NCBI GenBank assembly: GCA_030390025.1
Contig: CM059432.1
Location: forward strand, 55,802,001 to 55,862,000
From: Squalus acanthias
Lineage: Eukaryota
Length of the DNA stretch: 60,000 nt
Direction of reading: 5' to 3'
The notes beneath the pieces are model-generated. The model made no database searches. It was not told where the DNA came from and saw nothing but the letters and a program-made list of their open reading frames with translations. The position numbers and the translations under genes were made by a program. Shown one piece after another: positions 1 to 60,000 of this stretch. Numbering within the stretch: the first letter of the stretch is position 1; the number at the start of each line of letters is the position of its first letter.

Positions 1-653
1 TTTGCCATCAGAATTTTTTTATCACAACAAGCAACTGGTGGCATTTCAAAAATAAACACAACATAACACCCAAGTGACTACCCTTGTGACTACTTGTGCA
101 TTATCTTCCTCTTACGCATGCTCCTACGTGGTGCTTCCCCTGTGGCTTCAGCAGATGTGGAGGCCCCTTGCTCACTTTCTTGCTGCTCCTGTCTCGACAC
201 CTTTGGCAGCCGTCCTCTGGGGTTGCGAACCTGTGAGGGCTCGGCAACAGTCTGCTGCTCCTGCGGCTGTGCAGGGGATGAGATGCCCATCTCAGTTGGG
301 TGAGGACTCTGGTGGGGCTCTGACCGAGGGCTTTGCAGTGGCATGGTCGTTTGAGCGCTTCGAGAGGAGCCCCCACTTCCTTGTTGTCTGCCACCAACAT
401 CCCTCTCATGGGTCAGCCCCACTTCAGAGCTAGCAAGTGGCTTGACAGCACCTTGCTGCACTTCAGGGGGGCCATGAGGACCTGTTTCTGCACTGGAAGT
501 CCTACTCCAGAGGACTTCCATGAAGGTCTGGTTTCTATGCTCAGTAGCTGACCATCGCTCCTCAAGAGATACCAGTCTATTCTGAACAATGGCCATGTTT
601 TCTACACTCTGGCGACTTAGCTCCTCCATGGCGTTGCCATCCTCTCCTCTAAT

Positions 654-3600
654 AGAAACATAGAAACATAGAAGATAGGAGCAGAAGTAGGCCATTCAGC
701 CCCTCGAGCCTGTTCTGCCATTTAATGAGATCATGGCTGATCATCCAAATTCAGTACCCTGTCCCTGCTTTCTCCCCATATCCCTTGATCCCTTTAGCCT
801 TAAGAAATATATCTAACTCCTTCTTGAATATATTTAATGAATTGGCCTCAACTGCCTTCTGTGGTAGAGAATTCCACAGGTTCACCACTCTCTGGGTGAA
901 GAAATTCCTCCTCATCTCAGTCCTAAATGGCTTACCCCTTATCCTTAGACTGTGACCCCTGGTTCTAGACTCCCCCGCCATCGGGAACATCCTTCCTGCA
1001 TCTAGTCTGTCTAGTCCTGTTAGAATTTTATAAGTTTCAATGAGATCCCCTCTCGTTCTTTGAAACTCTAGCGAATATAAGCCTAATCGACTCAATCTCT
1101 CCTCATACGTCATTCCTGCCATCCCAGGTATCAGTCTGGTGAATCTTCGCTGCACTCCCTCCATGGCAAGAACATCCTTCCTCAGATAAGGTGACCAAAA
1201 CTGCACACAATACTCAAGGTGTGGTCTCACCAAGGCCCTGTACAACTGCAGCAAGACATCCTTACTCCTGTACTCGAATCCTCTCGCTATGAAGGCCAAC
1301 ATACCATTTGCCTTCTGAACCGCCTGCTGCACCTACATGCTTACCTTCAGCGACTGGTGCACAAGGACACCTACTTCCCATTTTCCCAATCTATTGCCGT
1401 TCAGATAATAATCTGTCTTCCTGTTTTTGCCACCGAAGTGGATAACCTCGCATTTATCCACATTATACTGCATTTGCCATGCATCTGCCCAATCACCCAA
1501 CCTGTCCAAATCATACTGGAGTTTGTCTGCATCCTCCTCACAGCACACACGCCCACCCAGCTTTGTGTCGTCTGCAAACTTGGAGATATTACATCTAGTT
1601 CCCTCGTCTAGATCATTTATATATATTGTGAATAGCTGGGGTCCTAGCACCGATCCCTGCGGTACCCCACTAGTCACTGCCTGCCACTCGGAAAAAGACC
1701 CGTTTATTCCAACTCTTTGCTTCCTGTCTACCAACCAGTTCTCTATCCAAGACAGTACCTTACCCCCAATCCCGTGTGCTTTAACTTTGCACGCTAATCT
1801 CTTATGCGGGACCTTATCGAAAGCCTTCTGAAAGTCCAAATACACCACATCCACTGGTTCTCCCTTATCTATTCTACCAGTTACATCCTCAAAAAATTCC
1901 AGTAGATTAGTCAAGCATGATTTCCCTTTTGTAAATCCATGTTGACTTTGTCCGATCCTGTCACTGTTTTCCAAGTGCTCTGCTATTACATCTTTTATAA
2001 TGGACTCTAGCATTTTCCCCACTACCGATGTCAGACTTACCAGTCTATAATTCCCCATTTTCTCTCTACCACCTTTTTTAAATAGTGGGGTTACATTAGC
2101 TATCCTCCAATCCATGGGAACTGTTCCAGAGTCTATAGAATTCTGGAAGATGACCAGCAATGCATCTACTATTTCTAGGGCCACTTCCTTAAGTACCCTA
2201 GGATGTAGATTATCAGGCCCTGGGGATTTATCGGCCTTCAATCCCGTCAATTTCCCTAACACCATTTCCCTACAAATACTGATTTCATTCAATTCCTCCC
2301 TCTCATTTGACCTTATGTTCCCTGACATCTCTGGGAGGTTATTTGTGTCCTCCTTTGTGAAGACAGAACCAAAGTATGTATTTAATTGGTCTGCCATTTC
2401 TTTGTTCCCCATTATAATTTGCCCTGATTCTGACTGCAAGGGATCTACACTTGACTTCACCAATCTTTTTCTCTTCACATATCTATAGAAGCTTTTACAG
2501 TCAGTTTTTATGTTCCCTGCAAGCTTACTCTCATAATCTATTTCCCCCCCTCTTAATTAAACCCTTTGTCCTCCTTTGCTGAATCCTAAACTGCTCCCAA
2601 TCCTCAGGTTTGCTGCTTTTTCTGGCCAAATTATATGTCCTCTCCTTGGATCTTATGCTATCCCTAATTTCCCTTGTTAGCCACGGTTGAGTCACCTTTT
2701 TTGTTTTATTTTTATGCCAAACAGGGATGAACAAATTCTGTAGTTCATCCATGCGATCTTTAAATGTTTGCCATTGCCTATCCACCGTCAACCCTTTAAG
2801 CAATGTTCCCCAATCCATCCTAGCCAACTCGTGCCTCATACCATCGTAGTTTCCTTTATTTAAATTCAGGACTCTAGTCTCTGAGTCAACTACTTCACTC
2901 TCCATTTTAATGAAGAATTCTATCATATTATGATCGCTCCTCCCCAAGGGGCCTCGCACAACAAGATTGCTAATGAATCCTTTCTCATTACATAATACCC
3001 AGTCTAAGATGGCCTGATCTCCAGTTGGTTCCTCGACATATTGGTCCAGGAAACCATCCTGTATACACTCTAGGAATTCCTCCACCACAGTATTGTTACT
3101 AATTTGGTTAGCCCAATCTATATGTAGATTAAAGTCACCCATGATAACTGCTGTGCCCTTATTGCACGCGTCTCTAATTTCCCATTTAATGCCATCCCCA
3201 ACCTCAGCATTACTGTTTGGGGGTCTGTATACAACTCCCACTAACGTTTTCTGCCCCTTGGTATTTCTCAGCTCTGCCCATACAGATTCCACATCATCAG
3301 AGCTAATATCCTTCCTTACTATTGTGTTAATTTCCTCTTTAACCAGCAATGCTACCCTACCTCCTTTTCCTTTTTTCCTGTCCTTCCTGAATATTGAATA
3401 CCCCTGGATGTTGAAGTCCCAGACTTGGTCATCCTGGAGCCATGTCTCCGTAATCCCAATTATATCATATCCGTTTACATCTATTTGCGCAGTTAATTCA
3501 TCCACCTTATTACGAATGCTCCTCGCATTAAGACACAAAGGGGTAAAAATTGAGTCGCGCCCCATTTGGGGCGCTAACCTCGCCGGGGCGCTACTTTTAG

Positions 3601-4482
3601 CGCCCCGAAAAAATTAGCGGCCCCGCGCCGGAACTTCAGTGGTTGCGCCCCAAGAGGGAAGCGGGGCGCCACTGGAAGCACCCCGCATCCCTCTTGGGGC
3701 GCTGCGAGGGAATATCCTGGCGCTACGTGCCGCAGCGCCACGCGCTGCGGCACGTCGCGCCGCGGTATTGCAGGCCTTCCTCCCCTTCTTAAAGGGGAGG
3801 GACCCTGCGCAGCGCGAACTGGGGCCCAGCTGGGCCCCCAGGGATCGGGAGTGCCGGCAAAAGAGCCGGCACTCAAGAGAAGTGCCGGGCTCTTGGAGCG
3901 CAGCCGGCACTTCACGGTGGGGGGGCTTCACGGGGGCCGGGGACAGCAACGGGGGCAGGTGCTGGCAGGCGGCCAGCAACAAAAATGGCCGCCTGCCACC
4001 TCCCCTTTAAATATCGCCGCCCCGGCCGCACGTACGCCTCCCTGAACCCGTCGGACATAGCGTCTGGCGGTAAATCAGGGGGCGCGACTGAAGATCGCGG
4101 CTGGAGCGCGAGCGGGGTGCTGCGCACGGCGATGACGTCATCGCCGGCGGCGCAGCGCCACAGGGCGCTACCGGCTGGCGCCGCCGCTAACCTCCCGCTG
4201 AATTTTTCGGGAGGCGTGGGCGGCGCTGCGCCCGGGCGTTAGCTGCTTTACGCCCCATTAGCGCCCTCTTAAGGCGCTAACGGGAGGCGCAAGCAGCTGA
4301 ATTTTTCCCCCAAAGCCTTCAGGCTTGATTTTTTAACACTCTTAGTCCTTTTAGAATTATTATTTACTGTGGCCCTGTTTGATTTACACCCTTGATTTCT
4401 CTGCCTTCCACTTTTGCTTTTCTCCTTCCTGTCTTTTGTTTCTATCCTTGCTTTCCTTTCCTCTGTCTCCCTGCACAGGTTC
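654..4482 (-). mobile_element. CR1 LINE, ORF2 (APE endonuclease + RT) with frameshifts, 5'-truncated
   Basis: LNARSI, ITETWL, GDFN and SDH endonuclease motifs; GVPQGSVLGP and FADD RT motifs; short tandem-repeat 3' tail (TAGAAACA on + strand) at ~654-670. Confidence 0.95.
3540..4311. mobile_element. Non-autonomous Harbinger MITE (772 bp) inserted in CR1
   Basis: TIRs GGGGTAAAAATT / AATTTTTCCCCC and AAA TSD (3537-3539, 4312-4314). Ends closely match the 17949-24869 element. Very CpG-rich. Confidence 0.92.
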
Positions 4483-6146
4483 TACTGTAGCCATCCTTTC
4501 CACGGAGGTTGCCATCCTTTCCGTGGTGATGCATTCATGCGCCAATGCCTCCACAAAGGCTCTGCTCATGTTCGCGATGGACTCCTCCATTCGCTCGACA
4601 CCTGCAGCAACCCTGGAGACAAAACCTGCCAGAGACTCCTGCACCTGTTCCTGGAGTTCCAGCACCGCTCTCGTTCTGGATGGACCCGGAGGCACAGGGT
4701 CGACATGCAGCTGAGCCGAGCTGGCAGAGTCCTGCGCCCTCCGACGAGGACTCTCCACCACTGTCCCTGTCTCCACCATCTGCTGATGCTCACTTGTGAG
4801 CTGTGATACACCAGGTGCCAACACTACTCTATCTCGCGAAGGTCCCACCGAGGTGTGAGTGTCTGCGCTGGTGCTGGGTGCGCTGAATTCTGCTGAGGCT
4901 GCGCCCTCAGAGGTTGCAGCTTCCTCTGAGGAGTCTGGAAGCTCAGGCTCTTCCCCCTGGACAGTGGGGACAGGGGCTTTCGATGGTCCTGTGGGGGAGT
5001 AAAGGAAAGAGTTAGAGATGTGAGGTCAAGGTTACATGAACATTGAATAGTGCAGATGATCATAAGTCAATCTGTTAGAGCATCAGATTCATTATCAGTG
5101 ACTCATGCAATGTCAATGAGAGAGATGCCAAACTTTTCTGTCACCAGCTTGCTGCGATGCGCCCATCTGTCCGTCCCCCACTTGGGAATCCTCCTCGATC
5201 CCAGCGTTTTCCAGGGCTGCCTCCTCCCAGGCGGTGAGCTGGGCTACTGGGGGTGGCCCTCCTCCTGTCATGGCTCTTTCCCTCTTATTGTGGGGTCTCT
5301 TTTCCTGCAATGAGGGACACAAGTGGAGTTTGAGTGAGAATGAAGGAGTGAGTGTAGATAATCCATAGCATAGATGCTTAGAAGGATACAAAGGACCATC
5401 CCTGTGTGTTGAAAGTTGTTGTTGTCATGGCATCACAGTGATAGGGAGTGTGAGGGCTGCATGGTCGAATAGTTAAGTGAATGTGACCTTCGAGAGAGAG
5501 GGAATGGGTAAGGGTGCAGGCATGTAAGTGTCAAGTGCCATGTGGAGGAAGAGGTTGGCAAAGCAGAGTGCTGGTGAGGAGAGGCGATGGGGATCAGATT
5601 GAGGGTGATGGGAAAGTCATACTCACTTTTCCTGTGCGGAGAAGATCATGAAACCTCTTCCTGCATTGCAGCCAGGTTCTGCAGCTCAGCGAAATGGAGT
5701 TGACCTCCTGGGCCACTTGCAGCCACACAGCTTTTGTCTGCTGGGGTGGCTTTTTTCTCCCTGAGGAAGGGAACAGCACCTCCTTATTACATCTGGCTCC
5801 ATGCACCAGAGCTTGGAGGGAGGGCTCATCAAACCTAGGGGCACACTTTTGCTTGATTGTGGACATTGTCGGGAAATCAACACCTTCATACAATTTGCAG
5901 AGCCTTTGCAGTCTCCAGAGGAAGCAAGGCTGCTTGCAGGTCTTAAATCCAGCAGCATTGATGACGTCATCGGAGGCGACTTTCTGTATGAAAAGACTCA
6001 TTGGGCCAGGTGTTCCCACACGCAGGAAATCAATTGCCTAATTAGGGGAAAATCCCACTTTTTCAGCACTTCACTTAGGAGTCGGGGTCCTGACACGATT
6101 TCCACCAGACACGCCCCAGCCCGCCCACACTGACAAAATCCAGCCC

Positions 6147-7228
6147 AAAGTATTTGTTTAATTTCTCGGCCATTTCCTTATTCCCCATTATAATTTCTTC
6201 TGTTTCAGCCTGAAAGGGACCCACATTTACTTTCGCTAATCTTTTCCTTTTTACATATCTATAGAAGCTTTTACAGTCTGTTTTATGTCTCTCGCTAGTT
6301 TACTCTCACATTCTATTTTCCCTTTCTTTCTCAATTTCTTGGTCGTCCTTTGCTGAATTCTAAAATCCTCCCAATCCTCAGGCTTACTACACTTTTTGGC
6401 AGCATTATAAGCCTCTTCCTTTGATCTAATACTATCTTTAACTTCTCTTGTTAGCCACGGTTGGACCACTTTTCCTGTGGGGTTTTTGTGCCTTAAAGGA
6501 ATGTATATTTGTTGTAAATTATGTATTAATTCTTTAAATGCTAGCCATTGCTCGTTCACTGTCATACGTTTTAATGTAGTTTCCCAGTCTACCTTAGCCA
6601 ACTCGCCCCTCATACCTATGTAGTTTGCTTTGTTTAGATTTAAGACCCTAGTTTCGGATTTAACTAAGTCACTTTCAAACTCAATATAAAATTCTATCAT
6701 ATTATGGTCACTCTTCCTGAAAGGCCCCTTTACTACAAGGTTATTAATTAACCCTTTCTCGTTGCACAATACTAGATCTAAAATAGCCTGTTCCCTAGTT
6801 GGTTCCTCAACATACTGATCTAGAAAACTACCTTGCATACATTCCATGAATTTCTCCTCCACACTATTACTGCAAATTTGTTTGCCCAGTCTATATGTAA
6901 ATTAAAGTCCCCCATGATTACTGTATTACCCTTGTTACATGCACCTCTAATTTCCTAATTTATACTCTGCCCTACATTATAACTAATGTTTGGGGGCCTA
7001 TAAACAATTCCCACCAATGTTTTCTGCCCCTTGCTGTTTCTTAGCTCCACCCAAACTGATTCTACTTCTTGATTTTCGGAGCTAAGATACTTTCTCTCTA
7101 CTGTCTTTATCCCATCCTTTATTATCAGGGCTATCCCTCCTTTTCCATTTTGCCTATCCCTTCTAAAAGTTATGTATCCTGGAATATTTAGTTCCCAACC
7201 TTGGCCACTTTGCAATCACGTCTCCGTA
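6147..7228 (-). mobile_element. CR1 LINE ORF2 fragment (APE and linker), cut by the Harbinger at 6146
   Basis: ORFs 6251-6862 and 6955-7215 are CR1 ORF2 peptides (VYRPPN, EPTREQAILDLV). Confidence 0.9.
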
Positions 7229-7293
7229 GCATTGTGGTTATGTTACTGGACTAGTAATCCAGAGGCTTGGACATGAGTTGAAATCCCACCATG
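7229..7293 (+). mobile_element. Short tRNA-like SINE head fragment
   Basis: TAGCATTGTGG (A-box-like) and GAGTTGAAATCCC (B-box-like). Confidence 0.4.
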
Positions 7294-9282
7294 GATGACT
7301 AAAGAGGTAAGGGACAGCATAAAACTAAAAGAAAAAGCATACAAAAATAGCACAGATCCTGGCGAATGGGAAAGATACTAAGAACAGCAAAGGGTCACAA
7401 AATAGATAGTAAGAGCTACAAAAAGGGAGTATGAAAAAAAACTTGCAAGGGATATCAAAATTAATAAAGAATTTTTATAATTACATTAGGAAAAAGAGGG
7501 TAGTTAGGAGCAATGTTAGCCCCTTAAAAACTGAAAGCGGTGATATTGTCAATGATAATAAGGAAATGTTGAATAATTATTTTGCGTCAGTGTTTACAGC
7601 AGAAGAAGAGGATAGCATGCCGGAAATCCCAAGGAAACTAATATTGAATCGGGGACAGGAACTCAATAAAATTAACGTAAATAAAATAACAGTAATGAAG
7701 AAAATAATGGCAATAAAAGAGTGACAAATCCCCAGGACCAGATGGTTTCCATCCCAGGGATTTAAAGGAAGTAGGTAAGCACATGGCAGATGCCCTAACT
7801 ATAACCTTCGAAAGTTCTCTAGAATCAGAACCGTTCCTTTAGATTGGAAAATTGTGCATGTCACTCCGCTATTTAAGAGTGGTGAGAGAGGGAAAGCAGG
7901 GAATTATAGACCAGTTAGCCTGAAATCTGTTGTCGGGAAATTGCTAGAGTCTACAATTAAGGAGAGGGTGACTGAACACATCGAAAATTTTCAGCTGATC
8001 AGAGAGAGCCAGCATGGCAGGTCATGCCTGACAAACCTGATTGAATTTTTTGAAGAGGTGACTAAAGTAGTGGACAGGGGAATGTCTATGGATGTTATTT
8101 ATATGGATTTCCAGAAAGCATTTGATAAAGTCCCACATAAGAGACTGTTCTCCAAGGCAGAAGCCCACGGAATTGAGGGTAAATTATTGATCTGGTTAGG
8201 AAATTGGCTGAGCGGCAGGAGACAGAGAGTAGGGATAATGGGTAGGTACTCAAATTGGCAGGATGTAACTAGTGGTGTCCTGCAGGGATCTGTGTTGGGC
8301 CCTCAACTATTCACAAAATTTATGAACGACTTAGATGAAGGCATAGAAAGTCATATATCCAAATTTGTCAATGACACAAAGATAGGTGGTATTGTAGGCA
8401 GTGTAGATGAAAGCATAAAATTGCAAAGAGATATTGATAGATTAAGTGAATGGGCAAAACTGTGGCAAATGGATTTCAATGTAAGCAAATGTGAGGTCAT
8501 CCACTTTGGACCTAAAAAGGATAGAACAGGGTACTTTCTAAATGATGAAAAGCTAAAATCAGTGGTGGTCTAAAGAGACTTGGGGGTCCAGGTACATAGA
8601 TCATTAAAATGTCATGAACAGGTACAGAAAATAATCAAAAAGGCTAATGGAATGCTGGCCTTTATATCTAGAGGACTAGAATACAAGGGCGTAGAAGTTA
8701 TGCTGCAGCTATACAAAACCCTGGTTAGACCACACCTGGAGTACTGTGGGCAGTTCTGGGCACCAAACCTTAGGAAGGATATATTGGCCTTTGAGGAAGT
8801 GCAGCGTAGGTTTACCAGAATGATACCCAGACTTCAAGGGTTACATTATGAGGAGAGACTACACAAACTAGGTTTGTATTCCCCTGAATTTAGAAGGTTA
8901 AGGGGTGATCTGATCGAAGTTTTCAAGATATTAAAGGGAACAGATAGGGTAGAAAGAGAGAAACTATTTGCACTGGTTGGGGATTCTAGAACTAGGGGGC
9001 ATAGTCTAAAAATTAGAGCCAGACCTTTCAGGAGTGAAATTAGGAAACACTTCTACACACAAAGGGTGGTAGAAGTTTGGATCTCTCTTCCGCAAATAGC
9101 AATTGATGCTGTCAATTGTTAATTTTAAATCTGAGATTGATAGATTTTTGTAAACCAAAGGTATTGAGGGATATAGGCGAAAGGCGGGTATATGGAGTTG
9201 GGTCACAGATCAGCCATGATCTCATTGAATGGTAGAACAGGCTCGTGGGGCTAAATGGCCTACTCCTGTTCCTATGTTCCTC
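7290..9282 (+). mobile_element. CR1 LINE, 3' half, degenerate
   Basis: RT ORFs 7854-8573 and 8580-9122; 3' UTR GGCCTACTCCTGTTCCTATGTTCC. Confidence 0.92.
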
Positions 9283-9562
9283 CTGTCCACCACCTGGACC
9301 AGGGTTGCCAAAGCAGAATCAGAGAATCTGGGGGCCAGATCTGCAAGTCCTGTAGCCATTTCTGTCCTTCCAACTGTTTACCTGCTGTCTGCAGCCAGAG
9401 TGCACCACCCTTTAAGAGGTGTTGGCTGCCTTTAAGTGGCGTCAGCGCCGGCTGCCCGCTAGAATCATTTTACCATCATGAATTTAACATGCTATCTGGG
9501 ACCATGTGAACAGGCATGTGCAGTGCATGTCTGTTTTTGGACACAATCGAATTTCTAGGCCC
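9283..9562 (-). mobile_element. Harbinger terminal remnant with the start of a Myb exon
   Basis: End reads GGGCCTAGAAATTCG on - strand, flanked by TTA. The - strand peptide SDSALATLVQV resembles the N-terminus of the other Myb exons. Confidence 0.55.
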
Positions 9563-11403
9563 TTAAGTTAGGAGAGGAGAGGAAAATTGTGTGTAAGTCA
9601 AATTTAAAGTGATGGGGACATTTAAACGGGAATATCACAAGGAAAGGAACAAAAATTTAGAAAGCTTCTGGAGAGCATTAAAAGGCACCTCAGCCCAGCA
9701 GCATCTTTTGCCAAGGTGGCAGAACAGGATGAAAGGAAAGTGACTGGTAGGTGCAAGCATGAGACTGCAGACAAATGATGGTGCTGCTGCATGAGATGTT
9801 TGCGAGGACGGTTTTTATCTGTGCCACTGCACAGCACCATGCCATAGGTCAATACTGCAGCATGCCTGAAAGAAGTTGAAGCCAAGTTTCAGGTCACAGC
9901 AGAGCCTTGCAGTCCCTGCTCATGTGCAAGCTTTATGCTCCATGTTAGCTGTTGCCCTCCTTGCAGCAGTAGCAGAGGCAGAACTCAGCATCTCCCACTC
10001 TGCTGATTTTGTTTCCAGTGGGTTTGCTAAAGCCTGCAGAAATGGTTCGTGCATCTTGATAGGTGTGGCCAAAACAGGCAACATTGACTCTAGATTGCCT
10101 TGGTATGCTTTCTTTCAAACAACACCTTGTAAAGCATGACATACTATGATTTGGATGTTTCTGAAGAACCTTCCATCATAAGGGCTAGACAGGCATTCAC
10201 ATCTCATTGTGATGTCAACGGGGGTCTGTAGATGCAGCTGTCATTGGAAAGTTAAGCCTCCACCATTAACATCTACCAATATCAGATGTGTGCTTCTCCC
10301 TGCACATATTGGGGTGCAGGTGCAGGAGGGAGGCCACAGAGCACCTTGTGGGTAGCCTGATCTGCCAGGCATCCTTCTGCTGGTCCCTTTTTCCTCTGAA
10401 CAAGTCAACTTGAAGGATTACTGGTGGCAAGCCCTCTGGTGCAAATAAAGGGAGCTCAGGTCAAAATAAATAACAGCAACTGACAAAAAGGGCTAAAATT
10501 TCGGGGGCTTTACACCACCCGTTTCCGTCAAAATGTAGCGAAAAGAGGGTGGCCGCCGCTCTTTTGCCAGCTGGTGGCGGGTCCCGCTGCATCCGCCATT
10601 TACTGAAGCCCGGCAGCGCTGCCGCTAAGAGCAATGGCCCTGCAAATTTAAATTAGGGAGAGGTGACGCATGCCGACTTAACGTCACCTCGGCGAACTTC
10701 GACTTTAGTGCTGAGTTCAGCGCTGGGTCCTAAGCTTGCCATGAAAACCCAGTGTTCAGCAGACTCACAGAGGTGCTGTCAGCACCTCTTAAAGGGACAC
10801 ACACATCTTTCAGGTAAGTTTGCATTTAAGCTTTTGGACTGGATTTTTTTGATTTTATTGAAGTAGTAGCTTGTTGCAATACATGTTAAAAGTTTTTTAA
10901 GTGTGTAGGGTGTGCTGCTGGATGCTTGCAAGGCCTAGGATGGTAAAGGAAGGCCACTGAGAAGACAGAAAATGCTGTAAATACTCAGCAGGTCAGGCAA
11001 CATCCGTAGAGAGAGAAACAGAGTTCATGGCCGCGATTTCCCCAACCTCGGCAGGTTCATGACGGGCGATGTCGGTGGTGGGTCCTGGCCCCGCTGCTGG
11101 CTCCAGCCCGCTCTGCAGAATGATTTTATGATGATTGGGCTTGTTAAGCCCACCCAGCGCGTTTGCCGGCCAATTGAAGAAAGTGGGTCTGATGATGTCA
11201 TTTGATGACGTGTCATCAACCGGTTTCCTTAAAGGGACTATGCACAAATTGATTTTGACAGTTGTGCTGTCAGTGTTCTACAGCATTGAGGTGCTGCAAA
11301 CACTGACAAGCACTGCACAAAGGTACACGGCTGCACCCAGGCTTTCCCATGACTCCCTCCATATGCTTATGGAGGGAGTCACAGCATGCAGGGATGTTCT
11401 CTT

Positions 11404-12210
11404 AAACATAGAAACATAGAAGGTAGGAGCAGGAGTAGGCCATTTGGCCCCTCGAGCCTGCTCCGCCATTCAATGCGATCATGGCTGATCATCCAAATTC
11501 AGTACCCTGTCCCTGCTTTCTCCCCATATCCCTTGATCCCCTTAGCCTTAAGAAATATATCTAACTCCTTCTTGAATATATTTAATGAATTGGACTCAAC
11601 TGTCTTCTGTGGTAGAGAATTCCACAGGTTCACCACTTTCTGGGTGAAGAAATTCCTCCTCATCTCAGTCCTAAATGGCTTACCCCTTATATTTAGACTG
11701 TGACCCCTGGTTCTGGACTCCCCCGCCATCGGGAACATCCTTCCTGCATCTAGTCTGTCTAGTCCTGTTAGAATTTTATAAGTTTCAATGAGATCCCCTC
11801 TCATTCTTCGAAACTCTAGTGAATACAAGCCCAATCGACCCAATCTCTCTTCATACGTCATTCCTGCCATCCCAGGTATCAGTCTGGTGAATCTTCACTG
11901 CACTCCCTCCATGGCAAGAACATCCTTCCTCAGATAAGGTGACCAAAACTGCACACAATACTCAAGGTGTGGTCTCACCAAGGCCCTGTACAACTGCAGC
12001 AAGACATCCTTGCTCCTGTACTCGAATCCTCTCGCTATGAAGGCCAACATACCATTTGCCTTCTTAACCGCCTGCTGCACCTGCATGCTTACCTTCAGCG
12101 ACTGGTGCACAAGGATACCCAGGTCTCATTGCACTTCCCCTTTTCCCAATCTATTGCCGTTCAGATAATAATCTGCCTTCCTGTTTTTGCCACCAAAGTG
12201 GATAACCTCC
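11404..12210 (-). mobile_element. 5'-truncated CR1, same family as 654-4482
   Basis: Near-identical to 654-1450; C-terminal RT peptides and 3' tail present. Confidence 0.93.
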
Positions 12211-13043
12211 ACTGGGCGGAAGAGACCTCCCCAGGAGACCAACGCAGCCTGGTTGCACATTGCAGAGGAGGGCACAAGCAGGGATGTCGTCAGGAGGACC
12301 AGGCTGCAATGGCGCAAACCTTTCAATGATCTCAATAGATCAGAAATGTTACTGCAAAGCCACACTCAACCTCATCCTCCTGTGTCACTCATCACATCCC
12401 CATCACTCTGCCTTCCCTACCCTACTCCTGCACATCCTTACTCACACTAACTTACCTTGCACCTCTACTCATCCCTCTCTATCTACATTATCACTTCCCC
12501 ATCTCACTAGCCACCCCTCACACTCACCCTCATCCTAGTGTTGAAAATAAACTAACAACACACAAGGGTAGGCACTTGGGTGTTTTAGCCAATGTTCATG
12601 TAAAGTTTCTGTTAATGTGGTGTCAAACATTGAAACCTTTATTTTCAACACTTTGTGTTCTTGGACAGATTTGTGTGCACCTTTGGAAGTGGCTTAGTGA
12701 GTTGCAGTGAGACTTAACGGTACCTCCCGCAATGGTCATGAGTGTGAAAGGGAATGGCTTGGGCATTGTAGGGATGCTTTATGGTGTTGGTGTGGGGTAA
12801 TGCCAACCTGGTGCATTATGTGGCAGGCAGGGTGTACAGCGTCAAGTGAAGTAAATTTGGCCATGGTGGGGCCATCCCTGGCCTCCCAGGCAGCAATGTG
12901 GTCGGGTGCTGATGCTCTGTGTCCTCTGCAGCATCGGTTGATTGCGGAGAAGTTTGGTGTTATTGTTGGTGCTGCTGGTGTGCCTGGTGCTGCTGGTGTT
13001 GGGGCTGATCATGGTGGGATTCTGAGGACCAAAGTGAGGTAGT

Positions 13044-14440
13044 CTTAGGCAGTCCCTCGGAACCGAAGATGACTTGCTTCCACATTAAAAATGAGTTCTC
13101 AGGTGACTGATGAGTCCAATGCAGGACCTACAGTCTCTGTCACAGGTGGGTCAGACGGTGGTTGAAGGGGCAGGTGGGTGGGGTGCTTGGGCTGACGTGC
13201 GCTCTTTCCGCTGTTTGCGCTTGGCTTCCGCTTGCTCCCAGCGAAGAGACTCGAGGTATTCGGCGCCTTCCCGGATGCTTCTCCTCCACTTTGTACGGTC
13301 TTGGGCCAGGGATTCCCAGGTGTCGGTGGGGATGTTGCACTTTTTCAAAGAGGCTTTGAGGGTGTCCTTGAAGCGTTTCCTCTGCCCACCTGGGGCTCTC
13401 TTGCCGTGTCGGAGCTCCGAGTAGAGCGCTTGTTTTGGGAGTCTCGTATCGGGCATGTGGACGATGTGACCCATCCATCGGAGCTGATCGTGCGTGGTCA
13501 AAGCTTCGATGCTGGGGATGTTGGCCTGAGCGAGAACACTGACGTTGGTGCGCCTATCCTGCCAATGGATTTGCAGGATCTTGCGGAGGCAGCGTTGGTG
13601 GTACCTCTCCAGTGCTTTGAGGTGCCTGCTGTACATGGTCCATGTCTCTGAGGCATACAGGAGGGCGGGTATTACTACTGCTCTGTAGACCATGAGCTTG
13701 GTGCCGGGTTTGAGGTCCTGGTCTTCAAACACTCTCTTCCTCAGGTGACCGAAGGCTGCACTGGCACACTGAAGGCGGTGTTGGACTTCGTCATCGACAT
13801 CTGCCTTTGTTGACAGTAGGCTCCCGAGGTATGGAAAGTGGTCCACGTTGTCCAAGGCCTTGTCATGGATTTTGATAATAGGGGGGCAGTACTGTGTGGT
13901 GGGGGCAGGTTGGTAGAGGTCATTTGTCTTACGGGTGTTTAGTGTAAGGCCCATGCTCTCGTACGCTTCGGTGAAGGTGTAAACGATGGTTTGGAGTTCG
14001 ACCTCCGAGTGTGCGCAGACGCAAGCGTCATCTGCATACTGTAATTCGACGACAGAGGAAGGGATGACCTTGGATCTAGACTGGAGGCGATGGAGGTTGA
14101 ACAGTTTCCCATTTGTTCTGTAAATTAGCTCCACTCCAGCGGGGAGCTTACTGAGGGTGAGATGGAGCATTGCCGCAAGGAAGATCGAGAAGAGCGTTGG
14201 TGCGATGACACAGCCTTGCTTGACCCCGGTCCGTACGTGAATTGGGTCTGTGGTGGAACTGTTGGTCAGGATCACGGCTTTCATGTCGTCGTGAAGCAGG
14301 TGGAGGATGGTGACAAACTTTTGAGGGCAGCCGAACTTGAGGAGGACACTCCATAATCCCTCATGGTTGACAGTGTCAAAGGCCTTTGTGAGGTCAAAGA
14401 AGGCCATGTACAGCGGTTGGTGCTGTTCCCTGCATTCTGG
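13044..14440 (-). mobile_element. RTE-clade LINE, 5'-truncated, with ~32-bp target-site duplication
   Basis: ORF 13151-14461 with FDLTKAFD, GVKQGCVIAPTLF, YADD and RLPKQALYSEL. Direct repeat at 13012-13043 and 14441-14472. Confidence 0.92.
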
Positions 14441-17400
14441 TGGTGGGATTCTGAGGACCAAAGTGAGGTAGTATCAAGGGCACCGATGCTGATGTAATAG
14501 ATGGCAGTTGAACTTGAGATGGCAGAAGTGATCTGTTAGTGGTGAGAGAGGTTGTTCCATTGAGGTGACACTGGATAGAGAATTTTATCCAAACACTTGC
14601 AACCGGCATAAAGCTCAATCTGTCTTCCAAATGCAGTAAGCAACAACTTCTGAGCTTGGAAAGTGAACAGATGTGAGATGGGAGCTTTTACAGCACATTT
14701 GCAGCTGTCAAGTAATGAGATGATCCCATGGTCATTCAACTCCCGACCTCCTTACCTGATGTGATCCCCAGCAGCGTGGACCCTGTGGGCGACCTCGCAA
14801 AATGGTAAGGTGAGCTCAAAATACTTTTTAATAGGCTGTTAACAAGGTCATAATGACCTGATTTGCCTTCCCCGCCGCTGCGTGTCGGGTCTGTTCAGCC
14901 CTGACAGACCCGACATCTGGGAAAGTCGAGTGGAGAAGGGTTGACAGCGGGTTCCCGACCCGCTGTCAAAAATAAATTTTTCCCACCTGACCTGCCACCA
15001 AACGCGCCCGCTGACCCCCCGGAAAAATTCCTCCCCATGTCTCAGGTCGAGATGCTGCCTGACCTGCTGAGTATTTTATGCTGTCATTTCAGATTTACAA
15101 CAGAGGAAAGAGGAAGACGCAGAAGAGGTGATGCACACTGATTAATGCAGAAGTGGAAGATGCAGAAGAGGACGAAACAGAAGAGGAAGAAACAGAAGAG
15201 GAAGAAGCCGGAAAGGAGGAAGCAGAAGAGGAGGAAGCAGAAGTAAGAATGCAACCTAGAGAGCCCCTTTCTGGCCGGGACATCTGGGATTCAATCATCT
15301 GCCTGAGGTACCAGTGATCACAACCCCAATTCCCCTTTCAACATTTGTCCCACACCTTACCTTCCCTCTGTTACTGACCATCACAGCGTCCTCTTGGCCA
15401 TAATGCAGACATAAAAGTCATCACAAAGCAAACTTTCCAATCCAACTTTACACATCTATCCATCAAATATGACATCAAAAAATCAACTCATCACCTTTAA
15501 GCATTCTCTTAGTGACTGTCTTGTGTGTGCCTTTGCCTGTCCTCGTGCTCCTACATAGTGCTACCACTGTGGCTGAAGTATGACTGGTGGAAGGCTGCTG
15601 ACTTTCAATGGGGGACACTGCAAATGGCCTTGCTGCTCGACCTTGAGGAGCTGGTGGCTGGGAGTGTGAAATCGAGTGACTGTATTTATTCTTCTTCTTC
15701 ACTCTCCTCTTCCTCTTCTTGATTAACCACTGGCTGGTCAGGCTGCATTTCTTGGGTGTGTGAAATGAGGAAGGCACAAGGGTGGAGTTGTGGAGAAGGG
15801 AGGGCGGGAAAGCAAGAGGTCCATGCAAGAAGGAGGATAACATATTAGGATACAAGCATCTTGTTTCCTTTCAGCCCTGCCGCTGGCCAAAGGCTCAGTC
15901 ATGCCCCTGCCAAGAATGGCCAGCACCATCTCCTCCAAGGGGGTGAGGTGAGGCTAGGAATGGGAGGTGTGCCTCGTGATTGGTACAGATTGTTGGCAGG
16001 TGAGTGATGGGGGGGGGGGGAGGGGAGACGTGCATTGAGAAGTGTATGAGGCTAGTGATTCAGTTGGCAGGAGACGGCTTTTGAAGATGCATTCACTGAC
16101 CTTGACCAGTGATCTGAGGTCATGAAGCTTCTTTGGGCACTGAAGCCAGGTGATGCTGGGAGTGACGGCCTCGGTGATGTGGTCCCACATCGTTCTTTCT
16201 GGAGGGCCTCCTGGCCCCTGTGGGTAGAGGACCTCTCTTGCAGTGTTGACCCCCTGCACAAAGCTGGAGTGCTGCATGCGAGACCCTGCGTGCCCCTTCC
16301 CTGGCTTGCTGAGCCATTTGTGTTCGTGCTGAAGCATTTTTCCCATTTTTTGAGGTGTGGAAGTGAATTCAGCTTTAAGAAGGCATTGCCCTTTTAATGC
16401 ATCGCCCTTTTAATTTCCCACAATGCCTACTGAACTAATTGCCTCGCTTCAAGAGGCTGTTGGAAGATGGAACGCCGCTTTTGGACGGCAAATTCGCTAC
16501 CGATGCCTGCACTAACACCACCAGGAGGGCGTTACACAGCATAAATTTTTCTTTCCTACCACCGTGGCCATTTTCAGCGGCCGTTAACCCAAGGCTGCGG
16601 TGACACCGAAAACCTTCATGGCAGCCAGGAATTTCGAGGCCAAAGGCTGTGGGCCTTTAAAAGGCAATCCAACTGCAGGTATGCCTGAGACCTCCATCCC
16701 ACAAATTTTTCATGGGCATGCTGAAGGCATCCAGCATTTCCATGGGTTGGAAAATGGTGTGTCTCTCTCCCCCGCCTCCTTTATTTTCTATGGTAATGAT
16801 GCTTCCACCTGCTCAGATTGGGAGATTCAGAGATGTACTCCAGGCCCAACTGGAAGATAGACTAAAATCAGTGGGAATTAAACAAAACTGATTTCCACCA
16901 TATTTCCTGACCTCTACTGTCCTGTTAGCATACCATATTGGGGCACTAAGATGACGACAATCAATCTTTATGTTTGCTTTCAAAATTCAACATTTATTTT
17001 TTAACTCAAATTAGGAGGAGGAAAGACATATTGTCTGCTTTGCTCTCTCTCTCACACTGGTGTCAGTAGTCAGAATGTTTACATTTTCTTACCACTAACA
17101 GAACTCAGCTAATAATCAGGTGATAATTAAAAGCTTTCTGTTTACTTTCAAAATTCAGCTCTTTTTTTGAATGTACTGAAGGATATGGAAACTCACACTG
17201 TGTTTCTCTTTCTCAATTTCTCTTTCAAGTTCATGCAGTATAATCAAACACCAAATAAAGCCACAAGTGTCTATTCACTTCAGTCTATCGTGTTTTTCTC
17301 TTTTACTTTCATACATAGACAGCCTCTGTTTAAAGATACACTCAAGATACATTTTACCTGAATTAAACTTCTGAAATTTGTACTGTAGCTTTTCTTCAAG

Positions 17401-18269
17401 TACTTCTGAAAACAACTAAATAGAGACTGAAAGAAACATTCTGTCATTTTGCTAACTTAATGCTACTGATGCATCTCAGGAAATTGCACACAGCACATGC
17501 TCAGAAAGCAGCACTTGCCTTCAGCTAAGAGAATCACTGCGCTGGATTTTGGGAGAGGCTGAAGACTTCAATTAAAAATGTTAATGAAGGAATTAAAAGA
17601 AACAAAAGCAATTCAATTGATAAATGTAACCATGTTGTGAAATACATGTATTTTTATTTTGTTTAAAACTTTATTGTGGACATTAGAAATTTGAGTTACT
17701 GAGGAAAAAAGGCAGCCGATTTTTTTTTTCAAAAATCTTTTTTCAGTTGGTTCATCAAAAACCGTGACAATGAAAGTTGACATATGGTTTTCTCATAATA
17801 AAATGTTGACAAAGGGTTTTTCCACGTTGACATAAGGATTTCCATCATAAAAGTGTTACATGGCAAATAATATTAATGTGTACAGGAAGCACACCATATG
17901 CGAGGTTTTTTAAGAATATAAAGATAGATAAATAATTGGAAAGTTTTGGGGGGAAAAATTAGGTCGCGCCCCGTTTGGGGCGCAAATTATCACCACTGAC
18001 TGGAAACTTCACTTTTACCGTCCCGGGAGGTGAGTGGAGCGCTAAATCAGGCGCTGCACACCTGTCTTAAGGCGCAAAGGCCGAGCAGTGAGGCGCTAAC
18101 TCAGCGCGCGAGCGCAGCGCAGGTGCTGCCAGTTAGCGAGGGAACACAGACACACTGGCGCCGGCCAGTTCTTAAAGGGAGGGGCCAACTTGCTCCCCAG
18201 CCACACCCTGCTCATTGCAGCCTTGAATCTCGGCCTGGAGAGACCTGTGAATCCATTTTGCAGCCAAGG

Positions 18270-20090
18270 ATGGAGAGGGTGAGAGAACGAGCTCAGCGCT
18301 TCACCGAGCGGGCCTTGGATGCTCTGGTTGGCGCGGTGGAACGCAGAAGATCTATACTCTTCCCTGAGAGTGGCAGGAGGCCTTTGCCACGCGAGTACAG
18401 AAGAGTGTGGAGGGAGGTGGCGCAGAGCATCTCCTCCAGGAGCATGGTGCCCAGGACCCATGTTCAATGCCGCAAAAAGTTCAACGACCTCACTCGGGTC
18501 GTCAGGGTGAGTGGCTTTTTCTCAATACCTCTCTATCCCTCCATCTCAACCTCACTCTATGACCAGAGGGTCTTAAAACCCCAATGCACAACACTCATCC
18601 AACACCTATGGCCCTTTCATGAAACACACACACACATTCCATACTTTGCATACAGTAAGGGCTATACACCTATGGGAGGCACATCAGGCAAGACCATGGC
18701 TGTATACAGTAAGGGCTATTCACCTATGGGAGGCACATCAGGCAAGACCATGGCTGTATTATTTATTCAGATGCTGTCCTTTTTCTTGCAGGCCAAGCTG
18801 GCGCATAATAGGAGACAGCAGCAACGGACAGGTGGAGGGCGGCCTCAGCTGCAACCCCTCAGCGATCTTGAGGAGCGCGTCCACAGGATTGTGGCAAGCC
18901 GGGTGATCGGTCCCGTCGCCACTGGAGACGCCGACCCCGTTCTGGACAGCAATGGTAAGGTCATCACCTTTTTGTCCTCTGTCCTTCCACTTGTCCCTCA
19001 CAACACCAGCCTTTGACACTTTCAATCCAACTTGCTAACTCGCTGCACTTATTCCTCCCTTACTGCCACCCTGTCCTCACGCTAAAGCCACTCTTGTACC
19101 TCCCTGCTTTCAGATGGTGATTCACCAGCTGAGGAGACGGGCCCTGAAGCTGCCAGTGGGAGTGAAGCTGCAGCCGAGGAGGAAGAGGAAGCCGGAGCAT
19201 CAGTGCCACCCTCTCCCGAGGAAGCCCATGCCCACACTGGGAACACGCCTTCCCTGGAGGGGAGCAGGGGGGAAGGGTCTGATGAGGGTGAAGCTCCAGG
19301 ACCCAGCGGGCTGCAGCAACGCCATGGGGGTAGGGAAGAACGGGGGCCTTCTCCCCAGAGGGAGAGTATGCCAGCGACTCCTACTGCAATGGACGCAGAG
19401 GAGGAGCGGCTGATCGCAGAAATGAACACCCAGGCGGTGGGCATGCACACTGAGCTCATGGGTGCAGTGGGAAGGGTGCCCGAATGCATTGAGTCACTGG
19501 CAAGGAGTGTGGAGCACTTCGCTGTAGCACAGGCGGATGCCACACTAAAGCTTAGTGCTGCAATTCAGTCACTGACTGCCGTGATCCCATCTCTGACTGC
19601 TCACATGCAGACTCAGATTGAGGCCACGCGAGCACTGATTGCTGCCAACCTCGATGGTTCGTTCACATGTCCCCGGGGCTCTCACCGCGCCGCAGCAGGC
19701 CAGCAATCTGTGCTCCAGCAGATTGCTCCGGATGCTGAAGTGCTGCCCCGTGGGAGTGCCAGTGTGTCGGTCGAGCAGGGAGTTGCTGTCCTCTCTCACG
19801 ATGACAGCATTCCTGCTGCCAACACTGTCACTTCTCCACTGCACTTGCCACCGCCTGTAGGACAGACTGCTGCCGCCCATGCAGAATTGGTGCAGTCTGC
19901 AGCCGGGCCCTCCAGGCCCAGAACTGGTCGAGGCCGTCCTTCAGGGGCATCTGCAGTGTCAGGGTCTGACAATCAGCAGCCTTCCACCAGCCTTGCTGCA
20001 GCCACTGAGGTCCCATTACGGAGGAGCAGTAGGGTTAGAAGGGGGGAAGTGCGCAAGGGAAGGAGATCACCCTCGAAGGGCAAAAAGTAG
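18270..20090 (+). CDS. Harbinger Myb/SANT-like protein, 3 exons (18270-18506, 18792-18954, 19114-20090), 458 aa
   Basis: GT-AG introns of phase 0 and 1 give an open 1377-nt frame. Motifs RAQRFTERALDALV, VWREVA, QCRKKFNDL and RTGGG, then an acidic linker, a helical region and a basic C-terminus. Confidence 0.88.
18651..18758. repeat. 54-bp tandem duplication in intron 1 of the Myb gene
   Basis: TACAGTAAGGGCTAT(A/T)CACCTATGGGAGGCACATCAGGCAAGACCATGGCTGTA twice, one mismatch. Confidence 0.95.
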
Positions 20091-20210
20091 GAGGTGTGAC
20101 AAAATGCTGGTCATTTTTTTATTAAAGGCCGAGGTTCGTGGTCCAACTTTTGTCCAGTGTTTTGGACATTATCTCCAGGTTGTGAGAACCAGTTATGTTA
20201 ATGACTGTTA

Positions 20211-23000
20211 GAACATAAGAACATAAGAAATAGGAGCAGGAGTAGGCCAATCGGCCCCTCGAGCCTGCTCCGCCATTCAATAAGATCATGGCTGATCTGA
20301 TCCTAACCGCCAATCTACTATCTATCACAGAACCATCTCCTGCATCTAACAGAATTGCACACACGAAATAGGAGCAGAATCAGGCTACACAGTCCCTGGG
20401 CCCGCTCCACTACCCACAGGGCCATGACCGATCCGAACCTAGACTCATGTCCAAATTCCTGCCCGCTCCCCGTAACCCTTAATGCCCTTTACTTCTAGGA
20501 AACTGTCTATTTCTGTTTTAAATTTAATTAATGTTGTAGCTTCTACAGCTTTTTGTGGCAGCATATTCCATGGACCTACCACCCTCTGAGTGAAGTAGTT
20601 CCTCCTCATCTCAGTTTTGAAAGAGCAGCCCCTTATTCTAAGACTATGTCCCCTAGTTCTCGTCTCACCCGTCATCGGGAACATCCTCCCCGCATCCACC
20701 CGATCCAACCCCTTCACAATCTTATATGTTTCAATAAGATCGCCTCTCATTCTTCTGAACTCCAATGAGTAGAGTCCCAATCTACCCAACCTCTCCTCAT
20801 ATGACCACCCCCTCATCCCCGGGATTAACCGAGTGAACCTTTTTTGCACTGCCTCGAGAGCAAGGATGTCTTTCCTTAAGTAAGGACACCAAAACTGTAT
20901 GCAGTATTCTAGGTGCGGTCTCACCAATACCTTGTACAACTGAAGCAATACCTCCCTATTTTTATATTCTATCCCCCTAGCAATGAAAGCCAACATTCCA
21001 TTTGCCTTCTTAATCACTTGCTGCACCTGCATACTAACCTTTTGAGTTTCGTGCACCAGGACCCCCAGATCCCTTTGCACTTCAGTACTCTCCAGTTTCT
21101 TGCCATTAAGATAATAAATTGCTCTAGGATTTTTCCTGCCAAAGTGCATCACCTCACACTTTCCAGTGTTGTATTCCATCTGCCAAATCTCTGCCCACTT
21201 ACTTAGCCTGTCTATGTCCCCTTGCAGGTTTTTTATGTCCTCTTCATTCACTACTTTCCCTCCCATCTTTGTATCATCTGCAAATTTTGATATGTTACAC
21301 TTGGTCCCTTCCTCCAAATCGTTAATATAGATTGTGAAGAGCTGGGGACCCAGCACTGACCCCTGTGGAACACCACTAGTTACTGATTGCCAGTCTGAGA
21401 ATGAACCATTTATCCCAACTCTTTGCTTTCTGTTAGATAGCCAATCCTCTATCCATGCCAGAATATTACCCCCAATCCCGTGATTTTTTACCTTAAGCAA
21501 TAATCTTTTGTGTGGCACCTTGTCAAATGCCTTTTGGAAGTCTAAATACACTACGTCCACTGGTTCCCCTTTATCCACTCTATATGTTACTTCCTCAAAG
21601 AACTCCAGCAAATTTGTCAAACATGACTTCCCCTTCGTAAAACCATGCTGACTTTGTCCTATTAAATTATGATTATCCAAATGTCCTGTTACTGTATCCT
21701 TAATAATGGACTCCAAAATTTTACCTACCACAGATGTTAGGCTAACCGGTCTATAGTTACCAGCCTTCTGTCTACTGCCCTTTTTAAATAAGGGTGTTAC
21801 ATTAGCAGTTTTCCAGTCTGCCGGGACCTTAGCGGAATCCAGGGAGTTTTGAAAAATTATTACCAATGCATCTACAATCCCTACCGCCACTTCCTTCAAG
21901 ATTCTAGGATGTAAGCCATCAGGTCCAGGTGATTTATCCGCCTTGAGTCCCATTATTTTACCGAGTACCACTTCCTTAGTGATTTTGATCGTGTTTAGCT
22001 CCTCTCCCCCTATAGCCCCCTGTTTGTCCAGTGTTGGGATATTCTTAGTGTTCTCTACTGTAAAGACTGATACAAAATATTCATTCAGTGTTTTTGCCAT
22101 CTCCATATTTCCCACCATTAATTTCCCGGTCTCATCCTCTAAGGGACCAACATTTACTTTAGCCACCCTTTTTCTTTTTATATAACTATAAAAACTCTTA
22201 CTATCTGTTTTTATATTTTTTGCTAATTTACTTTCATAATCTATCTTCCCTTTCTTAATCAATCTTTTTGTTATTTTTTGCTGCCTTTTAAAGTTTTCCC
22301 AATCCTCTGTCCTCCCACTAGATTTCGCTACCTTATATGCCCTTGTTTTTAGTCGAATACTATCCTTAATTTCTTTACTTAGCCACGGATGACTGTCCTT
22401 TCTTTTACACCCTTTTCTTTTCAGTGGAATATATTTTTTTTGGAAGTTGTAAAATAACTCCTTGAATGTACACCACTGATCATGTGTCGTCTTACCCTTT
22501 AATCTATTTTCCCAATCCACTCTACTCAATTCCGCTCGCATACCTTCATAGTCTCCTTTATTCAAGCTTAGCACGCTTGTTTGAGATCCAACCTTCTCAC
22601 CCTCTAATTGAATATGGAATTCAACCATGTTATGGTCACTCATTCCAAGGGGATCCTTTACTAGGACATTTTTAATTAATCCTGTCTCGTTACACAGGAC
22701 CAGATCTAAGGTTGCTTGCCCCCTGGTCGGTTCAGTTACATACTGCTCAAGAAACCCATCCCTAATACACTCAATGAACTCATCCTCAAGGCAGCCCTGC
22801 CCCATTTGATTTGTCCAATTAATATGATAGTTAAAATCCCCCATAATTATAGATGTTCCCTTATTACATGCCTCAACTATTTCCTGATTGATACTCCGTC
22901 CAATAGAGTTGCAACTGTTCGGAGGCCTATAGACTACGCCCACTAATGTTTTTTTCCCCTTATTATTCCTTATCTCCACCCAAACTGTTTCATTATCATG
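20211..23000 (-). mobile_element. Young CR1 LINE with open ORF2, 5'-truncated inside the APE domain
   Basis: ORF 20445-23111 has no stops. The CR1 part begins near ETVWVEIRN (~22995). FADD motif and repeat tail (AACATAAG on + strand) at 20211. Confidence 0.95.
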
Positions 23001-23195
23001 ATTTTTTGTGTTTATTTCTATGAGTTTGTCATGAGGAAATGACACACACAGAGTTTGTAAAATAAATAAGTTTTTGTATTCAAAATATACATGTTTGGTG
23101 TTTGGAATCATTGGTGCCTTGGCCGGCTTAGGGGTTGCGTGCTGGGTTCATTGATGTTGTTAGCAATGGCAGAAGCCATTTCCACAGCAGGGGCC

Positions 23196-24425
23196 CTAGA
23201 AGCGGCTTGCTATCAGCCGTTGACGGACGGCCCTTGCAGTTTCACCATTGTGGGCCGCCCTCCCGCCTTGGTGCTGCTGATGATCATCCTCCTCGTCCTC
23301 TTCCTCTTCTTCCTCCTCCTCCTCTGGTGGTGCTCCAAGGCCTGGTGGCATTGGCTGGGTCCTGACGATTGCCATGTTATGCAACATGCAGCACACAACT
23401 ACGAAGTTGGATACTCGCTCAGGCGAGTACTGCAGGGCTCCTCCAGAATGGTCGAGACAGCGGAACCGTTGCTTCAGCACGCCGATTGTGCGCTCAATGA
23501 TGTTCCTGGTAGCTTGATGGCTCTCGTTGTACCGCAGCTCAGCAGGGGTGTTGGGCGTACGGAGCGGTGTCATCAGCCAGGTGCTCAATGGATACTCCTT
23601 GTCCCCGAGAAGCCAACCAACTGGCTGATGTGGTGCCTCGAAAAGTTCTGCCACAGTAGTCTGGCGCAGGATGAAAGCATCGTGGCAGCTGCCAGGATAG
23701 TGGGCATTGACAGCGAGTATCAGCTGTCTGTGGTCACAGACCAACTGAACATTCAAGGAATGGAACCCCTTTCTGTTCCGGAAATCCTCGGCATTCTCAT
23801 GTGGAGCACGCAAAGCCACATGCGTGCAGTCAATGGCGCCCTGCACCATGGGGAAGCCCGCTATCCTCGCAAAGCCCAGAGCGCGGTCACGCTGCTTGTC
23901 TGGGGTCATGGGGAAAGAGATGAACTCTCGTCTCCTTTTAAAGAGGGCATTTGTGACCTGCCGGATGCAGCAATGCACCACGAACTGGGAGATATTGGCG
24001 AGGTCCCCAGCAGCAGCTTGAAATGAGCCAGTAGCATAGAAGTTGAGAGCCACTGTGACCTTCACTGCCACCGACAGAGACGTCCTGGACCTCAGTTGAG
24101 GCTGCAGATCTGGCTGCAGCAGGTGGCAGAGCTCAGTGACCACCTCCTTGCTGAATCGCAGCCTTCGCAAACACAGCTCCTCAGACATATGAATGTAGGA
24201 GAGCTGTTCACGATATACCCTGGGAGGGTAAGCTCTCCTGTACATACGCCTGTTGGCCCTCCTCCGTCTGGCCATCATTGCCACTCTCTCTCTGCGTCTC
24301 TGTGTCCTCCGATTCAGCTGGAGCAGGACGACGCCCCCATTCAGTGCAGCCCCCATAGTCTCTTTGCAAGCAAAGTTATGAAGGACAGCAACCAAAGTAC
24401 CAGCGAAGTTAGGATCAGTAGGCAA
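23196..24425 (-). CDS. Harbinger (HARBI1-like) DDE transposase; the actual start may be the ATG at 24356
   Basis: ALNFYATGSFQ, GAIDCTHV, NRKGFHSLNVQLVCD, YPGSCHDA, LGDKEYP, RNIIERTIGVLKQRFRCL, CCMLHN, acidic tail. No stops. Confidence 0.93.
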   Translation of the reverse strand: MPTDPNFAGTLVAVLHNFACKETMGAALNGGVVLLQLNRRTQRRRERVAMMARRRRANRRMYRRAYPPRVYREQLSYIHMSEELCLRRLRFSKEVVTELCHLLQPDLQPQLRSRTSLSVAVKVTVALNFYATGSFQAAAGDLANISQFVVHCCIRQVTNALFKRRREFISFPMTPDKQRDRALGFARIAGFPMVQGAIDCTHVALRAPHENAEDFRNRKGFHSLNVQLVCDHRQLILAVNAHYPGSCHDAFILRQTTVAELFEAPHQPVGWLLGDKEYPLSTWLMTPLRTPNTPAELRYNESHQATRNIIERTIGVLKQRFRCLDHSGGALQYSPERVSNFVVVCCMLHNMAIVRTQPMPPGLGAPPEEEEEEEEEDEEDDHQQHQGGRAAHNGETARAVRQRLIASRF

Positions 24426-25599
24426 AACTACCTCACAAAGCGTTGACTCAATGCAGAAGTCTCTCTTTCTCTCTCTCCGAATCTCTCTCTCTCTCTCTCA
24501 GAACGAGTGGTGCAAAAATGTCAACCACAGAAAAAGACAGGAAGAGGCCCCCTTTAAATAGTGCCCCCCCCAGCCCCACAACGATTGATAGCGTTCCAGT
24601 CTTCCGGTCGTTGGATGCGCCAGGCGGTAAGGCAGGGGGCGCCACTCAATTTCCACTCCGGGGCGCCACAAGGGCGTTGCACCATGGAATGACGTCACAA
24701 TCTGCGCGCGCAGGTGGTCGCAGCGGTAAAGTTTAGCACCGCCGCACAATGTCTAGTTAAGTTCCCGAGCGGCGCAAACATCGCTGCGCCCGGGCGCTAG
24801 CGGCTTTGCGCCCCATTAGTGCCCTCTTAAGGCGCTAACGGGAGGCGCAACCAACTGAATTTTTCCCCCTTGGATGTTTTATGTGGCAATTTTTGTTTGT
24901 TTATCAAAATTTGTGTTTATTAAAGACTGTCTATTTAACATCCTCCTCTGATCTGTCTGCAGACCAATTTGTATCCTCAGCTATCCTCCCCAGCACTCAA
25001 TAATAGTGCACTAAAGGGCAAACCTTCTGCTTCTGCAGTCCAACCACATTCTGGGAGCACATATTAGGAAATTGTGCAACCCAGCCAATAACTTTAAGAA
25101 GAAAAGTGTATCCTTAAATGTTTTAGGGCTGGAATATAATGATAGGAAAGTGGTGGAAGGATACTTGAGAGTGCAAAAGATGCTGCAGGTGGGTCAGGAA
25201 GAAGGTTAATGTGCAGGAAAGGGGTAGGAGGATGGTGCCTGATTGTCTAAAAGAGGACAAAGTAAGTTTGGATCTCATTCTCCTGGGCCCTTCCTCCCTC
25301 ACAAGGCTGCTAGACTGAGTTCCCCTCTAATCATGCCAACACTGAAACTCACACCCAAGTCCTGCTGGATCCCATGACCGTCCTCCTCAGACTTCCCCCA
25401 ACTGCTTTGAGAACCTGGGTCCCCTTCTGAGTGCTCACAAAACTCTTAGGCTACATTCCCAGTACGTCTAGAACCTGAGAGCTCCCTCCTCATTTTTCCT
25501 AGATTCTAGGACCCATCTCCCAGTGATCCCAGATCCCTGGACCTACCCGCCAATGTTCCCAGAATCTCCTTCTCTAGTATTCCCGAAACTCCTATTTCA

Positions 25600-25975
25600 G
25601 GGCTCCCACAGCAACAGCTGGCAATGTATTACCTGTTGGAGTCAAGTAACAGCCCTCAACTTCTTTGCCTCTGGTTCTTTCCAGGCTGCAAAATGAGATA
25701 TCAGTAACATCGGTCATTCTGCAGTTCATGCATGCATCCAGGAGTTGATTGATGCCCTATTTGCTAAAGCAAACCAATTCATCACTTCCTCTGTGAAACA
25801 GCAGGATAGGGCACTGGGATTTACACACATTACAGGGTTTCTCCAAGTCCAGGGCATTATTGACCATGTTGCCATCAGGGTGCCTGCTCAGGAGCCAGCA
25901 GCCTTCATGAACCTAGCTCTTAATATTTAGCAGGTATTTGATCACCACCAGTTTATCTGGCAGCTGACAACTTCA
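25600..25975 (+). pseudogene. Degenerate Harbinger transposase fragment
   Basis: DALFAKANQFI...DRALGFTHITGFLQVQGIIDHVAIR parallels the transposase at 23196-24425. Confidence 0.75.
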
Positions 25976-26325
25976 TAGAAGCAGCAGAATAATAGTATAA
26001 ATAATAATAAAATACTAATTTTAGGAGCTTGGTTACATTGGATTCCTGCATGAATGTTGGTATGTAAATCACCGTAAAATGACGACTATCAAAATTTAAC
26101 ATTTATTAAGTGGCATTATGGACAGACTTTTTGATTACAGTGAATTAGTTAGTCTGAAAATTTGCGTCCTTCCAAAAACTGGCATGCACTAGTCCAGAAA
26201 TGGAACCAGCATTCTGTTGCAGGTTTCTTATCAAACACAACTTGCCAATGATACATTGCTCAGCTTTATTGCAGACAATGACTTTGATAGTTAAGGACAA
26301 CATTGAATATTTAGGCCAACCATTT

Positions 26326-29300
26326 AACATAAGAACATAAGAAATAGGAGCAGGAGTAGGCCATTTGGCCCCTCGAGCCTGCTCCGCCATTCAATAAGAT
26401 CATGGCTGATCTGTTCTTGGCCTCAACTCCACTTTCCTGCCCGCTTCCCATAACCCTTGACTCCCTGTTCATTCATAAATCTGTCTATCTCCACCTTCAA
26501 TATATTCAATGACCCAGCCTCCACGGCTCTCTGGGGTAGAGAATTCCAAAGATTCATGACCCTCTGAGAGAAGAAATTCCTCCTCATCTCCATTTTAAAT
26601 GGGTGACCCCTTATTCTGAAACGATGCCCCCTAGTTCTAGATTCCCCCACGAGGGGAAACATCCTCTTTGCATCTACCCTGTCAAGCCCCCTCAGAATCT
26701 TATAGGTTTCAAAAGATCACCTCTCATTCTTCTAAACTCCAATGAGTATAGGCCCAACCTGCGCAACCTTTCTTCATAAGACAACCCCTTCATCTCAGGA
26801 ATCAACCTAGTGAATCTTCTCTGAACTGCCTTCAATGAAAGTATATCCCTCCTTAAATAAGGAGACCAAAACTGTACGCAGTACTCCAGGTGTGGTTTCA
26901 CCAACGCCCTGTAAAGTTGTAACAGGACTTCCCTACTTTTATACTCCATCCCCCTTGCAATAAAGGCCAATATTCCATTTGCCTTCCTAATTACTTGCTG
27001 TACCTGCATGCTAACTTTTTGTATTTCATGTACAAGGACCCCCAGATCCCTCTGTACCGTAGCATTTTGTAGTGTCCATACATTTAAATAATAATTTGCT
27101 TTTTTATTATTCCTACCAAAGTGGATAACCTCACATTTTCCCACATTATACTCCATCTGCCAAATGTTTGCCCACTCACTTTACCTATCTATGTCCCTTT
27201 GCAGATTCTTTGTGTCCTCTTCACAACTTGCTTTCCCACCTACCCTTGTATCATCAGCAAATTTGGCTACATTACACTCGGTCCCTTCATCCAAGTCATT
27301 AATATAGATTGTAAACAGCTGAGGCCCCAGCACTGATCCCTGTGGCACCCCACTAGTTACAGTTTGCCAACCTGAAAATGACCCATTTATCCCAACTCTT
27401 TGTTTCCTGTTAGTTAGCCAATCCTCTATCCATGCTAATATATTACCCCCATCCCCATGAGCTCTTATCTTGTGCAGTAACCTTTTATGTGGCACCTTAT
27501 CGAATGCCTTCTGGAAATCCAAATACACTACATCTACTGGTTCCCCTTTATCCACCCTGCTCGTTACATCCTCAAAGAACTCTGGCAAATTTGTCAAACA
27601 TGATTTTCCTTTCATAAAACTATGCTGACTCTGCTTGACTGTATCATGATTTTCTAAATGTCCTGCTATTACTTCCTTAATAATGGACTCCAGCATTTTC
27701 CCAATGACAGATGTTAGGCTAACTGGTCTATAGTTTCCTGCTTTCTGTCTCCCTCCTTTCTTGAATAGGGGTGTTACATTTGCGGTTTTCCACTCCGCTG
27801 GGACCTCTCCAGAATCCAGGGAGTTTTGGTAGATTACAACCAATGCATCCACTATCTCTGCAGCCATTTCTTCTAAGCCCCTAGGATGCAGGCCATCAGG
27901 TCCAGGGGACTTGTCCTCCTTTAGTCCCATAAATTTGCCTAGTACTTTTTCTCTAGTGATAGTGATTGTTTTAAGTTCCCCCCTCCCTATAGCCCCTTGA
28001 TTATCTATTATTATTGGGATGCTTTTAGTGTCTTCGACCGTGAAGACCGATACAAAATATTTGTTCAAAGTCTTCGCCATTTCCCTGTTTCCCATTATTA
28101 ATTCCCCAGTCTCATCCTCTAAGGGACCAACATTTACTTTAGTTACTCTCTTCCCTTTTATATACCTTTAGAAGCTCTTACTGTCTGTTTTTATATTTCT
28201 TGCTAGTTTACTCTCATAATCTATCTTCTCTCTATTGTTTTTTTAGTTGTCCTTTACAGGTTTCTAAAAATTTCCCAATCCTCTGGCCTACCACTAATCT
28301 TTGTATCATAGTACGCCTTTGTTTTCAATTTGATACCATCCTTAATTTCCTTAGTTAGCCACGGATGGTTCATTCTTCTCTTAGAGTCTTTCTTTCTCAC
28401 TGGAATATATCTTTGCTGAGAGTTATGAAATATCTCCTTAAATGTCTGCCACTGCTTATCTACTGTCTTACCCCTTAATCTATTTTCCCAGTCCACTTTA
28501 GCCAACTCTGTCTTCATACCTTTGTAATTGCCTTTATTTAAGTTCAGGACACTAGTTTGAGACCCAAGTTTCTCATCCTCAAACTGAATTTGAAATTCCA
28601 ACATGCTATGATCACTCTTCCCTAGAGGATCCTTTACTATGAGATCATTAATTAATCCTATCTCATTAGTAATTACCAGATCTAAAGTAGCCTGCTCCCT
28701 GGTTGGTTCCACAACATATTGTTCTAAGAAACCATCCCGAATATACTCTTAAAACTTTTCATTAAGGCTACCTTTGCCAATTTGATTTGTCCAATCCATA
28801 TGAAGATTAAAATCGCCCATGATTATTGCAGTATCTTTCTTACAAGCCTCCATTATTTCTTGATTTATACTCTGTCCTACAGTGCAGCTACTGTTAGGGG
28901 GCCTATAGACTACTCCCACCAGTGACTTCTTTCCCTTATTATATCTTATCTCCAGCCAAACTGATTCTACATCTTGCTCTTCTGAGCCAATATCATTTCT
29001 CACTACTGCACTGATCTCATCCTTTATTAACAGAGCTACCCCACCTCCTTTTCCTTTCTGCCTATCCTTCTGAAATGTCATATACCCCATAATATTCAGT
29101 TCCCAGCCTTGGTCACCTTTCAACCACGTCTCTGTAATGGCTATCAGATCATACCCATTTATTTCTATTTGTGCCGTCAACTCATCTATCTTGTTACGAA
29201 TGCTGCGTGCATTCAGATAAAGAGCTTTTAATTTTGTTTTACCATTTTTCCCTACTCTGACTCTACTTTCTGATGCACTCTTATGTTTACACGCTCTGTC

Positions 29301-29545
29301 CCTTCCTGTCACACTTTGGTTATCATTACCTCTATCACTACCCTGCACTATTGCCTTCTCCTTTCTCTTTGACTTTTGAAATTTCCCCCCACATGAACCC
29401 TCCCCCCCACTATTTAGTTTAAAGCCCTATCTACAGCCCTAGTTATTCGATTCACCAGGACACTGGTCCCAGCATGGTTCAAGTGAAGCCCGTCCCAACT
29501 CCCCCTTTCCCGAGTACTGGTGCCAGTGCCCCATGAATCAAAATT
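26326..29545 (-). mobile_element. CR1 LINE, ORF2 with frameshifts plus the end of ORF1
   Basis: ORFs 28749-29348, 28254-28712, 27181-28095 and 26692-27156; 3' tail at 26326. Confidence 0.95.
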
Positions 29546-29599
29546 TTTGGGGGGGCTCAGTGGAAATGGACAAATCAAATGATGTAGCTGCTGAATATC

Positions 29600-31830
29600 A
29601 GCAGTAATCTCCTAGTTAGTCTTGGTTCTAGGTTTATCTTTGAAGTTTTCACTAAGATTCTGTCAATGTTTCAACGTAGATTCAACCACGTTCTGCTCAG
29701 TGGAAACAGCACACTGTTTCAAAGAATCACTTGTCAAAGGTGTGAAGAATTTCGCTGCGCAGCATGCTTTAACTGTTATTTGTGCTCATGAAATGCTTTG
29801 TAACCCTGTCTCAGAAACAATGCTTCTTTACTCTGTTATTCAGCACCTTTTTGATTCATCTCAGCTCTAATATCCAGGCCTGATTCCATTCTTAGAAGTC
29901 CAAAGGATCAGAAGAATTTCAGCCTAGCTCAAAAATCTGACATTGATGCTTGCAATTATACTGCTGAGTCACTTCAAGCTGTCCTGACCCAAGGAAAGGG
30001 TTATGATATGAATATGAAAGAAAAGAGAAGTTGGGATCCGATCAGGAGTTCAGAAATTAGTGTTATTCTGCTGACAAGCAAAATGACTGTGCTGTCCTTC
30101 ATCTGACCAACATTGTTGAGTAACTCATTCCTGTCCTAGTTAACTTGTATAATAATCAGAGAATCACTATAACTGCCTTCTTTGGAGATATTTTAAATCA
30201 GTCACTGATGCTGGAATTGTTGCTCGCAGGTACTCTTGTGGGAAGCTTGCTTCGATGTTTGCTTGATGCTTCTCCTATTGTTCAAAGGCATGCCAGAACA
30301 GATTTGGGTATTGCTTCAATTGGAACTTCGCAAAGGATAGAAAAATGCTTCACGAAGTTGCTGTCTGCAAGGATTTCTGCAACAGAAAAGCAATATAAAT
30401 CCAGCAATCTCATAGCAGTTGAGGCAATTTCAAGTATATCCAAGATCCTAGATCACCTGCAAGAGAATTCTGCAAATTCCATTCTTATCGATCTAGCGCT
30501 TGCAATTGAGCCTTTCTTTAAAATGAACGTGACAAAATGAGAGCTGCAGCATTTAATGTACTTGGGAAGCTAAACAGATTTGGAAATATGCAACAGAATC
30601 CTTTATTTCTGGAACATGTAATGTACTTTGATCAGCTTGCTTATTGCAGCTCAATGACAAGAGCCATGGTAGGGTTCCCCTTGTCCTCACCTTTCACCCC
30701 ACCAGCCTCCACATTCAATGGATCATCCTCCGCCATTTCCGCCACCTCCAACGTGATCCCACCACCAAACACATCTTCCCCTCCCCTCCCCTTCCAGCAT
30801 TCCGAAGGGACCGCTCCCTCCGCGACACCCGGGTCCGCTCCTCAATCACCCCCAACACCCCTTCCCCTTCCCACGGCACCTTCCCGTGCATGCGCAGGAG
30901 ATGCAACACCTGCCCTTTTACCTCCTCCCTTCCCACTGTCCAGAGCCCCAAACACTCCTTCCAGGTGAAACAGCGATTTACTTGTACTTCTTACAATTTA
31001 ATATACTGTATTTGCTGCTCACGATGCGGCCTTCTTTACATTGGGGAGACCAAACACAGATTGGGTGACCGCTTTGCAGAACACCTCCGTTCAGTCCGTA
31101 TGGGTGACCCTGAGCTTCCGGTCGCCTGTCACTTTAATTCTCCGCTCCACTCCCACTCTCACCTCTCTGTCCTCGGCCTCTTACACTGTTCCAATGAAGT
31201 TCAACATAAGCTCGAGGAACAGCACCTCATCTTTCGATTAGGTACTTTACAACCTTCTGGACTCAACATTGAGTTCAACAATTTCAGACCATAACCTCTG
31301 CTCCTATTTTTTCACATGGCAGCTGTTGATGATTCTGCCATTCCCATCTACACCACTTCTAGACTTATCTTTTGTTTCTTTACTAGTCCCATTACCATCT
31401 CCTTTTGCTTTCTACTATCATACCTTTTGTCATTTAATCACTCTTGCCTTCCACCCTATCACAGACCTTCCCTTTTGTTCTTTTCTCCCCGCCCCCCTTT
31501 CACTGCCCCTGCACTTGCTTAAAATTTGTCACATCTCTAACTTTTTCCAGTTCTGACGAAAGGTCATCGACCTTTAACAATAACTCTGTTTCTCTCTCCA
31601 CAGATGCTGCCTGACTTGCAGAGTATTTCCAGCATTTTCTATTTTTATTATGCAAATTGCTGCTGATTAGTCCAACAATGACATCAGAAAGTATATTTCA
31701 GATGTTTCAAGAGTTTTCATTGGAGGAGACTACAGTAGATTATGAGAAATATTTGAGCAACATTTCCAAGCTCATTAGCAAAGACTTGCTCAATAGGATC
31801 ATCTCCTACATTACAAGTTGTTTGCCTTGT
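29600..31830 (+). pseudogene. MROH-family (maestro HEAT-like repeat, MROH1-like) pseudogene, intronless here and split by Penelope
   Basis: LYNNQRITITAFFGDILN, LLDASPIV, IAVEAISSISKIL, LALAIEPFF, MRAAAFNVLGKL and, after Penelope, SESIFQMFQEF...YEKYLSNISKLI follow the order of MROH1 as I recall it. Stops and frameshifts present. Confidence 0.72.
30660..31650 (+). mobile_element. Penelope-like element, GIY-YIG endonuclease portion plus terminal repeat
   Basis: RVPLVLTFHP, CNTC, NLIYCICCSRCGLLYIGETK...RFAEH and GTLQPSGLN, followed by a repeat ending GATGCTGCCTGAC...TTTCCAGCATTTTC. Confidence 0.92.
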
Positions 31831-31954
31831 TCAGCAATGTGCCACACAACAACTTACATTTACATAGCATCTTTAACATATAAAAAAATCCCAAGGCGCT
31901 TAAAAAAGAGGTCACGTGAGACGACAAGGTTGAAGTGGTGGAACAGTTAATAAG

Positions 31955-32456
31955 GATGTGAAGACCTTAGAGAAGGTGCAGAAAAGATTTACGAGAATGA
32001 TTCCAGGAATGAGGGACTTCAGTTATGTTGATAGACTGAAGAAGCTGGGGTTGTTCTGCTTGGAGCAGAGAAGATTGAGAGATTTGATAGAGGTGTTCAA
32101 AATCATGAGCGGTCTAGACAGAGTAGATAGAGGGAAACTGTTCCCATTGGCAGAAGGGTCGAGAATCAGAGGACACAGATTTAAGGTGATTGGCAAAAGA
32201 ACCAAAGGTGATGTAAGAAAAAACTTTTTGACGCAGTGAGTGGTTAAGATCTGGAATGCACTGCCTGAAAGGGTGGTGGAGGCAGATTCAATCACAGCTT
32301 CCAAAAGGGAGTTGGATAAGTATCTGAAGGAAAGAAATTTGCAGGGCTACGGGGAAAGGGCGGGGGAGTGGGGCTAGCTTAAGTGCTCATGCAGAGAGCT
32401 GGCATGGGCTGGACGGGCCGAATGGCCTTCTTCCATGCTGTAACCATTCCATTCTA
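31955..32456 (+). mobile_element. CR1 3' fragment
   Basis: LEKVQKRFTRMIPG...RGHRFKV and a CR1 3' UTR. Confidence 0.88.
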
Positions 32457-32459
32457 TGG

Positions 32460-32940
32460 GTAGGAGAGTTTATGTGGAGGGAGAGGTTAAGGGAGGACAT
32501 GAGGCAGTGAACTCAGAGGAGAGAGGGCAAGGTGAGTTGAGATGGTGGTAGAAATCACCGAGAATGAGAATTCAGTCAGTGCAGAGGCTGAGGGAGGAAA
32601 GGAGTGGGGATTATCTCAGTGAGAAATTTGTGGTGGGGTTTGGGTGGATGGTAGAGAACAAGCATTTTAAAGGAGAGGCGAGAGGGGTGGAACAAGGTGC
32701 TGTGCTCAAAGGAGAAAGAGCCAGAGGAGTAGGGGGACAGACCAGGGTGAGATTTGGTGATAAGGGCTACACCACTACCACGGTTTGAGCGGGTCAGGTG
32801 ATGGGAGGCATAGCCAGGCGGGGAGGCTTCAGTAGGGAGAAAAGTGTTGTCACCCATAAGCCTAGTTTCTGTCAATCATCCACAATAAGGTCATGTATGA
32901 AAAGGGCCATGCTCGCAAGTGAACGGATATGCTGGAGGAG
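32460..32940 (-). mobile_element. L2-like LINE endonuclease fragment
   Basis: TETRL...PPGY...RGSGVALI...SFE...LYHPP endonuclease motifs. Confidence 0.6.
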
Positions 32941-33924
32941 GTTTTTTACATTTTTATTCATTCCTGGGATGTGGGCGTCGCTGGCAAGCCAGCATTTATT
33001 GCCCATCCCTAATTGCCCTTGAGAAGGTGGTGGTGAGCCGACTTCTTGAACCACTGCAGTCTGCATGGTGAAGATACTCCCATAGTGCTGTTAGGGAGGG
33101 ACTTCCAGGATTTTGATCCAGCGATATATTTCCAAGTCAGGATGGTGTGTGACTTGGAGGGGAACTTGGTGTTCCCTTGTGCCTGCTACCCTTGTCCTTC
33201 TAGGTGGTAGAGGTCGTGGATTGGGGAGGTGCCATTGAAGAAGCAATGCCGAGTTGTTGCAGTGCATCTTGTAGATGGTACACACTGCAACCACGGTGCG
33301 CCGGTGGTGGAGAGAGTGAATGTTTAAGGTGGTGGATGGGATGCCAATCAAGTGGGCTGCTTTGTCCTGGATGGTGTCGAGCTTCTTGAGTGTTGTTGGA
33401 GCTGCACTCATCCAGGCAAGTGGAGAGTATTCATCACACTCCTGACTTGTGCCTTGTAGATGGTGGAAAGGCTATAGGGAGTCAGAAGGTGAGACACTCA
33501 CCGCATAATACCCAGCCTCTGACCTGCTCTTGTAGCCACAGTATTTATGTGGCTGGTCTAGTTAAGTTTCTGGTCAATGGTGATCCCCAGGATGTTGATG
33601 TTGGGGGATTCAGCGATGGTAATGCTGTTGAGTGTCAAGGAGTGGTGGTTAGATGCTCTGTTGTTGGAGATAGTCATTGCCTGGCACTTGTGTGGCATGA
33701 ATGTTACTTGCCACTTATCAAGCCCGAATGTCGTCCAGGTCTTGTTGCATGCGGGAATGGACTGCTTCATTATATGAGGAGTTGTGAATGGAACTGAATA
33801 CTGTGCAACCATCAGCGAACATCCCTACTTCTGACCTTATGATGGAGGGAAGGTTATTGATGAAGCAGCTGAAGGACACTGCCCTGAGGAACTCTTGCAT
33901 CAATGTCCTGGGGCTGAGATGGTT

Positions 33925-36900
33925 AGAAACATAGAATCATAGAAAAATAGACGCAGGAGTAGGCCATTCGGCCCTTCGAGCCTGCTCCACCATTCAATAT
34001 GATCATGGCTGATCCTCTATCTCAATACCATATTCCCGCTCTCTCCCCATACCCCTTGATGCCATTTGTGTCTAGAAATCTATCTATCTCCTTCTATATT
34101 CAGTGACTTGGCCTCCACAGCCTTCTGTGGTAGAGAATTCCACAGGTTCACTACCCTCTGAGTGAGGAAATTTCTCCTCATCTCAGTCCTAAATGTCCTA
34201 CCCCATATCCTGAGACTGTGACCCCTCGTTCTAGACCCCCCAGCTATGGGAAACATCCTCCCTGCATCCAGTCTGTCTAGCCCTGTCAGAATTTTATACG
34301 TTTCAATGAGATCCCCTCTCATTCTTCTAAACTCTAGTGAATACAGGCCTAGTCGACTCAATCTCTCCTCATATGACAGTCCTGCCATCCCAGGAATCAG
34401 TCTGGTGAACCTTCGCTGCACTCCCTCTATGGCAAGTATATCTTTTCTTAGGTAAAGAGACCAAAACTGCACACAGTACTCCAGGTGTGGTCTCACCAAG
34501 GCCCTGTACAACTGTAGTAAGACATCCTTGCTCCTGAACTCAAATCCTCTTGCAATGAAGGCCAACATACCATTTGCCTTCCTAACTGCTTGCTGCACCT
34601 GCATGTTTGTTTTCAGTGACTGGTGTACAAGGACACCCAGGTCCCTTTGTACATCAGCATTTCTCAATCTATCACCATTTAAATAATACTCTACCTTTCT
34701 GTTTTTCCTACCGAAGTGGATAACTTCACATTTATCCACGTTAGACTGCATCTGCCATGTATTTGCCCACTCACTCAACTTGTCTAAATTGCCTTGAAGC
34801 CTCTTTGCATCCTCCTCACAACTCACAATCCCACCTAGTTTTGTGTTGTCAAGAAACTTGGAAATAATACATTTGGTTTCCTCATCCAAATCATTGATAT
34901 ATATTGTGAATAGCTGGGGCCCAAGCACTGATCCTTGTGGTACCCCACTAGCCACCGCCTGCCACCCTGAAAAAGATCCATTTATTCCTACTCTCTGTTT
35001 CCTGTCTGTTAACCAATTTTCAATCCATGCCAGTATATTACCTCCAATCCCATGTGCTTTAATTTTGCACACTAACCTCTTATGTGGGACTTTATCAAAG
35101 GCCTTCTGAAAATCCAAATACACCACATCCACTGGTTTTTCCTTATCTATTCTACCAGTTACATCCTCAAAAAACTCCAGTAGGTTTGTCAAACACGATT
35201 TACCTTTCATAAATCCATGTTGACTTTGTCTAATCCCGTTGATATTTTCTAAGTGTCCTGTTATCACATCCTTTATAATAGACTCTAGCATTTTCCCTAC
35301 TACTGATGTTAGGCTAACCGATCTGTAGTTCCCGATTTTCTCTCTCCCTCCTTTTTTAAATAGTGGGGTTACATTTGCCGCCCTCCAATCTGCCGGAACT
35401 GTTCCATAATCTATAGAATTTTGGAAGATGACAACCAATGCATCCACTATTTCCATGGCTACCTTTTTTAGTATTCTGGGATGCAGAATATCAGGCTCTG
35501 GGGATTTATCGGCTTTCGTCCCATTAATTTCTCCAGCACTATTTTTTTACTAATACTAATTTCCTTTAATTCCTCCTTCTCACAAGACCCTTGGTTCCCT
35601 CACATTTCTGGGAAGTTATTTGTGTCCTCTTCCGTAAAGACATAACCAAAGTATTTGTTTAATTGCTCTGCCATTTCCTTATTCCCCATTATAAATTCTC
35701 CCGTTTCTGACTGTAAGGGACCTACATTTGTCTTCACTAATCTTTTTCTTTTTACATACTTGTAGAAGCTTTTACAGTCCACTTTTATGTTCCTTGCAAG
35801 TTTACTCTCATACTCTATTTTTCCCCTCTTGACCAATCTCTTGGTCCTTTTTTGCTGAACTCTAAACTGCTCCCAATCCTCAGGCTTGCTACTTTTTCTG
35901 GCAACTTTATATGACTCCTCTTTGGATCTAATACTCTCCTTAATTTCTTTTGTTAGCCATGGTTGGGCCGCTTTTCCTTTTGTGTTTTTGCGCCAGAAAG
36001 GAATGTATAACTGATGCAATTCATGCATTTGTTCCTTAAATGTTAGCCATTGCCTATCCACCATCATGCCTTTTAATGAAGCTCCCCAATCTACCATAGC
36101 CAACTCACTCCTCATACTATCGTAGTTTCCTTTGTTTAGATTTAGGACCCTAGTTTCGGATTGGACTTCTTCACTTTCCATCTTAATGAAGAATTCTATC
36201 ATGTTATGGTCACTCTTCCCTAAAGGACCCCGCACAACAAGATTATTAATTAACCCCTTCTCATTGCACAATACCCAATCTAGGATAGCCTGTTCCCTAG
36301 TTGGCTCGTCAACGTGCTGGTCTAAAAAACCATCTCGTACACACTCCAGGAATTCATCCTCCACAGTATTATTGCTAATTTGGTTTGGCCAGTCTTAATG
36401 TAGATTAAAGTCTCCCATGATTACTGCAGTACCCTTGTTACATGCATCTTTAATTTCCTGTTTGATGCCATCCCCTACATTACCACTACTGTTTGGAGGC
36501 CTATAGACAACTCCCACCAATGTTTTCTGCCCCTTGGTGCTTCTTAGCTCCACCCAGACTGATTCTACATCTTGATTTTCTGAGTCAATATCCTTTCTCA
36601 CTATTGCTCTGATTTCACCCTTTACTCACAACGCCACCCCACCTCCTTTTCCTTTTTGCCTGCCCTTCCTAAATATCAAATATCCTTGGATATTCAGCTT
36701 CCAGCCTTGGTCACCCTGCAGCCATGTCTCCGTAATTGCAATTATATCGTATCTGTTTACATCTATTCGCGCTGTTAATTCGTCTACCTTATTACGAATG
36801 CTTCGTGCATTCAGATACAGTGCCTCTGGATTTGTCTTTTTAACATTTTTAGACATCTTAACATTTTTTTGTATTATGGCCCTATTTGTCTTATTACCAT

Positions 36901-38278
36901 TTTTTCTTACCCGGACCCTATTTGTTAGTGCACTCTTTTGTTTGTACGCTCTGTCCTTTCCTGACACAATCTGGTTATCCTTACCCCAATCACTTTCCTG
37001 TACTGCTTCCTTGTCTTTTTTCTTTAGCATTCTAAATTTCTCTCCACCGGGACCCTCCCCCCCCTAATTTAGTTTAAAGCCCTATCTACCTCCCTAGTTA
37101 TTCGATTTGCTAGAACTCTGGTCCCAGCATGGGTGCCAGTGCCCCACGAATCAAAACCCACTTCTCCCACACCAATCTTTGAGCCACGCATTCATCTCCC
37201 TGATCCTATTGACCCTATGCCAATTTGCTTGTGGCTCAGGTAATAATCCAGAGATTACCTTTGTGGTTCTGCTTTTTAATTTAGTCCCTAGCTGCTCAAA
37301 CTCTCTCAGCAGAACCTCTTTCTTTGTCCTACCTATGTCGTTGGTACCTACGTGGACCACGACAACTGGATCCTCCCCCTCCCACTCCAAGTTCTTCTCC
37401 AGCCCGGAGGAGATGTTCTTTACCCTGGCACCGGGTAGGCAACACAGACTTCGGGACTCATGCTCTTGGCTGCAGAGAACAGTGTCTATCCCCCTAACTA
37501 TGCTGTCCCCTACCACTACCACATTTCTTTTTGCTCCCCTTTCTTGAATGGCTCCCTGTACTACGGTGCTGTGGTCAGTTTGCTCATCCTCCCTGCAGTC
37601 CCTGCTCTCGTCCACACAGAGAGTAAGAACCTCGTACCTATTGGACAAGAGCAAGTGCTGAGGCTCCTCCACCAATACCCCCTGGTTCCCCATACCTGCC
37701 TCGCTTGTAGTCACACCCACCTGTCCCTGACTACGGACCAAATTTGAATTAATTAATCTAAGGGGTGTGACTGCCTCCTGGAACACAGCGTCCAGGTAAC
37801 TCTCCCCCTCCCTGACGTGTCGCAGTGTTTGAAGCTCGGACTCCAGCTCATCAACACGGAGCCAAAGTTCCTCGAGCAACCAACACTGACTGCAAATGTG
37901 GTTGCCTTGGACCTCAATGGTGTCCACCAGCTCCCACATGTTGCAGCAGTAACACATTGCCTGCCCTGCCATCTTTAATGTATTTAATTAATTAAGTGTT
38001 TAAGTTTTGAACGTTTAGTTTTTAATCCCGGCTCTTAATTTAAACCAATGCCCAAGAAAACAGAGAAATACTGACCAACCAATCACTTCCCTGCTTTCCT
38101 GTGATGTCACTCCTTTTTTTGTTGTTCTTTTAGTCGCCTGTTCTCTCACAGGTCAGTCCACTCCCGCTGCTGCTCCCAATAGCTCGGTCTGGGCTTCGAG
38201 CCTCGGGCTTTATTTCCTCGCTCCTCGTTCGCCTGCTCCCTCACAGGTCGGTCTGCTCCCGCTGCTGCTCCCAATAGC
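33925..38278 (-). mobile_element. Near full-length CR1 LINE (5' UTR, ORF1, ORF2, tail)
   Basis: ORF2 pieces at 34080-37030, ORF1 at 37151-37972, tail at 33925, ~40-bp direct repeat at the 5' end. Confidence 0.93.
37151..37972 (-). CDS. CR1 ORF1: Cys-rich N-terminus, coiled coil and SGNH/GDSL esterase-like domain (C-terminally deleted)
   Basis: CYCCNMW...HICSQC; LRVDELESELQTL; VVVVGDSIVRG; CLPGA; VVVHVGTNDIG. Confidence 0.85.
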   Translation of the reverse strand: MAGQAMCYCCNMWELVDTIEVQGNHICSQCWLLEELWLRVDELESELQTLRHVREGESYLDAVFQEAVTPLRLINSNLVRSQGQVGVTTSEAGMGNQGVLVEEPQHLLLSNRYEVLTLCVDESRDCREDEQTDHSTVVQGAIQERGAKRNVVVVGDSIVRGIDTVLCSQEHESRSLCCLPGARVKNISSGLEKNLEWEGEDPVVVVHVGTNDIGRTKKEVLLREFEQLGTKLKSRTTKVISGLLPEPQANWHRVNRIREMNAWLKDWCGRSGF

Positions 38279-39979
38279 TTGTTGGCCTCCAACAATCACA
38301 ACCATCTTCCTTTGTGCTAGGTATGACTCCAGCCAGTGGAGAACTTTTCTCCTGATTCCCATTGATTTCAATTTTACTAGGGCTCCTTGATGCCACACTC
38401 AGTCAAATGCTGCCTTGATGTCAAGGGCAGTCACTCTCACCTCACCTCTGGAATTCAGCTCTTTCATCTATATTTGGACTAAGGCTGTAATAAGGTCTGG
38501 AGCCGAATGGTCCTGGCGGAACCCAAACTGAGCATCAGTGAGCAGATTATTGGTGAGTAAGTGCCACTTGACAGCACTATCGATGACACCATCCATTACT
38601 TTGCTGATAATTGAGAATAGACTGATGAGGTGGTAATTGGCCGGATTTTCCTTGGTATTGTGTCCAAATGTGGCAGTGTGTGGTCACGTTATGTGACTCA
38701 TTAAGTACTGTGAGGTTACATGACAACCCCACTGCGCTTACATTGAAACCCCCCCCTCCATCATGACAGTTACAGTAATCCATTGTTTCAGAACCTTCTT
38801 TAAATAACAACTGAAATTACCTTTTTTGTTGTTGCCCTTAAGTTTTTGTGATGAAGCTGAAAGTTAGCATATTGAATAAAGAAATATTCCTCTGGAAAGC
38901 TTTGTGCTCAGTAATGAGTTGTGATGTTGAGGACCGCATTCGCACATTGGTTCGATACAAGCACCTAACAACTGGGCTGTCTGAAAAAGCATGTTGAAGG
39001 TTGGGGCTAGAGGGCTGAGAATCTAAACAAGTAGCTTCAGGACAGAAACTGGAACTGGTGGCATACTCAAGCAGCTTCCATTAAAATCTGGCAACTGAAG
39101 AAGCCTTCAGATAAAACTGAGCAGTAATCCGAAGCAGTGTCCATTGTAATACAACATGTTACCTGCCCACACTGAGCATGAAAATTATCTTTGGCCTCTC
39201 CCTCCCCACACAGACCATTAAAATAGGAAATGTCACCCAGCATCCACTCCGCCCTTAATATGGTCTTGGCACTTCATCTCCTTTACTGATCATTCAAATT
39301 GCCACCACTACCCAGAACTCTCAATCCCACCATTGAGTATTAAAATCACCCCTGGCACCTTGCCTCTCCCTCAATCGAACAGTAAATTCGGTCTTGGAAC
39401 ATTATAACTGCAACCCGCCCCCCAGCTCAGAGGAAAATCCTGGCCTGTTAACCCCTCTTGCTGAGAGTTTTCCAGCTTCCTTACCGCTCCACTGTGGTAG
39501 TTTCCCTGCCATTGCTTCCCATATCCCCATCCCACTTCTTATTTCCCCATCTCCTCAAGCCCTTTCCTCTTATTCCCCCATTTACAATTTGTGAACCCCT
39601 CCCTCCTCCACATTCTTTCCCTCCTGCCCCCTCCCCCGCCTGGATCAAATTATCTCTTGCATTCTAACTCTACTTGACTTGAATGCTGCCTTTGGTCTTG
39701 ACTCCGCATGTACAAAGTCATGGGAGACTGAATAATATGGTACAATTTTAAAGTGGGTGCAGGAACAGAGAGATCTGGGGCTAACATACACAAATCTTTG
39801 AAGGTGGCAGGACAAGTTGATAAAGCTGATAAAAAAAATTGTACGGGTTCCTTGGCTTTATAAATAGAGGCATAGCGTACTAAAGCAAGGAAGTTTGCTA
39901 AGCAATTCCGTGATTTGGAGCAGGGGTCAGACGAGGAGATAATGCATTCCAAAAGGTTTGGAGAAACACGTCCCATTTA

Positions 39980-41460
39980 TCCCTACCAGCGTTTACACCT
40001 ATAGGTTAGCATTTCAGAGGTAAACACACCTGATCCAATTTCCTTCAGCTCAACATCAAGAACATTAACAATATTGTCTTCAGCTCCTGCCATAAACTCC
40101 ACTTCCTTGCCACTGACTCCATCCCGCTATCCAAGTAGAATTGGACTGTCCGCTATCTTTGCATCCTGTTCAATCCTGAGCTAACCTTTAAACCCAACAT
40201 CCTATTCATCACCATGACTGCTTACTTTCACTTCTGCAACACTGCCTACCGCAACCTCAGCCTCAGAAACCCTCTTTGTCTCTTCCATACTTGACTACTG
40301 ATACTTTATTTGCCGGCCCTCCCCATCCTCCATAAACTCCAATGTCAAAATTCTGCTGCATCTGTCCTGTTCTGCACTCCCACTTGCTCATCATTTCCCT
40401 CCTCATTTACACTGCGCCTCTGTTCCCCAACACATGGGCCTGTAATTTGCGGTCAGCGGCGAAGCAAAGGCCCCGAAGAAAGCTGCCTACAGAGATTGCG
40501 TGATCTCTGTGGCGAGAAGTTTGCCTTTTTCAATGTTCAATTGATTGCAGTACTCTGTCATGGGGATTCCTGTGGCAATGCTGCAGTGGCGTCAACAAGC
40601 TGTCTAAGCAGCCAATCACATTGAAGAATTCTCACAGCCAGGAAACCAGGAAATGAGAAGCTGCTTTTATCCAGACTTTTTAAAAATGTTACAGAGAGTG
40701 AAATAAAGATTAGACTTTCATATGTGGATAAGGTAGAGGCTGAAATATAATGAAGACTTTACATTTTTTTTTAATTTTTAGAAACTTGTCATTTTTATCA
40801 TAATGGACAAATTTGACACACCACAAATATAAAAATTAGTTTTTCAGGGCCAGAACATTTGTTTACCAGTCAATACGCTGTTTAAACCCCAGTTACACCT
40901 ATTCCAACAAGGCTTAACATTTAATGGGGTATTTAACAGCAATATTATTGTGGAAAAGCCCAGGTTTTTGTCACTGGTTACACGGATTGCCAGCTATCGG
41001 GGGTGGGGGGGAGATATACTGCGCAGGCAGTGTTGGAGCTGTGAATGACTGACTGCAACATCAGGATTTCCATATTTAGATGCGCATGCGCTAAATCCTG
41101 AAGTTGCGGTCAGTTTCAGAAGGGTAATGACGGTGAATGCTGACAGTTCGCCGTCATTGCTTACCGCATATTCCCGGCCATTGAATTCAAAATCTTTGCC
41201 TTTGGTTCAAAATCCCTTGATTACCTTGCCCCACCCTACGTTTGCAAACTCCTTCGGCACCATATCTCTTCCTGAATGGTCAATTTCTGACTCTAGCCTT
41301 CTATGCATCCACCCTTTCCTCTGGCCCAACATTGTTCAGAAAACTTTCAGCTGCTTCAGTCCTCCTCTTTGGATCTCCATCCCTAAATCTTTCCACTGCT
41401 CTCTCCACCTTTAAAAACCTCCTGAAAAGCCATCTTTTTGACCTTACTTTTGGCTAGCCT
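39980..41460 (+). mobile_element. Old L2-like LINE 3' fragment interrupted by a MITE
   Basis: Decayed LDY...LHKLQ..QNSAA peptide and a 3' segment encoding LSTFKNLLKSHLF. Confidence 0.6.
40437..41179. mobile_element. Harbinger-type MITE
   Basis: Imperfect 21-bp TIRs (GGCCTGTAATTTGCGGTCAGC vs reverse complement GGCCGGGAATATGCGGTAAGC, 17/21); flanks ATG / ATT; AT-rich core. Confidence 0.7.
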
Positions 41461-41497
41461 TCCAAAACACATACAACAACTTGTATTTATATACGAT

Positions 41498-42148
41498 AGC
41501 AAAATACTGCAGATGCTGGAAATCCAAAATAACAACAGAAAATGCTGGAAAAACTCAGCAGGCGAGGCAGCATCCGTGGAGAGAGAAACAGAGTTAACGT
41601 TTCAGGTCGAAGACCTTTCATCAGAACTGGAAATAGCAGGAAATTAAATAGATTTAAGGCAAGGATAAAGCTGGGAAAAGGGGGAGGGGATGAAAGAACA
41701 AAAGGAGAGATTAAGAGACATTAAGAGATGATCAAGGCAAGAGGTGGTGTTAATGTGACAGGTTGAGGCTAAAAGAAGTGTGAAATGCACTGGCAGAATG
41801 AAGGACAGCTGCCAGCTTCTAGGAGGGAAAAAAAGGGGGCGGGGGGGCAAACAAAAGGGTGGATGAAAAAATAAAATATAAATGTGATAGGGGCTGAGGT
41901 TATGATCTAAAATTGTTGAACTCGATATTGAATCCAGAGGGTTGTAGCGTGCCTAAACGAAAGATGAGGTGCTGTTCCTCGAGCTTACGCTGCGCTTCCG
42001 TGGAACAGTGTAATAGGCCGAGGACGGTGAGGTCAGAGTGGGAGTGAAGCGGTGAATTAAAGTGACAGGCGACCGGGAGCTCGGGGTCCCCCTTACGGAC
42101 TGAACGGAGGTGTTCCGCAAAGCGGTCACCCAATCTGCGTTTGGTCCA
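41498..42148 (-). mobile_element. Penelope-like element 3' fragment
   Basis: RLGDRFAEHLRSV...GTLQPSGFNIEF and a terminal repeat like that of 30660-31650. Confidence 0.9.
41592..41628 (-). ncRNA. Minimal type I hammerhead ribozyme motif in a Penelope terminal repeat
   Basis: - strand: AGTT CTGATGA A AGGTC-TTC-GACCT GAA ACGT T AACT (stem I AGTT/AACT, 5-bp stem II, palindromic ACGT). Confidence 0.72.
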
Positions 42149-42149
42149 A

Positions 42150-42489
42150 CCACACAGCAAGGTCCCACAAACAGCAATGTGATAATGACCAGATAATCAG
42201 TTTTTTGTTATGTTGGTTGAGGGATACATATTGGCCAGGACACTGGGGATAATTCCCCTGCTTTTCTTCGAAATAGTGCTATGGTGTCTTTTACGTCCAC
42301 CTGAGAGAGCAGATGGGGCCTCGGCTTAACGTCTCATCTGAAAGACGGCACCTCCAACAGTGCAGCTCTCCCTCAGCACTGCACTGGAGTGTCAGCCTAG
42401 CTTTATGCGCTCAAGTCTCTGGAGTGGAACTTGAACCCACAACCTTCTGACTCAGAGGCGAGTGTGCTACCAACTGAGCCACAGCTGAC
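42150..42489 (-). mobile_element. tRNA-derived DeuSINE-like element (partial)
   Basis: Reverse complement of the 50660-51120 SINE, including the A and B boxes. Confidence 0.85.
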
Positions 42490-43350
42490 GTAGTAAAACA
42501 TCCCAATGCGCTGCACAGGAGTATCTTAAAACAAAAAAATTGACACCGAGTCACCTAAGGAGAAATTAGGGCAGCTGACCAAAAGCTTGGTCAAAGAGGT
42601 AGGTTTTAAGGAGCGTCTTAAAGGAGGAAAGAGAGGTAGCGAGGCAGCGAGTTTTAGGCAGGGAATTCCAGCGCTTAGGGCCTTGTCAACAGAAGGCACA
42701 GCCACCAAAGGTTGAGTGATTATAATCAGGGATGTTCAAGAGGGCAGAATTAGAGGAGCACAGATATCTCGGGGGTGGGGGGGGGGGGGGTAGGTTGTGG
42801 GTCTGAAGGAAGGGGCGAGGCCATGGAGGGATTTGAAAACAAGGATGAGAATTTTGAAATCGAGGCGCTGCTTAACTGGTCAGTGAGCACAGGGGAGATG
42901 GGCGAACGGGACTTGGTGCGAGTTAGGACACGGGCAGCCGAGTTTTGGATGCCCTCAAGTTTACGTAGGGTGGAATGTGGGAAGCCAGCCAGGAGTGCGT
43001 TGGAATAGTCAAGTCAAGAGGTAACAAAGGCATGGATGAGAGTTTCAGCAGCGGATGAGCTGAGGCAAGGGCAGAGACGGGCGATGTTACGGAGGTGGAA
43101 GTAGGCGGTCTTGGTTATGCTGCGGATATGTGGTTGGAAAATCATTTTAGGGTCAAATATGACACCCAAGGTTGCGAACTGTGTGGTTCAGCCTCAGACA
43201 GATGTTAGGGAGAGGGATGGAGTCAGTGGTTAGGGAACGGAGTTTGTGGCGGGGACCGAAAACAATGGCTTCGGTCTTCCTAATATTTAATTGGAGAAAA
43301 TCTTTGCTCATCCAGAACTGTATGTCGGACAAGCAGTCTGACAATTTAGA
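42490..43350 (-). mobile_element. L2 LINE 3' fragment
   Basis: LSDCLSDIQFWMSKDFLQLNIRKTE peptide and L2-type 3' end; similar copy at 47965-48472. Confidence 0.85.
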
Positions 43351-43729
43351 CACAGTGCAAAAGGCAAAATACTGCAGATGCTGGAAATCTGAAATATAAA
43401 CAGAAAATTCTGAAAATACTCAGCAGGTCAGGCAGCATCTGTGGAAAGACGTTTCTGGTCGATGACATTTCGTCAGAACCTCCTAAACTGCTCCTTGGCT
43501 TCGAATCCATTTTCATTATGCCTATTTCTGAAGAACTTTGGGATTTTTTTTAACATTAAAGGCACTATATAAATCAAGTTACTGTTGATGAACGGTCTCT
43601 AACCAGCCTTCCTTTCCAGTTGCTGACAGGCAGAATTTTATGTTTTTATTTAAACGAAAGATGGAGCTTAACATCTACTCATTAAATAGACCTAGTTGCT
43701 TGTGCACTGTATTGCGGGCCCAGGCCTAA

Positions 43730-43975
43730 TTGACGTGAGCTCGGGCCGGGCTCCTGCAGGGGCTGTAATTTGATGCATGCGCAGTGCGCTCGGGCCGGGC
43801 TCTTGATCGTGTAAATTCGCGCATGCGCAGTGCGCTCGGACCGGGCTCATGAGGATGGTGTAAATATGCGCATGCGTAGTGCGCTCGGGCCGGGCTTATA
43901 CGTGCGGTAAACCAACGCATGCGTCGTGCGCTCGGGCCGGGTTCCTGTGAGTGTTTGAACAGGAAGGCGGACATG
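43730..43975 (+). promoter_or_regulatory. ROCK1 CpG-rich promoter with tandem NRF1-type motif array
   Basis: Five ~46-49-bp units built on GCATGCG(C/T)(A/C)GTGCGCTCGGGCCGGGCTC; four contain (GC)GCATGCG. CRE-like TGACGTGA at 43730. About 750 bp upstream of the ROCK1 ATG. Confidence 0.75.
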
Positions 43976-44710
43976 TTGATCAGGAAAAGAAAGTTGCAAC
44001 TGTCGGGTAGATTTTCAGGAAGAAAAAAAATTGTTCTGCATTCCCACCGTCTTTGAGAAAGAAGTCGGAGAATAATAATCCTCTTTTTTTTTAAAGCTCG
44101 TAGTGATTTAAAGCTAGCTACTTATCGGGGATCTGCGAACGGAGTTTTATGTTAAGCGATGTGCACAGAGGATGTTAAATGTGCGCCGTGTTATCCGGTG
44201 TGAAGAAATATTTGCAGAAGTTCATTTTCCTGAGCTGAAGCTGTCAAGAGACCAGATGTGTGGTTCAGGCCTTTAGCTGAGGCCTGGCACAACTGCCTGA
44301 AAACTGCTTTCTTCAAATTGAACTGTAAAACAAAATTGCCCATTTCTACTGTTTCAATACCGAGTTGGACGAATATATATATAAATAAATATATTTTTAA
44401 GTACATTCTTTTTTGTAAACGAGCCAGTGCCCTCTTAGACGTTGAAGAGGAACTTGAAAAGTTTTTCTTCTATTTATTTTTTTAAAATGCGGCAGATAAT
44501 TCGCAAAAGCGCCATGAAAATTTTTATGGTTCCAAGTGAAAAAAATCTGTTGGGTGAAACTCTGCTGTGAAGCCGTTTGCAGCGACTGTTAAATACATCT
44601 GTTCGTTGCTCCGTGAAGAGGCTGTCACAGTCATATCGGAAGTGCTTATTTTGTATAGGTTTTGTTTACTTTTTAATTGGGACGAAACTTTATAAAATAA
44701 CGTGGACACC

Positions 44711-44803
44711 ATGTCGTCTGGAGAAAGTTTGGAGGCTCGGTTTGAAAAAATCGAATCCATGTTAAAGGATCCCAAGTGCGAAGTGAACAGTGAATGTTTG
44801 CTG
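44711..44803 (+). CDS. ROCK1: Rho-associated protein kinase 1, first coding exon
   Basis: Kozak-like ACACCATG; MSSGESLEARFEKIESMLKDPKCEVNSECLL resembles human MSTGDSFETRFEKMDNLLRDPKSEVNSDCLL; 93 nt then GTAAGT donor. No exon 2 recognised in the window. Confidence 0.93.
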
Positions 44804-45479
44804 GTAAGTGTGAAGCTTAATTATGAGTTTAATGCATTTCTTTTGATGCTCCAAGTAATTTGACCAGAGGCTTAGACGTGATCTTCAAGTTTCAAAGCAA
44901 GATGCTCATTGGTTAGATGTCAATTTTGTGTGCTTCACATTATTTTCCACAGATACATTTTGTGTGATCAGTAATTCCACTGTTGAATTTATGGTTATCT
45001 AAGAATAAACCAGTGTCCAGTATATTGAATGTACTACCCATTGCACTATATTCTGAGTGGGTGCTCTTAAAATGCACAATAATGCTTTTTGCTTATTGGC
45101 AGATTAGAAGAATAGAGTTGCTGAGTTATAAAATTCGATAGACTTGAAGCAGTAAATTACAATAACATGATTTGAGCCATTGTCTTTGGTATATATGATC
45201 AGTACAAAGTATCTTACATTGGTTGTGATATGTTCCTTTTACATGTGAAAGTTTCATACCACCATAGGTGTTGCAGATATAATTCAGGTTATAAATGCAA
45301 GTTGTTTTGTTGTAAATACTTCTGGTACTCCTGATCAATCAGGAATGAGATTCACCAGAAACAAGATATAAAATATAGTTCCTTTTAACTAGAATAGCCT
45401 AGAGTACTCTTGGATGGAGCAAGAGAGATCAAAATGTTTCCTTGACCTTTGCATCTTTAATGAAAAACATTTAAAATTG

Positions 45480-47720
45480 TTCCATTGTCCGATGCTCATT
45501 TGTTACCCATCCTTAGTTGCCCAGAGCAGGTGGTGGTGTACCTCTGCAGAACTTCTGGCGATGGTGCTTCCACAATTTTGTTAGGAAGGGATTTCTAGGA
45601 TTTTGACCTGGTGACAATGAAGGAATGGTGATATATGGCCAAGTCAGGATGGCGTGTGACTTGGCGGTATTGGTGTTTCCATGACATTTGCTGCACTTAA
45701 TCCTTTTTTCAGTGGGAATTGTCGCAGGGCTGGGAATACTGCTGAGTTAAGTTTGGCGAGTTGCTGCCGTGCATGCGTACTGTAGCTATAGTACACCTTG
45801 GTGAAGGGGACGGATATTGAGTCCAGTGGCAGAAGTGCAGATCAAGCAGACTGCTCTGTCCTGAATGGTTTTGAATTTCTGAGTGCTGTTGTGATTGCAC
45901 TCATTCAGGTGAGTCATGAGTATTCCATCACACTTTTAAAGTGGTAGCACTCACCACTGAATCAGAAGGTTGTGGGTTCAATTCCCATTCCAGAGATTTG
46001 AGCACATAATCTAGGCTGACACTCCATGCATTCACCTGAGAGTACTGTCGGAAGTGCCATCTTTTGGAAGAGATGTTAAACCGAGGCTCCGTCTGCCCTC
46101 TCAGGTGGATGTAAAAGATCCCATGGCACTATTTTGAAGAAGAGTGGTAGAATTCTCTCTGGTGTCCTGGTCAATAATTATCCCTCAAGTAACATCACTA
46201 AAATGATTATCTGGTCATTATCCCATTGCTGTTTGTGCTTGCTGCCACGTTTCCTACATTACAACAGTGACTACACTTCAAAAAGTACTTATTTGTCTGT
46301 AAGGCACTTTTTGGGGGCGTCCTGAGGTCGTGAAAGGCGCTATATAAGTGCAACTTGTTTCACACTTGTGACTTGTAGATGGTGGAGAGGGTTTGTGAGG
46401 TGAGCCACAGATCATAGAGTACTGAGCTTCTGTAATGCTTTTTAGCCACTGTGTTGATTTTGCCTAGTGTAGTTAGGCTTCAGGTCATTGGTGACCTCCA
46501 AGATGTTCATGGAGGACTCGGTGATGGTGTTGCAGTTGAAGATCGGGGTAGTGGTTGGGCTTTTTCTTGTTGAAGGTCATTGCCTGGTACTTGTGTAGTG
46601 CTGATTTTATTTTGTCAGCCCAAGTCTGGATGTTGTCCAGATCCTGCTGTAGGCTGGATTAGCATTTACTTGGTGCATTTCTAATAACTCTGAATCCCAC
46701 TTGTTTATAAGAACCTGTACCGTTCCTTCTTGAAACCCATTAAGGTTTCTTGTTGCACCACTTGAGCCAGTAAATCCACATATTTGCCTCCCTTTTAGTA
46801 AAATAGTTCCTCCTGCATTTCTTATTTCCTTAATTTGTAATTATGATCCCTTGTGTTTAAATTCTTCTGTACTTGGCAGAAAAGCTTACTTGGATCCAAC
46901 TTGTCCAAACCTGGCGAAACCTGAACTGAGCATTGGCGAGCAAGTTATTGTTGAGTAGGTGCACTTCATGGCACTGTTGATGACTCCTTCCATCGCTTTA
47001 CTGATGACTGGGAAGAGGCTGATAGGGTGGTAATTGGCCAGGTTAGATAAGATTTATCCTGGCCAATTTTCATATCAAGTAATTACCATGTCGTGGCTAC
47101 ATTGGAACAGCTTTGACAGGGGAAACGGCTAGATCTAGTGCACAAGTCTTCAGCTAGGATGTTGTTCAAGCCCAAAGTCTTTACTGTGCCCAGTACACTC
47201 AGCTGCTTCTTAATGTCATGTGGAGAGAACTAAGTTAGCTGGATACTGGCATCTATAGGATGGGAAACTTGGAAGGAGGCCAAATAGAATCGTCCACATG
47301 ATACATTTAGCTGAAGATGCTGGTAAATGCTTCAGCCTTGTCTATTGCACTCCTGTTCTGAGCGCTGCCATGACTGATAGCGATATTCAATGAGCCTCAT
47401 CCTTCCCCCATTACTTGTCTGAATATCCACCACTATTCTTGACTGGATGTGGTAGCACGATAACATTTTGCTCTGATCCATTAGTTGTTAACTCTGTCTA
47501 GGGCTTGCTGCTTTTAATGCTTAGCATGCAGTGTTATAGCTTCAAGAGGTTGCCATTTCACACCCTTCTGAGCTTTTCATTGAACTAGATGATGGACAAG
47601 TGAGGGATGTGTCAAACCATACGGTTACCGGTTGTAGTGGTACACAATTCTGCTGCTGATGACCCACAGCAACTCATGGGTACCCAGTTTTGGGCTGCTA
47701 GATCTATCCTTGGTCTTTCC
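45480..47720 (-). mobile_element. Old, fragmented CR1/L2-group LINE in ROCK1 intron 1
   Basis: Decayed similarity to the 32950-38660 element; interrupted by a SINE. Confidence 0.55.
45940..46360 (+). mobile_element. tRNA-derived DeuSINE-like element
   Basis: B box GGTTCAATTCC; same core and tail as 50660-51120. Confidence 0.85.
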
Positions 47721-47964
47721 CACTTAGTAGCCATATTTAGTCAAACATAGATGCAGCTACACAAAAGCAAAATACTCCAGATGCTGGAAATCTGAAATAA
47801 AAACAGAAAATGCTGGAAATACTCAGCAGGTCAGGCAGCATCTGTGGAGAGAGGAACAGCGTTAATGTTTCAGGTGAGGCAAATTGGCGGTTTTTCTAGC
47901 TAATTACAAAGTGCTTACTAACTTATCTAGACTATTTGACATAAATGCACTGAGGTCAGAATTA

Positions 47965-48472
47965 ACAACAACAACTTGTATTTATATAGCGCCTTTAATG
48001 TAGTAAAACGTCCCAAGGCGCTGCACAGGTGTATTTTAAGACAAAAAATTTGACACCGATCCACATAAGGATAAATTAGGGCAGGTGACCAAAAGCTTGG
48101 TCAAAGAGGTAGGTTTTAAGGAGCGTCTTAAAGGAGGAAAGAGAGGTAACGAGGCGGAGAGGTTTTGGCAAGGAATTCCATGAGCTTGGGGCCTAGGCAA
48201 CAGAAGACACGGCCACCAAAGGTTGAGCGATTATAATCAGGGATCCTCAAGAGGGCAGAATTAGAGGAGCGCAGATATCTCTGGAGGGTTGTGGGGCTGA
48301 AGGAGATTAGAGATAGGATGGGGTGAGGCCATGGAGGGATTTGAAAACAAGGATGAGAATTTTGAAATCAAGGCGCTGCTTAACTGGGAGCCAGTGTAGG
48401 TCAGCGAGCACAGGGGTGATGGGTGAACGGGATTTGGTGCGAGTTAGGACACAGGCAGCCGAGTTTTGGATG
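47965..48472 (-). mobile_element. L2 LINE 3' end
   Basis: (ACA)n tail followed by ACTTGTATTTATATAGCGCCTTT; matches 42490-42950. Confidence 0.85.
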
Positions 48473-49309
48473 AATTAAACTTAAAAAAAAAACTCTGGTA
48501 GTGAGTGAGTTCTTCAGCCTTTGTCCTAAACCGCTTGCATTTAATCTTGTATCTTGTATCTATGTCTTCTTGTTCTAGACCCTTCAACCACCGGAAACAG
48601 TCTGCTTCTATATTCTTTGTCCGATCCCTTCATAATCTTAAACCCTTCTATTGAGTCACTCCTTAATTTCCTCTGTGCATTATACAAAAATACAGAGGAG
48701 AGATGTAAGCTTAGTCATTGGTGTATGAAAACATATTTGTATATGCATTAGGTTGCAAACAGCAGGATTCAATTGTAACAGGACAGAACTCGGATGATGC
48801 CTGAAGCACAAAGAGACAAATTATACTGGGATGCTAACAGGTAAGTCACAGGTTTGTAATAACATTGTGTATGCTCTAGCAAGCCAGCTTTTCATCGTGA
48901 TAGTTTATAGACTTAAATGCGGAGTTAACTGTCAGCTTGGGTCACACGTGGCTTCTAAACCTCGGCAATCTGGCCCTTGAAGCCCAAGTAACTCAGTCGT
49001 ATTTGGAATTCTTTCTTTTTTGCTGGTTTGTTTAGTTTGAATTTTAAGGGCTTAGAGGTGTGGAAAGGCGTACTCTTCTGTTACATTACATCAATGGTAG
49101 ATTAATCCTAAATGAAAATACAAATAGCTGTTGGTATCAGCAACTTGAAATATATGCAAATTAATGGGAACATGATCTTCGTCATCCCTAAGGCTCTGTG
49201 ATATAAACTTATGCAGCCCATAAAAATAAAAAGCTTGGACACCTCTGGTATGGTGTGAATACAGTACACCTTGTCACACTACAATTTGTGAGACTGGAAT
49301 CTGGAAATT

Positions 49310-51820
49310 TAGAACATAGGAATAGAAGCAGGCCATTCAACCCCTTGAGCCTGTCCCGCTATTTAGTTAGATCATGGCTGATCTGTACCTCAACTCCATT
49401 TACCTGCCTTTGTTCCATATCTCTTGATATCTTTACCTACCAAAATCTATCAATCTCAGTTTTGAAAATTTCAGTTGATTAAGTATCCACAGCCTTTTGG
49501 GGAGCGAGTTCCAGATTTGCACTACCCTTTGTTTGCCCAGCTGTAATTTTAAGATTATGCCCTCTTGTTCTGGATTCCTATACCAGAGGAAATAGTTTCT
49601 CTGTATCTACCCTGTTGAATCCCTTAATGACAACATAAGAATTAGGAGCAGGAATAGGCTTATATGCCCCTCGAGCCTGCTCTGCCATTCAATAAGATCA
49701 TGACTGATCTTCAATCTCCACTCTACTTTCCTGCCCGATCTCCATATCCCTTGATTCCCTTAGAGTCCAAAAATCTATCTATCTCAGCCTTGAATATACT
49801 CAATGATTCAGCATCCACAGCCTTTTGGGGTAGAGAATTCCAAAGATTCCCAACCCTCTGAGTGAAGAAATTGCTCCTCATCTCAGTCTTAAATGGTCGA
49901 CCCCTTATCCTGAGACTATGCCCCTTTGTTCTAGTCTCTCCGGCCAGGGGAAACAACCTCTCAGCATCTATCCTGTCAATCCCCCTCAGAACCTTTTATG
50001 TTTCAATGAGATCACCTCTCATTCTTCTAAACTCCAGAGAGTATAGGCCCAATTTACTCAATCTCTCCTCGAAGGACAACCTACTCATCCCAGGAATCAA
50101 TCTAGTGAACCTTTGTTGCACCATCTCTAAGGCAATTATATCCTTCCTCAGATAAGGAGACCAAAACTGTGCACAGTACTCCAGGTGTGATCTCACCAAA
50201 GCCCTGAACAATTGTAGCAAGACTATGAGGGGCCTGTTTCCCTTAGCAGAGAGGTCAATAACCAGGGGGCATAGATTTAAAGTAATTGATGGAAGGATTA
50301 GAGGGTAGTTGAGAAATGTTTTCACCCAGAGGGCAGTGGGGGGTCTGGAACGCACTGCCTGAAAGGGTGGTAGAGGCAGAAACCCTCATCACATTTAAAA
50401 AGTACTTGGATAATTACTTGGATATGCACTTGAAGTGCCGTAACCTGCAAAGCTACGGATCAAGAGCTGGAAAGTGGTATTAGGCTGGATAGCTCTTTTT
50501 CGACCGGTGCAGGCACGATGGCCCAAATGGCCTCCTGTGCCGTAAATTTCTATGATTCCTTACTCTTGTACTCTAAACCCCTTGCAATAAAGGCCATTTA
50601 CATGCCATTTACCTTCGTCTTTGCTGTACCTGCATGCTAATTCTCTGCGGTTCCTGTAGTGTCAGCCGTGGCTCAGTTGGTAGCACCCTCACCTCTGAGC
50701 CAGAAGGTTGTGGGTTTGAGCCCCACTCCAGAATCTTGAGCACAAAAATCTAAGCTGACACTCCAGTGTGGTACTGAGGGAGTGCTGCACTGCCTGAGGT
50801 GCTGTCTTTCGGATGAGACGTTAAACCGAGGCCCCGTCTGCTCTCTCAGGCGACGTAAAAGATCCAATGGCACTATTTCGAAGAGCATGGGAGTTATCCC
50901 TGGTGTCCTGGCCAATATTTATCCCTCGATCAACATCATTAAAAACACAGATTATCTGGTCATATCACATGTTTGTGGAAGCTTGCTGTGCACAAATTGG
51001 CTGTCACGTTTCCTACATTACAACAGTGACTACACTTCAAAACGTACCTCATTGGCTGTAAAGCGCTTTGGGATGTCCTGAGGTAGTGAAAGGTGCTATA
51101 TAAATGTAAGTCTGTCTTTCTTTCATCCAAGTCATTTAATATATATGGTGAAAAGCTGAGGCCCCAGTACAGATCCCTGAAGATCACCACTTGTCACATC
51201 CTGCCAATCAGAGAACAAACCCTTTATCCCCACTCTCTGTCTCCTACCTCTGAACCAATTACCAACTCATGTCACAAGGTTACCTCCAATTGTATGCGCT
51301 CCCCTTTTTGCTAACTTGTGTGCAACTATATCAAATACCTTCTGGAAGTTGACATAGACAACATCCATAGATATTCCCTTATCCACCATGCTGGTGACCT
51401 CCTCAAAAAATTCAACTAGATTAGTCAGACATAACATAGCTTTCACACATCCATGTTGACTCTCTAATCAACTGATACATGTCCAAGTGCTCAGTCGCTC
51501 TGTACTGATAGATTCTAGTAAGTTCCCCACAATTGATGTTAAACTAAGGTCTGTAGTTACCTGGTTTCTGTCTCCTTCCTTTCTTAAATAATGGAGTGAC
51601 ATTTACAATTTTCAAATCCAAAAGTCACAATTCCTGAATCTGGAGAACTTTGGAAAATTATAATGAATGCATCTGCAATTTCTTCATCTATTTCTTTTAA
51701 TACCGTAGGGTGGAAACCATCAAGTCTTGCAGATTTAGCTATCTTAAGTCCTATTACTTTATTCATTACCTTTTTTTTTTACTTATATTGAATCCACCAA
51801 GTTCCACCTCTTGATTTACA
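49310..51820 (-). mobile_element. Cluster of CR1 fragments (tails at 49310 and 49632; nested + strand tail at ~50226-50555)
   Basis: CR1 3' UTRs and RT peptides 49723-50225; continuation at 50556-50655 and 51120-51820. Confidence 0.85.
50660..51120 (+). mobile_element. Full-length tRNA-derived DeuSINE-like element (SacSINE1/AmnSINE-type)
   Basis: A box TGGCTCAGTTGG, B box GGTTTGAGCCC, Deu-like core (TTTCGGATGAGACGTTAAACCGAGGCCCC...GATCCAATGGCACT) and L2-like tail (AAAGGTGCTATATAAATG). Confidence 0.85.
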
Positions 51821-51902
51821 CTAACATAAAAGGGAATCCAAAAGTCGTCTTTAGGCATATAAATAGTAAACGGGTAGTAAGAGGAGGAGCGGGGCCGATT
51901 AG

Positions 51903-54900
51903 ATGATGCAGGAGGGAGGTCTTTAGATTCCTGAGGCACTGGGACCGTTTCTAGGGAAGGTGGGACCTGTACAAGCCGGACGGGTTACACCTCAACAGAG
52001 CCGGGACCAATATTCTCCTGGGGAGGTTTGATAGTGCTGTTGGGGAGGGTTTAAACTAACGTGGCAGGGGGATGGGCACCAGCATATAGGAGTAGAAAAG
52101 AGAAATAAGGTGCATAGAGCAGTGAGTGTGTTTGGATAGTACTAGAGGCGGAAGTCGTACCATATTAGATAGGAGCAGACTAAGAAAGACTACGAAAAAT
52201 TCAAAAATGGGTTTAGAATGCATGTACGTAAACACACAGTGTGGTGAATAAAGTCGGTGAGCTACAAGCACAATTAGCTGTGTGGCAATATGATGTTGTG
52301 GCAATAACGGAAACGTGGCTTAAAAACGGTGAGGACTGGGCACTTAATATTCAAGGGTACAAGGTGTTCAGAAAAGATTGGGAAGGAAAAAGGGAGGTGG
52401 GGTGGCAGTGCTGATTAAGGAAGACATTGTAGTGTTGGAAAGGGAGGATGTTCTTGAGGGGACATGGACAGAATCCATTTGGTTAGAGTTGAGGAGCAAA
52501 AAAGATATGATCACGCTGTTGGGGTTATTCTGTCGGCCTCCAAATAGTGAGAGGGAGGTAGAGGAGCAAATCTGCAGGGAAATCGCAGAGATAGGCAAGA
52601 GCTATAGAGTGGTGATATTGAGGGACTTTAATTACCCAAATATAGATTGGGATAATGCTAGGGTAAAGGGAAAGGAGGGGGAGGAATTTCTGAAATGTGT
52701 TCAGTAGAATTTCCTTGACCAATATGTTCTTGGCCCAACTAGGAAGGAGGCATTGTTGGATCTGGTGCTGGGGAATGAGGTGGGCCAGGTGGACCAAGTG
52801 TCTGGGAGAACACTTGGGTACGAGTGATCATCGTATCATAATATTTAGATTAGCAATGGAGAGGAGCAAGGAACAATCTGGAGTGGAACTTCTAAACTGG
52901 AATAGGGCTAACTTCAATGGGATGCGAAAGGATCTAGTCAGGGTAAAATGGAACCAAAGACTGACAGGAAAAACTGTAATGGAACAGTGGGTGATCTTTA
53001 AGGAGGAGATGTTCCAAATACAGGCTAGGTACATTCCAACAAGAGGGAAGGGTAAGGGAACCAAAGCAAGGGCTCCTTGGATGACGAGGGAGATAGAGAA
53101 GATGATGAAACAAAAAAAGAGGCTGAATGATGCATGTCAGGTGAATTCTTCAAGGGAGAACCAGACCAAATACAATAAGTTGAGAGGGGAAGTGAAGATG
53201 AAAATAAGATTGGCAAAGAGAGAATATGAGAGTAGAATGGCGGTTAACATAAAAGGGAACCCAAAAATCTTCTACCGGCATGTAAACAGTAAGCGGGTAG
53301 TAAGAGGTGGGGTGGGGCCTATTGGAGACAAAGAATGTGATATATGCTTAGAGGCGCAGGGTAAGGCTAGAATACTCAATGAGTACTTTGTATTGGTGTT
53401 TACTAAGGAGGTGGATGCTGACAAAATATCGGTAGAAGTGCAAAAGGTAGAAGCAATGGAAGGGGTGAAAATTGATAGACAGGATGTACTAGAAAGGCTG
53501 GGTATGCTTAGAGTGGACAAGTCGCCTGGTCCAGATGGCTTGCATCCCAAGTTGCTAAGGGAATTGGGGGAGGAGATAGCGGAAGGGCTTGCCATAATTT
53601 TCCAATCTTCCCCAGATGCGGGGGAGGTGCCTGAGGATTGGAAAGTGGCAAATGTGACACCATTGTTCAAGGGTATAAGGACAATCCTAGTAACCACAGG
53701 CTGGTCAGTTTAACATCAGTGGTGGGTAAAGTTTTAGAAACAATAATCAAGGAAAAAATTAACGGGCACTTAGAGAGGTTTAAGCTAATTAAGAAGAGCC
53801 AACACGGATTTATAAAAGGCAGATCGTGTTTGACTAATCTAATTGAATTTTTTGATGAAGTAACAGAGAGGATTGACGAAGGGAATGCAATGGATATTGT
53901 CTACATGGATTTTCGGAAGGCGTTTGAACCAAGTACCACATAGAAGGCTGGTTAACAAAATTGAGGCTCATGGAATAGGTGGGTCAGTGGCAGCTTGGAT
54001 AAGGAATTGGCTTAAGGACAGAAAACAGCGAGTTGTGGCATATGGCTGTTTTTCAGACTGGAGGATAGTAGGCAGTGGTGTTCCCCAAGGGTCAGTGCTG
54101 GGGTCACTGCTTTTTTTGATGTATATAAATGACCTGGATATTGGAATACAGAGTAGAATTTCTAAATTTGCCGATGATTCCAAATGTGGGGGTGTGGCAA
54201 ACAGTGATGATGATACCAATCGACTGCAACAGGTCATAGAAAGGCTAGCAGAATGGGCAGACAAGTGGCAGATGGAATTTAATAGAGAAGTATGAGGTGA
54301 TGCATTTTGGCAGAAGGAACAGGGAGAGGCAATATACACTTAATGGCACAGTTTTAAAGAGTGTGCAGGGACAGAGGGACCTGGGAGTTAATGTGCATAG
54401 GTCCCTGAAGGTGGCAGGACATATTGAGAGAGTGGTTAGTAAAGCATATGGGATCTTGGGCTTCATAAATAGAGGTATTGAATACAAAAGTAGAGAAGTT
54501 ATGCTGAACCTTTATAAAGCGCTGGTTAGGCCACAACTGGAGTATTGTATCCAGTTCTGATCACCACACTTTAGGAAGGATGTGAAAGCCCTTGAGAGGG
54601 TGCAGAGGAGATTTACCAGAATGGTTCTGGGGATGGGGGATCTTAGCTACAAGGACAGGTTGGAGAAGCTGGATTTGTTTTCATTAGAGCAAAGGAGGTT
54701 GAGGGGTGATTTGATAGAGGTGTACAAGATTATGACGGGTCTGGATAGGCTAGACGGGGAAAAGCTGTTCCCACTAGTTGACGGTACAAGGACTAGGGGA
54801 CACAGATTTAAGGTTTTTGGGCAAGAGATACAGGGGGGATGTGAGGCAAAACTTTTTTACGCAGCGAATGGTGAGGACCTGGAACTCGCTGCCGACGGAA

Positions 54901-55080
54901 GTGGTGGAAGCGGAGACACTCAATGTTTTCAAGTGGAGACTGGATAGGCACTTGAGGGAAATAAACTTGCAGGGCTACGGGGATAGAGCGGGGGAGTGGG
55001 ACTGACTGGATTGCTCGACAGAGAGCCGGCACGGACTCGCTGGGCCGAATGGCCTCCTTCTGTGTCGTATGACTCTATGA
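51903..55080 (+). mobile_element. CR1 LINE (ORF1 end + degenerate ORF2)
   Basis: DGLHLNRAG esterase end, APE and RT peptides 52378-55005, tail ATGACTCTATGA. Confidence 0.92.
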
Positions 55081-55089
55081 CAGGGAAAT

Positions 55090-55700
55090 TCAGATAACAG
55101 AGGAAGTAGCAATATTGATAAAAGACACAATTACTGCAGTAGAAAGAAGGGAGTTCAGTAAGGGTGATTGGGCAGTGGAAACAGTATGGGTAGAGTTAAA
55201 GAACAGCAAAGGATGCAAGACTCTGGTAGAAGTTGTTGACCTCCTGATAGCAGTGATGTAATGGGGGAATGTATAAATACGTGGATCACGGAAGCATGTA
55301 GCAACAACAAAGTAGTTTATAATGGGAGATTTTGATTTTGACGTAGACTGGGAGAAGCATAACAGCACAAGTAGTGAAGGCAATGAATTTCTAGAATTCA
55401 GGCCAGTTTTCTAGAACAGTATGTTTTAGAACCAATAAGGTAACAGTCCACATTGGATTTAGTGATGATTAACGAACCTGAATTAGTTAACAGTCTGATG
55501 GTAAGGGAGCCTCTTACAAATAATGACCATAATATGATTGAATTTGATATTAGGTTCGAGAGGGAGAAGGGCGAATCGCAAACTAAGGTTTTAAATGTAA
55601 GCAAGGCAAACTTTGAAGGGATGAGAATTAAATTGACCGCAATAAATTGGGCTGAACTGTTTCTGGATAAATCTACAGACGAATAGTGGGAAGTATTTGG
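55090..55700 (+). mobile_element. Old CR1 APE fragment
   Basis: LDLVMINEPELV...NDHNMIEF. Confidence 0.8.
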
Positions 55701-55749
55701 TACGCTACAAATTTAAAGTAGGTTCTTCAGGCATCTGATTAGTTTTGAA

Positions 55750-56065
55750 AGAAAGAAAGACTTGTATTTATATAGTGCCTTTCACAACCTCAGGATGTTC
55801 CATAGCTCTTTACAGCCAATGAAGTACTTTTGAAGCGTAGTCACTGTTGTAATGTAGGAAACGCGGCAGCCGTTTTGTGCACAACAAGCTCCCACAAACA
55901 GCAATGTGATAATGTGACCAGGTTATCTTTTTTTAGTGGTGTTGGTTGTAGGATAAATATTGGCCAGGACACACACACAACTCCCCTGCACTGGTTCGAA
56001 ATAATGTCGTGGGATCTTTTACGTCCACCTGAGAGGGCAGATGGGCCCTTGGTTTAACGTCTCAC
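55750..56065 (-). mobile_element. DeuSINE-like element, 5'-truncated
   Basis: Reverse complement of the core and tail of 50660-51120. Confidence 0.85.
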
Positions 56066-56448
56066 CCAGCATTATCTGGTGAGAGGTGGGACAGGTGCCT
56101 CCAATAAGAAGTGTATGAGGATTACACACACAATGTGTTCACTATAGTGGTGTATTATGAAGTGAAATCTATTGATCCCTACTGCTGCCCACCCCTGCCA
56201 ACTAAATACAATTTTGGAATGAATCAACGTTGAATGTCATTGGGAAGCACTCTGGATACAAGGCACGTGGTCTTTTTCCAGTATATTACTGTCATCTCCA
56301 CCTTTATTTGCATCACTTAAGTGTATTACTTTTGTGTTAGCTACTATTTTATCTTTAACTGATCATTTTAACACTCTCTCTTCCTCTAATTAGATTAAAG
56401 TGAGAAGTCGCACAACACCAGGTTATAGTCCGACAGTTTTATTTGAAA

Positions 56449-56486
56449 TCACAAGCTTTCGGAGCTGCTGCCCCTTCGTCAGGTGA
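56449..56486 (-). ncRNA. Minimal hammerhead ribozyme motif in a second Penelope-type solo repeat (~56395-56495)
   Basis: - strand: TCAC CTGACGA A GGGGC-AGCA-GCTCC GAA AGCT T GTGA, then AATAAA. Confidence 0.72.
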
Positions 56487-59400
56487 AGTGAAGGAGATTG
56501 GCAGATAACTAATTAGATTGGCAGATAACTATTACCTGAAACAAAAACAGAATATCTGGGAATACAAAACATATTGATTGGCATTTGGACAGGAAAAAGA
56601 CAGATTAACATTTCTGATGGAGACACTTCAGAACAGAATTCATAGAGAGTCATACTTGGTCTCCATAAGCACAGTTCAGCAAGGATCACTGTATAGCAAT
56701 AGGGCCCTGGCAGACTTTCAACCTGGGGCCCTGGGGAGCTGATATTGGTTGTAGTACTTCTTGTAGGTGCAAATGGTCGAATCAGCACTCACTGTGGGTC
56801 AAGTCTGGGAGCTTTCTGATCTGCGTGGCTCAGTACCTCACCATGTGGTGATTTGTCCTCTAACCCATTAAGGAAAGTGACAACATATTTTAAAAGGCAA
56901 CTTTAGGGCAAGACTAAATGCAAAGAATTATATACTTGTCCCTTAAGTGTCCAGTGTCCCATCCCAGTTTTTCTTGTAATGGAGAGCTTCCAGTGGAGTG
57001 GATGTACTAGGATGATGCAAGGTGAAGAGATTTTCTTGAAGTACACTGCTTCACATTTTTAGTAGCCTGGTAAAGTATTTATATTTAAGGTCTAATTAGA
57101 GACCAATTTTGGGCATTTTTTTCCTATTTTTCTTACTGTTTTTAGCAACTACTCAGTGGGAACTGGAAAAAAAAAAGTTTGGAGCACAGCCAGTATGTAA
57201 CCATAAATATAACAAATACATTGCCATCAGTGCTGTTCTCAAAATAGATATATTCCTAGATGAGCTGTGTCAGTAAAATAAAAAAAAATAAAGGATTGAG
57301 GCGGAACCAATATCAAATCTCTATAATTCATAGTACCTGTATTAGAATCACACACTATTGGAATTTTATTCAGGTTCTTCTGTAGGAAAGATACCAAACT
57401 CAAAAGACGTTCCTTATAGAGCTAAAATAAAATTGCCCCCTCATTTTTCCTGCAACACCGCTCCCCCCCCCCCCCCCCCCGCCACAAAACTGTTCTTTGA
57501 AAGTTTCTAGGATGCAAAATTTGGCTTGGTTTCAACCCTACTATGGTTCTTAGTCCTATTTCCAATTTCTTTTTGGCTCTCTTGGGCTTTTGTGCATGCT
57601 TCTTGTTCCATTTACAGAAAAATAAACACCGTCTTAATTTGAGTTACAGTGTGAGTTGGTCAGACTGCTAAATGCCTCAGAAAACTCAGCTAAATTCTCA
57701 TTTAAATTAGCACAATCATGAGATGAGCTTTATTTAAATATTTTTAAAAGTAGGCACATGTAGTATCTGAAATCTAGGTGTTTTTGGACTTATCAAAATG
57801 TTGACATTAGCAATAACTAACTAAGAAAATAGATCTTAGACTAATTAGATTATTGTGAATTTGTTTTGTATTATATATGCCATCCAAAATAATTCTGTAT
57901 TTTCTGTGCACTGAACATTGTTGGTATGAGCTGTTAGTATGAGCTGTCGTAACCCATCATTCTGCTATCTCTTTCCCTGATAAGACTCTGTCCTGTGAAT
58001 GTCAGTACCTGTACCAGTCATTCAATGCTTGCATATTGCTTTGAGATCTCTTGTTTCTCTTTTCTTCCCGTCCCCAAGTGATAAAGGAAATGTGCGAAAT
58101 AGGAAGTTTTCTGCAATGGTCTTGTCCACTTCGTGTTGTCACCGAGTTTATTTAGCATATGTTCTGGGTGGTCATTAGGATTTTGCCAAAGTTTAACTGC
58201 TACCCAACATTGCGTGTTATTTCCTGAGTTTAAAAACAACTGAAAATTATTTCTTCATTTCCTGATTGATCCATCATTCCAACAATCAAAATTAATGTTG
58301 ATGATATTATGTGTCTTAATTGAAAATGTACAAGATCGTACCAGGTGTAATGATATGATCATCAGTATGCTGGAAATTGGGGTGGGGGGAAGCATGTAAG
58401 TGATTCCAATCTTCGCAGATTTATATGCACCCAGTGACATTTTTATTGTGTGAATGTAAACAGTACGACAGTATTCAAGCTTCACTTCAATTATGCCTGA
58501 TTTTACTGTAGCCATAGTTGTGTCTCAACATCAATGATTGCTAGATTGTTAGCCCTCTTCTCCACCCCCATGCACGCTGTTTCCATTGGCTTCCTCAAAC
58601 TTTTTTTTAAACAAAGGAGACTGCCTAACTCTGATCTCCATCTAGATCTGTAATGCATTCCACAATAAACTTGTATCTAAGTTGCATTTAAAGCATATGA
58701 GGCTGCCTGCTGATACTTAATGCTAGCATATCAATATAAAGTATTTACTGCACAGAAATAGGCCATTCGGCCCAACAGGTCCATGCTGGTGTTTATGCTC
58801 CACACGAACCGACACTATAGGGGAAAAACTACTTCAGCCAATACTTTTTTGTGTAATGCTTTTAGATCATCCCCTCAAATTGCTTCCATCACTGCAAACA
58901 AATGTGGCTGACACCTACTCACCACTACAGTCAGCTCAATATCGCTCAAAATGTTCTCTCCAGACAACATAAATGTTGAAGAACAAAATTCATAATTGTA
59001 CTGCTGGATTTTTTTTCACATGGTACAAAAACGCTCAACAATTGCCATTTATTCTTTACTGAAATTACATAAAATACACCTTTTTGTTAAAATTTAACAT
59101 GCGCATCAGTTTTAATGAAGCCTAAATGACAACACTGCATTTGACTGTTTCCATTTCTCTTGCTGTTATGTCTGTGTGGCTGAACAGGACTGAGAGGCAA
59201 CCTGTTTTTCATTGCCATTTATAACTTCAATGTGAACTTCAGGGAGTTCCAAATGGATCTAGTGATGCTTGTCTAGTGAGTGAAAAGTGAATTAGAAGAA
59301 ATTGGAAGCATTTGAAAGAGATGTAATATTAGGAGGATATTCATATTTATGCTTATTTTGTATGTGATTGGATAGTTTGTTCATACTGAACTTGAAAGAA

Positions 59401-59629
59401 ATTCAGTCCATTGCAGGGAAGTTTGCTTGGAATACACTGGAGAGATGTGGGATAATATTGACGTTGAGGTATTTAAACTCTTGGGCCACCTATCTGAATG
59501 GCAGGGTGTCCTGGACACTATAAGGAGTTCCCTACTCAGTAGCATACTCCTTTTGTTAAGTAGTCGATTTTCTGTGGGCTGTAATTGCCCTATTACATGC
59601 TTAGGAGAAGAGGGTTGGGTGCATATAAA

Positions 59630-59890
59630 TTATATAGAATTTACAGCACAGAAACAAGCCATTCGGCCCAACTGATCTATGGTGCTGTTTATGCTCCACA
59701 CGAGAGTCCTCCCGCCCTACTTCATCTAACCCCATCAGCATAACCTTCTATTCCTTTCTCCCTCATATACTTATCTAGCTTCCCCTTAAATGCATCTATG
59801 CTATTAGCTTCAACTACTCCATGTGGTAGTGAGTTCCGTATTCTCACCACTCTTTGGGTAAAGAAGTTTCTCCAGAATTCTCTACTAACT
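59630..59890 (-). mobile_element. CR1 3' tail fragment
   Basis: RNFFTQRVVRIRNSLP...GIEGY and 3' UTR. Confidence 0.85.
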
Positions 59891-60000
59891 ATCTTATATT
59901 TTTTTAATTTGTTTATGGGATGTGGGCGACACTGGCAAGGCCAGCATTTATTGCCCATCCCCAATTGCCCTTGAGAAGGTGGTGGTGAGTTGTCTTCTTG

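Follow-up and report, generated by a model that had tools for sequence, protein, structure and literature searches.

HARBI1 and NAIF1, a domesticated vertebrate pair, are single host genes without terminal inverted repeats (TIRs), homologous to the DDE_Tnp_4 and Myb/SANT-like protein families of Harbinger transposons. As a mobile element, such a two-protein system has been described for zebrafish Harbinger3_DR (Sinzelle et al. 2008), which had to be reconstructed and in which, according to the excerpted accounts, nuclear co-localisation depends on the partner protein, which also binds a short motif in the subterminal region (PMC3016246, PMC9710019), the target being given as AAACACCWGGTCTTT (PMC3016246). 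Harbinger-Snek of sea kraits is, in the portion of the report available, a naturally intact family of horizontal transfer origin that makes up 8-12% of the genome, with fully intact copies that number in the hundreds (269 in L. colubrina); RNA reads cover both of its genes, and it has numerous non-autonomous and solo-ORF derivatives (PMC8437027). Within the PHIS superfamily, the extracts of Han et al. (2015) assign to NuwaII a TNA duplication that is preceded by a conserved C and followed by a conserved G, and to PIF/Harbinger in the strict sense a TWA duplication (PMC4482050). For cartilaginous fishes, a 2022 survey, by its abstracted text, recorded no Harbinger in the elephant shark, its one cartilaginous-fish genome, and called for other species (PMC9179366), and shark genome papers, in the parts available, give the superfamily in repeat tables only (PMC12498223, PMC8455134).

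The window, a 60,000-nucleotide stretch of the 3.7-Gb genome of the shark Squalus acanthias, very probably contains at positions 17949..24869 a member of a young and very abundant family of two-gene PIF/Harbinger DNA transposons, full in length and later invaded by a LINE. Membership in PIF/Harbinger (PHIS) is indicated by the DDE_Tnp_4 transposase with its catalytic triad, the Myb/SANT-like second gene, and the short TIRs with a 3-bp target site duplication (TSD). The element, if it moves at all, would do so by DDE-transposase cut-and-paste, the Myb-like partner likely guiding the transposase via repeated GGCGCWAA motifs near both ends; by analogy with Harbinger3_DR, this partner may bind both the subterminal motifs and the transposase and carry the latter into the nucleus. 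The likeness to the zebrafish element, compared by description only, extends to a DDE transposase with a Myb-like partner, to duplications of 3 bp and to a palindromic target preference spanning 15 bp, but the shark family has abundant natural open-frame copies. Like Harbinger-Snek it is a naturally intact, very abundant vertebrate family, though in a cartilaginous fish instead of sea kraits.

The left TIR, GGGGGAAAAATT (17949..17960, forward strand), was recovered in a TIR pair scan and is identical to the terminus of 34 sister copies, and the right TIR, AATTTTTCCCCC (24858..24869, reverse strand), is its exact complement; the triplet TTG flanks the element on both sides (17946..17948 and 24870..24872). 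These 12-bp TIRs are perfect, but the pair alone is not above chance, because the inverted-repeat scan of 7.4 kb returned two further perfect 12-nt pairs; the element ends are validated because identical termini bound every other family copy examined. Perfect 3-bp TSDs accompany 30 of the 35 best-matching copies and 25 of the 36 genome-order copies for which both ends were located. In all four sequencing runs searched, the flanks of one copy, L031, are joined in an empty-site contig form that skips 4,165 bases, equal to the 4,162-bp element plus 3. A search for an empty-site allele of the window insertion, a check that an earlier note on this DNA had proposed, found none; the left flank consists of an old repeat whose relatives are only 68-82% alike.

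Insertion sites across the family follow a 15-bp palindromic preference, approximately A-R-A-N-W-C / W-W-D / G-W-N-T-Y-T, which differs from the target described for Harbinger3_DR in the text available. The duplication is preceded by C in 26/35 copies (position -1) and followed by G in 25/35 (position +1), resembling NuwaII as excerpted, but NuwaII duplications are TNA, whereas those of the shark family are mostly ATA, TAT, TTG and AAA. Nor do they follow the strict PIF/Harbinger pattern of TWA, since TTA or TAA occurs in 4 of the 30 and 6 of the 25 perfect duplications, and the window copy has TTG. Some older repeats have been hit repeatedly at the same site, their flanks being 85-86% alike and the elements within them 98.7-98.8% alike.

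The transposase gene (23196..24356, reverse strand) has no intron and encodes 386 aa, being part of an open frame of 408 codons plus stop (23196-24422) whose first ATG lies at 24356; the corresponding M1 is an invariant column in 28 aligned homologues. The product matches Pfam DDE_Tnp_4 (E=5e-40), and its triad columns are conserved among 120 homologues, with D at D176 in 99, D at D252 in 91 and E at E288 in 75. Relative to the family majority it carries A126V, E191D and G254E. Upstream, the right subterminal region and transposase 5' leader (24357..24857, reverse strand) contain a (CT)n stretch and GGCGCWAA motifs. The best transposase relatives are proteins of Pristiophorus japonicus annotated as 'putative nuclease HARBI1' (P0001, 67% identity; P0002, 61% over full length), and those of the Myb partner reach about 37%. 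Because transposase identity does not exceed 67% and Myb identity is about 37%, the family is not represented in the shark and ray protein sets, although their gene models include both protein families with the same exon joints (Myb-partner models P0122 and P0125). One shark model, P0009, fuses a Myb N-terminus to a transposase.

The Myb partner gene lies on the forward strand, convergent to the transposase, and its three exons splice into an open frame of 458 aa. Exon 1 (18270..18506, 79 codons) encodes the Myb/SANT-like DNA-binding domain (Myb_DNA-bind_5, E=2e-10), exon 2 (18792..18954) is 163 nt long, and exon 3 (19114..20090, stop at 20088-20090) encodes a segment that is acidic, one that is likely helical, and a basic tail in which a GRGRP motif occurs. 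A profile search of exon 3 gave no matching Pfam family; at E<=0.001 it has only 13 relatives, of which the ones traced by name come from sharks. Both introns have GT..AG borders. Intron 2 (18955..19113, 159 nt) is skipped exactly in contigs of runs X1, X3 and X5, which lack these 159 nt and no others at the predicted exon 2/3 junction, and the same segment is kept in all 75 genomic copies examined (0/75 without it); the four sequencing runs are, however, only presumed to be RNA, and the lack of signal from unique flanks in them would fit low-coverage DNA as well. Intron 1 (18507..18791) contains a 54-bp tandem repeat at 18650-18759 and falls, among the copies, into length classes of 230, 284, 338 and more nucleotides; its length in the family majority, 284 nt, is not a multiple of 3. 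The joints listed include no spliced contig for it, and unspliced contigs cross both of its borders; shark homologues P0009, P0122, P0125 and P0129 align without gaps over the exon 1/2 joint, as do P0122, P0125 and P0129 over the exon 2/3 joint. Only these homologues argue for intron 1, which is best regarded as predicted. The structural claims of the earlier note are thereby largely borne out, namely perfect TIRs with a 3-bp TSD (the termini recurring across the family), an open transposase of about 409 codons with D-D-E residues, and a convergent three-exon Myb/SANT gene of 458 aa; of the two splice junctions that it had predicted, the run contigs contain the second.

The earlier suggestion to determine copy number and divergence leads to a family of considerable size. 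The 26-nt stretch ending at the right TIR has 10,300 exact places, right-end 26-mers total 18,102 genome-wide (10,300 + 7,802), and a transposase 26-mer has 1,978 exact genome matches, against 0 for reversed-pattern controls. A first look gave 3,080 family candidates, and all 40 scored matches were at 98-100% over 1,770 bp. Thousands of sisters, 98-99% identical, occupy other sites with their own 3-bp duplications, and the divergence of copies from the family majority is about 0.3-1.8%. Among the 35 best-matching copies (window copy included), the transposase is open in 34, Myb in 24 and both in 24, with 21 having both frames open and all four splice dinucleotides; among 40 genome-order copies, the transposase is open in 21, Myb in 25 and both in 10. 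The 'intact' state is thus common in this family, and its reconstruction, for which the window copy had been put forward as a candidate, is unnecessary because natural open-frame copies are plentiful.

These figures indicate that the family likely moved recently, and the earlier description of it as recently active holds as far as youth, high copy number and the many sisters with both frames open are concerned, but nothing shows present-day transposition. Copies decay near-neutrally: singleton synonymous and non-synonymous changes number 61/128 in Myb and 46/104 in the transposase, and variant density is 0.16 in coding against 0.178 in non-coding sequence. No purifying selection is visible among shared variants (synonymous/non-synonymous 6/39 in Myb, 6/16 in the transposase), so that these provide no argument that the open frames are maintained. 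The family may therefore be extinct, its copies being fossils of one past burst whose frames are open only for want of time or mutation, a reading to which we assign slightly less than an even chance. It accords with the near-neutral substitutions and the lack of a synonymous excess in shared variants, with the absence of any genome-order copy closer than 0.5% to the majority, barring a segmental duplicate pair, and with the 30 of 40 genome-order copies in which at least one frame is broken; on the other hand, about a quarter of transposase-bearing copies retain both frames, and the spliced form is present in contigs of the runs presumed to be RNA. Continued transposition of the family in this shark at the present day, with spliced partner mRNA, natural copies usable without reconstruction and some 500 copies with both frames open (an extrapolation, 10/40 x 1,978), is a tentative proposition and on balance doubtful.

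Whatever the state of the family, the window copy is an ordinary member with lesions of its own. It differs from the family majority at 28/4,127 sites (0.68%), 22 of the 28 being C>T or G>A, mostly CpG-type decay. Its left subterminal region and Myb 5' leader (17961..18269, forward strand) contain GGCGCWAA-type repeat motifs and a GCGCCCC/GGGGCGC hairpin, and counts on the canonical copy L031 place GGCGCTAA five times and GGCGCAAA four times in the element ends, with 0 internally. Between 17984 and 17985, a 36-bp deletion private to the window copy (1/35 copies) has removed an inverted pair of the subterminal repeat motif. Within the LLGDKGY motif, two residues beyond the catalytic D252, G254E occupies a column that is G in 79/120 homologues; the change is common to the window copy and one other among the 35 copies.

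A nested LINE (20210..23001, reverse strand) is inserted in a T7 tract between the 3' ends of the two genes and retains a reverse transcriptase (RVT_1, E=4e-31) and the C-terminal part of an apurinic-type endonuclease in one frame. It is 5'-truncated, as the endonuclease matched only from profile position 144 of 225. Two TTCTTATG-like octamers lie at its 3' end, an octamer-repeat tail being typical of CR1. Its family gave 40/40 scored matches at about 100% identity, and the insert is absent from 29/29 sister loci and was seen in none of a set of 40 copies. It adjoins the transposase AATAAA at the converging 3' ends and touches neither coding frame, in agreement with the earlier claim of an insert between the stop codons that harms neither ORF.

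It is thus most improbable that the window copy itself is a master element, autonomous and competent to transpose. Its two open frames, catalytic triad and perfect 12-bp TIRs and TSD would suit such a role, but the private deletion, G254E, the 2.8-kb LINE beside the transposase AATAAA, and site differences that are mostly CpG-type decay all speak against it. 'Apparently intact', as the locus had been called, is true of the reading frames only, because of the private subterminal deletion, to which G254E and the nested LINE are added. The copy would be expected to serve poorly as a substrate and to be doubtful as a source of enzyme, because a 36-bp segment with two motifs has been lost, G254E is present, and the inserted LINE makes it 2.8 kb longer.

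Two further explanations have next to no probability. Domestication of both genes from a Harbinger into host genes, as with HARBI1 and NAIF1, might be read from shark relatives annotated 'putative nuclease HARBI1' and 'myb-related transcription factor, partner of profilin-like', but at the window locus it is refuted by copy number and TIR/TSD structure, this being a mobile-element copy among thousands of near-identical ones at unrelated sites, which decay neutrally and have broken frames in many cases. Equally negligible is the proposal that the near-identical copies are assembly or segmental duplications instead of transpositions, which fits the pair L082/L083, 32 kb apart and identical including flanks, but is refuted as a general explanation by the unrelated flanks and separate 3-bp duplications of other copies, even same-site pairs having flanks only 85-86% alike.

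Elsewhere in the window, a non-coding, Tourist-like MITE of 772 bp (3540..4311, forward strand) has the ends GGGGTAAAAATT...AATTTTTCCCCC and an AAA/AAA duplication. The earlier note had named it as the MITE to be tried with the two proteins of the element. Resemblance does not extend beyond some 40 bp of the 5' end and, at 93%, 88 bp of the 3' end; a deletion derivative of 17949-24869 is rejected in favour of a relative that shares ends only, which the Harbinger family may nonetheless have mobilised.

Knowledge of how Harbingers work is unchanged by these findings, intact and abundant vertebrate Harbingers having already been described in sea kraits, as far as the excerpted report goes (PMC8437027). 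What the locus reveals is an elasmobranch-type genome in which family ends number at least 18,000 and about 2,000 copies, diverged by less than 2%, carry the transposase; many of these have both frames open, and the target preference of the family is clearly palindromic. Tests of the two-protein Harbinger mechanism could reasonably draw their natural proteins from the family, though not from the window copy, and its insertions could serve as markers of recent differences among sharks. Should the family still be transposing, a cartilaginous fish would turn out to host a two-component Harbinger that is naturally active and site-selective.

Copy number and divergence were checked in the source genome, where the element at window 17949-24869, earlier taken for a member of a recently active family, has thousands of near-identical copies and not only diverged ones. 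The host assembly amounts to 3.71 Gb, the window lying on contig C8. A search with the element's right 1,770 bp returned 3,080 candidates at first look; 40 of them were scored, and all 40 were 98-100% identical over the full length. Exact 26-nt searches of the genome found 10,300 places for a stretch of the right end, 7,802 for a one-base variant of it and 1,978 for a stretch of the transposase gene, with reversed-pattern controls returning 0 in each of the three. Two samples of copies were compared, one consisting of the window copy and its 34 best matches having both flanks, the other of 40 genome-order copies from contig C1; copies L065-L069, whose left flank is missing, were excluded from all counts. 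Distances from the sample majority are 0.3-1.0% among the 35 copies and 0.5-1.8%, with one at 4.8%, among the 40 genome-order copies, the median pairwise distance among the latter being 1.7%. The canonical element measures about 4,162 bp, and its length classes reflect a 54-bp tandem repeat within intron 1. Most transposase-bearing genome-order copies have the right end AATTTTTACCCC, an imperfect terminal inverted repeat (TIR) matching at 11/12 positions, while the window copy's perfect right end, AATTTTTCCCCC, is the commoner genome-wide (10,300 vs 7,802 exact places), an excess presumably owed to non-autonomous derivatives.

The ends of the element were located by an inverted-repeat scan, in which GGGGGAAAAATT opens the element and its exact complement closes it. 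A 12-nt inverted pair is unremarkable alone, because two further perfect 12-nt pairs occur in the same 7.4 kb; the family copies validate these termini, and the perfect TIRs of the earlier note stand with them. The 3-bp target-site duplication also holds, TTG abutting both ends as read from the sequence, and perfect duplications are found in 30 of the 35 copies, four others having one base differing and one having two. Among the genome-order places both ends were found in 36/40, of which 25 have perfect duplications, 7 one mismatch and 4 two or three mismatches.

The transposase is encoded on the minus strand as 386 aa from the first ATG at 24356 in an uninterrupted frame, the open stretch 23196-24422 corresponding to the 409 codons counted previously. 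It matches the Pfam family DDE_Tnp_4 (E=5e-40), its M1 is invariant when the protein is aligned with 27 homologues, and its proposed D-D-E motifs fall on conserved catalytic columns as D176, D252 and E288. The Myb/SANT partner, on the plus strand and convergent with the transposase, has exons at 18270-18506, 18792-18954 and 19114-20090, which are separated by GT..AG introns and join into an open 458-aa frame as had been predicted. Exon 1 encodes a Myb_DNA-bind_5 domain (Pfam, E=2e-10), and the translated tail of the partner contains GRGRP and a lysine/arginine run, which may correspond to an AT-hook and a nuclear-import signal. Immediately inside the left TIR lies a perfect, GC-rich, 9-bp hairpin (GCGCCCC...GGGGCGC, window 17964-17985) that is also found in the MITE at 3540-4311. 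Sequence search among solved structures gave no match for the transposase, and a complex prediction for the transposase and the partner's exon-3 product, in which the supplied alignments went unused and the partner fold was uncertain, gave no answer (score 0.00) and counts neither for nor against an interaction.

The Myb half of the element is partly present in 18 sequencing runs. At least half of its 31-mers occur in 14 runs, from seven organisms, and the family is thus near-identical in several organisms, which may reflect shared ancestry with slow change, or transfer between species. Four runs were examined, two from organism A and two from organism B, their type ('RNA?') being a guess. Contigs of runs X1, X3 and X5 (depths 211, 171 and 73) exactly omit the 159 nt of intron 2 (18955-19113, GT..AG); run X6 has no such contig, and X1 also has an unspliced contig at depth 409. 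Spliced RNA is the likelier source of the intron 2-less contigs, because intron 2 is present in 75/75 genomic copies and unique parts of the window, the flanks 9628-10441 and 16547-17767, have almost no coverage in these four data sets. That the runs are low-coverage DNA, which also fits the near-zero cover of these flanks, is less likely than spliced RNA. One of the two predicted junctions, exon 2/3, is therefore matched exactly in X1, X3 and X5; the other, exon 1/2, is not among the joints listed for the four runs, whose contigs drop rare forms and, where unspliced, span the borders of intron 1. Support for the predicted intron 1 is comparative and comes from shark protein models: P0009 (46% identity, residues 5-113), P0122, P0125 and P0129, all computational gene models of Pristiophorus japonicus, align ungapped across the exon 1/2 joint, and the last three do so across the exon 2/3 joint as well.

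In the 35-copy sample, which is biased towards likeness to the window copy, 34 copies have an open transposase frame and 24 an open spliced Myb frame; both are open in 24 copies, and 21/35 combine two open frames with canonical dinucleotides at all four splice positions. Of the 40 genome-order copies, 21 have an open transposase and 25 an open Myb gene (24 of these with canonical splice sites), and 10 keep both open. Scaled to the 1,978 places of the transposase-gene stretch, this last count suggests about 500 coding-open copies, extrapolated from one contig. Singleton variants number 61 synonymous and 128 non-synonymous in the Myb gene and 46 and 104 in the transposase, where the site ratios are about 1 to 2.9 and 1 to 3.2, respectively. 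Variant density is 0.16 in coding and 0.178 in non-coding columns, and changes of CpG to TpG or CpA make up 188 of the 696 variants. Across the aligned copies this variation looks like neutral decay, by which the copies are to be read as those of a transposon, domesticated host genes being ruled out.

The 30 perfect duplications of the 35-copy sample comprise ATA (6), TTG (5), TAT (5), AAA (4) and TTA (3), with AAG, CAA, CTT, CAT, TAA, CTG and AGA seen once each; they are A/T-rich and rarely TWA. The insertion site is palindromic: of the 35 copies, 28 have A at -6, 32 have A at -4, 26 have C at -1, 25 have G at +1 and 26 have T at +4. The flanking C and G around the duplication are reminiscent of NuwaII (PMC4482050, in the part available). 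Independent insertions repeat at one nucleotide of older-repeat copies: the flanks of copies L087 and L091 are 86% alike and their elements 98.7%, the values for L101 and L105 are 85% and 98.8%, and L038, L044 and L051 occupy a single site in a repeat, one lying in the opposite orientation. L082 and L083 are a plain segmental duplicate pair. Many other Harbinger copies sit in (CATAGAGT)n-like LINE tails. At L031, a canonical copy, contigs of four public runs bridge both flanks and omit 4,165 bases, that is, the 4,162-bp element plus 3. This empty-site form is probably paralogous because that flank is a LINE repeat, and it nonetheless fixes the boundaries of the element. No spanning empty site or haplotig was found for the window insertion, whose left flank has 68-82% relatives only.

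Segment 20210-23001 of the window copy is a private later insertion, since 29/29 sister loci first compared run straight from window 20209 to about 23000. Its insertion site is a run of seven T, and a comparable insert is absent from 40 further copies examined. The insert has coding sequence for a reverse transcriptase and, of the endonuclease, retains just the C-terminal part (Pfam profile positions 144-225 of 225). It is therefore a minus-strand LINE truncated at its 5' end, with a frame that is open for 888 codons and extends into Harbinger sequence. Each of the 40 scored genomic matches, from 1,696 first-look candidates, is about 100% identical along 1,201 bp. The LINE family is thus extremely young and was retrotransposing very recently, perhaps even now. 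The LINE sits exactly where both 3' ends meet, adjoining the AATAAA of the transposase, and lies outside both coding frames, so that, as originally noted, neither ORF is damaged.

Against the majority, the window copy differs at 28/4,127 sites (0.68%), 22 of the 28 being C>T or G>A. No other copy of the 35 shares its loss of 36 bp after 17984, and the lost segment carries TTAGCGCC/GGCGCTAA as an inverted motif pair; counted on L031, GGCGCTAA occurs five times and GGCGCAAA four times in the element ends, and neither occurs internally. The window copy's transposase carries A126V, E191D and G254E. The E191D site is polymorphic within the family (14/35), and G254E is common to the window copy and one other of the 35. 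Residue 254 lies in LLGDKGY, two past D252, and is G in 79/120 homologues, E falling outside the five commonest states. The Myb protein carries V54I, L297H and T309I. Reading through intron 1 (ORF 18270-19016) is open in the window copy only, owing to a private 1-nt insertion at 18759; it was rejected as a coding form, as the majority 284-nt intron would shift the frame, and a word-index search with the exon1-intron1-exon2 read-through found no protein match at E<=0.001. The 36-bp loss and the transposase changes therefore make this a coding-open copy that is predicted to be defective both in cis and in its enzyme, to which the nested LINE adds. The earlier note's 'intact' is thus right as to the two open frames and fails on the private deletion, G254E and the LINE between the genes: the window copy is real, well delimited and coding-open yet blemished.

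Elsewhere in the window, a LINE reverse transcriptase frame (34080-35543, minus strand) lies downstream of a weak GDSL-lipase/esterase match (37151-37984, minus strand; E=7e-7, under the Pfam cut-off); some CR1-like LINEs carry an esterase-bearing ORF1. A weak GIY-YIG endonuclease match (30632-31291, plus strand; E=9e-4, under cut-off) could be the remnant of a Penelope-like element.

For the transposase, the best relatives are models from sharks and rays that carry the name 'putative nuclease HARBI1', at up to 67% identity. A search of 1.84 billion representatives with the partner region encoded by exon 3 found only 13 relatives at E<=0.001; those looked up by name are all from sharks, and two belong to gene models that also include TRIM/PML-type or Ig domains. 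Three database proteins of other sharks, all public gene models, join Harbinger parts to one another or to other domains. In P0009 the transposase comes straight after the Myb N-terminus; in P0121 the partner's C-terminal region is preceded by RING, B-box and PML coiled-coil domains; and P0131 has the partner region and then Ig domains. These fusions could be chimaeric annotations or real captures.

The element has the structure of PIF/Harbinger (PHIS) transposons and lacks the TWA duplication that marks the narrowly defined PIF/Harbinger group. Zebrafish Harbinger3_DR requires its Myb-like protein for nuclear co-localisation; this protein recognises a short motif in the subterminal region and interacts with the transposase, and a 15-bp palindromic target is favoured (PMC9710019 and PMC3016246, from the portions available). 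Beyond the anatomy, target duplication and preference, and family dynamics observed here, the Myb partner of the shark element would, by analogy, bind a short subterminal motif, interact with the transposase and serve nuclear co-localisation. As far as the accessible text of each source goes, a 2022 survey recorded no Harbinger in the elephant shark and called for more cartilaginous fish species (PMC9179366), shark genome papers mention the superfamily in repeat summaries only (PMC12498223, PMC8455134), and no description of the family was found in these papers, in PMC4482050 or in the titles and abstracts of the other papers retrieved on shark, elasmobranch and catshark Harbingers and on Harbinger3_DR. 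Abundant, naturally intact vertebrate Harbingers are already published, and Harbinger-Snek, whose fully intact copies number 269 in one sea krait and whose two genes are both covered by RNA reads (PMC8437027, in the sections available), provides a precedent for the Harbinger family of this shark, which is young and very abundant.
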